A DNA stretch of 31,441 bases from Patescibacteria group bacterium. Its GTDB lineage: Bacteria > Patescibacteriota > Minisyncoccia > Phycocordibacterales > Phycocordibacteraceae. Positions within the stretch are counted from its first letter, which is position 1. Each line of letters starts with the position of its first letter. Positions 1 through 31,441 of this stretch are shown here, in pieces. The DNA is taken from NCBI GenBank assembly GCA_038063025.1, contig JBBTWA010000048.1, positions 1-31,441 on the forward strand, written 5' to 3'. The notes beneath the pieces are model-generated. The model had not been told where the DNA came from. It worked only from the letters and a program-made list of their open reading frames with translations, and did not search any database. The translations under genes and the position numbers were made by a program.

Positions 1-390
1 GGCGCCGTAGGCGCCGATATTCTGGACTACGGCTCCGCCGACTGTGCCGGGAATGCCGGCGAGGTTCTCAACGCCGAAAATTCCCTTCTCTCCCGCGGCG
101 TCTACAACGCCGTCCCAGCTGGCTCCCGCGCCCGTTATGAGCAACGTGTCGGCGCCGTCGCTTTCAAAATTCATATCGCGCATCGCCATCTTCAGCACAA
201 CACCGTCAACACCGCCGTCCGGCACAAGCAGATTGCTCCCGCCTCCGAGCACGAACACGGAGAGAGAGTTGGCGCGGGCGAATGCGAGCGTCTCTTTTAC
301 TTCTTCAACCGACTGCGCCTCTGTGAAGTAGCGCGCGGGCCCGCCGATATGGAATGTCGTGAGAGATGCAAGCGGTACGTTTTCTTTCAT
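1..390 (-). CDS. murB: UDP-N-acetylenolpyruvoylglucosamine reductase (5' part only; runs off the window edge)
   Basis: Not in the ORF track. Hand translation from ATG at 390-388 gives MKENVPLASLTTFHIGGPARYF...VLGGGSNLLVPD...GVENLAGIPGTVGGAVVQNIGAYGA, containing the MurB motifs TTFxIGGPA, GGGSN and IPGTVGGAxxxNxGAYG. The start overlaps the upstream gene's TGA (ATGA). Confidence 0.95.
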   Translation of the reverse strand, partial: MKENVPLASLTTFHIGGPARYFTEAQSVEEVKETLAFARANSLSVFVLGGGSNLLVPDGGVDGVVLKMAMRDMNFESDGADTLLITGAGASWDGVVDAAGEKGIFGVENLAGIPGTVGGAVVQNIGAYGA

Positions 391-2552
391 TTCCCTTCTT
401 GAATCTGCTTAATGGCCGCAGCGCCTGCGTCTGCAGAGTCCGGATACTTCGCGACTGCCGTGTTGATAGCTTTAATCGCATTCGCCTTGTCTCCGGCCGT
501 ATAGTAGGCGGCGGCGAGCGAGAACCATGCGGGGGCATCTGCACTTGGCTTTTCCGTACGCAATTTGAGCATGCTGATTAGGCTCTGCCAATCGCCAGTG
601 CGATAGTATGCGACCGCGAGCACATTACTGTCTACCACAGTGGTGCCGAAAACTTCCATCAAGATTTTATCTGCCTCTTCCTTGTCTCCGGCGGCGATAT
701 TGCCGGCGGCGGAATAGATAGCCAGGTCAGTGAACTGCGGGCCGAGAGTGTATGCAGTATTAAAATCTTTCTGCGCCGACTTAACATCCCCAGTGTCCCA
801 CTCAACGGTTCCCTTCTCAATATAAAAACTTTCCTTATTTGGCGATAGAAGAATCGCGGCCTCCAATTCTTTAAGCGCATTCGCGCCGTCGCCTACTATG
901 CGGTATGCGTATGAGAGCTGAAGGCGCGCTCGCGCATCAAGCGGATACGATGCGGCCTGCTTTTGCATCTCTGTTATCGCGAGCGTTGCCGCACTCTGTT
1001 TCTGTTCATTTGTTACAGACTGGCTCTGCACGACCGCGCTTGCAAAAGAAACCATCTGCTCGCGCACCTCCTGCATAGCGAACGGCGGATGTGCGGAGAA
1101 ATATTCAAATGCTGCGAAATTTTTTGATAAATCTGCGGACGGCGATATTGCGGTAATAAGTTTGGACGCCGTTTGCATGCCTGAAATATTTACGAACCAG
1201 ATAATCACGAACACCGAGACGGCGGCGATAGGAAGCGCATAAGTCATGCCGTCTTCTGCAGAGATTTCAGGAGCATTTTCAAATCGTTCAATAGGTTGCG
1301 AAACCTGCGAGTCTATGAGCGCGAGTATGGCGAAGAAGTATATATAGGAGTACAGATTATCAAAGACGAAGAAATTGTGAACGGCATAGCCGGCGAGCAC
1401 GGCTGTGAGAGCGATTCGTTCCGGGCGCGAGAGCTCCGAACTTTTCCACAACAACATAATCGCGGAACCAAAGAGAGAGATATAGAGAAGAAATGCCGGT
1501 ATGCCACCAGCAGAGAGCCAATCAATAAAAGCGTTGTGCGCGCGGTCAAACCACTGTTCCTGTCCGTAAAGCGACGGCTCGTAAAACTTGTTGAAGACAT
1601 AATTGAAACCCTCCTGCCCGTAGCCTGTGAGCGGGCGCTCCAAGACGCCCTTAAACGCCATACTCCAGACGGTGAAACGCGTCTGGCCGTCTGCGATAGA
1701 AATGGACGCAATCCTCTGCAATACATTATTGTTTTGTACGAAATCAGAATTGCGCGCGAGATAGAAACTGCCAATCAGAATGAGAATAAGCACCAGCGCG
1801 CCCGCGGCCCACCCACGAGCGCGCTTCCCCGCCGTTATCGCAGTCAGAAATGCGGCCAAAGTTAAACCAAGAACCAAACCTATGATTGTCCCGCGCGTTT
1901 CAGTAAAAAATATGAGTGTAGCTTCAACGACTGCAAGAATAATAAGGGACCACTTCAACCAGACGTATTTCTCGGTGAGCGCGAGCCAGAGCGCAACAAA
2001 CGTGCTGAATAGAAGATATACAGCGAGGTATGCGGAATTACCGAGCGTCGTATCAATACGCGTAGAGCCCTGATGTATCGCGAGCGCACCAGAGAGCTGG
2101 AAAAGTGCATATCCAGAAATAATAACCGCAACGCCGAGCGAGGTAAGAAACCACGCCCTCCATTTTTTTTCTACGCGCAATATCGCGCTAGCCGCAAAGA
2201 ACAGTCCGAGGAGGTGGACGAGAAGCACCCAGCCCTCCATCCGCTCAAAGTTGCTCCAGAACGCTTTCGTCGCGTTAAATGCGAACGCATCGGCGACGAA
2301 CATCCAGACAACGAAGCCAACTACAGATGCCCCTATCCAAGAAAATCTGGGCCTGTACTCTTTATCCAGAAACGCGAGCACCACCCACGCGCCAACCGCT
2401 ATTTCTATCAGGATACGCAGATAAAACGCCTTGCCGGTAATAAACGGGAAGAAAAACGAGTTGGCTACAATGAGCGGTGTGAGCGGGAGCAGAAAAAGCG
2501 CCACAAGAGCCACCCACCTCGCCGCCTGTTTAGCTGCGCCTCCAGACTGCAT
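387..2552 (-). CDS. O-antigen ligase/Wzy_C-like polytopic membrane protein with C-terminal TPR repeats (possible oligosaccharyltransferase)
   Basis: 721 aa with about 12 hydrophobic segments; ligase-type motifs TETRGT, R...W...PLTGYGQEGF and DRAHNAFIDWL; TPR-like repeats at the C-terminus (ARLQLSYAYRIVGD...; AWFSLAAAYYTAGDKANAI). Confidence 0.85.
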   Translation of the reverse strand: MQSGGAAKQAARWVALVALFLLPLTPLIVANSFFFPFITGKAFYLRILIEIAVGAWVVLAFLDKEYRPRFSWIGASVVGFVVWMFVADAFAFNATKAFWSNFERMEGWVLLVHLLGLFFAASAILRVEKKWRAWFLTSLGVAVIISGYALFQLSGALAIHQGSTRIDTTLGNSAYLAVYLLFSTFVALWLALTEKYVWLKWSLIILAVVEATLIFFTETRGTIIGLVLGLTLAAFLTAITAGKRARGWAAGALVLILILIGSFYLARNSDFVQNNNVLQRIASISIADGQTRFTVWSMAFKGVLERPLTGYGQEGFNYVFNKFYEPSLYGQEQWFDRAHNAFIDWLSAGGIPAFLLYISLFGSAIMLLWKSSELSRPERIALTAVLAGYAVHNFFVFDNLYSYIYFFAILALIDSQVSQPIERFENAPEISAEDGMTYALPIAAVSVFVIIWFVNISGMQTASKLITAISPSADLSKNFAAFEYFSAHPPFAMQEVREQMVSFASAVVQSQSVTNEQKQSAATLAITEMQKQAASYPLDARARLQLSYAYRIVGDGANALKELEAAILLSPNKESFYIEKGTVEWDTGDVKSAQKDFNTAYTLGPQFTDLAIYSAAGNIAAGDKEEADKILMEVFGTTVVDSNVLAVAYYRTGDWQSLISMLKLRTEKPSADAPAWFSLAAAYYTAGDKANAIKAINTAVAKYPDSADAGAAAIKQIQEGK

Positions 2553-2562
2553 GATGAGAACA

Positions 2563-2571
2563 ACTATATCA
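2563..2571 (-). promoter_or_regulatory. Extended -10 element TGATATAGT for the ligase-murB unit
   Basis: Matches TGnTAnnnT, 10 nt upstream of the ATG at 2552; no SD sequence present. Confidence 0.5.
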
Positions 2572-2590
2572 TGTTTTCTTCGGTTCTAGA

Positions 2591-2599
2591 TGCTACGAT
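2591..2599 (+). promoter_or_regulatory. Extended -10 element TGCTACGAT for the gmd operon
   Basis: Matches TGnTAnnnT in the 81-bp divergent intergenic region; lies within the imperfect inverted repeat GATGCTA-CGA-TAGCGTC (2589-2605). Confidence 0.4.
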
Positions 2600-2633
2600 A
2601 GCGTCACACCTTTTATCTATACCTATATAATAT

Positions 2634-3686
2634 ATGAGTGCCCCAAAACATAAAAAAGCCCTGATTACCGGTATTACCGGCCAAGATGGTTCGTATTTAG
2701 CAGAATTGCTTCTTGAAAAGGGATATGAGGTGCACGGACTCATACGCCGTGCGAGCAATTTCAACACTCAGCGTATAGACCATATATATGAGGACCCGCA
2801 TAAACACGACGGGAGACTTTTCCTCCACTACGGCGACCTTTCTGACGGGAGCAACCTCAACCGCATCTTGAGCAAGGTGCAACCGGACGAAATATACCAC
2901 CTCGGCGCGCAGAGCCATGTACGCGTCAGTTTCGATATTCCGGAATATACTGCGGATGTTACCGGACTCGGCACCGTCCGCATTCTCGACGCGATGCGCG
3001 AAGTCGGGCTGAACAAGACGCGGTTCTACCAAGCATCGTCGAGCGAAATGTTCGGAAAGGCTCTTGAGATCCCGCTTAAGGAAACGACGCCCTTCCATCC
3101 TCGTTCGCCTTATGGTGTGGCGAAGGTATATGCCTATTGGATAACGAAAAATTATCGTGAGAGCTACGGAATGTTCGCCAGTAACGGTATCCTCTTCAAC
3201 CACGAGAGCGAGCGGCGCGGCGAGACCTTCGTCACGCGCAAGATTACGCAAGGACTCGCTCGCATCAAGCTCGGCAAAGAGAAGACGCTCTATCTCGGCA
3301 ATCTTGAAGCGAAGCGTGATTGGGGGTATGCAAAAGATTATGCGGAAGGCATGTGGCGCATACTCCAGCACACAGAACCGGATGACTTCATCCTCGCGAC
3401 CAATGAGTCGCACAGTGTCCGCGAGTTCGCTGAAGAAGCCGGCAAGGCGCTCGGTATGGATATCGTCTGGAAAGGAAAAGGTCTGAAAGAAAGGGGAATT
3501 GATAAAAAGACGGGGAAAACGATAATCAAAATAGATCCGAGATACTTTAGGCCGGCAGAAGTGGACATTCTTCGGGGCGACTATGCGAAAGCTAAAAAGA
3601 AACTTGGCTGGGAACCGACTACGAAGTTCGCCGATCTCGTGAAGCTCATGGTCGAAGCGGATTATGCCTATGAACAAGGGCGCTAA
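2634..3686 (+). CDS. gmd: GDP-mannose 4,6-dehydratase
   Basis: [64 protein letters not shown]: full Gmd motif set. Confidence 0.98.
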
Positions 3687-4599
3687 GATTTTCGTCGCGG
3701 GACATCTGGGACTCGTCGGCTCGGCGCTGGTCCGTGCGCTTGAAAAAGCGGGCTATCGCAACTTGCTTCTGCGCCCGCGCGCCGAACTCAACCTGCTTGA
3801 TCAGTATGCGACACGGTCTTTTTTCAAAAAAGAAAGGCCCGAGTATGTATTTCTCGCGGCCGCCAAAGTCGGCGGAATTGTGGCAAACCAAAACATGCCA
3901 GCATCTTTCATTCATGAAAACCTATCTGTGCAAAATAATGTAATCCATGAAGCGTATCGTTCTCAAGTAAAAAAACTTCTGTTTCTTGGAAGTTCTTGTA
4001 TATACCCAAAGCTCGCCCCGCAACCAATTAAAGAAGATTATTTAATGACTGGGCCACTTGAACCAACAAATTGTAATTACGCCATTGCTAAAATTGCAGG
4101 AATTTTTATGTGCCAAGCATACAACAAGCAATTTGACACAAACTTTATTTCGGTCATGCCGACGAACTTGTACGGACCGAACGATAACTATGATCTTGAA
4201 ACCTCACACGTCCTACCCGCTCTTATCCGGAAATTCCACGAAGCGAAACGGGATGGTGCCCCATCCGTAACGCTCTGGGGTACCGGTTCCGCAAAGCGCG
4301 AGTTCCTCCACGTCGATGACCTTGCGGACGCTTGCGTGTTCCTGATGAAGAAATATCATGGCTCGGATATTATTAATATCGGTACTGGTATTGATATAAC
4401 GATAAAAGAACTAGCAGAAAAAATAAAAAAGATTGTCTGTTATTCCGGAAAAATCGTATGGGATAAAACGAAGCCCGACGGCACGCCGCGGAAACTGTTG
4501 AACGTTAAGAAGCTACATAAGCTCGGCTGGAAACACTCGACAAATCTCGATGCGGGACTCAAGGAGACATATGGGTGGTACAAAGAAATCTATGAGTAG
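3670..4599 (+). CDS. fcl: GDP-L-fucose synthase-family epimerase/reductase (Fcl, or ColC GDP-colitose synthase)
   Basis: [73 protein letters not shown]. Start at 3670 preferred; 3664 is also in frame. Confidence 0.93.
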
Positions 4600-5413
4600 C
4601 GTTACTATTATTCGTCCAAAAAAGACATTTAGCCTCCGCGACTTGCAGGAAGTGTGGCAATACAAAGAACTCCTATACTTCTTCACATGGCGTGATTTCA
4701 AGGTGCGATATAAGCAGACCGCTATCGGCGTTCTGTGGGCCATCTTCCAGCCATTTATTACAATGGTGGTCTTTACTATTTTTTTTGGCAACCTGTTAAA
4801 AGTTCCATCAGATGGTGTTCCGTACCCAATCTTTGTTTACACCGGACTTTTATTTTGGCAGTTTTTTTCTTCTGCACTTTCCGATACTAGCAATGTTCTA
4901 ATTGCGAACCAGTCCATAATTACAAAAGTTTACTTCCCGCGCCTTATACTCCCATTATCTGCTGTAGCGACTAAACTCGTTGATTTCCTAATCGCTTCAG
5001 TAATCCTTGTCGGAATGATGATTTACTATGGCTACACGCCTCATTGGAGCGGCCTATTGATCATGCCGCTTCTGCTTATTATCACTTTTATGGCAGCCGT
5101 GGGCGGCGGCCTTTTCCTAGCGGCCGTAAATGTCAAATATCGCGATGTACGCTATGCACTTCCATTCTTCATACAGATACTCTTGTTCGTGACACCTGTT
5201 ATCTACCCGGCAAGTATCGCCGGCAAGTATTCCTGGATACTCGCCATGAACCCGATGACTGGAGTTATCCAAACGGCACGCGCCGCTCTTCTTGGTACAA
5301 CCGCTGTTAACTGGGCGCTTATAGCAGTATCATTCGTCGCAACTGCTGTGCTACTTATAGTCGGCATCTTATTTTTCAAAAAGGTTGAGCGTTATTTTGC
5401 CGATGTCATCTAA
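4592..5413 (+). CDS. wzm: ABC-2 polysaccharide exporter permease
   Basis: [35 protein letters not shown]...R motifs; 6 hydrophobic helices. ATG at 4592 overlaps the fcl stop (the track start at 4550 is probably too long). Confidence 0.95.
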
Positions 5414-5418
5414 CTCCC

Positions 5419-6690
5419 ATGAAACCGATTATAGAAATTAAGAGTATTGGAAAAAAGTACAGCATCACGCATCAGCGCGGCGGTTATGTAGCACTTCGTG
5501 ATATATTAACGAGTGTTGCAAAAAGCCCATTCAAGTTTTTGAAATCAAAAGCGAAACAGGCGATTGGCATAAATACTAAAGAAGAATTTTGGGCGCTAAA
5601 AAATATCTCATTTGATGTGATGCCGGGAGAGATTATCGGCATCATAGGCCCGAACGGTGCAGGGAAATCGACCCTCCTAAAAATCCTCACCGGCATCACG
5701 CCGCCGACCGAAGGCGAGATAATTATGCGTGGCCGAGTTGCCTCATTGCTTGAAGTAGGCACTGGCTTCCATCCTGAACTTACAGGACGCGAAAACATCT
5801 TCCTCAATGGCGCGATCTTGGGCATGACGAAGAAAGAGATCGCGTATAAGTTTAATGAAATCGTTGAGTTTTCTGGTGTGGAGAAATTCCTCGACACCCC
5901 GGTGAAATATTATTCAAGCGGCATGTATGTCCGTCTCGCCTTCTCAGTCGCGGCGCATATGGAGCCGGACATCCTCCTTGTCGATGAAGTACTCGCAGTC
6001 GGCGATGCTGAATTCCAGAATAAGTGTCTGGGGAAAATGGAAGAAGTCGCCGGAAAATCAGGGAGGACGATTCTCTTTGTTAGTCATAATATGGCGGCAA
6101 TTCAGACGCTGTGTAAAAAGACCGTCTGGCTCGAAAAAGGCAAAGTAAAAGAGGTCGGGAAAACGGAGGACATTATCAATCATTATTTGGACGAAGCAAA
6201 ATCTCGTACGACAGAAACCTCTTGGAGGGGAGAAAATGCTCCCGGGGATGCAGTCGCAATTCTTCATTCTGCACGAATTGTTGATGAGCATCATGAGAGC
6301 ATTCCTTTCGTCACTGCAAATAAAAAAGTAGGGATAGAATTTACCTACGAAATACTAGAGCCTGGACATACACCCGTCCCAAATATCCATATCTTCACCA
6401 TGCGAGGCGAATACGCATTCATTAGTCATGAGGAGTTTGATGAGAAATTGGGAGAAATGGGGAAACACAAAGCAACGATGTGGATACCAGGAGACCTACT
6501 CAACGAAGGCACCTACATTGCAGGAATAGCTCTCTCTACCATGAGGCCTCTTAAGATTCATTTTTACCAACAAGATGCCCTTACATTCAATGTTGTAGAA
6601 GACATTATGAGTTCTCGGAAGTTAGATTTCAATCAGAAAATCCCCGGGGTCGTACGTCCTCGTTTAAAGTGGGAAAATAAGAAAATATAA
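5419..6690 (+). CDS. wzt: ABC polysaccharide exporter ATPase with C-terminal carbohydrate-binding (Wzt_C-like) domain
   Basis: Walker A GPNGAGKST, signature YSSGM, Walker B ILLVDE, VSH motif; about 170 aa beta-rich C-terminal extension. Confidence 0.95.
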   Translation: MKPIIEIKSIGKKYSITHQRGGYVALRDILTSVAKSPFKFLKSKAKQAIGINTKEEFWALKNISFDVMPGEIIGIIGPNGAGKSTLLKILTGITPPTEGEIIMRGRVASLLEVGTGFHPELTGRENIFLNGAILGMTKKEIAYKFNEIVEFSGVEKFLDTPVKYYSSGMYVRLAFSVAAHMEPDILLVDEVLAVGDAEFQNKCLGKMEEVAGKSGRTILFVSHNMAAIQTLCKKTVWLEKGKVKEVGKTEDIINHYLDEAKSRTTETSWRGENAPGDAVAILHSARIVDEHHESIPFVTANKKVGIEFTYEILEPGHTPVPNIHIFTMRGEYAFISHEEFDEKLGEMGKHKATMWIPGDLLNEGTYIAGIALSTMRPLKIHFYQQDALTFNVVEDIMSSRKLDFNQKIPGVVRPRLKWENKKI

Positions 6691-6696
6691 GACACT

Positions 6697-7371
6697 ATGA
6701 CCAAAATCCTTGCGATTATCAGAAGTCTGCGTAATTCCTACAATGCAATGCGCAGAGGCAAAAGAGTTGGTGGTTTCGACATCCTCAGCATCTACAACGG
6801 ACACTTCAATATAAAATACCGAGGAGTTCCAGCCCTAAAATGCCCATTTGATTACGTCCTGTATCAAATGCTCATAAGTGAAATTCAGCCGGATTTGGTA
6901 ATAGAGATAGGGACAAGCAATGGCGGCACCACGCTATATCTGGCAGATCTTATGAATGCGATTGGGCATGGCGCAATACATACGATTGATAAAGATAATG
7001 GAATTTCTCCTACAACGCTTCAGCATCCGCGAGTAACTTCGTTTAGAGAGGGGTGGGAGGGATATGATCTCGAGAATGCAAAAGGATTTTCAAAAATAAT
7101 GATCATAGATGATGCTTCACATCAGTACGAAGATGTCCTGCAAACCATAGAGAAATTCGCACCTCTTGTTTCTCTCGGGTCCTATTTCATAGTCGAGGAT
7201 GGTATCGTCACGCGGATTGAAAGAGACATGGCTCTTGCGGGCGGACCGTTAAAAGCTGTGCACGAATTTCTACGAAAAAATCAAGATTTCAAGATCGATA
7301 GAAAATATTGCGATTTCTTCGGCAAAAACGCTACTTTCAATCCAGACGGATATCTGCAACGGGTAAAATAA
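6697..7371 (+). CDS. CmcI/cephalosporin-hydroxylase-family SAM-dependent (sugar O-)methyltransferase
   Basis: KCPFDYVLYQMLISEIQPDLVIEIGTSNGG, IDDASH, YFIVED, GPLKAVHEFL, TFNPDGYLQR are typical of the CmcI family. Confidence 0.85.
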   Translation: MTKILAIIRSLRNSYNAMRRGKRVGGFDILSIYNGHFNIKYRGVPALKCPFDYVLYQMLISEIQPDLVIEIGTSNGGTTLYLADLMNAIGHGAIHTIDKDNGISPTTLQHPRVTSFREGWEGYDLENAKGFSKIMIIDDASHQYEDVLQTIEKFAPLVSLGSYFIVEDGIVTRIERDMALAGGPLKAVHEFLRKNQDFKIDRKYCDFFGKNATFNPDGYLQRVK

Positions 7372-7372
7372 T

Positions 7373-8263
7373 ATGCCAAAAGTTTTCATAGGTATGCCTG
7401 TATACAATGGCGAACGTTTCCTCAAAGAAGCGATTGATTCCCTGCGCGCACAGACATTCACTGACTGGAAACTCCTTATTTCGGACGATGCCTCGACGGA
7501 TACGACATCCGTGATTTGTGAAGAATATGTGAAGAAAGATCAACGCATAGCCTACGTCCGGCAGGAGAAAAATATCGGAATGTTCCCCAACTTTAAATTC
7601 CTTCTCGACAAAGCCGATGGCGAGTATTTCATGTGGACCGCGCAGGATGATATTCGCGAGAAAGATTATCTAAAAATCTGTATGGAGCATCTCGAACGAA
7701 ACAAAAACGTCGGATTCGCAACTACCCGCACCGCAGGAATAGACTCATTTGGTAAGACGCTGATTAAGGAGACAGAACTGACTCGTCTCTCAGGAAAACC
7801 TGGGATGCTAAGTGTCGCTCGCTATGTTCTTCAGCCAGAAATTCTCGGTAAATGTAACCTCATGTATGGACTCTTCAGAACGATCGCCGCTAGAGAAACA
7901 TGGCGAGCGTATCCACAAAGAAATGTTTGGGGGCAAGATTATATGTTTTCTCTCGCTCTTGTAAGTCGATTCGAGATTTATGTCGACCCGCGGTACTTTT
8001 TTAAGAAAAGACATGGTGGATATTCAAGTCCTGGTGCACTTACAAACGATGCAAAAGAAAATCCCAAGAAACTTGAATACAAGAACCCAAAAAATCACAT
8101 ATTCCCTTTTGGGAGATTCAACAAATATTTTACAGGGCACCTTGAAGCACTTTCTGGCACTCCTTATCGCCCGCTTGCGGCAGTGTTGCTTCTTGTTCGT
8201 TTACCCCGATCATTCTTCCTGCATTTGAAAGAGAGGAATTACAAGAAATTTATAATTAGGTAG
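7373..8263 (+). CDS. GT2 family glycosyltransferase
   Basis: IGMPVYNGERFL, ISDDASTD, NIG..PNF, YFMWTAQDD. Confidence 0.9.
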   Translation: MPKVFIGMPVYNGERFLKEAIDSLRAQTFTDWKLLISDDASTDTTSVICEEYVKKDQRIAYVRQEKNIGMFPNFKFLLDKADGEYFMWTAQDDIREKDYLKICMEHLERNKNVGFATTRTAGIDSFGKTLIKETELTRLSGKPGMLSVARYVLQPEILGKCNLMYGLFRTIAARETWRAYPQRNVWGQDYMFSLALVSRFEIYVDPRYFFKKRHGGYSSPGALTNDAKENPKKLEYKNPKNHIFPFGRFNKYFTGHLEALSGTPYRPLAAVLLLVRLPRSFFLHLKERNYKKFIIR

Positions 8264-8273
8264 ACTTAAAACT

Positions 8274-9446
8274 ATGATTCCTTTGATGAAAAATGCGTTT
8301 TTGCACGAGGACGAGACAAAAAAAGCTTTGTCTGAATTCATCATGCAGGCAAAACGCCTCAGTATGGATGTGAAGTGTAGAGAATTTGAAGAGGCGTTTG
8401 CAAAAAAACAAGGCAGCAAACATGCGGTACTTTTCAATTCGGGCGGAAGCGCGAACCTTGCGATGCTCCAGAGCGCAAAAAATCTTGGTCTTCTCAAGGA
8501 GGGCGATTTGGTGGGGTTCTCTGCTCTCACTTGGTCGACAAATGTAATGCCGATTATCCAGCTCGGGATGAAGCCTGTTGCAATCGATTGTAATCCTTTG
8601 ACTCTCAATTCAATGTCGACGAATCTTCTTGAAACTCTCTCGACGCATGCTCTTCGTGCTTTTTTTGTGACGAATGTACTTGGGTTCGCAGGCGATCTTC
8701 CAGAAATAAAAAAGATATGTGACGAACGGAATATTCTCCTTCTTGAGGATAACTGCGAATCGCTTGGCACTGAACTGCCTGAAGGACGGACGGGTAATTT
8801 CGGATTTGGATCGAGTTTTTCATTTTTCGTCGCTCATCACATGTCGACTATAGAAGGCGGCATGGCCTGCACCAATGATGCTGAGTTTGCCGAGATGCTT
8901 CGTATCGTTCGAGCAAATGGCTGGGATAGGAATCTCGAACCAGAACAGCAGAAAAAGTTGCGAAAGAAATATGGTATCGAATCCGAATTCCAATCGAAAT
9001 ACACTTTCTATGATCTCGGATTTAATTTACGACCAACTGAGATAACCGGTTTTCTCGGCCTGCATCAACTCCAATTCTTAGAAGAAAATTTAAAGATTAG
9101 GGAGAATAATCATCGTTATCTTGAAAAAGCGCTTCAAAAAAATCCTGACTTTGTCGCGATCAATCGAAGTCACATACAAAAATTCTCCCCGTTTGCTTTT
9201 GCAATCGTCTGCAAAACACCTGCACTGAAGGAAAAATATCTTGCACGTTTCATCAATGCCGGTATCGAGGTGCGTCCGATGATTGCTGGTAATATGCAGA
9301 AACAGCCGTTCTATAAAAAATATGTAGAAGACACCGCAGACCTACCTGGGGCAGACTTCCTGCATCACAACGCTTTCTACTGCGGGAACTACCCTGAATT
9401 GACCCCCGAAGACCTCGAGACCATACGCATCTGCCTCAGAAATTAA
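8274..9446 (+). CDS. colD: PLP-dependent DegT/DnrJ-fold enzyme, ColD-like GDP-4-keto-6-deoxy-D-mannose 3-dehydratase
   Basis: NSGGSANL, EDNCESLG, SFSFFVAHHMSTIEGG with His (residue 188) where aminotransferases have the Schiff-base Lys; RANGWDRNL, GFNLRPTE, RPMIAGN; 390 aa; no Cys-rich Fe-S motif. Confidence 0.75.
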   Translation: MIPLMKNAFLHEDETKKALSEFIMQAKRLSMDVKCREFEEAFAKKQGSKHAVLFNSGGSANLAMLQSAKNLGLLKEGDLVGFSALTWSTNVMPIIQLGMKPVAIDCNPLTLNSMSTNLLETLSTHALRAFFVTNVLGFAGDLPEIKKICDERNILLLEDNCESLGTELPEGRTGNFGFGSSFSFFVAHHMSTIEGGMACTNDAEFAEMLRIVRANGWDRNLEPEQQKKLRKKYGIESEFQSKYTFYDLGFNLRPTEITGFLGLHQLQFLEENLKIRENNHRYLEKALQKNPDFVAINRSHIQKFSPFAFAIVCKTPALKEKYLARFINAGIEVRPMIAGNMQKQPFYKKYVEDTADLPGADFLHHNAFYCGNYPELTPEDLETIRICLRN

Positions 9447-9447
9447 A

Positions 9448-10317
9448 ATGATCATCACAAAACTCATCGGAGGACTTGGAAATCAGATGTTCCAGTACGC
9501 AGTCGCACGGCATTTAGCACTCAAAAATAATGTCGAATTGAAATTGGACAAAACTGGATTCGAAACATACAAACTGCACGCATACGGTCTTCATCATTTG
9601 AACATCGAGGAGGTATTCGCGACACAAAAAGAAGTAGCTGCATTCCGTATATACAAGAAGAGGGAGGGAAAGATGTGGTTCTTATACAATCGACTGATCG
9701 CAGATCCGACGCGCTATGTTTCTGAACGATCTTTCAATTTCGATCCTTCTATTTTAAAACTATCCGCCCCAGTCTATCTTGATGGCTTTTGGCAGAGTGA
9801 GCGGTATTTCAAGGGAATAGAATCTATCATTCGCGACGAATTTACTATCAAGGAACTGCTCGTCGGGAAGAATAGAAAAATGACAGACGCAATCTCGAAC
9901 TCTACCGCTGTAAGCATGCATATTCGTCGTGCTGACTACGTCACCAATCCTACCGTGAATGCATGGCATGGTACCTGCGATTCTGAGTATTATGCACGAG
10001 CAGTTTCAACAATTGTGCAGACCATCGCTGACCCGCATTTTTTCATTTTTTCAGACGATATGGAGTGGGCAAGGCAAAACATCATTCTCGATCATCCCGT
10101 AACCTATGTTGATCATAATGACGCCCGCACCAACTATGAAGACCTGCGTCTCATGAGCCGATGCAAGCACAACATCATCGCCAATAGCTCTTTCTCCTGG
10201 TGGGGTGGTTGGCTGAACAATAATCCTGGCAAAATAGTGATAAGCCCAAAAAACTGGTTCAAAACGCCAAAAATGGATGTGCGCGACTTAGTACCTGATA
10301 CTTGGGTTAAACTATAA
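9448..10317 (+). CDS. GT11 alpha-1,2-fucosyltransferase/colitosyltransferase-family protein
   Basis: GGLGNQMFQYA, LDGFWQSERYF, HIRRADY, FFIFSDD, HNIIANSSFSWWGGWL. Confidence 0.95.
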   Translation: MIITKLIGGLGNQMFQYAVARHLALKNNVELKLDKTGFETYKLHAYGLHHLNIEEVFATQKEVAAFRIYKKREGKMWFLYNRLIADPTRYVSERSFNFDPSILKLSAPVYLDGFWQSERYFKGIESIIRDEFTIKELLVGKNRKMTDAISNSTAVSMHIRRADYVTNPTVNAWHGTCDSEYYARAVSTIVQTIADPHFFIFSDDMEWARQNIILDHPVTYVDHNDARTNYEDLRLMSRCKHNIIANSSFSWWGGWLNNNPGKIVISPKNWFKTPKMDVRDLVPDTWVKL

Positions 10318-10320
10318 TAT

Positions 10321-12075
10321 ATGTGCGGAATCCTCGCTGTCACTGGAACCAACAAAGATACGAAACGCGCTGATGCGATGTTGCAGACGCTTGCTCGACG
10401 TGGGCCAGACGATCAGGGTATTCTTTCGTTCCGTTCCTGCGTACTTGGGCAAACTCGTCTCTCGATTATCGATATTGCGGGCGGACATCAACCGATGCGT
10501 GACAGCAAGCATAACATAGCCATCACTTTTAACGGTGAGATATACAACTATAAAGAATTAAAAAAAGAATTGGAGAATAAAGGATACATTTTCTCTACCA
10601 ATTCAGATACTGAAGTAATCCTAAAGGCCTATCAGGAATATGGTGTTGACTGTCCGAAGCACTTGGATGGCATGTTCGCTTTCGCTCTCTGGGACGACGA
10701 GAGGCAATCGCTCTTTATGGCGCGCGACCGTTTTGGAAAGAAACCGCTATATTATGCTTATGACCCCGAGGGAAATCTGCTGGTCGCTTCCGAAATAAAA
10801 GCCCTCTTCGCCTCGGGACGGATAACGGGAGAGCTCGACCATGGAGCGCTGGATAACTACCTGGCGCTTATGTATGTCCCGCCGACGAGGACCATTTATA
10901 AGAATGTCTTTACCCTGCTTCCGGCGGAGTGTGCGGTATACAAGGGCGACACGCTTACAAAAAGCAAATACTGGCAGCTGGAATGTAAACCGCTCCGGAT
11001 ATCGTATACAGATGCGAAAGAAGAGATTCGTCGGCTCTTTACAGATGCGGTCAAGAAACGTCTAGTAGCTGATGTCGAGATCGGCAGCTTCCTCTCCGGC
11101 GGGGTTGATTCGACGCTTGTTACTGCTTACGCTCAGAAATTGACTAATCGGCCACTCAAGACCTTCTCTCTCGGCTATGGCGACTACCGCAACGAGCTCC
11201 CCTTTGCTGAAGAAGCTGTCAAGAAAATCGGAACCGACCACTACACACTCCAAGCAAATGAAGATCTCTTAGGGGCGTTCAAAGCAAGTATCGCATATTT
11301 TGATGAGCCTCACGCCGATTCGTCTGACTTCCCCCAATCACTGCTTTCACAATTTGCCGCTACTAAGGTGAAAGTTGCTCTCTCGGGCGACGGCGCTGAC
11401 GAGCTTTTTATGGGGTATGGCTGGTATCAGAAGCATTGGAACCTTTCGTATCGTAAGCATACATTTGAAAAACTTTTTTTGAATCCTTTCGAGGGATACA
11501 TAAAAAACATTTCCATATTCAGCGAGAGCGAAAGAAAGACATTGTGGGGTAACAGTAAAAACTACATGGAGACATTCGTACCTTCGAGCATTGCCAACAG
11601 TAAACTCGACCCTATCGAGAAGATAAATCTCTTCGACCTCACCACCTATCTCCCCGGTCAACTGCTCAGCAAAGTCGACATGATGGGCATGATGCACGGC
11701 CTCGAAGTGCGCTCCCCCTTCCTCGACTACAAACTCGCAGAGTTCGTCTACAATCTGCCTATGGGATTCAAGATGAACAAAGGCGAGAACAAAATAATTC
11801 TGAAAGATATTTTGTCAGAAATCATGCCTCAAGAATTCGTCTATCGCCGCAAACAGGGCTTCGGCGCACCGGTAAAAGAATGGCTCAAGACGCCTCAATT
11901 AGAAAATATCATCAAGGAGAAGCTCGGGTCTGGCGCACACATATATGGTTATCTCGAAGAAACTGTCGTGCGAGAAATCGTCAGCTCGTTCTATGGCAAG
12001 AAAGACGAGGAGGTATTTTATAAAATATGGGCGATCCTCTGCCTTGAGCTGTGGATGGAATCCCATAACGTATGA
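10321..12075 (+). CDS. asnB: Asparagine synthase (glutamine-hydrolysing)-family amidotransferase, probably glycan-modifying
   Basis: N-terminal MCGI, RGPD, TFNGEIYNY, SDTEVIL, ARDRFGKKPL, LSGGVDS, SGDGADELF, EVRSPFLD, KQGF. Confidence 0.93.
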   Translation: MCGILAVTGTNKDTKRADAMLQTLARRGPDDQGILSFRSCVLGQTRLSIIDIAGGHQPMRDSKHNIAITFNGEIYNYKELKKELENKGYIFSTNSDTEVILKAYQEYGVDCPKHLDGMFAFALWDDERQSLFMARDRFGKKPLYYAYDPEGNLLVASEIKALFASGRITGELDHGALDNYLALMYVPPTRTIYKNVFTLLPAECAVYKGDTLTKSKYWQLECKPLRISYTDAKEEIRRLFTDAVKKRLVADVEIGSFLSGGVDSTLVTAYAQKLTNRPLKTFSLGYGDYRNELPFAEEAVKKIGTDHYTLQANEDLLGAFKASIAYFDEPHADSSDFPQSLLSQFAATKVKVALSGDGADELFMGYGWYQKHWNLSYRKHTFEKLFLNPFEGYIKNISIFSESERKTLWGNSKNYMETFVPSSIANSKLDPIEKINLFDLTTYLPGQLLSKVDMMGMMHGLEVRSPFLDYKLAEFVYNLPMGFKMNKGENKIILKDILSEIMPQEFVYRRKQGFGAPVKEWLKTPQLENIIKEKLGSGAHIYGYLEETVVREIVSSFYGKKDEEVFYKIWAILCLELWMESHNV

Positions 12076-13250
12076 ACAACGTCTTGCAAAAATATGCGTC
12101 GGCATATCGGAACAAGATTACCAACAAACTCTTCGGTGTAGTTTCTCTGCACACGAAGGAGAAGAAAAAAGGCGCGATGCTCCTCTCCTTCATCACCGGG
12201 CCATTCACGCTTGCACCGGGAGAATTTTATACCGATCCTCATTCGAATTATTGGGTCGCGATTGAAATTGCGCGTCTTTTCACCGGGAGAGGATACGATG
12301 TCGATGTCATCAACTGGAATGACACCCATTTCATTCCAAAAAAGAAATATAACGCCTGCATTGATATGCAGTACAATCTCAAGAGGCTTTCGCCCTACCT
12401 TTGGCCGGATTGCATCAAGATCATGCATATTGTCGCCTCGTATCCCACATTCCAAAATGAAGCGGAACAGAAACGGCTCGATGCACTGAAAGAGCGCAGA
12501 GGAAGGACGGTCTCTCCGCACAGAACCGATCCGGCCACGAGCGATCCTTCAGTTGCGGATTTTATCGAAGGCTACGGAAACAAAACTGTTCGCGGCACCT
12601 ATCCGAATGTTGGGAAAGATATTATTCCTATACCCATACCGACGATGAATATCTACGATTTCCCCGAAAAAAAAGATTTCGCGGCGGCTCGGGAACATTT
12701 CCTCTGGTTCGGTGGTGGAGGAGCTATTCTAAAAGGGCTCGACTTGGTAGTTGAAGTATTTGCTGAACTCCCCCACTTACAACTCTCGATCATCGGGCCC
12801 TCTGCTTATGAAAAAGAGTTTGAAGAAATATATGCCAAAGAGCTACAGCTACCGAACATTACTCGCTACGGCCGCCCCCATATAAACGAGAGAGGTGAGC
12901 ACATGGTCGGCAACAGAGATATCCGAGAGGTCTATGATCAATGCGGCTCGATTATCTTTCTCTCGGCTTCAGAGGGCGGTGGCGGAGCGACCGTCCAATC
13001 CATGCAGGCAGGGCTATTCCCCATCGTCACGCCGAATACCGGTATTGACGAGAGCGCCCCGAGCATAGTCGTAAAGGATCTGTCGATTGAGAATATCAAG
13101 AAAGTCGTCGAGGATTTTTCGAATCTGCCCCCAGAACAAGTGGGTAAGCTCGCCAGGGGTTCATGGGCGTTTGCTCGAGAGCATCACACCAAAGAAGCGT
13201 TCACTAAAGCGTATGAGGACTTTTTAGATAACGTCGTAAAACTGCCATGA
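12072..13250 (+). CDS. GT4-like (GT-B fold) glycosyltransferase
   Basis: FLWFGGGGAILKGLDLVVEVF and SASEGGGGATVQSMQAGLFPIVT; ATGA overlap with asnB. Confidence 0.8.
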   Translation: MNNVLQKYASAYRNKITNKLFGVVSLHTKEKKKGAMLLSFITGPFTLAPGEFYTDPHSNYWVAIEIARLFTGRGYDVDVINWNDTHFIPKKKYNACIDMQYNLKRLSPYLWPDCIKIMHIVASYPTFQNEAEQKRLDALKERRGRTVSPHRTDPATSDPSVADFIEGYGNKTVRGTYPNVGKDIIPIPIPTMNIYDFPEKKDFAAAREHFLWFGGGGAILKGLDLVVEVFAELPHLQLSIIGPSAYEKEFEEIYAKELQLPNITRYGRPHINERGEHMVGNRDIREVYDQCGSIIFLSASEGGGGATVQSMQAGLFPIVTPNTGIDESAPSIVVKDLSIENIKKVVEDFSNLPPEQVGKLARGSWAFAREHHTKEAFTKAYEDFLDNVVKLP

Positions 13251-14104
13251 CCGAAAAACCGCTCATCTCAGTAATAATACCCGCACACAACAATGAGCAA
13301 ACGATAGCTACAGCCATCGAATCGATGGTCAAACAGACATACACGAATCTGGAAATAATCGTCATTGATGACAACAGCACCGATGATACAAAAAAGGTAG
13401 TACGGAAACTAATCGAGAGATACGAGAATCTATTCTTCTATCCTCTGCCTTTCGACGATCCGAATCGATTCAACAAACGTGGACGCAATATAAATGCCGG
13501 CTACGCCGCACGCAACTATGGGTTTGAAAAGGTGCATGGAGAATGGATCACCTTTCAGGATGCCGATGATGCGTCTTTGCTGAACCGCATTGAAGTTCAA
13601 TATGGACTTGTTACGAGGTACGACGCCATCCATGTGTGCGTAGACTGGCAGAAATTTAATCCTGCCCTGCTCGGAAAGACGCTTGACGCTGATCGAATCC
13701 TCAGAGAACATCCAGATGCGATTATCTGGCCGCAAGACATAACGGCATTAGCAAAAAAGACAAAAGGAGTGCTCATTCCGTTTCTCGGTCCGATCAATGC
13801 ACTGATTCCGTTTGAATGGAAGCGCTTCATGGTAATCAACAAGTTCTTTTTTCGTGCGCTTGACCCCTACCCCGGCACCGGCAACAGCCCGCTCTTCAAG
13901 CGCGAGGTCATCGAGAAAGTGCGATTCAGGAAATTGTCTGACCGCGTCTGGCCCTCCTTTATGGGGCGCGGGGCCGATCGCGACTTCAACTTCCAAGTTG
14001 CCGAGACATACAAGAACAGCATTGTGGTACTGTTGCCACTCTATATGTGGCGAGTCAACATACAGAACCAGTTTTGGGTGGACATCTTCCGCTATCTCGT
14101 CTAG
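13247..14104 (+). CDS. GT2 family glycosyltransferase
   Basis: ISVIIPAHN, IVIDDNSTD, ARNYG, ITFQDADD; ATGA overlap with the upstream gene. Confidence 0.9.
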   Translation: MTEKPLISVIIPAHNNEQTIATAIESMVKQTYTNLEIIVIDDNSTDDTKKVVRKLIERYENLFFYPLPFDDPNRFNKRGRNINAGYAARNYGFEKVHGEWITFQDADDASLLNRIEVQYGLVTRYDAIHVCVDWQKFNPALLGKTLDADRILREHPDAIIWPQDITALAKKTKGVLIPFLGPINALIPFEWKRFMVINKFFFRALDPYPGTGNSPLFKREVIEKVRFRKLSDRVWPSFMGRGADRDFNFQVAETYKNSIVVLLPLYMWRVNIQNQFWVDIFRYLV

Positions 14105-14113
14105 TCTTAAAAA

Positions 14114-15019
14114 ATGAAATTCAGCATTGTCACCCCGGTCTACAATGGCGAAAAGTATATCGCCGAAACGATTGAGAGCATCCTCTCTCAAGAGGGAAAT
14201 TTCGAGGTTGAATACGTCGTTGCCGACGGAGGCTCGGTCGATGGAACCCTCTGCGTCGTCAAAGCCTATGCTGAGAAACTGCGGTCCGGCTCTTTCCCTA
14301 TCAAGTGCGATAATGTGCAGCTGGACTGGTTTTCTGGAAAGGACAACGGCTTGTACGATGCAGTAGAAAAAGGATTCGCCAAAACAGGCGGGAACATTTG
14401 CGCGTGGCTGAATTCGGACGACGTATATATGCCCGGCGCTTTCGCGTCCGTCGCCGCCATCTTTACAACCTATCCCGATATAAACTGGGTAAAAGGTATC
14501 AATAAATCGTGTGACGAGCACGGCACCACTCTTTCGGAAGGAGCATGCCGCCTATATCGGCGTGAATGGCTCCTCAAAGGCGTGTATGGGCGGAGCGCAT
14601 ACTTCGTGGACCAAGAGAGCGTATTTTGGAGACGTTCATTATTGGAGAAAGCACGCCCATCCATCTCATCATTTCGTCTTGCCGGTGATTATGCGCTCTG
14701 GGCCTCATTAGCCCGATTTGCGCCGCTATGGTCTTTCAACAAGCACGTGAGCATATTTCGCAGAAGGCCCGGGCAGCTCAGCACCTCCATGAAAGTCTAC
14801 CGTGAGGAGCAGAGAAGTATCGTTCCGAAAGATTTCTTCCTTGAAAAAAAAGTTGCTCTGTTCTTCTCTTCCGTACGTTTTCTCAGGATGGAACCGAAAA
14901 GCATCCTAGCTCGGACTCTCTTTGCGGTTCTTTTCCCTTTTGAGCGGAAAGAATGGTACATTGACTTCGACACGAGTGGGTTACCGGTGAAAAAGCTGGC
15001 TGTCTCATATGTCGCGTGA
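14114..15019 (+). CDS. GT2 family glycosyltransferase (WcaE/WfgS-like)
   Basis: FSIVTPVYN, VADGGSVDGT, DNGLYDAVEKG, AWLNSDD, QESVFWRR. Confidence 0.9.
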   Translation: MKFSIVTPVYNGEKYIAETIESILSQEGNFEVEYVVADGGSVDGTLCVVKAYAEKLRSGSFPIKCDNVQLDWFSGKDNGLYDAVEKGFAKTGGNICAWLNSDDVYMPGAFASVAAIFTTYPDINWVKGINKSCDEHGTTLSEGACRLYRREWLLKGVYGRSAYFVDQESVFWRRSLLEKARPSISSFRLAGDYALWASLARFAPLWSFNKHVSIFRRRPGQLSTSMKVYREEQRSIVPKDFFLEKKVALFFSSVRFLRMEPKSILARTLFAVLFPFERKEWYIDFDTSGLPVKKLAVSYVA

Positions 15020-15031
15020 CGGCATCGCCTT

Positions 15032-15799
15032 ATGAATGTATCCAAATTCCTGCTGCAAAAGATCCTTCTTAACTGGGAACGCCCGATATATTCTCCGGCG
15101 CTTTTTAAGTTCTGCACGAAGTATCTCGACCTGTGGTATGGTGATAATAATTTCAATCGGAATACCAATGGCGAGTATCGCCTCCTCCGGTCCCTCATAC
15201 CTAAGACAAACGTAGTGTTCGATGTAGGCGCCAATGTCGGAGATTATTCCGGCGAGGTCCTCAAAATAAAACGTTCCGTCTCTATCCATGCGTTCGAACC
15301 GGATATCCACGCTTTTGCAGAACTGCAAAAACTTTGCGTCATAGCGAACAATATCGCTCTCGGCGATAAAATTGAAAGGAGGTTGCTCTACCGCGGGGAT
15401 GAAAAAACGACTCATAACTCGTTCTACAATGTTCACACAAAATCGATAGCGCCGCTGGAGGTATCGACCGCGACGCTTGATGCGTACTGCCGAGGACACG
15501 ATGTCTCCCATATTGATTTCCTAAAGATTGATGTGGAAGGGTTTGAGTTTTTGGTCTTGAGGGGAGCGGAGCATATGCTCAGTCGCGGTGCAATCGATTA
15601 TATTCAGTTCGAATTCTCGGGCGCAACGATCGAATCAAGAACATTCCTAAAAGACTTTCTGGAGCTGTTCAAGAAATACGGCTATGACCTCTACCGCGTC
15701 CGAGCGACATCTGTTGAACCGGTTGTGTATCGCCCGGACACTGAGCGCTTCACCCTCACCAATTACCTGGCGATGAAGAAGGGACTTTCTGTTCCCTAG
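15032..15799 (+). CDS. FkbM-family methyltransferase
   Basis: VFDVGANVGDY, AFEP, TLDAY, IDFLKIDVEGFEFLVLRGA. Confidence 0.92.
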   Translation: MNVSKFLLQKILLNWERPIYSPALFKFCTKYLDLWYGDNNFNRNTNGEYRLLRSLIPKTNVVFDVGANVGDYSGEVLKIKRSVSIHAFEPDIHAFAELQKLCVIANNIALGDKIERRLLYRGDEKTTHNSFYNVHTKSIAPLEVSTATLDAYCRGHDVSHIDFLKIDVEGFEFLVLRGAEHMLSRGAIDYIQFEFSGATIESRTFLKDFLELFKKYGYDLYRVRATSVEPVVYRPDTERFTLTNYLAMKKGLSVP

Positions 15800-15807
15800 C
15801 CTCGTTT

Positions 15808-16740
15808 ATGAAAAAAGCCGTTATTGTACAGGCAACCGGGGGAGAGCTCACAAACCAGCTCTGGAATTATGCGAGCGTATACGCCTACTGCCTCGAGCGA
15901 GGCTACTCCCTCGAGAATCCCTCTTTTTTTGAATATGGGAACTACTTCACCATTCCCGCGCCAAATCTTTTTTTCAAACTGTTCTTATTCCTCCCATTCA
16001 CCGATTACACGAAGCGCAAGCAGTCGTTCAAACGGCGGCTGTGGCGCAGGCTCTATGCATCATATGCGCGTATTCTCATTCTCCGACACAAAGATTCAGT
16101 TCTCGTTTCCGACAACAAAAAGAATCAACCATTTTATCTTTTCCCGACAGAAGAGCGCACAGAGCTATTGAGACTTGAGAAAGTTGCAGGGACGATCCTA
16201 TTCGACGGATGGCTTTTTCGCAATCCCGTCGGTCTCCAAAAATACCGGCGAGAAATACTGCAGTACTTCCAACCGCGGCGGGATATAGAAAATGCGGTGA
16301 AAGCGCGCATACGAAAACTGAGGGGCGAGTTCAAACATCTAGCGGGTGTCCACATTCGCCAAGGCGACTATCTAACATGGCGGGACGGGGTGTATTTTAT
16401 CGCCCAGACGCGCGTGCGAGAGATCCTTGACGAATACCTGCAAACGACCGGCCGTATCGTCTCCGAAACCTGTTTTATCATCACCTCCGACGGGCCGGTT
16501 GACGCTTCCCTATTCGCCGGACTGAATATACGGGTGAGCAAGGAGAATGCTGTCCACGATTTGTTTCTCCTTTCTACGACCGATACCGTTATCGGTGCCA
16601 ACAGCACCTTCGGCGCGTTCGCTTCCTATTTAGGGAACATCCCTCTTATCGTTATGCAAAAAGGACATTTGGATTGGGAATACTACTTAGACAAAAAAAC
16701 GTATTTCGAAAACAAATATTCGACCTTCGTTTATTACTAG
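15808..16740 (+). CDS. Divergent GT11-like (alpha-1,2-fucosyltransferase-like) glycosyltransferase
   Basis: GGELTNQLWNY, FDGWLFRN, VHIRQGDY, IITSD, DLFLLSTTDTVIGANSTFGAFASYL resemble the GT11 motifs in degenerate form. Confidence 0.75.
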   Translation: MKKAVIVQATGGELTNQLWNYASVYAYCLERGYSLENPSFFEYGNYFTIPAPNLFFKLFLFLPFTDYTKRKQSFKRRLWRRLYASYARILILRHKDSVLVSDNKKNQPFYLFPTEERTELLRLEKVAGTILFDGWLFRNPVGLQKYRREILQYFQPRRDIENAVKARIRKLRGEFKHLAGVHIRQGDYLTWRDGVYFIAQTRVREILDEYLQTTGRIVSETCFIITSDGPVDASLFAGLNIRVSKENAVHDLFLLSTTDTVIGANSTFGAFASYLGNIPLIVMQKGHLDWEYYLDKKTYFENKYSTFVYY

Positions 16741-16746
16741 CGAAGA

Positions 16747-17694
16747 TTATTTTGGCGTGATGATTGTGTTTTGCTTCGCCCATTCAATATAGCGGTTGAT
16801 GCCCTCCCAGATAGAGACCTTTGGCGAATGCCCGAGACTTTTTGCAAATGATGTATCAGCTGGGAAACGTGTGGCTTCTCCTGGACGAGCCGGACCGTGC
16901 GTGACCTTCACATTAAACTTGTTAGCTATGTAATTCGCAATATCCTTAACAGAAGTATTCTGACCACTCGCAAAATTAATCACCTTCCCACGCAATTTAT
17001 CATTATTATCCAATACCATACCGTAGGCTCGGACTATATCGCTAATATAGGAATAATCTCTATTTGCGTTGCCATCGCCAAAAATGACCAAGTCTTCGCC
17101 ACGCATCGCTTTAGCGACCATTATTGAAATAAGTGCGCCAAATTGTCCACTCTTTTGTCTTTCTCCAAAAACATTAAAACACCTGACGATAGTGACATTC
17201 AAATCATACGACTTGTAATAAGAATAACTCAATCTATCGGCTCCGGCCTTGGATGCGGCGTAGGGACTATTCGGCTTTAATTCAGCTGTTTCGTTTAAGA
17301 TCCCTCTTTCGCTTAGGTCGTGCCCATCCCCATAAACTTCGCACGTAGAAGCCAATATCATCCGGTTCCGGTGTTTTTTGACCGCTTCTAATACGTTATA
17401 CGTTCCAAAAATATTCGCCTCGATAAAAATCAAAGGGTCTTCAAGGGACTCGTCAACGTTAATGTGGCCAGCTAGATGAAAGACCACGTCGTGTCCACGT
17501 ACGCTCTTATCGACAATCTCTCTGTCGGTCACGCTTCCCCATATAAGATTTAGCTTATCTAAAATATTTTCAAGATTAGCTTTGGAATTTTCTGAATAGG
17601 TGTTCAATACAGAGACGCTATGACCGCTTTGTAAGAGAAATTCAGCCAAATGACTCCCTTGGAATCCACCGCCTCCAGTAATCAAAATTTTCAT
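16747..17694 (-). CDS. NAD-dependent nucleotide-sugar epimerase/dehydratase (extended SDR, RmlB-like)
   Basis: ITGGGGFQGSH, HLAGHINVDES, ASTCEVYG, PNSPYAASK, RCFNVFGERQ, RDYSY. Confidence 0.9.
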   Translation of the reverse strand: MKILITGGGGFQGSHLAEFLLQSGHSVSVLNTYSENSKANLENILDKLNLIWGSVTDREIVDKSVRGHDVVFHLAGHINVDESLEDPLIFIEANIFGTYNVLEAVKKHRNRMILASTCEVYGDGHDLSERGILNETAELKPNSPYAASKAGADRLSYSYYKSYDLNVTIVRCFNVFGERQKSGQFGALISIMVAKAMRGEDLVIFGDGNANRDYSYISDIVRAYGMVLDNNDKLRGKVINFASGQNTSVKDIANYIANKFNVKVTHGPARPGEATRFPADTSFAKSLGHSPKVSIWEGINRYIEWAKQNTIITPK

Positions 17695-17724
17695 AAAAAG
17701 TTAAAATACGCCGATAATTTCGTA

Positions 17725-17733
17725 AGAATACCA
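17725..17733 (-). promoter_or_regulatory. Extended -10 element TGGTATTCT upstream of the SDR gene
   Basis: Matches TGnTAnnnT about 30 nt upstream of the ATG at 17694. Confidence 0.35.
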
Positions 17734-17761
17734 TATAGGGAATAAAAATGAATGCGTGCAC

Positions 17762-17793
17762 AAAAAACCGCCAGCCGTGTTTATGGGCTGGCG
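17762..17793 (-). terminator. Rho-independent terminator of the isochorismatase-family gene
   Basis: 8-bp stem CGCCAGCC/GGCTGGCG (17769-17776, 17786-17793) with a 9-nt loop, followed on the minus strand by G-TTTTTT; 17 nt downstream of the TAA at 17811. Confidence 0.7.
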
Positions 17794-17810
17794 TTAGCGG
17801 GTGGTTGTTT

Positions 17811-18362
17811 TTATTGCTGCGCTATGGCTGTGAATAACATAGCGGAGTTTGGCAACAGAACGCATTTATTCCTGAACCATCGTTCTGTGCCACTGGTATT
17901 ACCTACAACATTGGAGCCGTCAGCGATAAGGTCAGTCGCTGTGATGACTCTGAACTTCTTGCAAATCGCGGTTTGCGCAGTATGGCGGACACAACAGCTC
18001 GCACTGATTCCCATAAACAGCAATGAATCTGCCCTTAGAGAATCCAGAATCCTCTCGAGTTCTGTACGATAGAAACCGTCATATTCGTCTCTCGTTATTA
18101 CCGTGACTCTTGGAACCCTATCGATATACTCTGAACGAAGTTCTTCGATCGTGGTTCCTTGTCCGAGATATTCAAGAACAATGAGAGGAACATCTTTCGC
18201 GACGCAGTAACGTATCACCGATATTTGCGCTTCTATGAGAGTGTTTCTTCTCTCGTTCTCTACCTTATCGACAAACGCTTTCTGCATATCGATGAGCACC
18301 GCAACTGAAAAACCAACATCAATAGACGCTTTCTCGCTGAATAGCCATTCGAATAATCGCAT
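17811..18362 (-). CDS. Isochorismatase-family (cysteine hydrolase) protein
   Basis: LIDMQ, GFYRTELERIL, LLFMGISASCCVRHTA, FRVIT; the ATG at 18362 has TAAGGAGG 5 nt upstream, so it is preferred over 18389. Confidence 0.85.
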   Translation of the reverse strand: MRLFEWLFSEKASIDVGFSVAVLIDMQKAFVDKVENERRNTLIEAQISVIRYCVAKDVPLIVLEYLGQGTTIEELRSEYIDRVPRVTVITRDEYDGFYRTELERILDSLRADSLLFMGISASCCVRHTAQTAICKKFRVITATDLIADGSNVVGNTSGTERWFRNKCVLLPNSAMLFTAIAQQ

Positions 18363-18367
18363 GAGCG

Positions 18368-18427
18368 CCTCCTTAGTGAATAGGAACAACCCACTTACTG
18401 TCTACCATTTTATCTTTATGTTGTCAA
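18368..18427 (-). promoter_or_regulatory. Sigma70-type promoter (TTGACA-17bp-TAGACA, with TG extension) and AGGAGG ribosome-binding site
   Basis: On the minus strand: TTGACA at 18427-18422, 17-bp spacer ending TGG, TAGACA at 18404-18399 (lacks the final conserved T), AGGAGG at 18373-18368. Confidence 0.55.
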
Positions 18428-18505
18428 TGGAATGGAGTGTTACATATTTCGTATTTTCACTACATGTGTGCATTTACTGTTTTTGCTTTATACTTTATAA
18501 AATCA

Positions 18506-20773
18506 ATGAGGGACAAACTATTTGCATTCGCTTTACACTACATACATCTCTTTATCTTGGGTGGTGCTCTTATGGTGTCTTCGGTCGCTCTAATGTTCAT
18601 AGAGAAATTCGATATGTCTCGGCTTCAAGCCTTTGGCCCGACTGCTCAAATCTATTTCGTCGGTATAAATAACGGTGTTATAACTGCAACAATCATACTT
18701 CTCATATCTTTTGTCGCTGCTACTTTTTTTGGTGCATATCTAGAGAAGATTCAAACTTTTCTTAAAAATTTCTACTTGTCATTAAGTAACAACAAAAGAA
18801 ATATTCTTATCCTTCTCATCTGCATTGTATTTTCCTTCGCGACCCATGTTGGAAATATAATGAACGGTTATTTTGTGACGGATGATTTCACCATCATAAA
18901 TTTAAATCATTCTGAGTCTTTTCCCAAGGCTGTTCTCACACCATATGGGAATGACCACGTGCTTCCTCTCTTCAGGACAGAGATGAAAGTGATAGACACG
19001 GTCTTTGGTCAAAACGCTCTTCCGTTCAATGCATTTATTTTTATTCTCTTCGCACTCACGCCATTTTTCGTATACCTCACGTTCAGGAGACTGGGCATAG
19101 GCATGCTGTCATTCTTAATGTTTCTGACTCTGTATAGCGGAGCTACCAGTTGGGCGGATATGCTAACCGGTTACTACACAATGACCTTGTATCTGCAGAT
19201 ATTATTCTTTTTCTCCATGGCTATATGGACATATATAACATGGAATCAACTAAAGGAACGCAAATACCTCATCTTACTTGGCGCTTCAGTAGCTCTTGCT
19301 CTAGCTATAGACATATCTGGGATATGGGTTATTCCTTCGATTCTCTTATTTATAGCAATCATCGGATGGATTCAAAGCAAGACCAGTATGCTGAACGCCC
19401 TTGCCTTCTTAAAAGAAAATAAACATCCTCTTATTATTGTAGTTTCTGTCAGCGTATTCTTTGTGGCATTTTGGGCATTCTCGTTCACCGTCATACAGCC
19501 GGATACCTTTTTGTCTACTCTAAACAGTGAGGATATCAACAAAATATCATCCGCCCAAAAATCCGAAACCTGGAAACTTATCCCTTTAACAGAAAATTTT
19601 GTGTCTTTTTTCAGCTCCGGCGTTTCTCTCCCTATAGTTGCACCAAGCGTCGTTAAAATACTTACTCATCCATCTATTAGGGATACGTTTGATTCGATTT
19701 GGCCGATTTTTGAGCTAATTATTTTCGTTATAAACATATTGTTCTTTCAATTCGTCTTTAAACACTCTGCACGCAAAGAAAAGGGACTCATTTTATGGCT
19801 TCTGGGCGGAATGATTCTCACAATAGTTATGGTTATTCTCGCTCGCCCTAACCACAATCCTATTCCAGATTTCGACTATCGCTATGCGGGGGCGCCATTC
19901 TTTTTCTATGCGATATTTCTTGCCATATCAGCTTCTATCTTACTCAAATCAAAAAAGGAATACTCTATAAAACTTTTGATTTCGCTGATGGTCATATTTT
20001 TAGCAACTCAACAAGCCTTCAGCTTTCATGCTCTTCGGCTCAAAGTGGAGGCAGAACAAAGAACCGCGGCAGTTGTTCAATTAAAAAACAGCCTGCTCAC
20101 TGAACTCGTCGTATTAAAGACATACGAAAAAAATTCAACGCTTCTAATCCCGAATCTTTTGGGCGGACATATATTTCAGACAATGTCCGGGATCTCGCTT
20201 GCTGATTACGTCACTTTCTTCAACCCAAAAATGCCGATACGGTTTATTAGAAATAATGCTATTCCTTCTGACCCCGCCTCAAACATAACCGTCATTGTGC
20301 CAAGCTTGCGCGCTTCAACGAGCCCAGAGTTCAAAGATGCTCTTATGGAACAGGGGGTCATACGTTCATACTACATTTCGCCTGCACTGATGAGTTATAG
20401 CACTATAGATAAGACTGCCAGTTCCATAGTACAATTGACTACAAAAGGAAACGGAGACGTCCTAATACAGCGAGTAGGATTTGACCCAGAAAAAAAGCAC
20501 GTAGTCGGACTCACTCTCTCCACCGATGACACTCCGGGGAATCTTGAACTTTCATTCTTTTTTAAGAACGACTTCAACGCCGATGGAACAATGGGAAACA
20601 TACGGATAGACGATTACACATTCTACAGAATGAAAGACGGAAGGCGCATATACACCATCGAGACTGACCTCCTACAGATATACGCTTACGCACTTTCAGA
20701 TAAAATATCCGACCTCACATTGTATATACCAGAAACAAAAAACCCTTTGCTAATCGAAACGTACTTTAGATAG
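18506..20773 (+). CDS. Large polytopic membrane protein, GT-C-like glycosyltransferase with C-terminal extracytoplasmic domain
   Basis: About 755 aa and more than 12 hydrophobic segments; first-loop motif GYFVTDDF...NDHVLPLFR resembles the GT-C DD...xPL pattern; late YRY motif. Start at 18506 preferred over 18437. Confidence 0.6.
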   Translation: MRDKLFAFALHYIHLFILGGALMVSSVALMFIEKFDMSRLQAFGPTAQIYFVGINNGVITATIILLISFVAATFFGAYLEKIQTFLKNFYLSLSNNKRNILILLICIVFSFATHVGNIMNGYFVTDDFTIINLNHSESFPKAVLTPYGNDHVLPLFRTEMKVIDTVFGQNALPFNAFIFILFALTPFFVYLTFRRLGIGMLSFLMFLTLYSGATSWADMLTGYYTMTLYLQILFFFSMAIWTYITWNQLKERKYLILLGASVALALAIDISGIWVIPSILLFIAIIGWIQSKTSMLNALAFLKENKHPLIIVVSVSVFFVAFWAFSFTVIQPDTFLSTLNSEDINKISSAQKSETWKLIPLTENFVSFFSSGVSLPIVAPSVVKILTHPSIRDTFDSIWPIFELIIFVINILFFQFVFKHSARKEKGLILWLLGGMILTIVMVILARPNHNPIPDFDYRYAGAPFFFYAIFLAISASILLKSKKEYSIKLLISLMVIFLATQQAFSFHALRLKVEAEQRTAAVVQLKNSLLTELVVLKTYEKNSTLLIPNLLGGHIFQTMSGISLADYVTFFNPKMPIRFIRNNAIPSDPASNITVIVPSLRASTSPEFKDALMEQGVIRSYYISPALMSYSTIDKTASSIVQLTTKGNGDVLIQRVGFDPEKKHVVGLTLSTDDTPGNLELSFFFKNDFNADGTMGNIRIDDYTFYRMKDGRRIYTIETDLLQIYAYALSDKISDLTLYIPETKNPLLIETYFR

Positions 20774-20777
20774 TCTC

Positions 20778-22436
20778 TTACTTCTTCAAAACTGTCAGTA
20801 CAGAAACTCCGAAAGGAAAATCAATGTTCTTGAGAAGTTTTCTTTCAGCATTAAATATTGAGAAGAAAAACTTATTCAAGAATGGACTATTGATATCAAA
20901 GTCCGATTCTCTGCCCTTTATACCGAACAGTTTACTTATCAAGCGAACGCCGAAAATTGGCAGAAATAGGAATGTGTTGAAATAAGAAGACCTAAGTACC
21001 TCAAGCGAGGTAGATTCACCAACCTTCTTTAGCAAAGAATTCATCGTATAACGACGGTAATGATGAGCTACTTCATCCTGTACACCCCATAGGAACATGT
21101 AAGCAGGGACCATAATTATCGCCACTCCTCCAGGCTTCAGCACACGCCTTATCTCGTCGAGCGCCCATTTCTCATCCTCGAGATGCTCGAGTACATCGAG
21201 AACGAATACAGTATCAAAGGTGTCATCCGGAAAATCCACTTTATGTGAGTCAATGACATTCAGATTCTTTACTCCCTGAAGCATACCGAACTTGATTGCC
21301 TCTTCGGAAATATCCAATCCGTATGCTTGGTATCCTTGCTTTGCTAGCTCGTCGACAAATACTCCAGAACCGCAACCGAAGTCCAAGACTTTAGTTGCTA
21401 CTGGCTTCTTGTTCATATACAATTTCATATTGTCACTTGCAATCATCCTCCTGACTACCATGAGCCAATGTTCTTTTTCGATTTTAAAATAGTTTTTATA
21501 GAAACTTCTTTCCATGCCTGATGTATTCAGATCCCACAAATTCCAGTTAAATCTCTCGATATATTCATTGAGACATATCTTCCAATCTCTTGTCAAATGT
21601 GGGGCGATCTTTTTTAATTCTATATTTGTAAGTCTCTCTGAATGCGGACGAGGTGCAAAATAATTTTCCGAGAAAAAATCCGATTCGACTTCTTTCACTT
21701 TTACCTGATCGGTGAGTCCTAAACTCTCAAGAAGGTGTCTAGCGACATCGACTCGATTTCCGCCACCGTCACATGCCCCATGATACAAGCCGTATGCATC
21801 GTGGTCAAGAAGATATTTTATCGATTGCGCCAAGTCGTAGGTGTGGCATGGCGTGCCAAATTTATCATTTACTACTGCAAGTTCCTTGCTGCCAGCTCGA
21901 AGCTGTTTGATAATCTTGTTGACGAATTTTTTATCTTTTTTCGGACCACCTCCCATCATCCATCCGGCGCGTATGATAATCGACTTTGGCAACGTCTTTG
22001 CGATCAATTCGCCACCATATTTAGATTTACCGTATACACTCAATGGGTTTGGAGTATCATTCTCTGTGTATTCGTCCTTACCTCCGTCAAAGATTCCTGC
22101 TGTAGAGATATACACCAGTGGTATGTTGTGGTTTCTCGCGTATTCCGCTACGTTCAGCACCCCTCCTGTATTCGTAGCATAGGCATCTTCCGGATGAAGT
22201 TCGCAATATTCCATGTCGGTCAAGGCAGCCAGATGGACGATATAATTAGGTTTCACCTCTGTTAAATATGTGGCAACGTTCTTTGAGACGCGCACGTCTA
22301 GCCGCTCAAGCCATGGGGCATTTAGGTCAATATCCGAGAAGCGAGCGTTGCATACGTCTTTAAAAACATCGTAAACGGCCTCGCCAAGCATGCCGCCGCA
22401 GCCTGTTATTATTACCCTGTCGCTTTTGTGTATCAC
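20778..22436 (-). CDS. Fusion of an RmlD-like (dTDP-4-dehydrorhamnose reductase-family) SDR with a class I SAM methyltransferase
   Basis: N-terminal half: ITGCGGMLG, HLAALTD, YISTAGIFDG, YGKSKY, APRP. C-terminal half from Met308: E..HW, VLDFGCGSG, GLDIS, FDTVFVLDVLEH, RVLKPGG, HYRRYT. GTG start. Confidence 0.88.
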   Translation of the reverse strand: MIHKSDRVIITGCGGMLGEAVYDVFKDVCNARFSDIDLNAPWLERLDVRVSKNVATYLTEVKPNYIVHLAALTDMEYCELHPEDAYATNTGGVLNVAEYARNHNIPLVYISTAGIFDGGKDEYTENDTPNPLSVYGKSKYGGELIAKTLPKSIIIRAGWMMGGGPKKDKKFVNKIIKQLRAGSKELAVVNDKFGTPCHTYDLAQSIKYLLDHDAYGLYHGACDGGGNRVDVARHLLESLGLTDQVKVKEVESDFFSENYFAPRPHSERLTNIELKKIAPHLTRDWKICLNEYIERFNWNLWDLNTSGMERSFYKNYFKIEKEHWLMVVRRMIASDNMKLYMNKKPVATKVLDFGCGSGVFVDELAKQGYQAYGLDISEEAIKFGMLQGVKNLNVIDSHKVDFPDDTFDTVFVLDVLEHLEDEKWALDEIRRVLKPGGVAIIMVPAYMFLWGVQDEVAHHYRRYTMNSLLKKVGESTSLEVLRSSYFNTFLFLPIFGVRLISKLFGIKGRESDFDINSPFLNKFFFSIFNAERKLLKNIDFPFGVSVLTVLKK

Positions 22437-22443
22437 AAAAAAA

Positions 22444-23151
22444 TTATAATAACCCGAACCTGTATTTTAACATCTCTACAATAGTCGACACAATAACGTT
22501 CATTCTTGAGCCAGAAGCGAGTCCTTCAGTACGTGGAAAATGAGTGACCGGGAATTGGGCGACCTTAAAGCCCGCTTTCTTTGCTTTGATAATCATTTCG
22601 GCATCGATAAAACAACTAGAGCTCTTGATTGAGATGCTATTTAAGATTTCTCGTTTGTAAATTTTCATCGCACAATCAATGTCACGACACCAAACAAAGA
22701 ACAGAATGCGAATGAGCCAATTCCACACTTCAGACTGCACTTTGCGACGAAAAGAAACCTCTTTTTTTGTAACATACCCGCTCAGTACATCTGCCGTCTC
22801 TAAGAGATGAAGATATGGCAAAAATTCCCGCACATCATACTGATTGTCCCCATCGGTGTACATGACATAGTCATATTTCGCCGTAACGTATCCGCTGCGA
22901 AGCGCAGCTCCATAGCCCATATTCTTATGGTGATGTATTACACGTACATTTGGAAACTCTTTCGCTAGAGAATCCGCGACCTCGCCGGTTTTATCTGGAC
23001 TACCGTCCTCCACAATGATGATTTCAAAAATATCTGTTATTTCTTCTAAGAATTTAGAAACGTGAGGTACGAGAATCGGCAGATTTTTCTCATCATGATA
23101 CGCCGGGCAGAAGAAAGACACACTCGATAATTTATTAAGATTTTCCAACAT
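22444..23151 (-). CDS. DPM1-like GT2 polyprenol-phosphate glycosyltransferase
   Basis: FFCPAYHDE, IVEDGSPD, NMGYGAALRSG, YTDGDNQYD, RDIDCAMK. Confidence 0.88.
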   Translation of the reverse strand: MLENLNKLSSVSFFCPAYHDEKNLPILVPHVSKFLEEITDIFEIIIVEDGSPDKTGEVADSLAKEFPNVRVIHHHKNMGYGAALRSGYVTAKYDYVMYTDGDNQYDVREFLPYLHLLETADVLSGYVTKKEVSFRRKVQSEVWNWLIRILFFVWCRDIDCAMKIYKREILNSISIKSSSCFIDAEMIIKAKKAGFKVAQFPVTHFPRTEGLASGSRMNVIVSTIVEMLKYRFGLL

Positions 23152-23157
23152 ATCGGA

Positions 23158-23862
23158 TTATCGTTCTATAGCCCAGAACTTCAGAATTTTTAAGATTATT
23201 CTGACTCCATCGCGATACCGTATCTTCTTACCTGCATCCTGTGTACGCGGATTATACGATACAGGTACTTCTATAATCTTATATCCATCTTTCAACAGAC
23301 GTGTTATGAAAATCATTTCGGCTTCGAATCTACCAGTCGTGAAGTAGTCGAATGTCACGCGCGGAAAAAGTTTGTAGCCCATAAGAGCATCAGTCATCGA
23401 TGAACCATACAAGATGTTTATTAGTTTAGTTATCGATAAAGAACCGATGCGCGATAGCAGATTACTTTTTTCTTCATTTTGATTGCCCAATTCTCTAGAA
23501 CCCATCACGACAACTTTCTCTCCTGGAGAAAGACTTTCAAGAGGCTTTAATAACAGTGGAATTTCTTCCGGGGTACATTCTAGATCTGCGTCTTGAATGA
23601 CGGCATAGTTTCCTGTTGCTACGTCTATTCCAGCTTTGACAGCACTGCCCTTCCCACTGTTCTTTGCTAGATTCAGGACTTTAACACGAGACATGAAGCC
23701 ATTTAACACTAAAGCAGTATCGTCTGTCGAGCCATCATTAACAACAATAATCTCAACTGACCAATCCGTAAAAAGTATCTTAAGCAAGCGTTCTATAACA
23801 AGGCCGACAGTTCGTTCCTCGTTGTAACACGGAACGATGATTGATAATTTTTTAATGTTCAT
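23158..23862 (-). CDS. DPM1-like GT2 polyprenol-phosphate glycosyltransferase
   Basis: IIVPCYNEE, VNDGSTD, GKGSA, IQDADLE, VMGSR, TDALMGYK, EVPVSYNPR...GKKI...DG. Confidence 0.9.
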   Translation of the reverse strand: MNIKKLSIIVPCYNEERTVGLVIERLLKILFTDWSVEIIVVNDGSTDDTALVLNGFMSRVKVLNLAKNSGKGSAVKAGIDVATGNYAVIQDADLECTPEEIPLLLKPLESLSPGEKVVVMGSRELGNQNEEKSNLLSRIGSLSITKLINILYGSSMTDALMGYKLFPRVTFDYFTTGRFEAEMIFITRLLKDGYKIIEVPVSYNPRTQDAGKKIRYRDGVRIILKILKFWAIER

Positions 23863-25219
23863 GCGGAAGGTTTTTACTCGTGCGCTCGCGAGTTAACACT
23901 AACCCAGCATACGCCACGGCAAAAATAATCGGTTCAACAGGCATACGGAATCTGGCATTCACTGATAACCCATTTACCATAGTAGTTAGCATGAAATAAA
24001 AAACGACAATGACCGAAAATAGTAACTCTGGAGAGAAAAGTTTTGCTCGTAAGAGTCTGTATAGACCTAACCAAAAAAGTATCGTAACGGTTATCCAGAA
24101 CAACCGAGCAAAAAATACAAACGCCATATTAGTATGCATATATTCCCAAATAGTCTGAGCAAATTGCCATGGTGCGGTTATAAGCAGTAGGAGTGCTGGT
24201 TTTTGGAGATAAGATATCGGATTAATTCCGGCGGCCTGCAAGAATGTCAACATGCCGTCATGGGTAAAAAAGGTGAGCGCGTTTAGCGCTGAAAGCTCAA
24301 TAAGAGCAACAGGATGGCGTGATATTTCGGCTATCGCTTTTCCTGACAAAGAAGACAAGCTCGAGAGGTCTGAGTCGAGGAACACCGGTAGTTTTGCCTG
24401 TTCAACAGCGAAGCTCGTGTGATTCGCGATTGCGAGCACTGATGGCAGGAGCGTACCGTAGAGATTGAACGGCATCTGCGAGCTCAAGTTCGCGACGCCG
24501 AACGTCGTGTAATTGCGATAGAGCCATGGAATAAGCACGAACACGAAGACGACAACGAATGAGCCGAGCTGTATGAATAGTTTACGGTCGAGTGTTTTCC
24601 GGAACCGCCACACCATAAATGCGCCTACGACCACCGGCACGTATTGCACGGTCGGTTTTATGAGCGTAACGAGTCCGAGCAGGAATCCGGAAAGCATGGC
24701 CAACCGCATGGATGGCGTCCTCAAATAGCGGAAGAACGCGAGGAAGAAGATGCCGAACGTAAACGTGAACATGGTCTCGGTATAGAAGATGAAGGAGAAG
24801 AGCACTTGATACGGCGCAAGCGCGAGCAGTGCGCCGATGACGAGTGGCGCACGCGAGAGAGACGGCACAAGCACGCGTGCAAATTGCATGCCTATGACCG
24901 GTATGAGTGCACCAAGCACGAGTTGCACAATCGCGGTTGCCGCATAACTTCCTGTGAGCGAGAGGAGACCATACAAGACATACGGATAGCCTGGCACACC
25001 ATACGAATACGGCAAGAATGGTGCAGTCGGATTGATGCTGAACCCATTTCCGAGCAACAAGTTCTGGCTTAGCCCGAAATAACCGTCCTGACCACGAACC
25101 GTCGCTATCACGTCTCCCCCGTTCGCATATAAGCAAACGAAGAAAAAAACGAGTCTCGCAACAAGAGCGAGAGCGAAGATGCCGAGTTCGAGCTTATGTT
25201 GCTTGAGAAATGTTTGCAT
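23852..25219 (-). CDS. GT-C (PMT/ArnT-like) membrane glycosyltransferase
   Basis: 455 aa, about 11 hydrophobic helices; DGY...NL..G.GF, PGYP, YTE, G..TLIKP, PW..RN and terminal ARFRMPVEP motifs. Confidence 0.8.
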   Translation of the reverse strand: MQTFLKQHKLELGIFALALVARLVFFFVCLYANGGDVIATVRGQDGYFGLSQNLLLGNGFSINPTAPFLPYSYGVPGYPYVLYGLLSLTGSYAATAIVQLVLGALIPVIGMQFARVLVPSLSRAPLVIGALLALAPYQVLFSFIFYTETMFTFTFGIFFLAFFRYLRTPSMRLAMLSGFLLGLVTLIKPTVQYVPVVVGAFMVWRFRKTLDRKLFIQLGSFVVVFVFVLIPWLYRNYTTFGVANLSSQMPFNLYGTLLPSVLAIANHTSFAVEQAKLPVFLDSDLSSLSSLSGKAIAEISRHPVALIELSALNALTFFTHDGMLTFLQAAGINPISYLQKPALLLLITAPWQFAQTIWEYMHTNMAFVFFARLFWITVTILFWLGLYRLLRAKLFSPELLFSVIVVFYFMLTTMVNGLSVNARFRMPVEPIIFAVAYAGLVLTRERTSKNLPHEH

Positions 25220-26792
25220 TCGGGAATATGATATACCGATACACGCCTAAACTCCATATCGCTATGATGCCGGCAGAGAGGACCTGTGACAGCAGGTGCG
25301 GCAGGTGCAGTCCATCGACGAACGTGTACATTATTAGCGCGTTCATCGATACGTTGAATAGCGCGATGACGACATACCGACCAAACTGACGTGCGATCCA
25401 ACCGCGCGACCAATCGCGGAACGTGAAGAATTTTTGCGCGAGGAAGCTCACGACGACCGAAAGGATGAACGCGAGCGTCGAAGCAGCCATGTACCACAGG
25501 TCGAATGCCAGCTCGAAAAAGATAAAGAGCCCGATATTTGAGGTGAACGCAATCCCTCCGGACAACAGGTAACGGAACAATAGACGGAGTATCGCCCTGT
25601 TTTCCGCGACGGTCCATGCCGTCACATTATCCATGAACGAGAGGATGCGGCTCGCTCGCTTGCGCCAAGTGTGCTCCATTACCTTCGTGTAGGCGGCTGT
25701 AACCTTTCGAGAGGCCTCTCCCGCGCCATGAACGGCCTTTTCTATAGTCGTGGCAAACGAGGAGGCTGAGTCAGGCTCAGCGAAAAACACGTCTTCATCG
25801 GTAACAATTTCTTCGATTGACGGTATCCTCGATGCTACCACCGGAACACGACTCGCCATGTACTCAAACAGCTTCATAGGCGAGGTATAGTATTTAGAAA
25901 TATTTTCCTTTGCGGTATTCGGTAAAACAAGAACATCTGCCGCCTTCTGCCACAGCGGGATTTCCGCGTGCGGCTTAAAGCCGACAAACCGCAGATTCGG
26001 CACGGCAACGTGCGCATCTGTAAGCCTCTGGCGGTCTTCCGGCGTCCCTCCGACGAAGATGACGAGATAGTCATCCGGAAGCAGGTGCGCGGCGTCCGCG
26101 AGAGTATCGACTCCTTTCCATCCGTACAAATGCCCCGTATAAACAATTATCTTCACCGTATGAGGGAGCAACAGTCGCTCGCGCGCCGCTTCTTTCGTCA
26201 CCGGAATATCAAACTCGTCTATCTGCACCGCATTCGGCTCGCGCAGTACGCGCATACTGTCGAGACGGAAAGTCTTCTTCGCCTTCTCCGCCTTCCATGT
26301 GTTGTGAATGAGTAGCCAGCTCATTCGTCGCATGAAGATGCCGAAGAGTCCGAGACCGCGTTCCGGAAAATCATGCATCTCATATAATGTCTTTGGAAAC
26401 GTGAGCGACGCGACCATGAGTGGCAGTGGCTCGTTCGAGTATATCACGTCGTCGGACGTAGCGTGGCGCAACAGATATAAGTAACACGAGAGTGCAAACG
26501 TGAACGAGCTGAGCATGAAACGGATTGATGTCAACTTGTCTTTCGAGGGCAGATCGAGCACTGGCAAGTACGCAATGCGAAAGTTTTCACGTACTTGGTA
26601 ATACGCATACGGATCTCCCTGCTCCAGACCAAGCCGTCGCGACACAAGCAGTGTGACATCAAGTTCCTCGTCGGCGAATGCTTCACAGTTCTTCGCAGCG
26701 AAGAGCGACGCCGCTTTGTTGCTCGGAAACCTTCCGTGGAATATGAGAAACAGCTTTTTCGCGCGTCCTGACGATGCGTTGTGCGAGCTCAT
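25194..26792 (-). CDS. GT4 glycosyltransferase fused to a C-terminal GtrA-like (polyprenol-P-sugar flippase) domain
   Basis: GT4: YTGHLYGWKG, FVGG, DVLVLP, SPMKLFEYMAS. The last ~130 aa (about 25590-25194) read FRYLLSGG...SFLAQKFFTF...YRYIIF, a GtrA-type 4-TM pattern. Confidence 0.88.
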   Translation of the reverse strand: MSSHNASSGRAKKLFLIFHGRFPSNKAASLFAAKNCEAFADEELDVTLLVSRRLGLEQGDPYAYYQVRENFRIAYLPVLDLPSKDKLTSIRFMLSSFTFALSCYLYLLRHATSDDVIYSNEPLPLMVASLTFPKTLYEMHDFPERGLGLFGIFMRRMSWLLIHNTWKAEKAKKTFRLDSMRVLREPNAVQIDEFDIPVTKEAARERLLLPHTVKIIVYTGHLYGWKGVDTLADAAHLLPDDYLVIFVGGTPEDRQRLTDAHVAVPNLRFVGFKPHAEIPLWQKAADVLVLPNTAKENISKYYTSPMKLFEYMASRVPVVASRIPSIEEIVTDEDVFFAEPDSASSFATTIEKAVHGAGEASRKVTAAYTKVMEHTWRKRASRILSFMDNVTAWTVAENRAILRLLFRYLLSGGIAFTSNIGLFIFFELAFDLWYMAASTLAFILSVVVSFLAQKFFTFRDWSRGWIARQFGRYVVIALFNVSMNALIMYTFVDGLHLPHLLSQVLSAGIIAIWSLGVYRYIIFPNANISQAT

Positions 26793-27877
26793 CGTTCGAG
26801 GAACTCAGCGATTCGTTCGGCTTTCCGGTCCCAAGTGTAATCTTGCACCTTCTCGTACGCCCGCTCGACGTTCCGACTCGCGAGCGCCTCGTCGGCGAGT
26901 ATTTCTTCGACCGCCAACACGAAACCTGCGACATCATGCGGCGCAAATGCATACGCACAGTCGCCCAGTACTTCCTCGACAAGCCAGAGTTTCGAGTAGA
27001 TGATCGGACGCTGGCTCGCCATATATTCGTACACTTTCATCGGATAACCGAACCCAGGCTGATTCGGATACGGGATTGTGATGATGTCCATCGCCATCTG
27101 GTACTGTGCGACCTCGGTCGAACTTTTCACGCCGAAGAAGAAGCAGCGATCCTGCACCCCGAACGACGCCGCAAGTTTGGTGTATTCACGTATCTCCGCA
27201 TCCTTGCCACCGACGCATGCCACGACGCAGGATGCAGGAAGATGCGCGAGCGATTCGATCATTGTCGGGATGCCCTTCTCGAGCCCGAAAGTCTTAAAGA
27301 AGCCGATGTACCCGATGATCGTCTTCCCTTTCGGTAGCCCGAGCTCCGCGCGAGACGCCTTCTGCGTGTCAGCATACAGCTGCAGATTCACGCCGCCGTA
27401 CGCCGAACAGATATGCTCGCTCGTAGCGCCCCCGAGCTGTATTAGGTCGCGCTTCAATCCGTTCGAGGTTGTCACGAGCTCATCACTATTGCGGATGATG
27501 AACCGCTCTTTCTTCGTCTTCAGTACATTATGCCAATCCGAGCAGATGCGGTAGTCGAACCGAAATATCTTTTTCCAAAAGATGAAGTAGGTAAGCAGAA
27601 ACGTGTCGTTCGTGAAGAACACGAGATCATCCTCGTAGCGCCAGCGGTGTACGAAATACGGGATGCAGAAGAAGAAGAACGGGGAGCGGAACTTCTTGAG
27701 ACGCAATCTCAGATTGAACGTGTTGATATCGGTCAGCTCATCTGAAGTATCATTTGCAACGACGAACACGAATCTATTTTTGAGTAACTTCGTAAAGCTC
27801 TTTGCCAATTCGCGAGCATAGATCTTCATGCCATTATCAGCCGGATAGCGCATCGATGTGAAGTATACGAGTTTCAT
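26789..27877 (-). CDS. GT4 glycosyltransferase
   Basis: GYIG...EKG, CVGG, DIITIP, PMKVYEYMASQRPII; ATGA overlap with the next gene. Confidence 0.9.
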   Translation of the reverse strand: MKLVYFTSMRYPADNGMKIYARELAKSFTKLLKNRFVFVVANDTSDELTDINTFNLRLRLKKFRSPFFFFCIPYFVHRWRYEDDLVFFTNDTFLLTYFIFWKKIFRFDYRICSDWHNVLKTKKERFIIRNSDELVTTSNGLKRDLIQLGGATSEHICSAYGGVNLQLYADTQKASRAELGLPKGKTIIGYIGFFKTFGLEKGIPTMIESLAHLPASCVVACVGGKDAEIREYTKLAASFGVQDRCFFFGVKSSTEVAQYQMAMDIITIPYPNQPGFGYPMKVYEYMASQRPIIYSKLWLVEEVLGDCAYAFAPHDVAGFVLAVEEILADEALASRNVERAYEKVQDYTWDRKAERIAEFLER

Positions 27878-27880
27878 TGG

Positions 27881-28522
27881 TTATGCCTTACGAGCTTTCG
27901 CGACAAACGAAAGCGCGAACAGATTCGGCCATGCACGAGCCAGGAAGCGCATGAGATGGCTCAGCACAGGCACCCGTTCAAGGAACGTATTCACTCTCAT
28001 CACATCAACAACAAGACCGGATGCCGAAAGCATGGATAGCAGAATAGCATGATTGAACCAGTATATATGCCCTTTATTCGACCGATTGTTTTCCGGCACT
28101 CTTCCAAAAAGAGCTTGGAGTCGCGCGGGTAGCGAACTGAAATTAGGTACTCCGATTATGACGTATTTTTTTGAAACACGAGCAGCTTCTTTCAAAAGCG
28201 TCTCTGGTGCATAGAGGTGCTCGAGTACATCAAGCATCACAACGGTATCAAATGTGTTATCTGCAAATGGAATCGGCTTATTAAAATCAAAAAATGAAGC
28301 GGTTAAGCCTTTCGCGCGTGTCTTCGCAATGCCATTTTTCGAGATGTCGAGACCTTCGCCTTCGATGCCCTTCTGTTTCAAGAGCGATAAGAAGAGTCCG
28401 TCACCCGATCCGAGATCAAGAACATTTCCTCGCTCTATCATGCCGAGTGCTGCCTCATGGCGGAAGCAAATTTTTTGGTCGTCTTTCGCCCACCTTGTAT
28501 CTTCAAATTTATGTACATTCAT
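27881..28522 (-). CDS. Class I SAM-dependent methyltransferase (MetW/Methyltransf_11-like)
   Basis: VLDLGSGDG, GLDIS, FDTVVMLDVLEH, VPNF...R...GRVP. Confidence 0.88.
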   Translation of the reverse strand: MNVHKFEDTRWAKDDQKICFRHEAALGMIERGNVLDLGSGDGLFLSLLKQKGIEGEGLDISKNGIAKTRAKGLTASFFDFNKPIPFADNTFDTVVMLDVLEHLYAPETLLKEAARVSKKYVIIGVPNFSSLPARLQALFGRVPENNRSNKGHIYWFNHAILLSMLSASGLVVDVMRVNTFLERVPVLSHLMRFLARAWPNLFALSFVAKARKA

Positions 28523-28535
28523 ACCGTCATAAATT

Positions 28536-29696
28536 TTAGTGTATCAAGAGACGACTCAGATCCTCGAATACACGAGTCGGCATATCACCAACTTTGGCGA
28601 GATGAGCGCGAGCGACGGTCTCGGCACGGATGGGAAGCTCTAGGCGTACTCGCGTATCTTCTATGAATCCGACAATGCCGAGCGAGAGCGCAGTCGGGTC
28701 GTCCACTGGCACAGAGAGAACGTCTTCGTAACCCTTGAATACTTCGCCAACGATGCCGACGTCAGTTGTGATGATGGGCACCCTCGCGAGTGCGGCTTCA
28801 ATCAGCGTTCTGCCGTAGCCTTCATACGCGCTCGCTTGAATGAATGCGTTCGCGCTCCCCATGAGAGCTCTGGCGTCAGGTCTCTCCCCGAGGAATATAA
28901 CTCTGTCTGCGAGCCCGAGGTGGCGCGCCATTCTTTCCAATCGCCTTCGCTCGCTACCAGAACCGACGATAAAGAGGCCTACCATCGGATACTGCTTGGC
29001 GACAAGCGCGAGCGCCGTGAGGATGTCTTCTATGCGCTTTTCGGGCTCTAAGCGCCCAACAGAGATGAGAGAGAAGGTAAACGGGTGTTCTGGCAGTCGT
29101 ATGGGCTCTGGCACGGTAGAATCAACGGCTACAGGGATAACAGACGGCTCGGGAATTATGGAGCCATAGCGGGCTACAAGCGACTTCTTCACACGCTCTG
29201 AGACGACGCGGATGCCGTCTGCACGAGGCAGTACTCTGTCGGCGATTCGTCGTCGCCAGCGATTCAGGAGTGGCATTCGCACGCGCGGGCTCCTCCAATT
29301 ACCGCTTTTTATAAACCATGGGGAGAGAAAATCTGTATGCACTTGGATATGCAGTTTGGGTCTTGGTGCTTGGATTTTGGATATTGCACGAAGGGCTGCG
29401 AGCCCGTGCTCAAAGGGGTCCTGCGCCGAGACGATTTCAATGCCGTATTGAAGAATAAGCCAGTGCGCTCGCTCCGCGAGCGCACGAACACGGAATATCT
29501 TCCACGCATGCACCGGATGCAAAAAAAGATTTCCGTCCTGTTCTTCTCTCGCGTCTTTACTTGCAGAAGAAACAATGTGCAACTCTCCTGCCTGCGCAGG
29601 CAGGCCTATAGCCGCCGCATACGCGCGCATACGCGCGCGCGCGGCGCTGGCCGCATCAAATATCGTAGGGTCGTTTGAAACAAAGAGGACTTTCAT
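28536..29696 (-). CDS. GT4 glycosyltransferase
   Basis: MKVLFVSND start (29696 preferred over 29768), VGRLEPEKR, VGSG, EGYGRTLIEAA (EX7E), TTDVG. Confidence 0.92.
   Translation of the reverse strand: MKVLFVSNDPTIFDAASAARARMRAYAAAIGLPAQAGELHIVSSASKDAREEQDGNLFLHPVHAWKIFRVRALAERAHWLILQYGIEIVSAQDPFEHGLAALRAISKIQAPRPKLHIQVHTDFLSPWFIKSGNWRSPRVRMPLLNRWRRRIADRVLPRADGIRVVSERVKKSLVARYGSIIPEPSVIPVAVDSTVPEPIRLPEHPFTFSLISVGRLEPEKRIEDILTALALVAKQYPMVGLFIVGSGSERRRLERMARHLGLADRVIFLGERPDARALMGSANAFIQASAYEGYGRTLIEAALARVPIITTDVGIVGEVFKGYEDVLSVPVDDPTALSLGIVGFIEDTRVRLELPIRAETVARAHLAKVGDMPTRVFEDLSRLLIH
29587..29604. repeat. Perfect 18-bp palindrome CCTGCCTGCGCAGGCAGG inside the GT4 CDS
   Basis: The sequence equals its own reverse complement; it encodes the LPAQAG segment. 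Confidence 0.9.
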
Positions 29697-29698
29697 AT
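29692..29698. repeat. 7-bp direct repeat TTCATAT, left copy (right copy at 30275-30281), flanking dinJ-yafQ
   Basis: Identical 7-mers at both boundaries of the toxin-antitoxin cassette. Confidence 0.6.
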
Positions 29699-29967
29699 TA
29701 TTTAAAAAGATCAGGGTGGGTCCCTGTTCTTGCGACAAATACTGTTTCCGGTGTAAGTGCATACACAAGAAGCCAATCTGATTCCAAATGACACTCCCAA
29801 TATCCTAGATACTCGCCTTGTAGCTTATGTGCACGATAACGATTGGGCAGATATCCTTTTATGGAAAGGAGCGTTACCGCATTAATAAGTTTCTTAACAC
29901 TTCTTCCTCGGCGTGTCATGCGCGCTTGGTCTTTTTTGAGCGCAGGCAGATACACTATGTCGCGCAT
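29698..29967 (-). CDS. yafQ: YafQ-family type II toxin (ribosome-dependent mRNA interferase)
   Basis: 89 aa; KKD, HKLQG, WECHLESDWLLVY, RTGTHPDLF are YafQ motifs. Confidence 0.92.
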   Translation of the reverse strand: MRDIVYLPALKKDQARMTRRGRSVKKLINAVTLLSIKGYLPNRYRAHKLQGEYLGYWECHLESDWLLVYALTPETVFVARTGTHPDLFK

Positions 29968-29972
29968 GATGA

Positions 29973-30245
29973 TTATGCAGTCTTGGAAACTTTTCGCATC
30001 TCTTTAATGAAGTCGTTCAGAGAGACGCGGGCACCCTCACCGTGCTTCATGGCGCGGATTGCTGTACGCGTCTCGGCATTTGGCACATGAAGAGAAAATG
30101 GTATTCCCTTGTCACTCACAATACGTCTATAAAATACGTTAATCGCTTCTGAAGGGGATATGCCAATCTTAGACAGCACCGTTTCAGCCTTCTCTTTTAT
30201 TGAAGGCTGTATACGGGCGCGCACTAAAGCAGTTTTTGTAGTCAT
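29973..30245 (-). CDS. dinJ: RelB/DinJ-family antitoxin (ribbon-helix-helix)
   Basis: VRARI...K..AE.VL..IG.S.SEAI..F...I....GIPF...PNAET..A; directly upstream of yafQ. ATG at 30245 preferred over 30272. Confidence 0.92.
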   Translation of the reverse strand: MTTKTALVRARIQPSIKEKAETVLSKIGISPSEAINVFYRRIVSDKGIPFSLHVPNAETRTAIRAMKHGEGARVSLNDFIKEMRKVSKTA

Positions 30246-30251
30246 ATTAGG

Positions 30252-30273
30252 ATTGTAGCACATGTGTGCCACA
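30252..30273 (-). promoter_or_regulatory. Leaderless extended -10 promoter (TGCTACAAT) overlapped by an imperfect palindromic operator
   Basis: TGCTACAAT at 30260-30252 lies 6 nt before the dinJ ATG; palindrome TGTaGCACAtgTGTGCcACA at 30254-30273 (16/20 symmetric). Confidence 0.65.
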
Positions 30274-30275
30274 GT

Positions 30276-31313
30276 TCATATATGCATTTCCTCGGCGAGG
30301 CGCCGCGCAAGTACGGAAAGCGTGTGTGCATCTATCGTCTTCGCCTGCAATTCGCGGACATGCGCATTCCGTTCTTCTTCGGAGAACGCGAGCGACTTCT
30401 CCAGATGATTCGCCAGGTCGTCTGTGTCACTATCTCTATATGCGAATTCAGGACCGGCAATTTCTTTCATGTCGGCGCTCGAAAAGAGCGGGAGACATCC
30501 GCAAGCGATAGATTTGAAAAGCGATTTATCAAGCATCCCGCTTTTCCCGCAGTTCACATATATCGTGTGCGAACGATAGTAGCGATAAGTGTCTGTCGCC
30601 GGCACCGGACCGACGAAAGTAACTTTATCTGAAAGTCCTAGCTCTACTGCGCGTTCTTCAACTTCTTTTGGAAACGATGAACTTTGGTCCTTCGGACCGC
30701 CGACAAAGGTGGCAGTAAACATAATTCCATTTTCTGCTATTTTCCCCAGCGCTTCCACAACAAGGTCCGGACGCTTTGATTTATCAAATCTGCCGAGAAA
30801 GAGGACCGAGCGCGGTTTTCGCTCTACCGGAATATCCAAGCGGCATGAGTCGACATCAACACCGACCGGCATCTGCACTGCTTGGGAATATTTTGACGTG
30901 TAAGACGATTTGGACGTATAAAATACTTTATCGCAGAAGAGCGCGGCGATATCGGTAAGAATATTTCCATCATAGTGATTGCGCCACATGTACACTCGCT
31001 TTCCGAGAAGCTTGAAAAGCCATCCTGCAACCAGCAGGTATTCCTGATTCATGTGCACTAGAACCGCATCATACTCGTTACGGCGCGTCCACGTCAGGCC
31101 AATGGCTCGAAATGCCGTGCGGAACCTAGCGCGATATCCCCACGGGCGAAGCGGAATAACTGTTATGTTCTCCGGTAGCTCATATTCGCCAATCCGAAGT
31201 GCAAAAATCGTAATGTGCTCAAAATGTTGAGAGAGCTCAACTATCCAGCTATGGAACCTGCCAAGCGTTGAGTCCTTACGGTCAACGGTCTGCATGAATA
31301 TAAGAAGACGCAT
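30276..31313 (-). CDS. GT4 glycosyltransferase
   Basis: MRLLIF.Q.VD..D..LG.F..W, VHMN.EY, LFLGRFDKSKRP, FVGG, GMLDKSLFKSIACG. ATG at 31313 preferred over the TTG at 31322. Confidence 0.88.
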   Translation of the reverse strand: MRLLIFMQTVDRKDSTLGRFHSWIVELSQHFEHITIFALRIGEYELPENITVIPLRPWGYRARFRTAFRAIGLTWTRRNEYDAVLVHMNQEYLLVAGWLFKLLGKRVYMWRNHYDGNILTDIAALFCDKVFYTSKSSYTSKYSQAVQMPVGVDVDSCRLDIPVERKPRSVLFLGRFDKSKRPDLVVEALGKIAENGIMFTATFVGGPKDQSSSFPKEVEERAVELGLSDKVTFVGPVPATDTYRYYRSHTIYVNCGKSGMLDKSLFKSIACGCLPLFSSADMKEIAGPEFAYRDSDTDDLANHLEKSLAFSEEERNAHVRELQAKTIDAHTLSVLARRLAEEMHI

Positions 31314-31328
31314 AATATACAACTAATA

Positions 31329-31337
31329 TGGTACACT
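31329..31337 (+). promoter_or_regulatory. Leaderless extended -10 promoter TGGTACACT
   Basis: Matches TGnTAnnnT exactly 7 nt upstream of the GTG at 31345. Confidence 0.55.
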
Positions 31338-31344
31338 ACAGCAC

Positions 31345-31441
31345 GTGAAAATCATACTGGCTACACCGGTCTATCCGCCCGAATTTGGCGGTCCGGCTAC
31401 ATATACAAAGGGGCTCGCCATAAAGCTCCGTGACGAACACG
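31345..31441 (+). CDS. GT4 glycosyltransferase, N-terminal fragment (runs off the window edge)
   Basis: Not in the ORF track. GTG start; MKIILATPVYPPEFGGPATYTKGLAIKLRDEH matches the YPPxxGGxxxY N-terminal motif of GT4 enzymes. Confidence 0.8.
   Translation, partial: MKIILATPVYPPEFGGPATYTKGLAIKLRDEH

Follow-up and report, generated by a model that had tools for sequence, protein, structure and literature searches.

A candidate GDP-colitose module in a surface-glycan operon from a groundwater Parcubacteria bacterium

A deoxysugar module in a CPR genome

The window analyzed here, a stretch of 31,441 nucleotides from the 0.517 Mb, 84.7% complete assembly of an uncultured groundwater Parcubacteria (CPR) bacterium, likely carries a GDP-mannose-derived deoxysugar (GDP-colitose) module within a surface-glycan operon. 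We consider this the best reading because its dehydratase has ColD-type residues and belongs to a clade sister to ColD, because the cassette recurs across phyla, and because a relative carries gmd, fcl, colD, and GT11 contiguously. The EF-Tu of the host shared 92-95% identity with proteins from Parcubacteria, Paceibacterota, and Kaiserbacteria, which places the organism in the CPR, as the first-pass annotation of the sequence had proposed.

Fourteen genes on the same strand (2634-16740), all of them intact and tightly packed, formed an array opened by gmd (Table 1). Beyond it, we noted an SDR at 16747-17694 that resembled dTDP-glucose 4,6-dehydratase (212 bits, under the cut-off) and an RmlD-methyltransferase fusion at 20778-22436. 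Several methyltransferases were present in the window.

Table 1. Features of the array, with positions in the window and supporting matches
Feature	Position	Strand	Evidence
gmd, GDP-mannose 4,6-dehydratase	2634..3686	+	TIGR01472, 574.7 bits (cut-off 415); PF16363, 515 bits
fcl, GDP-4-keto-6-deoxymannose epimerase/reductase	3664..4599	+	NF047922, 484.4 bits (cut-off 500, just missed)
Wzm-type ABC-2 polysaccharide exporter permease	4550..5413	+	PF01061; TagH/Wzt NCBIfam matches for the wzm/wzt pair
Wzt-type ATPase with Wzt C-terminal glycan-binding domain	5419..6690	+	PF00005 and PF14524
CmcI/rhamnosyl O-methyltransferase-family methyltransferase	6697..7371	+	PF04989, 116.8 bits
GT2 glycosyltransferase	7373..8263	+	PF00535, 92 bits
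Predicted ColD-type PMP-dependent sugar 3-dehydratase, His188, without Fe-S motif	8274..9446	+	Sequence, fold, phylogeny, residues
His188 codon (CAT), at the position of the aminotransferase catalytic Lys	8835..8837	+	Translation and alignment
GT11, candidate alpha-1,2 colitosyl/fucosyltransferase	9448..10317	+	PF01531, 125.7 bits
AsnB-type glutamine amidotransferase	10321..12075	+	TIGR01536, 488 bits
Second GT11-like gene, weak; closes the array	15808..16740	+	PF01531, 28.2 bits, E 1.4e-6 (cut-off 23.9)

Identity and phylogeny of the His188 enzyme

The dehydratase gene translated to a protein of 390 aa that includes SFSFFVAHHMSTIEGG, in which the first His is residue 188. This residue aligned with His188 of E. 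coli ColD, the position altered in the H188N structure (3b8x), and in the same alignment the Schiff-base column held Lys in 24 of 24 Lys-type aminotransferase relatives and His in 58 of 58 dehydratase-type rows. The protein contained eight Cys; the columns of the extra Fe-S Cys of E1 (E1-like Cys250, Cys252, and Cys263) were occupied by Arg219, Leu221, and Lys227, and at all three E. coli ColD matched the window protein. The stop codon of the gene (TAA, 9444-9446) was separated by 1 nt from the ATG of the GT11 gene. Thus, the His substitution at the catalytic Lys position, the protein length, the lack of E1-type Fe-S Cys, and the close spacing to GT11, all of which the first-pass annotation had described, were reproduced.

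The protein matched PF01041 (DegT/DnrJ/EryC1) at 198 bits over residues 14-384. In a PDB sequence search ColD (2gms) was the best match (E 4e-59) and E1 the second (E 7e-45), and a fold search with an AF2 model (pLDDT 89) returned ColD as all top 12 matches (TM 0.87-0.88, versus 0.84 for E1). Identity to E. coli ColD was only 31%, and E1-type enzymes scored nearly as high against ColD (188 versus 204 bits). Nine residues, W87, N134, A214, W217, R219, N220, F239, G259, and N372, were found in E. coli ColD as well as in at least 95% of 46 environmental sequences and were absent from E1-like and Lys-type rows, and the window protein had all of them. Arg219, which together with Leu221 is among the residues that set ColD apart and fill two of the E1 Fe-S Cys columns, lies in an RAxGWxRNL motif common to ColD and the window protein. 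Ser187 of ColD was replaced by Ala, a site that a preprint describes as not conserved across characterized dehydratases (10.1101/2021.09.04.459008).

In phylogenetic reconstructions the His-type dehydratases were monophyletic, and a large environmental clade that included the window protein formed one clade with E. coli ColD, supported at 100/97 in the careful maximum-likelihood tree and at 96 in a quick tree. Verified E1-type enzymes fell outside this group. The proposed grouping with ColD, apart from E1 and the aminotransferases, was thereby recovered. The ColD side of the tree consisted of one characterized ColD (E. coli O55), and we attribute the long branches of both sister clades to this single representative. 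An E1 (RfbH/DdhC) identity was rejected: NF011936 scored 213.7 bits, below its cut-off of 423, the Cys ligands were absent, and the protein was placed outside the E1 clade. E1 (AscC/DdhC/RfbH, CDP-6-deoxy-L-threo-D-glycero-4-hexulose 3-dehydrase) shares the His for catalytic Lys, and PMP-dependent C3 deoxygenation, predicted for the window protein, but is ~437 aa long, carries a [2Fe-2S] cluster, and requires the reductase E3, a partner not expected for an enzyme without the Cys motif. Collectively, the alignments, fold, and trees support a ColD-type, Fe-S-free His188 3-dehydratase with this predicted activity.

Related loci and distribution in CPR

The gene was found in an fcl-like/colD/GT11 cassette in about 30 related loci from at least seven phyla. 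In the 33 close loci (L017-L049), which spanned Bacteroidota, Planctomycetota, Verrucomicrobiota, Spirochaetota, Myxococcota, and CPR, an Fcl-family gene was present in 29 and adjoined colD in 27, while GT11 was directly 3′ of colD in 16 and anywhere in the locus in 19; GT11 also directly followed colD in L111/L112. A close Parcubacteria relative, with a ColD 80% identical to that of the window, had a contiguous gmd-fcl-colD-GT11 run at the same chromosomal site, with the same MurB/Wzy_C-TPR flank.

Other members of the array recurred as well. Specifically, gmd shared 60-80% identity with its counterparts in related cassettes, and the wzm/wzt exporter 71-77% with those of four CPR cassettes (L017, L030, L032, and L045). 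The methyltransferase and GT2 pair was found again in CPR cassettes L020 and L045 (54-66% identity), and the AsnB-type gene accompanied the cassette in CPR relatives, with 54-74% identical copies situated 3′ of GT11 in L019, L020, and L045 and downstream in L111/L112.

The GT11 product was 36% identical to the E. coli O55 colitosyltransferase WbgN over 288 of 290 residues (E 8e-50), and the suggested linkage of the dehydratase with gmd, an Fcl-family gene, and GT11 was borne out. The GT11 enzymes WbgN and FUT2 accept both GDP-Col and GDP-Fuc as donors (PMC11987014), and the window enzyme may draw on either.

Of 400 CPR genomes sampled, 14 carried a ColD-type gene, which also occurred under generic names in public Nomurabacteria, Vogelbacteria, and Paceibacterota MAGs, so that reading the window as a lone CPR case does not hold. 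The open literature searched contained no link between colitose and CPR, in keeping with the first-pass annotation, which was aware of no such example.

The substrate of the dehydratase

Family membership alone does not disclose the substrate, since C. jejuni homologues 62-67% identical to ColD use GDP-heptose (PMC10440746). These HS:5/HS:11 C3-dehydratases are ColD-family PLP/PMP enzymes that act on a GDP-linked 4-keto-6-deoxy sugar, GDP-6-deoxy-4-keto-heptose (PMC10440746). The window enzyme might likewise take this heptose, or a dTDP- or CDP-linked 4-keto-6-deoxyhexose that the second 4,6-dehydratase-like SDR, noted above, would produce, in which case gmd, fcl, and GT11 would constitute a plain fucose module. 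We consider this rather improbable. The presence of that SDR is in its favor, as is a deeper CPR/Levyibacteriota subclade in which the SDR neighboring colD shared just 23-37% identity with the window Gmd and Fcl. However, the C. jejuni pathway comprises GmhA, HddA, and HddC, whereas the partners in the window are gmd, fcl, and GT11, and GmhA was found neither in the host assembly nor, above the family cut-off, in seven CPR relatives (one had a weak sub-cut-off match). Moreover, in a Nomurabacteria relative gmd adjoined a bona fide ManC (TIGR01479, 488 bits) rather than HddC, and the cross-phylum fcl-colD-GT11 synteny, together with the contiguous four-gene run of the closest relatives, is hard to square with a substrate other than a GDP-hexose. 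We thus infer that the Gmd product is the substrate.

A canonical Fcl beside the dehydratase

The fcl product shared 57% identity with E. coli WcaG but 37% with O55 ColC, and matched E. coli GDP-fucose synthetase (1bsv) with an E-value of 3e-114. It was placed in the canonical Fcl clade (98/90), outside a 23-member clade of colD-adjacent Fcl paralogues (99/99), and it was the sole copy, no second Fcl-type gene being present in the 84.7%-complete assembly. Hence, the part of the 'colC/fcl' assignment that stood was the linked Fcl-family enzyme, while a dedicated ColC was not recovered.

A division of labor would be conceivable, in which Fcl makes only GDP-fucose and another reductase, the SDR or the RmlD-methyltransferase fusion downstream, finishes the intermediate to a different, possibly O-methylated, 3,6-dideoxyhexose. 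Consistent with this, the window Fcl lies in the canonical clade, in Bacteroidota with the cassette one Fcl adjoined gmd and a separate paralogue adjoined colD, suggesting that the jobs are usually split, and the window has two additional SDR-type genes as well as several methyltransferases. Still, CPR relatives (L030, L032, L045, and L111/L112) had a canonical-type Fcl directly beside colD and lacked another Fcl-type gene in the locus, and the other SDRs were not kept beside colD in related loci. Additionally, just one column strongly discriminated the two Fcl clades, and the Ser/Cys/Tyr/Lys/His catalytic set was intact in the window Fcl and identical in canonical Fcl, colD-adjacent paralogues, and E. 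coli ColC. We regard the involvement of another reductase as unlikely, and infer from these sequence comparisons that the window Fcl would take the ColC role. As the sole Fcl-type gene encodes a canonical Fcl, GDP-fucose is expected as a co-product and is probably made besides GDP-colitose.

Supply of GDP-mannose

The proposal of a complete pathway was not borne out in the assembly. Searches with E. coli ManB and ManC queries, PF02878, and TIGR01479 gave no match in the 84.7%-complete assembly, nor was any sugar nucleotidyltransferase (PF00483/PF12804) found there. ManC above the family cut-off was present in only one of eight CPR genomes carrying the cassette. It is thus imaginable that the cell cannot make GDP-mannose and that the module is idle alone, being either dependent on precursor from a host cell or a recently acquired, unused cassette. 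The GC content of 0.43-0.47 across 4-10 kb, versus a genome mean of 0.49, would be compatible with this, and there is a precedent in the tiny verrucomicrobial symbiont Ca. Organicella, which retains ColD and ColC without the upstream steps (PMC8204192). Nonetheless, we find such idleness very unlikely. The assembly is incomplete, and one PF00483 gene was present in six of seven complete genomes of the same order, so that the organism may well have such genes; none of the 14 array genes is disrupted, and they are closely spaced; and a related lineage has the module at the same chromosomal site, which speaks for its maintenance by selection.

Proposed pathway and comparison with known systems

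In the GDP-colitose reading, Gmd would convert GDP-mannose to GDP-4-keto-6-deoxy-D-mannose, from which the ColD-type enzyme would strip the C3 hydroxyl to yield GDP-4-keto-3,6-dideoxy-D-mannose, with PMP regenerated from glutamate. The single canonical-type Fcl would then, through C5 epimerization and C4 reduction, produce GDP-L-colitose, the activated form of a rare 3,6-dideoxy sugar, and, acting directly on the Gmd product, GDP-L-fucose. The GT11 beside colD would add colitose and/or fucose to a glycan. The neighboring GT2/GT4 enzymes may assemble this glycan, the CmcI-family enzyme probably methylates it, and Wzm/Wzt would export it. The H-antigen-like character proposed for it in the first-pass annotation is hypothetical.

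The nearest characterized counterpart is the GDP-colitose system of E. coli O55 (Gmd, ColD, ColC/WbdJ, and WbgN), whose four enzyme families are all represented in the window, and as in O55 a colC-like gene lies upstream of colD in most related loci. ColD (WbdK) of O55:H7 (PDB 2GMS, 3B8X) resembles the window protein in its length of ~390 aa, DegT fold, aligned His188, lack of Fe-S Cys, the Arg219 motif, Arg331/334, an adjoining Fcl-family gene, and the sister-clade relationship, and differs from it in the low identity, the long branches, and Ser187. In contrast to O55, the finishing enzyme would be a canonical Fcl, export is of the Wzm/Wzt rather than the Wzx/Wzy type, and manB, manC, and gmm were found neither in the window locus nor in the assembly. 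Moreover, E. coli O55 is an LPS-bearing enteric, whereas the window comes from a CPR host of the monoderm type, for which a search for LpxC found none; with the lipid A pathway apparently lacking, the glycan would not be a classical O-antigen. The chemistry is already known, and the gene set is fairly common in such bacteria; accordingly, the module would represent a well-founded but unexceptional addition to what is known of this pathway.

Identity of the DegT-fold enzyme

The DegT-fold protein comprises 390 amino acids, and its motif SFSFFVAHHMSTIEGG places a histidine at residue 188 (codon CAT, 8835-8837), with the TAA stop of its gene and the ATG of the adjoining GT11 gene 1 nt apart, all as recorded in the first-pass annotation. 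Its best solved relative by sequence was ColD, the GDP-4-keto-6-deoxymannose 3-dehydratase of E. coli O55 (2gms; E 4e-59, residues 16-384 versus 18-385), followed by the Fe-S-dependent CDP-sugar 3-dehydrase E1 (3bcx; E 7e-45), and aminotransferases were much weaker. Reference ColD, ColC and WbgN sequences were taken from the O55:H7 chromosome by protein search; the ColD encoded there is 31% identical to the window protein, while searching E. coli genomes at the DNA level with the colD gene recovered nothing. The 12 best PDB matches to the AlphaFold model (pLDDT 89) were all ColD chains (TM 0.87-0.88), with E1 next (0.84).

In an alignment of 82 sequences, window His188 occupied the column of ColD His188, which held His in every dehydratase-type row and Lys in every aminotransferase-type row. 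Nine further residues (W87, N134, A214, W217, R219, N220, F239, G259 and N372) were present in ColD and in 95% or more of the environmental clade, were missing from the E1-like and Lys-type rows, and yield the motif RAxGWxRNL. We take Arg219 and Arg331 of ColD to be ligands of the GDP phosphates. Verified E1-type proteins of CPR genomes (E 1e-105 against 3bcx) had three extra cysteines; at the extra-Cys columns, both the window protein and ColD have Arg219 and Leu221.

A careful maximum-likelihood tree united E. coli ColD with 28 environmental sequences (support 100/97) and left the E1-like enzymes outside, and a quick 77-row tree concurred on the ColD grouping. The phylogenetic check proposed in the first pass placed the window protein with ColD, with no clustering with E1. 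An E1/DdhC identity was rejected because the protein lacks the Cys motif, scores under the RfbH cut-off and falls outside the E1 clade; that of an ordinary aminotransferase was rejected because it has His in place of Lys and is split from the Lys-type rows with support of 99. From its fold, His188, ColD-type residues and tree placement, the protein is predicted by every sequence-level criterion to be a ColD-type, Fe-S-free 3-dehydratase, and the same sequence data assign it to a divergent sister clade of ColD, not to the enteric group itself.

Organization of the gene array

The gene lies in an array of 14 tightly packed plus-strand genes (2634-16740), spaced by no more than 12 nt or overlapping slightly, in which a wzm-wzt-methyltransferase-GT2 block separates fcl from colD. 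The window GT11 is 36% identical to WbgN, the characterized O55 colitosyltransferase.

Genes of the array and its upstream flank in the window
Gene	Position	Strand	Remark
MurB	1-390	-	upstream flank of array
Wzy_C/TPR gene, 721 aa	387-2552	-	upstream flank of array
gmd	2634-3686	+	family assignment
fcl	3664-4599	+	family assignment
wzm	4550-5413	+	family assignment
wzt with C-terminal, glycan-binding Wzt_C domain (PF14524)	5419-6690	+	family assignment
CmcI/rhamnosyl O-methyltransferase-family gene	6697-7371	+	family assignment
GT2	7373-8263	+	family assignment
DegT-fold gene, ColD-like	8274-9446	+	family assignment
GT11	9448-10317	+	family assignment
AsnB-type glutamine amidotransferase	10321-12075	+	family assignment
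GT4	12072-13250	+	family assignment
two GT2	13247-15019	+	family assignment
FkbM methyltransferase	15032-15799	+	family assignment
weak GT11-like gene	15808-16740	+	family assignment

The Wzt_C domain and adjoining CmcI-family methyltransferase form the arrangement expected of ABC-exported polysaccharides that leave the cell in a manner linked to methylation of the chain end. The AsnB-type amidotransferase, for which a uronic acid of the glycan is a possible substrate, is also found 3′ of GT11 in the CPR relatives L019, L020, L045 and L111/L112, where it adjoins a UDP-glucose/GDP-mannose dehydrogenase-family gene.

Just upstream of gmd, a 185-aa ORF (2073-2630, +) overlaps the minus-strand Wzy_C/TPR gene by 480 nt. 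It had no family match and no homologue in 44 related loci, and is therefore probably not a gene, in which case a divergent promoter region would occupy the 82 nt from 2552 to 2634.

A single Fcl and the ColC question

The only Fcl-type gene in the assembly shares 57% identity with E. coli Fcl (WcaG, the GDP-fucose synthase) and 37% with O55 ColC, the GDP-colitose synthase. It grouped with E. coli Fcl, gmd-adjacent Bacteroidota Fcl and Fcl from other CPR cassettes (support 98/90), while 23 colD-adjacent Fcl paralogues, mostly from outside the CPR, formed a separate clade (99/99), and enteric ColC formed a very long branch. The Ser/Cys/Tyr/Lys/His catalytic set, numbered after E. coli GDP-fucose synthase, was identical in canonical Fcl, the colD-adjacent paralogues and enteric ColC. 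Only one column discriminated between the canonical and colD-adjacent clades, too little to tell Fcl from ColC by residues. Because colitose is 3-deoxy-L-fucose, the same C5-epimerase/C4-reductase chemistry suffices, and we infer that GDP-fucose and GDP-colitose are both made by one Fcl in this CPR lineage.

Precursor supply

The first-pass annotation had described the pathway as a candidate complete one, a completeness not borne out by the assembly (84.7% complete, 99 contigs), in which we found none of ManB, ManC, PF00483, PF12804 or PF02878. The first two of these Pfam families represent sugar nucleotidyltransferases, including GlmU-type enzymes, and the third phosphohexomutases; MurB is present in the window although none of the three was detected. 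Given the incompleteness of the assembly and the single PF00483 gene carried by all but one of seven complete genomes from its order, the simplest and likely reading of the missing GDP-mannose supply is an assembly gap. Loss of upstream steps with retention of ColD and ColC is known from the tiny symbiont Ca. Organicella (PMC8204192).

We also considered the heptose variant of the ColD-type pathway described in C. jejuni (PMC10440746). GmhA was not found in the assembly, nor above the family cut-off in seven CPR relatives (one weak match lay below it), and in a Nomurabacteria relative a bona fide ManC, not HddC, adjoins gmd. Both observations argue against the heptose route, which was left without support.

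Related loci

Scanning one genome per species, we found 33 loci encoding proteins 49-80% identical to the window protein. Their hosts included Nomurabacteria, Paceibacterota, Vogelbacteria, Parcubacteria and Levyibacteriota within the CPR and, beyond it, many Chitinophagales and Cytophagales as well as Planctomycetota, Verrucomicrobiota, Spirochaetota and Myxococcota. An Fcl-family gene was present in 29 of the 33 loci, adjoining colD in 27, comparable to E. coli O55, where colC overlaps colD. GT11 lay directly 3′ of colD in 16 loci and somewhere in the locus in 19.

In a close Parcubacteria relative (L111/L112; ColD 80% and EF-Tu 93% identical to those of the window, both probably on one contig, since the longest contig for each measures 257,040 bases), gmd-fcl-colD-GT11 forms an uninterrupted block next to the MurB and ligase-like Wzy_C/TPR genes that also flank the window array. 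The ABC exporter downstream of it is a different one, a fused ABC_membrane+ABC_tran protein. Its methyltransferases also differ, being RfbT-like. In this respect the locus resembles an O-antigen-type island, variable around a sugar module that stays fixed.

Three further sets of loci are of note. The 3.9-kb contig L018, binned as 'uncultured Gammaproteobacteria', carries a colD-GT11 pair with 79% and 55% identity to its window counterpart, and in the tree it falls among sequences of Nomurabacteria and the window. Either the contig belongs to a CPR genome and was mis-binned, or the pair was recently transferred. A deeper ColD-type subclade (L047-L049 from Levyibacteriota, with L006 and L011-L016 from CPR; 46-51% identity) has the motif TFSFYVGHH and, where a neighbor was seen (L015, L047-L049), an SDR that shares just 23-37% identity with the window Gmd/Fcl; the subclade's substrate or product may differ. 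Lastly, L082 in a single-contig CPR genome (G192:C1:786000-803000) is a cluster in which a true RfbH-type E1 (693 bits) is followed by gmd, a gene for a hypothetical protein, a ColD-like gene, a KedN5-family B12-dependent radical SAM C-methyltransferase and an Fcl-like gene, which suggests a C-methylated 3,6-dideoxy sugar beside a CDP-dideoxyhexose route.

Host and distribution

EF-Tu shared 92-95% identity with proteins from Parcubacteria, Paceibacterota and Kaiserbacteria, and the runs carrying the stretch, all of them DNA, were groundwater metagenomes. The suggested CPR survey for colD proved positive: at E ≤1e-100, ColD-type genes occurred in 14 of the 400 genomes (0.5-1.7 Mb) sampled from the phylum, but in no sampled genome from the window's own class. 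A Bacteroidota sample yielded 0 of 300 other genomes. Deeper ColD subclades were sampled within the CPR phylum only, and the trees do not show which way any transfer between CPR and other phyla went. Over 6000 database proteins match the window protein at E ≤1e-20, many of them unnamed, generically labelled, or named "CDP-6-deoxy-D-xylo-4-hexulose-3-dehydrase" or "E1". Our literature search returned no paper connecting colitose and CPR. Since LpxC was not found in eight CPR genomes with the cassette, the glycan does not qualify as a classical O-antigen.

Implications

The original observation was confirmed, and the interpretation given with it proved largely right. The chemistry and all families were already known, the cassette is widespread, and the locus introduces no new chemistry or mechanism; it is usefully refined in that the enzyme belongs to a sister clade, Fcl is single and canonical, precursor supply is as yet unproven and the setting is not that of LPS.

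A speculative and rather unlikely extension is that, in a ~0.6-Mb Parcubacteria cell devoid of lipid A, a minimal gmd, colD and one bifunctional Fcl would feed fucose and colitose to paired GT11 enzymes for a methyl-capped, Wzm/Wzt-exported glycan, possibly from host GDP-mannose or precursors, with the ColD-type clade perhaps more at home in CPR (14/400) than in Bacteroidota (0/300 other). If so, the product would be a novel type of colitose glycoconjugate outside LPS, and CPR would be a reservoir of the cassette.

Colitose has been regarded as the mark of a small number of Gram-negative O-antigens. The divergent ColD clade is spread through environmental bacteria under the name "DegT aminotransferase" or, wrongly, "CDP ... 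3-dehydrase E1", and recurs in ultrasmall CPR bacteria with no detected lipid A gene (LpxC). For annotation, RAxGWxRNL together with His188 separates ColD-type proteins from E1-type and aminotransferase relatives. For CPR biology, the locus points to a surface glycan open to direct testing, in which a 3,6-dideoxy/6-deoxy-L-sugar caps an ABC-exported polymer and which could serve in host attachment or in evasion of phages and grazers.

What the first reader, a model, noticed from the sequence alone, without database searches (positions are those of the whole stretch)
29587..29604. Perfect 18-bp palindrome that looks like an in-frame insertion in a glycosyltransferase (possible miniature coding palindromic element)
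Seen: CCTGCCTGCGCAGGCAGG is self-complementary with tandem CCTG/CAGG arms. On the coding strand it reads ATA GG[C CTG CCT GCG CAG GCA GG]A GAG. Deleting the 18 bp gives ATA GGA GAG (I-G-E) with frame preserved, removing LPAQAG, and AGG precedes the element and also ends it. Established: Rickettsia palindromic elements insert in frame into coding genes. From memory, unverified, similar CCTGCC...GGCAGG (LPAGRQ-like) inserts recur in CPR proteins. Inference: a tiny mobile or nuclease-seeded repeat family that adds peptide loops. Caveat: about 0.1 such palindromes are expected by chance per 31 kb at uniform composition, and it is the only copy I saw.
Basis: partly seen in the sequence, partly recalled or inferred. 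Interest (0 to 1): 0.7.

Follow-up and report, generated by a model that had tools for sequence, protein, structure and literature searches.

The report
Tiny palindrome inserted in-frame in glycosyltransferase
An 18-base perfect DNA palindrome has been inserted cleanly and in frame into a sugar-transferase gene of an ultra-small groundwater bacterium, and it is one copy of a widespread family of miniature repeats that add short loops to proteins and whose means of spreading is unknown.

Summary
CCTGCCTGCGCAGGCAGG lies at 29587-29604 and is read on the minus strand as LPAQAG inside a GT4 glycosyltransferase. All 29 orthologues in the genus read IG|ELH without these six residues. A roughly 90%-identical contig from another groundwater study lacks exactly these 18 bases. 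Contigs from other samples carry the insertion, so it is real and not an assembly artefact.

It is not a lone copy. The 517-kb genome holds 6 perfect and 3 decayed copies, in an 18-mer and a 20-mer form. They lie in the genes for DprA, GatA, RecJ, TatD, ribosomal protein S10 and others. The pattern occurs in 17 of 81 genus genomes and 99 of 401 phylum genomes (0-25 copies; reversed control 0), and also in other phyla and in phage contigs.

In the genus, 26 of 31 copies inside long ORFs use the one phase that encodes LPAQAG or LPAGRQ. A structure model places the insert in a surface loop.

The best reading is an orphan, REP/RPE-like miniature palindromic insertion element. The genome has six RAYT-like (HUH) genes, each flanked by a different palindrome, but none is linked to this family, so the mover remains unknown.

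This scan has found the same family before on other CPR genomes.

The parts
29587..29604 (.). 18-bp perfect palindrome CCTGCCTGCGCAGGCAGG, the inserted element. As single-stranded DNA it folds into a 7-bp stem with a GCGC loop.
   Evidence: Read directly. It is the only match in the window. Fold energy is -6.5 kcal/mol. It is absent from 29 orthologues, and exactly these 18 nt are left out in a contig of run X9.
29586..29603 (-). The six extra codons, CTG CCT GCG CAG GCA GGA, giving LPAQAG (residues 32-37 of the GT4 protein). The insertion boundary can slide by up to 2 nt across the GG shared by flank and element.
   Evidence: Codon-level alignment with 29 orthologues. The AlphaFold2 model puts residues 31-37 in the loop between helix 18-30 and strand 38-44.
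28536..29696 (-). Host gene: GT4-family glycosyltransferase, 386 aa plus stop. It is intact and keeps conserved residues including E292 and E300.
   Evidence: Translation. Pfam PF13439 and PF00534. 16-sequence alignment with its invariant columns. Model pLDDT 87, pTM 0.85.

Best explanation
The 18-bp palindrome is one copy of a dispersed family of miniature GC-rich palindromic repeats. The arms CCTGCCTG/CAGGCAGG are conserved and the centre varies: CG gives the 18-mer and CCGG the 20-mer. In kind the family resembles REP sequences and Rickettsia palindromic elements, but it is far smaller.

Shown:
- It was inserted as an exact 18-nt unit into the alpha1-beta2 surface loop of a GT4 glycosyltransferase and is read through as LPAQAG.
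- Sister copies sit in frame in other genes of the same genome.
- Copy number and the dominant centre variant differ between closely related genomes.
- Filled and empty alleles coexist in nature.
- Copies inside genes are almost all in the one phase that encodes LPAQAG or LPAGRQ.

Inferred:
- The element multiplies within genomes by copy-and-insert, probably as a single-stranded DNA hairpin handled by a trans-acting nuclease/transposase. The leading candidate, not shown, is an HUH/Y1 enzyme of the RAYT type, which is abundant here.
- The 18-mer is a multiple of three and is stop-free in all three phases on both strands, so every insertion is in frame.
- Selection then keeps only copies in tolerant loops and in the benign phase.

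No function for the host is implied. The most likely effect is a neutral extra loop.
For: Insertion:
- 29 of 29 genus orthologues lack the 18 nt.
- Run X9, from another study, has a contig of about 90% identity with exactly 18 nt left out at 29587. Runs X4 and X7 have near-identical contigs that carry it.

Family within the genome:
- 4 exact 18-mers, 2 exact 20-mers and 3 decayed copies, against 0 in shuffles.
- Clean +21 nt in RecJ and TatD, and clean +18 nt at the C-terminus of another protein.
- Net +15 nt in GatA and a same-length replacement in the DprA linker.

Distribution:
- 13 of 41 relatives, 17 of 81 genus genomes and 99 of 401 phylum genomes carry it, with 0-25 copies each. The reversed-pattern control gave 0 of 401.
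- Each genome has its own dominant centre variant (chi-square P = 4e-5), as expected for amplification within a genome.
- The centre is CCGG in 70 of 126 matches from many phyla, which chance cannot produce. There are also 93 phage-contig loci.

Selection filter:
- 26 of 31 long-ORF copies are in one phase (P = 1e-8).
- The insert lies in a loop of the model.
- Outside CPR the copies are mostly intergenic.

Context for an HUH mover:
- G000 has six Y1_Tnp/RAYT-like genes.
- In this genus such genes are nearly always flanked by their own near-perfect palindromes.
- Other palindrome families of G000 are also inserted in frame, for example two in AlaRS.
- Palindrome carriers number 16 of 47 among genomes with Y1 genes and 1 of 34 among genomes without.
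Against: No mover is identified.
- None of the roughly 170 RAYT-like hits in 81 genus genomes lies near a CCTGCC palindrome (coordinates).
- None of the 20 fetched RAYT-like loci carries one, and none of the 10 in high-copy genomes does.
- The genome with most copies (G359, 25 copies, 79% complete) has no PF01797 match.
- Only 1 of 120 loci from other genomes has a RAYT-like ORF within 2 kb, and 0 of 93 viral loci do.

Other points against.
- The family lacks the GT[AG]G or CGTC tag of classical REPs.
- The association with Y1 genes is confounded by phylogeny; within the close clade it is 10 of 23 against 0 of 6, P = 0.07.
- Junctions are not uniform (0, +1, -3 or -18 nt of target). That fits imprecise joining as well as it fits transposition followed by selection.
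- Copies at the same site in non-sister genomes (GatA, DprA) could reflect spread by homologous recombination rather than new insertions.
- Translation of the insert has not been observed.
Confidence: 0.72

Rival explanations
1. Filler capture at DNA breaks ('nuclease-seeded'). A self-complementary 18-20-nt oligonucleotide or hairpin, for example a by-product of a phage or a defence nuclease, is ligated into double-strand breaks by an end-joining-like repair. No transposase is involved. Only in-frame outcomes survive.
For: Junctions are heterogeneous. The target is unchanged in the GT4 gene and at the C54 site, +1 G accompanies the 20-mer in RecJ and TatD, 3 nt are lost in GatA, and 18 nt are replaced in DprA. 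There is no fixed target-site duplication and only a weak flank preference. Phage contigs carry many copies, some densely.
Against: Each genome has a dominant variant, which points to copying from resident copies. No source of such an oligonucleotide is known. End joining was not examined in these genomes. Replacement in variable linkers may be an alignment effect.
Confidence: 0.12
2. The element is a footprint or 'solo-TIR' remnant. The palindrome would be the two fused terminal inverted repeats of a larger transposon that excised or lost its interior.
For: The arms are conserved and the centre varies in length (CG, CCG, CGG, CCGG, CTG, CAG), as expected for a variable fusion point.
Against: No larger element bounded by CCTGCCTG...CAGGCAGG was found. 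In G000 there are 3 solo left half-sites against about 8 expected by chance. In 2.36 Mb of fetched loci the solo half-sites are decayed palindromes. The centre variant is uniform within a genome.
Confidence: 0.05
3. The palindrome is a binding site for a dimeric DNA-binding protein, in the manner of parS, an operator, or a restriction/modification target, kept by selection rather than by mobility.
For: It has perfect dyad symmetry, the sequence is identical across phyla, and there are few copies per genome.
Against: Sites arise by clean 18/21-nt insertions into unrelated genes, not by point mutation. About 75% of phylum genomes and most close relatives have none. There is no consistent position relative to genes. 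Decayed copies persist.
Confidence: 0.05
4. The finding is chance or a technical artefact (assembly chimera, adapter), or reflects selection on the peptide LPAQAG itself.
For: One 18-bp palindrome per 31 kb is not very improbable on its own (about 0.1). Most carriers are metagenome-assembled genomes.
Against: There are 9 copies in the genome against 0 in shuffles. Contigs from several samples carry the insertion, and an exact empty allele exists. Frame bias and decayed copies show evolutionary history. Cultured isolates are among the carriers. All copies use identical codons and intergenic copies exist, so the unit is DNA and not a peptide motif.
Confidence: 0.02

Closest known systems
Rickettsia palindromic elements (RPE), as summarised in Di Nocera et al. 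2013, PMC3733652
   Same: Palindromic repeats inserted in frame into protein-coding genes, including housekeeping genes, of a small-genome bacterium. They are read through as extra peptide segments and lie in tolerant regions.
   Different: The length is 18-21 nt, which from my own knowledge is several times shorter than an RPE. The palindrome is perfect. The sequence family is unrelated. It is found in a quarter of sampled genomes of the window's phylum and in other phyla and phages, not in one genus.
REP / REPIN sequences mobilised by RAYT (TnpA-REP, HUH Y1) enzymes, including intragenic and 'double-foot' REPs (PMC3733652; Quentin et al. 2018, PMC6006769)
   Same: A short hairpin-forming repeat dispersed in the genome, with genome-specific variants. 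In-frame intragenic copies are known for REPs. The host genome is rich in RAYT-like genes flanked by cognate palindromes.
   Different: It has no GT[AG]G or CGTC tag. No RAYT-like gene is flanked by this palindrome. Copy number is low (0-25). In this genus the copies are mostly intragenic. In this respect it resembles the 'CGTC REPs that apparently lack a dedicated transposase' of PMC3733652.
[quoted passage not shown]
   Same: Non-autonomous, made of inverted repeats, and dispersed.
   Different: MITEs are given as 70-300 bp with 15-30-bp terminal repeats (PMC3733652) and typically leave a target-site duplication (own knowledge). Here the whole element is 18-20 bp, no consistent duplication is seen and no parent element was found.

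Membership tests
REP/REPIN-RAYT system | Short (about 20-40 nt) palindromic repeat present in several dispersed copies in the genome | tested here: met
   9 copies in 517 kb (6 perfect, 3 decayed) against 0 in shuffles. At 18-20 nt the length is at or below the lower limit.
REP/REPIN-RAYT system | Conserved GT[AG]G (or CGTC) tetranucleotide at the foot of the hairpin | tested here: not met
   The element starts CCTG and ends CAGG. Flanks show only weak bias: outward +1 is C in 45% of genus copies and A is depleted.
REP/REPIN-RAYT system | A cognate RAYT gene flanked by the same repeats (REPtron) | tested here: not met
   Six RAYT-like genes in G000 and 20 more in the genus are flanked by other palindromes, never by this one. 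No co-location appears in the coordinates. None was found in 5 high-copy genomes. 1 of 120 and 0 of 93 loci elsewhere have a RAYT-like ORF nearby.
REP/REPIN-RAYT system | Predominantly extragenic location and high copy number | tested here: not met
   In the genus, 31 of 40 distinct copies lie in ORFs of 150 aa or more. Genomes hold 0-25 copies. Outside CPR the copies are mostly intergenic.
Rickettsia palindromic elements (RPE) | In-frame insertion into coding genes relative to orthologues, in tolerated regions of the protein | tested here: met
   The GT4, RecJ, TatD and C54 proteins show clean insertions against orthologues. The GT4 insert lies in a loop of the model. Translation itself was not observed.
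Rickettsia palindromic elements (RPE) | Element length of the order of 100 bp or more, and sequence similarity to the RPE families | tested here: not met
   The element is 18-21 nt. The RPE length is from my own knowledge. Sequence similarity to RPEs was not compared directly.
MITE | Terminal inverted repeats around an internal segment, with a fixed target-site duplication | tested here: not met
   There is no internal segment. Junctions show a duplication of 0 or 1 nt, or small target deletions.
GT4 glycosyltransferase (host gene) | N-terminal Glyco_transf_4 and C-terminal Glycos_transf_1 domains | tested here: met
   PF13439 (E = 4e-12) and PF00534 (E = 1e-30). The model shows two alternating helix/strand halves, as expected for such an enzyme.

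The most novel reading that the evidence does not exclude
The CCTGCCTG-(CG/CCGG)-CAGGCAGG unit is the smallest mobile DNA yet seen, a 'nano-element' of 18-20 nt. It is coding-neutral by construction: the 18-mer is a multiple of three and stop-free in all phases, and reads the same on both strands. It would be spread across many bacterial phyla, DPANN archaea and phages by a mechanism that is not a cis-linked RAYT. The mover would be either a broadly distributed or phage-borne enzyme acting in trans, or a repair-based insertion route not yet described. It would be a regular source of loop insertions in the streamlined proteomes of CPR bacteria.
Probability: 0.3. Interest if true: 0.85.

Novelty: new variant of a known kind. 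Interest (0 to 1): 0.65.

Why it matters
If the reading holds, gene-dense, streamlined genomes with almost no intergenic space are still colonised by selfish repeats. They are colonised by repeats small and 'codon-safe' enough to live inside essential genes.

Consequences:
- It gives a concrete source of lineage-specific loop insertions in CPR proteins, which matters for alignment, structure prediction and annotation.
- It gives very fine strain markers, because filled and empty alleles coexist in one aquifer.
- It leaves an open mechanistic problem. An 18-20-nt sequence that is letter-identical across phyla needs a sequence-specific agent, and the obvious candidate arrangement, a REPtron, was tested here and not found.

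Finding that agent could reveal a new insertion chemistry with a very small recognition unit.

Tried and rejected
- Cognate RAYT. I searched PF01797 in 81 genus genomes and in 5 high-copy phylum genomes. I also ran a home-made HMM of the G000 RAYT-like proteins over 120 genome loci and 93 viral loci. No RAYT-like gene flanked by this palindrome was found.
- Larger parent element or footprint. No pairs of solo half-sites bounding a unit were found.
- Pairs of palindromes about 656 nt apart in viral contigs looked like a possible REPtron. They turned out to be intergenic hairpins after ordinary phage genes, with the same phage sampled twice.
- Fixed target sequence or target-site duplication. 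Only weak flank bias was found. Three clean sites follow AGG and three follow GCG, which I cannot explain.
- Literature. Neither the exact 18/20-mers nor 'LPAGRQ' occurs in the searchable library. A query combining CPR with in-frame palindromic insertions gave nothing relevant.
- Distribution across phyla. The raw count in 596 Gb cannot be read at face value, because about 400 chance matches are expected for the loose pattern. Only the excess of CCGG and CG centres is informative.
- Earlier notes of this scan on this genome held nothing about palindromes.
- Contigs of the more distant strains stop aligning at the palindrome edge. I did not use the gaps in their cover as evidence. I used only the one bridging contig with the 18-nt gap, and the loose-end sequences that read ...GELH....

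Full report
**Observation.** Window 29587-29604 reads CCTGCCTGCGCAGGCAGG, a perfect 18-bp palindrome with tandem CCTG/CAGG arms. It does not extend into the flanks. It lies in a minus-strand ORF (28536-29696, 386 aa) that carries the Glyco_transf_4 and Glycos_transf_1 domains of a GT4 glycosyltransferase. In the window it is unique, and 0.01 matches are expected even with 3 mismatches allowed.

**It is an insertion.** I fetched the orthologous gene from 29 other genomes of the same genus (67-81% protein identity for most) and aligned proteins and codons.
- Every orthologue reads ...YAAAIG-ELHIVS... (ATA GGN GAG).
- Only this genome has the additional 18 nt. The boundary can slide by two bases because the flank and the element both end in GG.

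Public groundwater metagenomes gave independent support.
- A contig of about 90% identity from a different study (run X9) has exactly 18 nt left out at 29587.
- Near-identical contigs from other samples (X4, X7) carry the palindrome.
- One X7 contig carries a variant with three additional bases at the same place.
- Several more distant strains show the empty ...GELH... junction.

The insertion is therefore real, recent on the scale of the genus, and polymorphic in nature. An AlphaFold2 model built on 16 orthologues (pLDDT 87, pTM 0.85) places residues 31-37 (GLPAQAG) in the loop between helix 18-30 and strand 38-44. The rest of the enzyme, including the invariant E292 and E300, is intact.

**It is a family.** The window's assembly (516,631 bp, 99 contigs, 85% complete) holds the exact 18-mer four times and a 20-mer form (centre CCGG instead of CG) twice. 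There are also three decayed copies, and none in shuffled genomes. All lie in or at the ends of genes and read as LPAQAG or LPAGRQ. Comparison with orthologues gave the following.

| Host gene (contig) | Form | Change relative to orthologues |
|---|---|---|
| RecJ (C84) | 20-mer plus one G | clean +21 nt |
| TatD (C24) | decayed 20-mer | clean +21 nt |
| Unnamed protein, last residues (C54) | 18-mer | clean +18 nt |
| GatA (C88) | 18-mer | net +15 nt (18 in, one codon lost) |
| DprA (C7) | 18-mer | replaces 18 nt of a variable linker, net 0 |
| S10 N-terminal extension (C65) | 20-mer | region too variable to judge |

At the GatA site two other genomes carry the 20-mer form or a decayed copy of it. 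In a GatA tree built without the N-terminus the three carriers are not sisters: G000 groups with G078 (support 96/92), G045 with G073 (100/100), and G024 with G011 and G054 (94/88). At the DprA site G006 has a decayed copy while the closest relative has none. This means either insertion hot spots or lateral spread of filled alleles by recombination. I could not separate the two.

**Distribution.** I searched for CCTGCCTG-N(2-4)-CAGGCAGG.
- It occurs in 13 of 41 relatives, 17 of 81 genus genomes (0-16 copies) and 99 of 401 genomes sampled across the phylum (0-25 copies).
- The reversed-sequence control hit one genus genome once and none of the 401.
- Each genome is dominated by one centre variant: G009 6 of 6 and G019 5 of 5 are 18-mers, while G001 has 0 of 7 and G045 2 of 15 (chi-square P = 4e-5). 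That is what amplification from resident copies predicts.
They came from Patescibacteria, Bacteroidota (including cultured isolates), Omnitrophota, Planctomycetota, Gammaproteobacteria, Acidobacteriota and a Woesearchaeote.
- The loose pattern is expected about 400 times by chance in 596 Gb, so the count alone means little. However, 70 of 126 centres are CCGG and 13 are CG, and the exact 20-mer is expected 0.5 times.
- Ninety-three phage-contig loci also carry it, some with many decayed copies between genes.

**Selection filter.** Among 40 distinct copies from 14 genomes of the genus and order, 31 lie in ORFs of at least 150 aa. Of those, 26 are in the phase that gives LPAQAG or LPAGRQ (P = 1e-8 against one third). 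The other phases would give PACAGR or CLRRQ. The 18-mer has no stop codon in any phase and reads the same on both strands, so any insertion is in frame and only the phase matters. Outside CPR most copies are in short ORFs, that is intergenic, with no phase preference. All copies use the same codons, so the unit under copy is DNA and not a peptide motif.

**Search for the mover.** The REP/RAYT model was the obvious lead.
- The genome has six Y1_Tnp genes (about 220 aa, HUH motif NHFHLL, Y..NP motif). Pfam scores are above the cut-off; the best NCBIfam hit is REP-associated tyrosine transposase, below its cut-off.
- Such genes occur in 47 of 81 genus genomes.
- Nearly every one I examined is flanked by its own near-perfect 19-35-nt palindrome, and the palindrome differs from gene to gene. 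This is a REPtron-like arrangement.
- G000 also holds other dispersed hairpin families. One is a GTAG 'double-foot' type with 12 copies, all inside long ORFs and read as VGR(G/T)TSY. Two of those are lineage-specific insertions in alanyl-tRNA synthetase.

Miniature palindromes invading coding loops are therefore a general feature of this genome, and HUH enzymes are plausible agents. For the CCTGCC family, however, the defining REPtron link fails.
- No RAYT-like gene is near a copy in the genus (coordinates).
- None is near a copy in five high-copy genomes of the phylum. The richest of these (25 copies) has no PF01797 match at 79% completeness.
- Only 1 of 120 loci elsewhere, and 0 of 93 viral loci, have a RAYT-like ORF nearby.
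- Carriers are enriched among Y1-positive genomes (16 of 47 against 1 of 34, P = 6e-4), but this is confounded by relatedness. In the close clade it is 10 of 23 against 0 of 6, P = 0.07.
- No larger element with these termini exists in the data.
- There is no fixed target sequence or duplication.

**Interpretation.** The descriptive part is secure. This is a copy of a proliferating, REP/RPE-like miniature palindromic element, inserted in frame into a surface loop and tolerated there.

The mechanism is inferred. I favour a single-stranded hairpin intermediate handled in trans by an HUH-type or other sequence-specific enzyme, followed by selection for phase and loop position. Capture of a self-complementary oligonucleotide at breaks is the main rival, because the junctions are not uniform. 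Footprint, binding-site, artefact and peptide-motif readings are unlikely for the reasons given under the rivals.

**Comparison with the known.** In-frame palindromic insertions are established for Rickettsia RPEs and for intragenic GTAG/CGTC REPs (PMC3733652). In-frame REPs inside tnpA genes and 'double-foot' REPs are also described (PMC6006769). This family differs in five ways:
- its size (18-21 nt);
- its perfect symmetry;
- the lack of a tag;
- the lack of a linked transposase;
- its spread across phyla.

I found no paper containing the sequences. Earlier agents of this scan reported the same family in other CPR genomes, so this is a further, independently verified instance and not a first sighting. 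This report adds the following:
- the empty allele in nature;
- the phylum-wide frequency with a control;
- the genome-specific variants;
- the negative REPtron test in high-copy genomes;
- the observation that the genus's RAYT-like genes each carry a different cognate palindrome.

**Caveats.**
- Genomes are metagenome bins and are incomplete.
- Kin are not independent.
- ORF assignment used the longest open frame, not gene calls.
- Translation of the insert is assumed, not observed.
- The organism's name was not available to me. 'CPR/Patescibacteria' rests on the titles of related records, the small genome size and the earlier notes.

Noticed in passing
window 29698-30272 (minus strand): A YafQ/RelE-type toxin (89 aa, PF15738) and a RelB/DinJ antitoxin (99 aa, PF04221) lie immediately upstream of the GT4 gene, between it and a second glycosyltransferase-like ORF at 30276-31322.
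   Followed up: partly
G000 contigs C76:7667-8341, C93:13388-14047, C85:20857-21477, C19:765-1439, C11:258-965, C53:1989-2660 (loci L393-L397): There are six RAYT-like (Y1_Tnp) genes in a 517-kb genome. Several are flanked by their own near-perfect palindromes; for example TACAAGGTTcAACCTTGTA lies on both sides of the C93 gene. The same holds for 18 of 20 such genes fetched from other genomes of the genus, each with a different palindrome.
   Followed up: partly
G000 C18:7597-7623 and 7874-7904 (locus L400), plus 10 more sites listed: A GTAG 'double-foot' palindrome family (ATGTAGGACGT-ggt/acc-ACGTCCTACAT) has 12 copies, all inside long ORFs and read as VGR(G/T)TSY. Two lie in alanyl-tRNA synthetase. 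One is unique to this genome and one is shared only with G070.
   Followed up: partly
L081 (G045) and L085 (G024), GatA N-terminus; L051 (G006), DprA linker: Copies of the same palindrome family sit at exactly the same codon position in non-sister genomes. At the GatA site the forms are an 18-mer, a 20-mer and a decayed copy; at the DprA site G006 has a decayed copy. This is either a hot spot or spread by recombination.
   Followed up: partly
L028 (G007) and L039 (G047), GT4 orthologues, loop after YGSR: Two orthologues carry their own lineage-specific insertions of 12 and about 20 residues at another loop of the same enzyme. By eye the inserted DNA contains short inverted repeats.
   Followed up: no
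run X7, window 29594-29595: One contig carries a variant of the GT4 palindrome with three additional bases, a 21-nt in-frame allele at the same site.
   Followed up: no
viral loci L342, L338, L326; L355:3501-4117: Some phage contigs carry a dozen or more decayed copies of the palindrome. L355 has a tandem array with a 21-nt period that contains the GGCAGGCAGG arm.
   Followed up: no

What the first reader, a model, noticed from the sequence alone, without database searches (positions are those of the whole stretch)
29692..30281. dinJ-yafQ cassette inserted at an ATGA gene overlap, flanked by a 7-bp direct repeat, with no mobility gene
Seen: ATATGAA (minus strand) occurs at 30281-30275, containing the upstream GT4 stop, and at 29698-29692, containing the downstream GT4 start. 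Removing one copy plus the 576 bp between them gives ...CAT ATA TGA / ATG AAA GTC, the same 4-nt ATGA coupling used elsewhere in this locus. The cassette carries only promoter, antitoxin and toxin, and yafQ TAA is 1 nt from the next ATG. Inference: a minimal TA module integrated with a target-site duplication that left both GT genes intact. It could stabilise the glycan island and place the 8 downstream glycan genes under TA autoregulation, i.e. stress-responsive surface remodelling. Caveat: the repeat contains the common ATGA motif.
Basis: partly seen in the sequence, partly recalled or inferred. Interest (0 to 1): 0.7.

Follow-up and report, generated by a model that had tools for sequence, protein, structure and literature searches.

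The report
Toxin-antitoxin cassette wedged between overlapping genes
A small, apparently intact dinJ-yafQ toxin-antitoxin gene pair has been inserted exactly where two sugar-transferase genes of a tiny groundwater bacterium used to overlap; relatives still show the predicted empty site, and several different toxin-antitoxin pairs have landed at this same junction in related species, so it is a clear footprint of how such selfish modules move but not a new kind of system.

Summary
ATATGAA occurs on the minus strand at 30281-30275 (holding the GT4 stop) and at 29698-29692 (holding the next GT4 start), with 576 bp between. That stretch holds a palindromic operator/-10 box, a RelB/DinJ gene and a YafQ gene.

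The predicted empty site exists. Seven relatives have the two GT genes overlapping by four bases (read as ATGA in six). One, L115, reads ATGCATATATGAAAGT, exactly the sequence predicted for G000 before insertion.

The junction is a hotspot. Three other relatives carry a RelB/YafQ pair there:
- L107: same left junction, different toxin module.
- L117: flanked by a 9-bp repeat, CATGAAAAC.
- L121: an unrelated pair.

The cassette belongs to a family found across groundwater Parcubacteria. Its operator and DinJ N-terminus are conserved, its toxin modules are swapped, and it nearly always sits beside or just upstream of a glycosyltransferase gene.

The 7-bp repeat alone is weak evidence (P about 0.06). 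Repeat lengths vary from 5 to 10 bp and there are no terminal inverted repeats, so I favour microhomology or target-duplication recombination over transposition. Control of the glycan operon by the cassette is untested.

This scan has already noted similar toxin-antitoxin insertions with duplicated targets on other DNA.

The parts
30276..31313 (-). Upstream GT4 glycosyltransferase ('GTup', 345 aa, MRLLIFMQTVD...EEMHI*). Its TGA stop at 30278-30276 is the stop of the former ATGA overlap.
   Evidence: Pfam Glycos_transf_1 and Glyco_trans_1_4. Close orthologues of 345 aa end at the homologous position.
30275..30281 (-). Left copy of the direct repeat ATATGAA. ATGAA is a relic of the old overlapping start of the downstream gene.
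   Evidence: The empty sites read ..ATGAaag..
30252..30272 (-). Cassette promoter/operator: an 18-bp imperfect palindrome GTGGCACACATGTGCTAC overlapping a TG-extended -10 box, TACAAT (30257-30252). The -35 position is occupied by the junction sequence ATGAAC.
   Evidence: Unique in the window. Conserved in 20+ related cassettes. Function is inferred.
29973..30245 (-). dinJ/relB antitoxin gene (90 aa).
   Evidence: PF04221, E 2.6e-14. The N-terminal 57 codons are 88-98% nt identical to L107.
29698..29967 (-). yafQ toxin gene (89 aa).
   Evidence: PF15738, 86 bits. Aligns to E. coli YafQ, PDB 4ML2, E 4.7e-14, with the His/His/Asp/His positions kept.
29692..29698 (-). Right copy of the direct repeat ATATGAA. 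It holds the last A of the yafQ TAA, one spacer T and the functional ATG-AA of the downstream GT4.
28536..29696 (-). Downstream GT4 glycosyltransferase ('GTdown', 386 aa, MKVLFVSNDP...). Its start lies 1 nt after the yafQ stop.
   Evidence: Pfam Glycos_transf_1 at 107 bits and Glyco_transf_4. Orthologues found.
20778..28522 (-). Seven further co-oriented glycan genes with gaps of -26 to +13 nt: a MetW-like methyltransferase, a GT4, a GT4-GtrA fusion, a protein with a weak GT-C-type (PMT_2) match, two GT2 genes and an RmlD-methyltransferase fusion. They probably share a transcription unit with GTdown.
   Evidence: Co-transcription is inferred from spacing only.

Best explanation
An apparently intact, autoregulated dinJ-yafQ type II toxin-antitoxin cassette lies between two GT4 genes. 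Before the insertion these genes were coupled by a 4-nt ATGA stop/start overlap.

The cassette belongs to a family spread through groundwater Parcubacteria (Kaiserbacteria-like). The family has a conserved palindromic operator, a conserved DinJ DNA-binding half and a conserved yafQ 3' end. The DinJ C-terminus and toxin are exchanged as modules. Members sit almost always beside or directly upstream of a glycosyltransferase gene.

How it arrived (inferred): recombination that left the junction's ATGAA (5-7 nt) on both sides. GTup kept its stop and GTdown kept its start. The most likely route is illegitimate or microhomology-mediated recombination, or 'insertion with target duplication' as described for restriction-modification units. 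A transposase acting on the cassette is less likely.

How it works now (inferred):
- DinJ, or the DinJ-YafQ complex, binds the palindrome that overlaps the -10 box and represses an internal promoter.
- YafQ is a ribosome-dependent mRNA endonuclease held in check by DinJ.
- GTdown, 1 nt after the yafQ stop and without a Shine-Dalgarno sequence, is translated by coupling to yafQ.
- The 8 downstream glycan genes receive transcripts both from upstream read-through and from the dinJ promoter.
- The module persists as an addiction or stabilising element, and possibly as a phage-defence element, in a variable surface-glycan locus.
For: Shown:
- TA identity and intactness.
- Seven empty sites with a four-base stop/start overlap between orthologues of the same two genes: L026/G033, L113, L114, L115, L116, L120 and L123. 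ATGA was read in the first six; for L123 only the coordinates were seen. L115 reads gaagagatgcatatATGAaagt, which is the predicted pre-insertion sequence.
- GTup is 345 aa in every close orthologue, so its stop is the original one.
- Independent contigs bridge both junctions.
- Cassette GC3 is 36-44% against 51-57% in the flanking genes.
- Further filled versions of the same junction:
  - L107/L118/L119 have an identical left junction, TATGAACT|GTGGCAC. Their dinJ 5' half is 88-98% nt identical to G000, against 74% for GTup, and the toxin module is different.
  - L117 has a 9-bp repeat, CATGAAAAC (P<0.001).
  - L121 carries an unrelated RelB/YafQ pair.
- At another ATGA junction of the same cluster (GTdown to the next GT), G010, L093 and L100 carry cassettes flanked by (T)ATGAA. 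Six relatives show that junction empty, with ATGA.
- In L097 an imperfect 10-nt repeat, ATGAAA(G/A)CCC, flanks the cassette plus a GIY-YIG gene.
- Family-wide conservation of the operator, the DinJ N-terminus and the yafQ 3' end, with at least 3 toxin modules.
- No terminal inverted repeats. No recombinase among the window ORFs scanned.
Against: - The 7-bp repeat alone is weakly significant (P about 0.06). ATGA and AA are functionally constrained (stop, start, Lys codon), and T at -1 is common in the empty sites.
- L107, which shares G000's left junction, shares only ATGAA between its two sides.
- Several family members (L110, L105, G014/L111, L121) show no flanking repeat.
- Filled and empty sites are interspersed on a poorly resolved GTup tree. 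Precise loss or lateral replacement therefore cannot be separated from repeated gain.
- There are no expression data. A weak hairpin plus T-run inside the yafQ 3' end (29726-29712; z -0.9) could attenuate read-through.
- The -35 element is lost at the junction, so promoter strength is unknown.
- Toxicity, neutralisation and operator binding are untested.
Confidence: 0.62

Rival explanations
1. The cassette is a non-autonomous mobile element moved by a transposase or site-specific recombinase encoded elsewhere. The enzyme would recognise the cassette ends and target ATGAA-type gene starts, and the flanking repeat would be a true target-site duplication or core site.
For: - Repeats containing the downstream gene's ATG flank cassettes at five or more different junctions.
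- The cassette ends are conserved.
- The same junction was hit repeatedly.
Against: - Repeat length varies from 5 to 10 nt, and some copies have no repeat.
- The distance from the left repeat to the operator varies from 2 to 42 nt.
- There are no terminal inverted repeats.
- There is no room for an attC-like site: the yafQ stop is 0-4 nt from the next ATG.
- The genome holds a single copy.
- No recombinase lies nearby.
Confidence: 0.13
2. The polarity is reversed. A TA cassette was ancestral at this junction, and the 'empty' ATGA overlaps arose by precise deletion between the short flanking repeats. The different cassettes seen now came from later replacement by homologous recombination.
For: - Filled sites are scattered among empties on the GTup tree.
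- Module swapping shows that recombination within cassettes is frequent.
- Direct repeats can mediate precise deletion (general knowledge).
Against: - The more distant orthologues G033 (68%) and L123 (62%) are empty.
- Left-junction structures differ between G000/L107, L117 and L121.
- ATGA overlaps are the usual coupling throughout these clusters.
- The cassette has a lower GC3 than its flanks.
Confidence: 0.1
3. Nothing was duplicated. The cassette arrived with its own downstream ATGAA (or the ATG arose later), and the match of the two 7-mers is coincidence plus constraint on stop and start contexts.
For: - P is about 0.06 under the liberal null.
- TAATATGA also occurs at the dinJ start.
- The right junction TAA-T-ATGAA is shared by related cassettes in other contexts: G010, G033:C76, L097 and L110.
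- G014 has TAATACGAG at the homologous place.
Against: - The spacer between the yafQ stop and the ATG varies across the family (T, C, A, AA, AAA), so homology ends at the stop codon.
- L117's 9-nt and L097's 10-nt repeats reach into the target gene's own codons.
- Both the original stop and the original start survive at homologous positions.
Confidence: 0.15

Closest known systems
DinJ-YafQ type II toxin-antitoxin system of E. coli (PDB 4ML2, 4Q2U)
   Same: - Gene order is antitoxin then toxin, with a 5-nt gap.
- The antitoxin is RelB/DinJ-type and the toxin is YafQ-type, with conserved His/His/Asp/His positions.
- A palindrome overlaps the promoter.
   Different: - The sequence match to E. 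coli YafQ is distant (E 4.7e-14, 55 bits).
- It lies inside a glycan operon with no free-standing intergenic context.
- The downstream gene starts 1 nt after the toxin stop.
- Activity is untested.
Insertion with (long) target duplication of restriction-modification gene units (Furuta, Abe & Kobayashi 2010, PMC2853133, and the earlier H. pylori work they cite)
   Same: - An addiction-type gene unit without its own mobility gene.
- Direct repeats that align with the empty site of a relative.
- Repeats that span a translation start or stop, so the target genes stay intact.
- Insertion into operon-like structures.
   Different: - The repeat here is 5-10 nt, whereas their criterion is more than 30 bp.
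- The cargo is a TA pair, not an RM system.
- The target is a 4-nt gene overlap.
'Mix and match' of toxin and antitoxin modules in type II TA families (Leplae et al. 2011, recalled from memory and not read here)
   Same: One conserved antitoxin DNA-binding half and operator is combined with at least 3 different DinJ C-terminus/YafQ modules.
   Different: Here the swap is seen at one orthologous chromosomal site (G000 against L107). The breakpoints map to dinJ codon ~57 and the yafQ 3' end.
Integron gene cassettes carrying TA pairs (Vibrio superintegrons; recalled from memory)
   Same: Small promoter-proximal TA units without their own recombinase, inserted at a short core sequence.
   Different: There is no attC (no space after yafQ), no intI and no cassette array. 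The cassette carries its own promoter.

Membership tests
DinJ-YafQ (RelB/YafQ) type II TA | A small antitoxin gene immediately upstream of a small toxin gene in one operon | tested here: met
   dinJ 30245..29973 (90 aa) and yafQ 29967..29698 (89 aa), separated by a 5-nt gap.
DinJ-YafQ (RelB/YafQ) type II TA | The antitoxin matches the RelB/DinJ family above the curated cut-off | tested here: met
   PF04221: 53.3 bits against a cut-off of 22.4.
DinJ-YafQ (RelB/YafQ) type II TA | The toxin matches the YafQ family and keeps the catalytic His/His/Asp/His positions | tested here: met
   PF15738: 86.4 bits against a cut-off of 30. The alignment to 4ML2 keeps the H of 'y+ H lqg', the H and D of 'H+e DW' and the H of 'rtgtH'. 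Calling these residues catalytic rests on my own knowledge.
DinJ-YafQ (RelB/YafQ) type II TA | Toxicity of the toxin, neutralisation by the antitoxin, and autorepression at the operator | not testable with these tools
   Only the conserved palindrome over the -10 box was seen.
Transposon / MITE-like element | Terminal inverted repeats at both ends | tested here: not met
   No inverted-repeat pair has its arms at the cassette ends.
Transposon / MITE-like element | A target-site duplication of fixed length in all copies | tested here: not met
   Repeats of 5, 6, 7, 9 and 10 nt, or none, across the family.
Transposon / MITE-like element | Multiple copies per genome, or a transposase in cis or in trans | tested here: inconclusive
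   The 85%-complete genome holds a single copy. The window ORFs scanned show no recombinase. The rest of the genome was not searched for transposases.
Integron cassette | An attC recombination site at the 3' end and an intI/attI platform | tested here: not met
   Only 1 nt lies between the yafQ stop and the next ATG. The window ORFs scanned include no integrase.
Insertion with long target duplication (Furuta et al. 2010) | Flanking direct repeats that both align with a single copy in an empty-site relative, with no mobility gene | tested here: met
   The empty site in L115 carries one ATATGAA; G000 carries two.
Insertion with long target duplication (Furuta et al. 2010) | A duplication longer than 30 bp | tested here: not met
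   7 bp here, and 5-10 bp in related events. The criterion was read in PMC2853133.

The most novel reading that the evidence does not exclude
The dinJ-yafQ cassettes of these Parcubacteria are a family of promoter-carrying mobile modules. They home to the ATGAA(A) start or stop-start overlap of glycosyltransferase genes by an undescribed recombination route that needs no recombinase of their own. They repeatedly rewire surface-glycan operons by placing them under a toxin-antitoxin-controlled internal promoter and by coupling translation of the glycosyltransferase to that of the toxin.
Probability: 0.15. Interest if true: 0.75.

Novelty: new member of a known kind. Interest (0 to 1): 0.45.

Why it matters
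Chromosomal toxin-antitoxin pairs are known to move between genomes, but clean footprints of how they enter a site are rare. This locus provides the following together:
- filled sites and exact empty sites;
- at least three different cassettes at one gene junction;
- a toxin-module swap at an orthologous site;
- short repeats that duplicate the start of the target gene.

It gives a concrete, testable case for recombinase-free insertion of addiction modules into operons without breaking genes. It occurs in ultra-small CPR bacteria that are often said to carry few defence or addiction systems. It also raises a testable question: does tying a surface-glycan operon to a TA promoter and to toxin translation have any regulatory meaning?

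Tried and rejected
- Reads: contigs of four other groundwater runs were laid on the locus. No contig skipping the cassette was seen. These are Logan contigs, which drop rare variants, so this says nothing about minority empty-site cells.
- RNA: no RNA holder was listed, so expression could not be examined.
- The consensus promoter scan did not flag the dinJ promoter, because its -35 matches only 3 of 6 positions. It gave no more terminator-like sites than shuffled sequence. The hairpin in the yafQ 3' end is not stronger than in shuffles.
- PADLOC: no defence-system model matched DinJ, YafQ or either GT.
- Literature searches for TA insertion with target duplication, in CPR or elsewhere, found no direct description.
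- An assembly chimera was rejected.
- The idea that TATGAA is a fixed tail of the cassette was rejected as a general rule, because the spacer after the stop codon varies.
- The GTup tree was too poorly resolved to count gains and losses.
- Complex prediction and structure prediction were not used. DinJ-YafQ is a textbook pair, and a pass would not change the reading.
Full report
**What is in the sequence**

On the minus strand the window reads ...GAA ATG CAT ATA TGA ac tgtggcacacatgtgctacaat cctaat ATG (dinJ) ... TAA tcatc ATG (yafQ) ... AAA TAA t ATG AAA GTC (next GT4).
- ATATGAA lies at 30281-30275 and again at 29698-29692, with 576 nt between the copies.
- The first copy holds the TGA stop of a 345-aa GT4 gene, which I call GTup (31313..30276).
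- The second copy holds the ATG of a 386-aa GT4 gene, which I call GTdown (29696..28536).
- Pfam identifies the two small ORFs as RelB/DinJ (E 2.6e-14) and YafQ (86 bits against a cut-off of 30).
- The YafQ aligns with E. coli YafQ structures (4ML2, E 4.7e-14), and the His, His, Asp and His positions are kept. That these are the catalytic residues is my own knowledge.
- The 30-nt leader carries an 18-bp imperfect palindrome, GTGGCACACATGTGCTAC. It is unique in the window and overlaps a TG-extended -10 box, TACAAT.
- The rest of the contig is a glycan-biosynthesis island. None of the ORFs scanned encodes a recombinase.
- The window is the whole of contig C48 of a 517-kb, 85%-complete genome. 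Close homologues carry the source names Candidatus Kaiserbacteria and Paceibacterota. The DNA occurs in groundwater metagenomes.

**Is the structure real?**

Logan contigs from four other groundwater runs, from three studies, bridge both junctions. One of them covers 29474-31100 without a single difference. The filled site is therefore not an assembly chimera.

**The empty site**

This holds.
- In the same-genus genome G033, the GTup orthologue (68% aa) and the GTdown orthologue (71%) overlap as ...aacaacATGAaagca....
- I searched for GTup orthologues and fetched their contigs. Six more have the two genes overlapping by four bases: L113 (79% aa to G000 GTup), L120 (77%), L114 (75%), L115 (74%), L116 (74%) and L123 (62%). 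I read the ATGA letters in all of these except L123, where only the gene coordinates were seen.
- L115 reads gaagagatgcatatATGAaagtactc. The stretch ATGCATATATGAAAGT is exactly the pre-insertion sequence predicted for G000.
- GTup is 345 aa in every one of these close orthologues. The G000 stop and the G000 GTdown start are therefore the original ones, each kept on its own side of the insert.
- L114 also has the same downstream gene order as G000: MetW-like methyltransferase, GT4, GT4-GtrA.

**The junction is a hotspot, and the cassette belongs to a family**

Three other GTup orthologues also have a RelB/YafQ pair between GTup and GTdown.
- *L107/L118/L119 (76%).* The left junction, TATGAACT|GTGGCACACATGTGCTACAAT, is identical to that of G000. 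The first ~160 nt of dinJ are 88-98% identical to G000, while GTup itself is only 74% identical. From about codon 57 of dinJ to the last codons of yafQ the sequence is unrelated, i.e. a different toxin module. Similarity resumes at GATCTTTTTGAATAA.
- *L117 (79%).* It carries a third module. Here a 9-bp repeat, CATGAAAAC, which contains the GTdown start, flanks the cassette even though GTup ends earlier at a TAA. The chance of such a match is below 0.001 under my null.
- *L121 (76%).* It carries an unrelated RelB/YafQ pair with its own spacers.

A pattern built from the operator and the dinJ start found further copies.
- It found 4 copies in 222 genomes of the genus.
- A longer version of it found 20 metagenome loci, of which 19 are real cassettes.
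- All share the operator, the DinJ N-terminus (..TKTAFVRARIEPSIKKKAE..SPSEAINVFYRRI..GIPF) and the yafQ 3' end. They carry at least three different toxin modules.
- In most of them the yafQ stop is followed within 0-4 nt by the ATGAA of a glycosyltransferase gene.
- In other contexts the cassette has its own -35 element (TTGCAT, TTGCGT or TTGTAA, 16 nt upstream of TACAAT). In G000 and L107 that position is taken by the junction's ATGAAC, so the insertion breakpoint cut into the promoter.

At a second ATGA junction of the same cluster (GTdown to the next GT), G010, L093 and L100 carry cassettes flanked by (T)ATGAA. Six relatives show that junction empty, as an ATGA overlap.

Other copies add detail:
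- In L097 the upstream gene stops in gTATGAAAGCCC. The cassette and a 94-aa GIY-YIG gene follow, and then GTdown starts ATGAAAACCC. This is an imperfect 10-nt repeat.
- L104 has ATGAAA on both sides.
- G033 contig C76 has a decayed copy: dinJ is intact and yafQ is reduced to 21 codons.

**How much weight does the repeat carry?**

Little on its own.
- Under a liberal null the G000 7-mer has P about 0.06. With boundaries fixed to within 8 nt, P is 0.006.
- ATGA is constrained by being both a stop and a start. AA is the common Lys codon. T at -1 is present in 5 of the 6 empty sites read.
- TAATATGA also occurs at the dinJ start.
- In L107 only ATGAA is shared between the two sides.
- L110, L105, G014/L111 and L121 show no flanking repeat.

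What is solid is that the 4-5 nt of the old overlap now exist twice, once on each side of the insert, and that the same thing happened at several other junctions with repeats of 5 to 10 nt.

The variable repeat length, the variable distance from the left repeat to the operator (2-42 nt), the absence of terminal inverted repeats, the single copy per genome and the lack of room for an attC-like site all argue against a transposase or an integron. They fit illegitimate or microhomology-mediated recombination. They also fit 'insertion with target duplication', which Furuta, Abe and Kobayashi described for restriction-modification units. In that work the repeats often span a start or stop and leave the target genes intact, and insertion into operon-like structures was seen (PMC2853133). 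Their repeats are longer than 30 bp, so this case is a short-repeat relative of that phenomenon and not a member by their criterion.

**Direction of the event**

- The more distant orthologues G033 and L123 are empty.
- The filled sites carry different cassettes with different junction structures.
- Cassette GC3 (36-44%) is below that of the flanking genes (51-57%).

Insertion is therefore the more economical reading. However, the GTup tree is nearly a star, and filled and empty sites are interspersed on it. I cannot exclude precise loss in some lineages, or lateral replacement.

The insertion is not recent. Type-A cassettes differ from each other about as much as the host genes do (69-84% nt).

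**Function (inferred, not shown)**

- By analogy with E. coli DinJ-YafQ, DinJ or the DinJ-YafQ complex should repress the promoter at the palindrome, and free YafQ should cut translated mRNA.
- GTdown starts 1 nt after the yafQ stop and no Shine-Dalgarno sequence is visible, so its translation is probably coupled to that of yafQ.
- There is no terminator between GTup and dinJ. The eight downstream co-oriented genes (gaps of -26 to +13 nt) therefore probably receive both read-through transcripts and transcripts from the dinJ promoter.
- A weak hairpin and T-run lie inside the yafQ 3' end, but they are no stronger than in shuffled sequence.

**Novelty**

- The TA pair is an ordinary member of a known family.
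- The mode of arrival resembles something known for restriction-modification units.
- Earlier notes of this scan report analogous TA cassettes with duplicated targets on other DNA: AbiE between sugar genes, Doc at a trpE overlap, and NTase/HEPN pairs.
- New here are the very short repeat at a 4-nt overlap, the exact empty sites, the recurrent use of one junction by different RelB/YafQ pairs, the module swap at an orthologous site, and the tight linkage of this cassette family to glycosyltransferase starts in CPR glycan clusters.
- I found no paper describing this.

Noticed in passing
window 29587-29604: The 18-bp palindrome inside GTdown (GCCTGCCTGCGCAGGCAG region) is absent from the orthologous gene of L107, which shows an 18-nt gap in the alignment. 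This is consistent with an in-frame insertion, as another first-reader note on this window suggests.
   Followed up: partly
L078 (G033:C76) 1132-1511: A decayed cassette of the same family. The operator is a perfect palindrome (GTAGCACATATGTGCTAC) and dinJ is intact, but yafQ is reduced to 21 codons by an internal deletion. A GT gene still follows as TGA-T-ATGAAA.
   Followed up: partly
L097, downstream of the cassette (about 290 nt): A 94-aa stand-alone GIY-YIG protein gene lies between the cassette and GTdown. It starts 1 nt after the yafQ stop and overlaps the GTdown start by ATGA. It may be a second small insert at the same junction.
   Followed up: no
G000 contig C84 24862-25391 (L002/L125): A second, distant RelB/YafQ-like pair in the same genome (YafQ 30.5 bits, RelB 23 bits). 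A third weak YafQ-like hit lies on C64.
   Followed up: no
window 29759-29829: In three other groundwater runs, a contig matches only this 70-nt piece inside yafQ and runs on into unrelated sequence on both sides (loose ends). It is probably a related yafQ in another organism, or a recombination tract.
   Followed up: no
L121 3058-3619: An unrelated RelB/YafQ pair with a different operator region occupies the same GTup/GTdown junction in another relative.
   Followed up: partly
window 29693-29700 and 30242-30249: TAATATGA (minus strand) occurs both at the dinJ start and at the GTdown start, 549 nt apart. Short start-context repeats of this kind are common here, which warns against over-reading 7-8-nt repeats.
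   Followed up: yes
L113, L114, L116, L120, L121, L123 (gene upstream of GTup, opposite strand): The divergent GT4 next to GTup in relatives carries weak to clear hits to PF20706, 'GT4 in conflict systems'. G000's own GTdown scores 27 bits against a cut-off of 26, but it matches the general GT1 and GT4 models far better.
   Followed up: no
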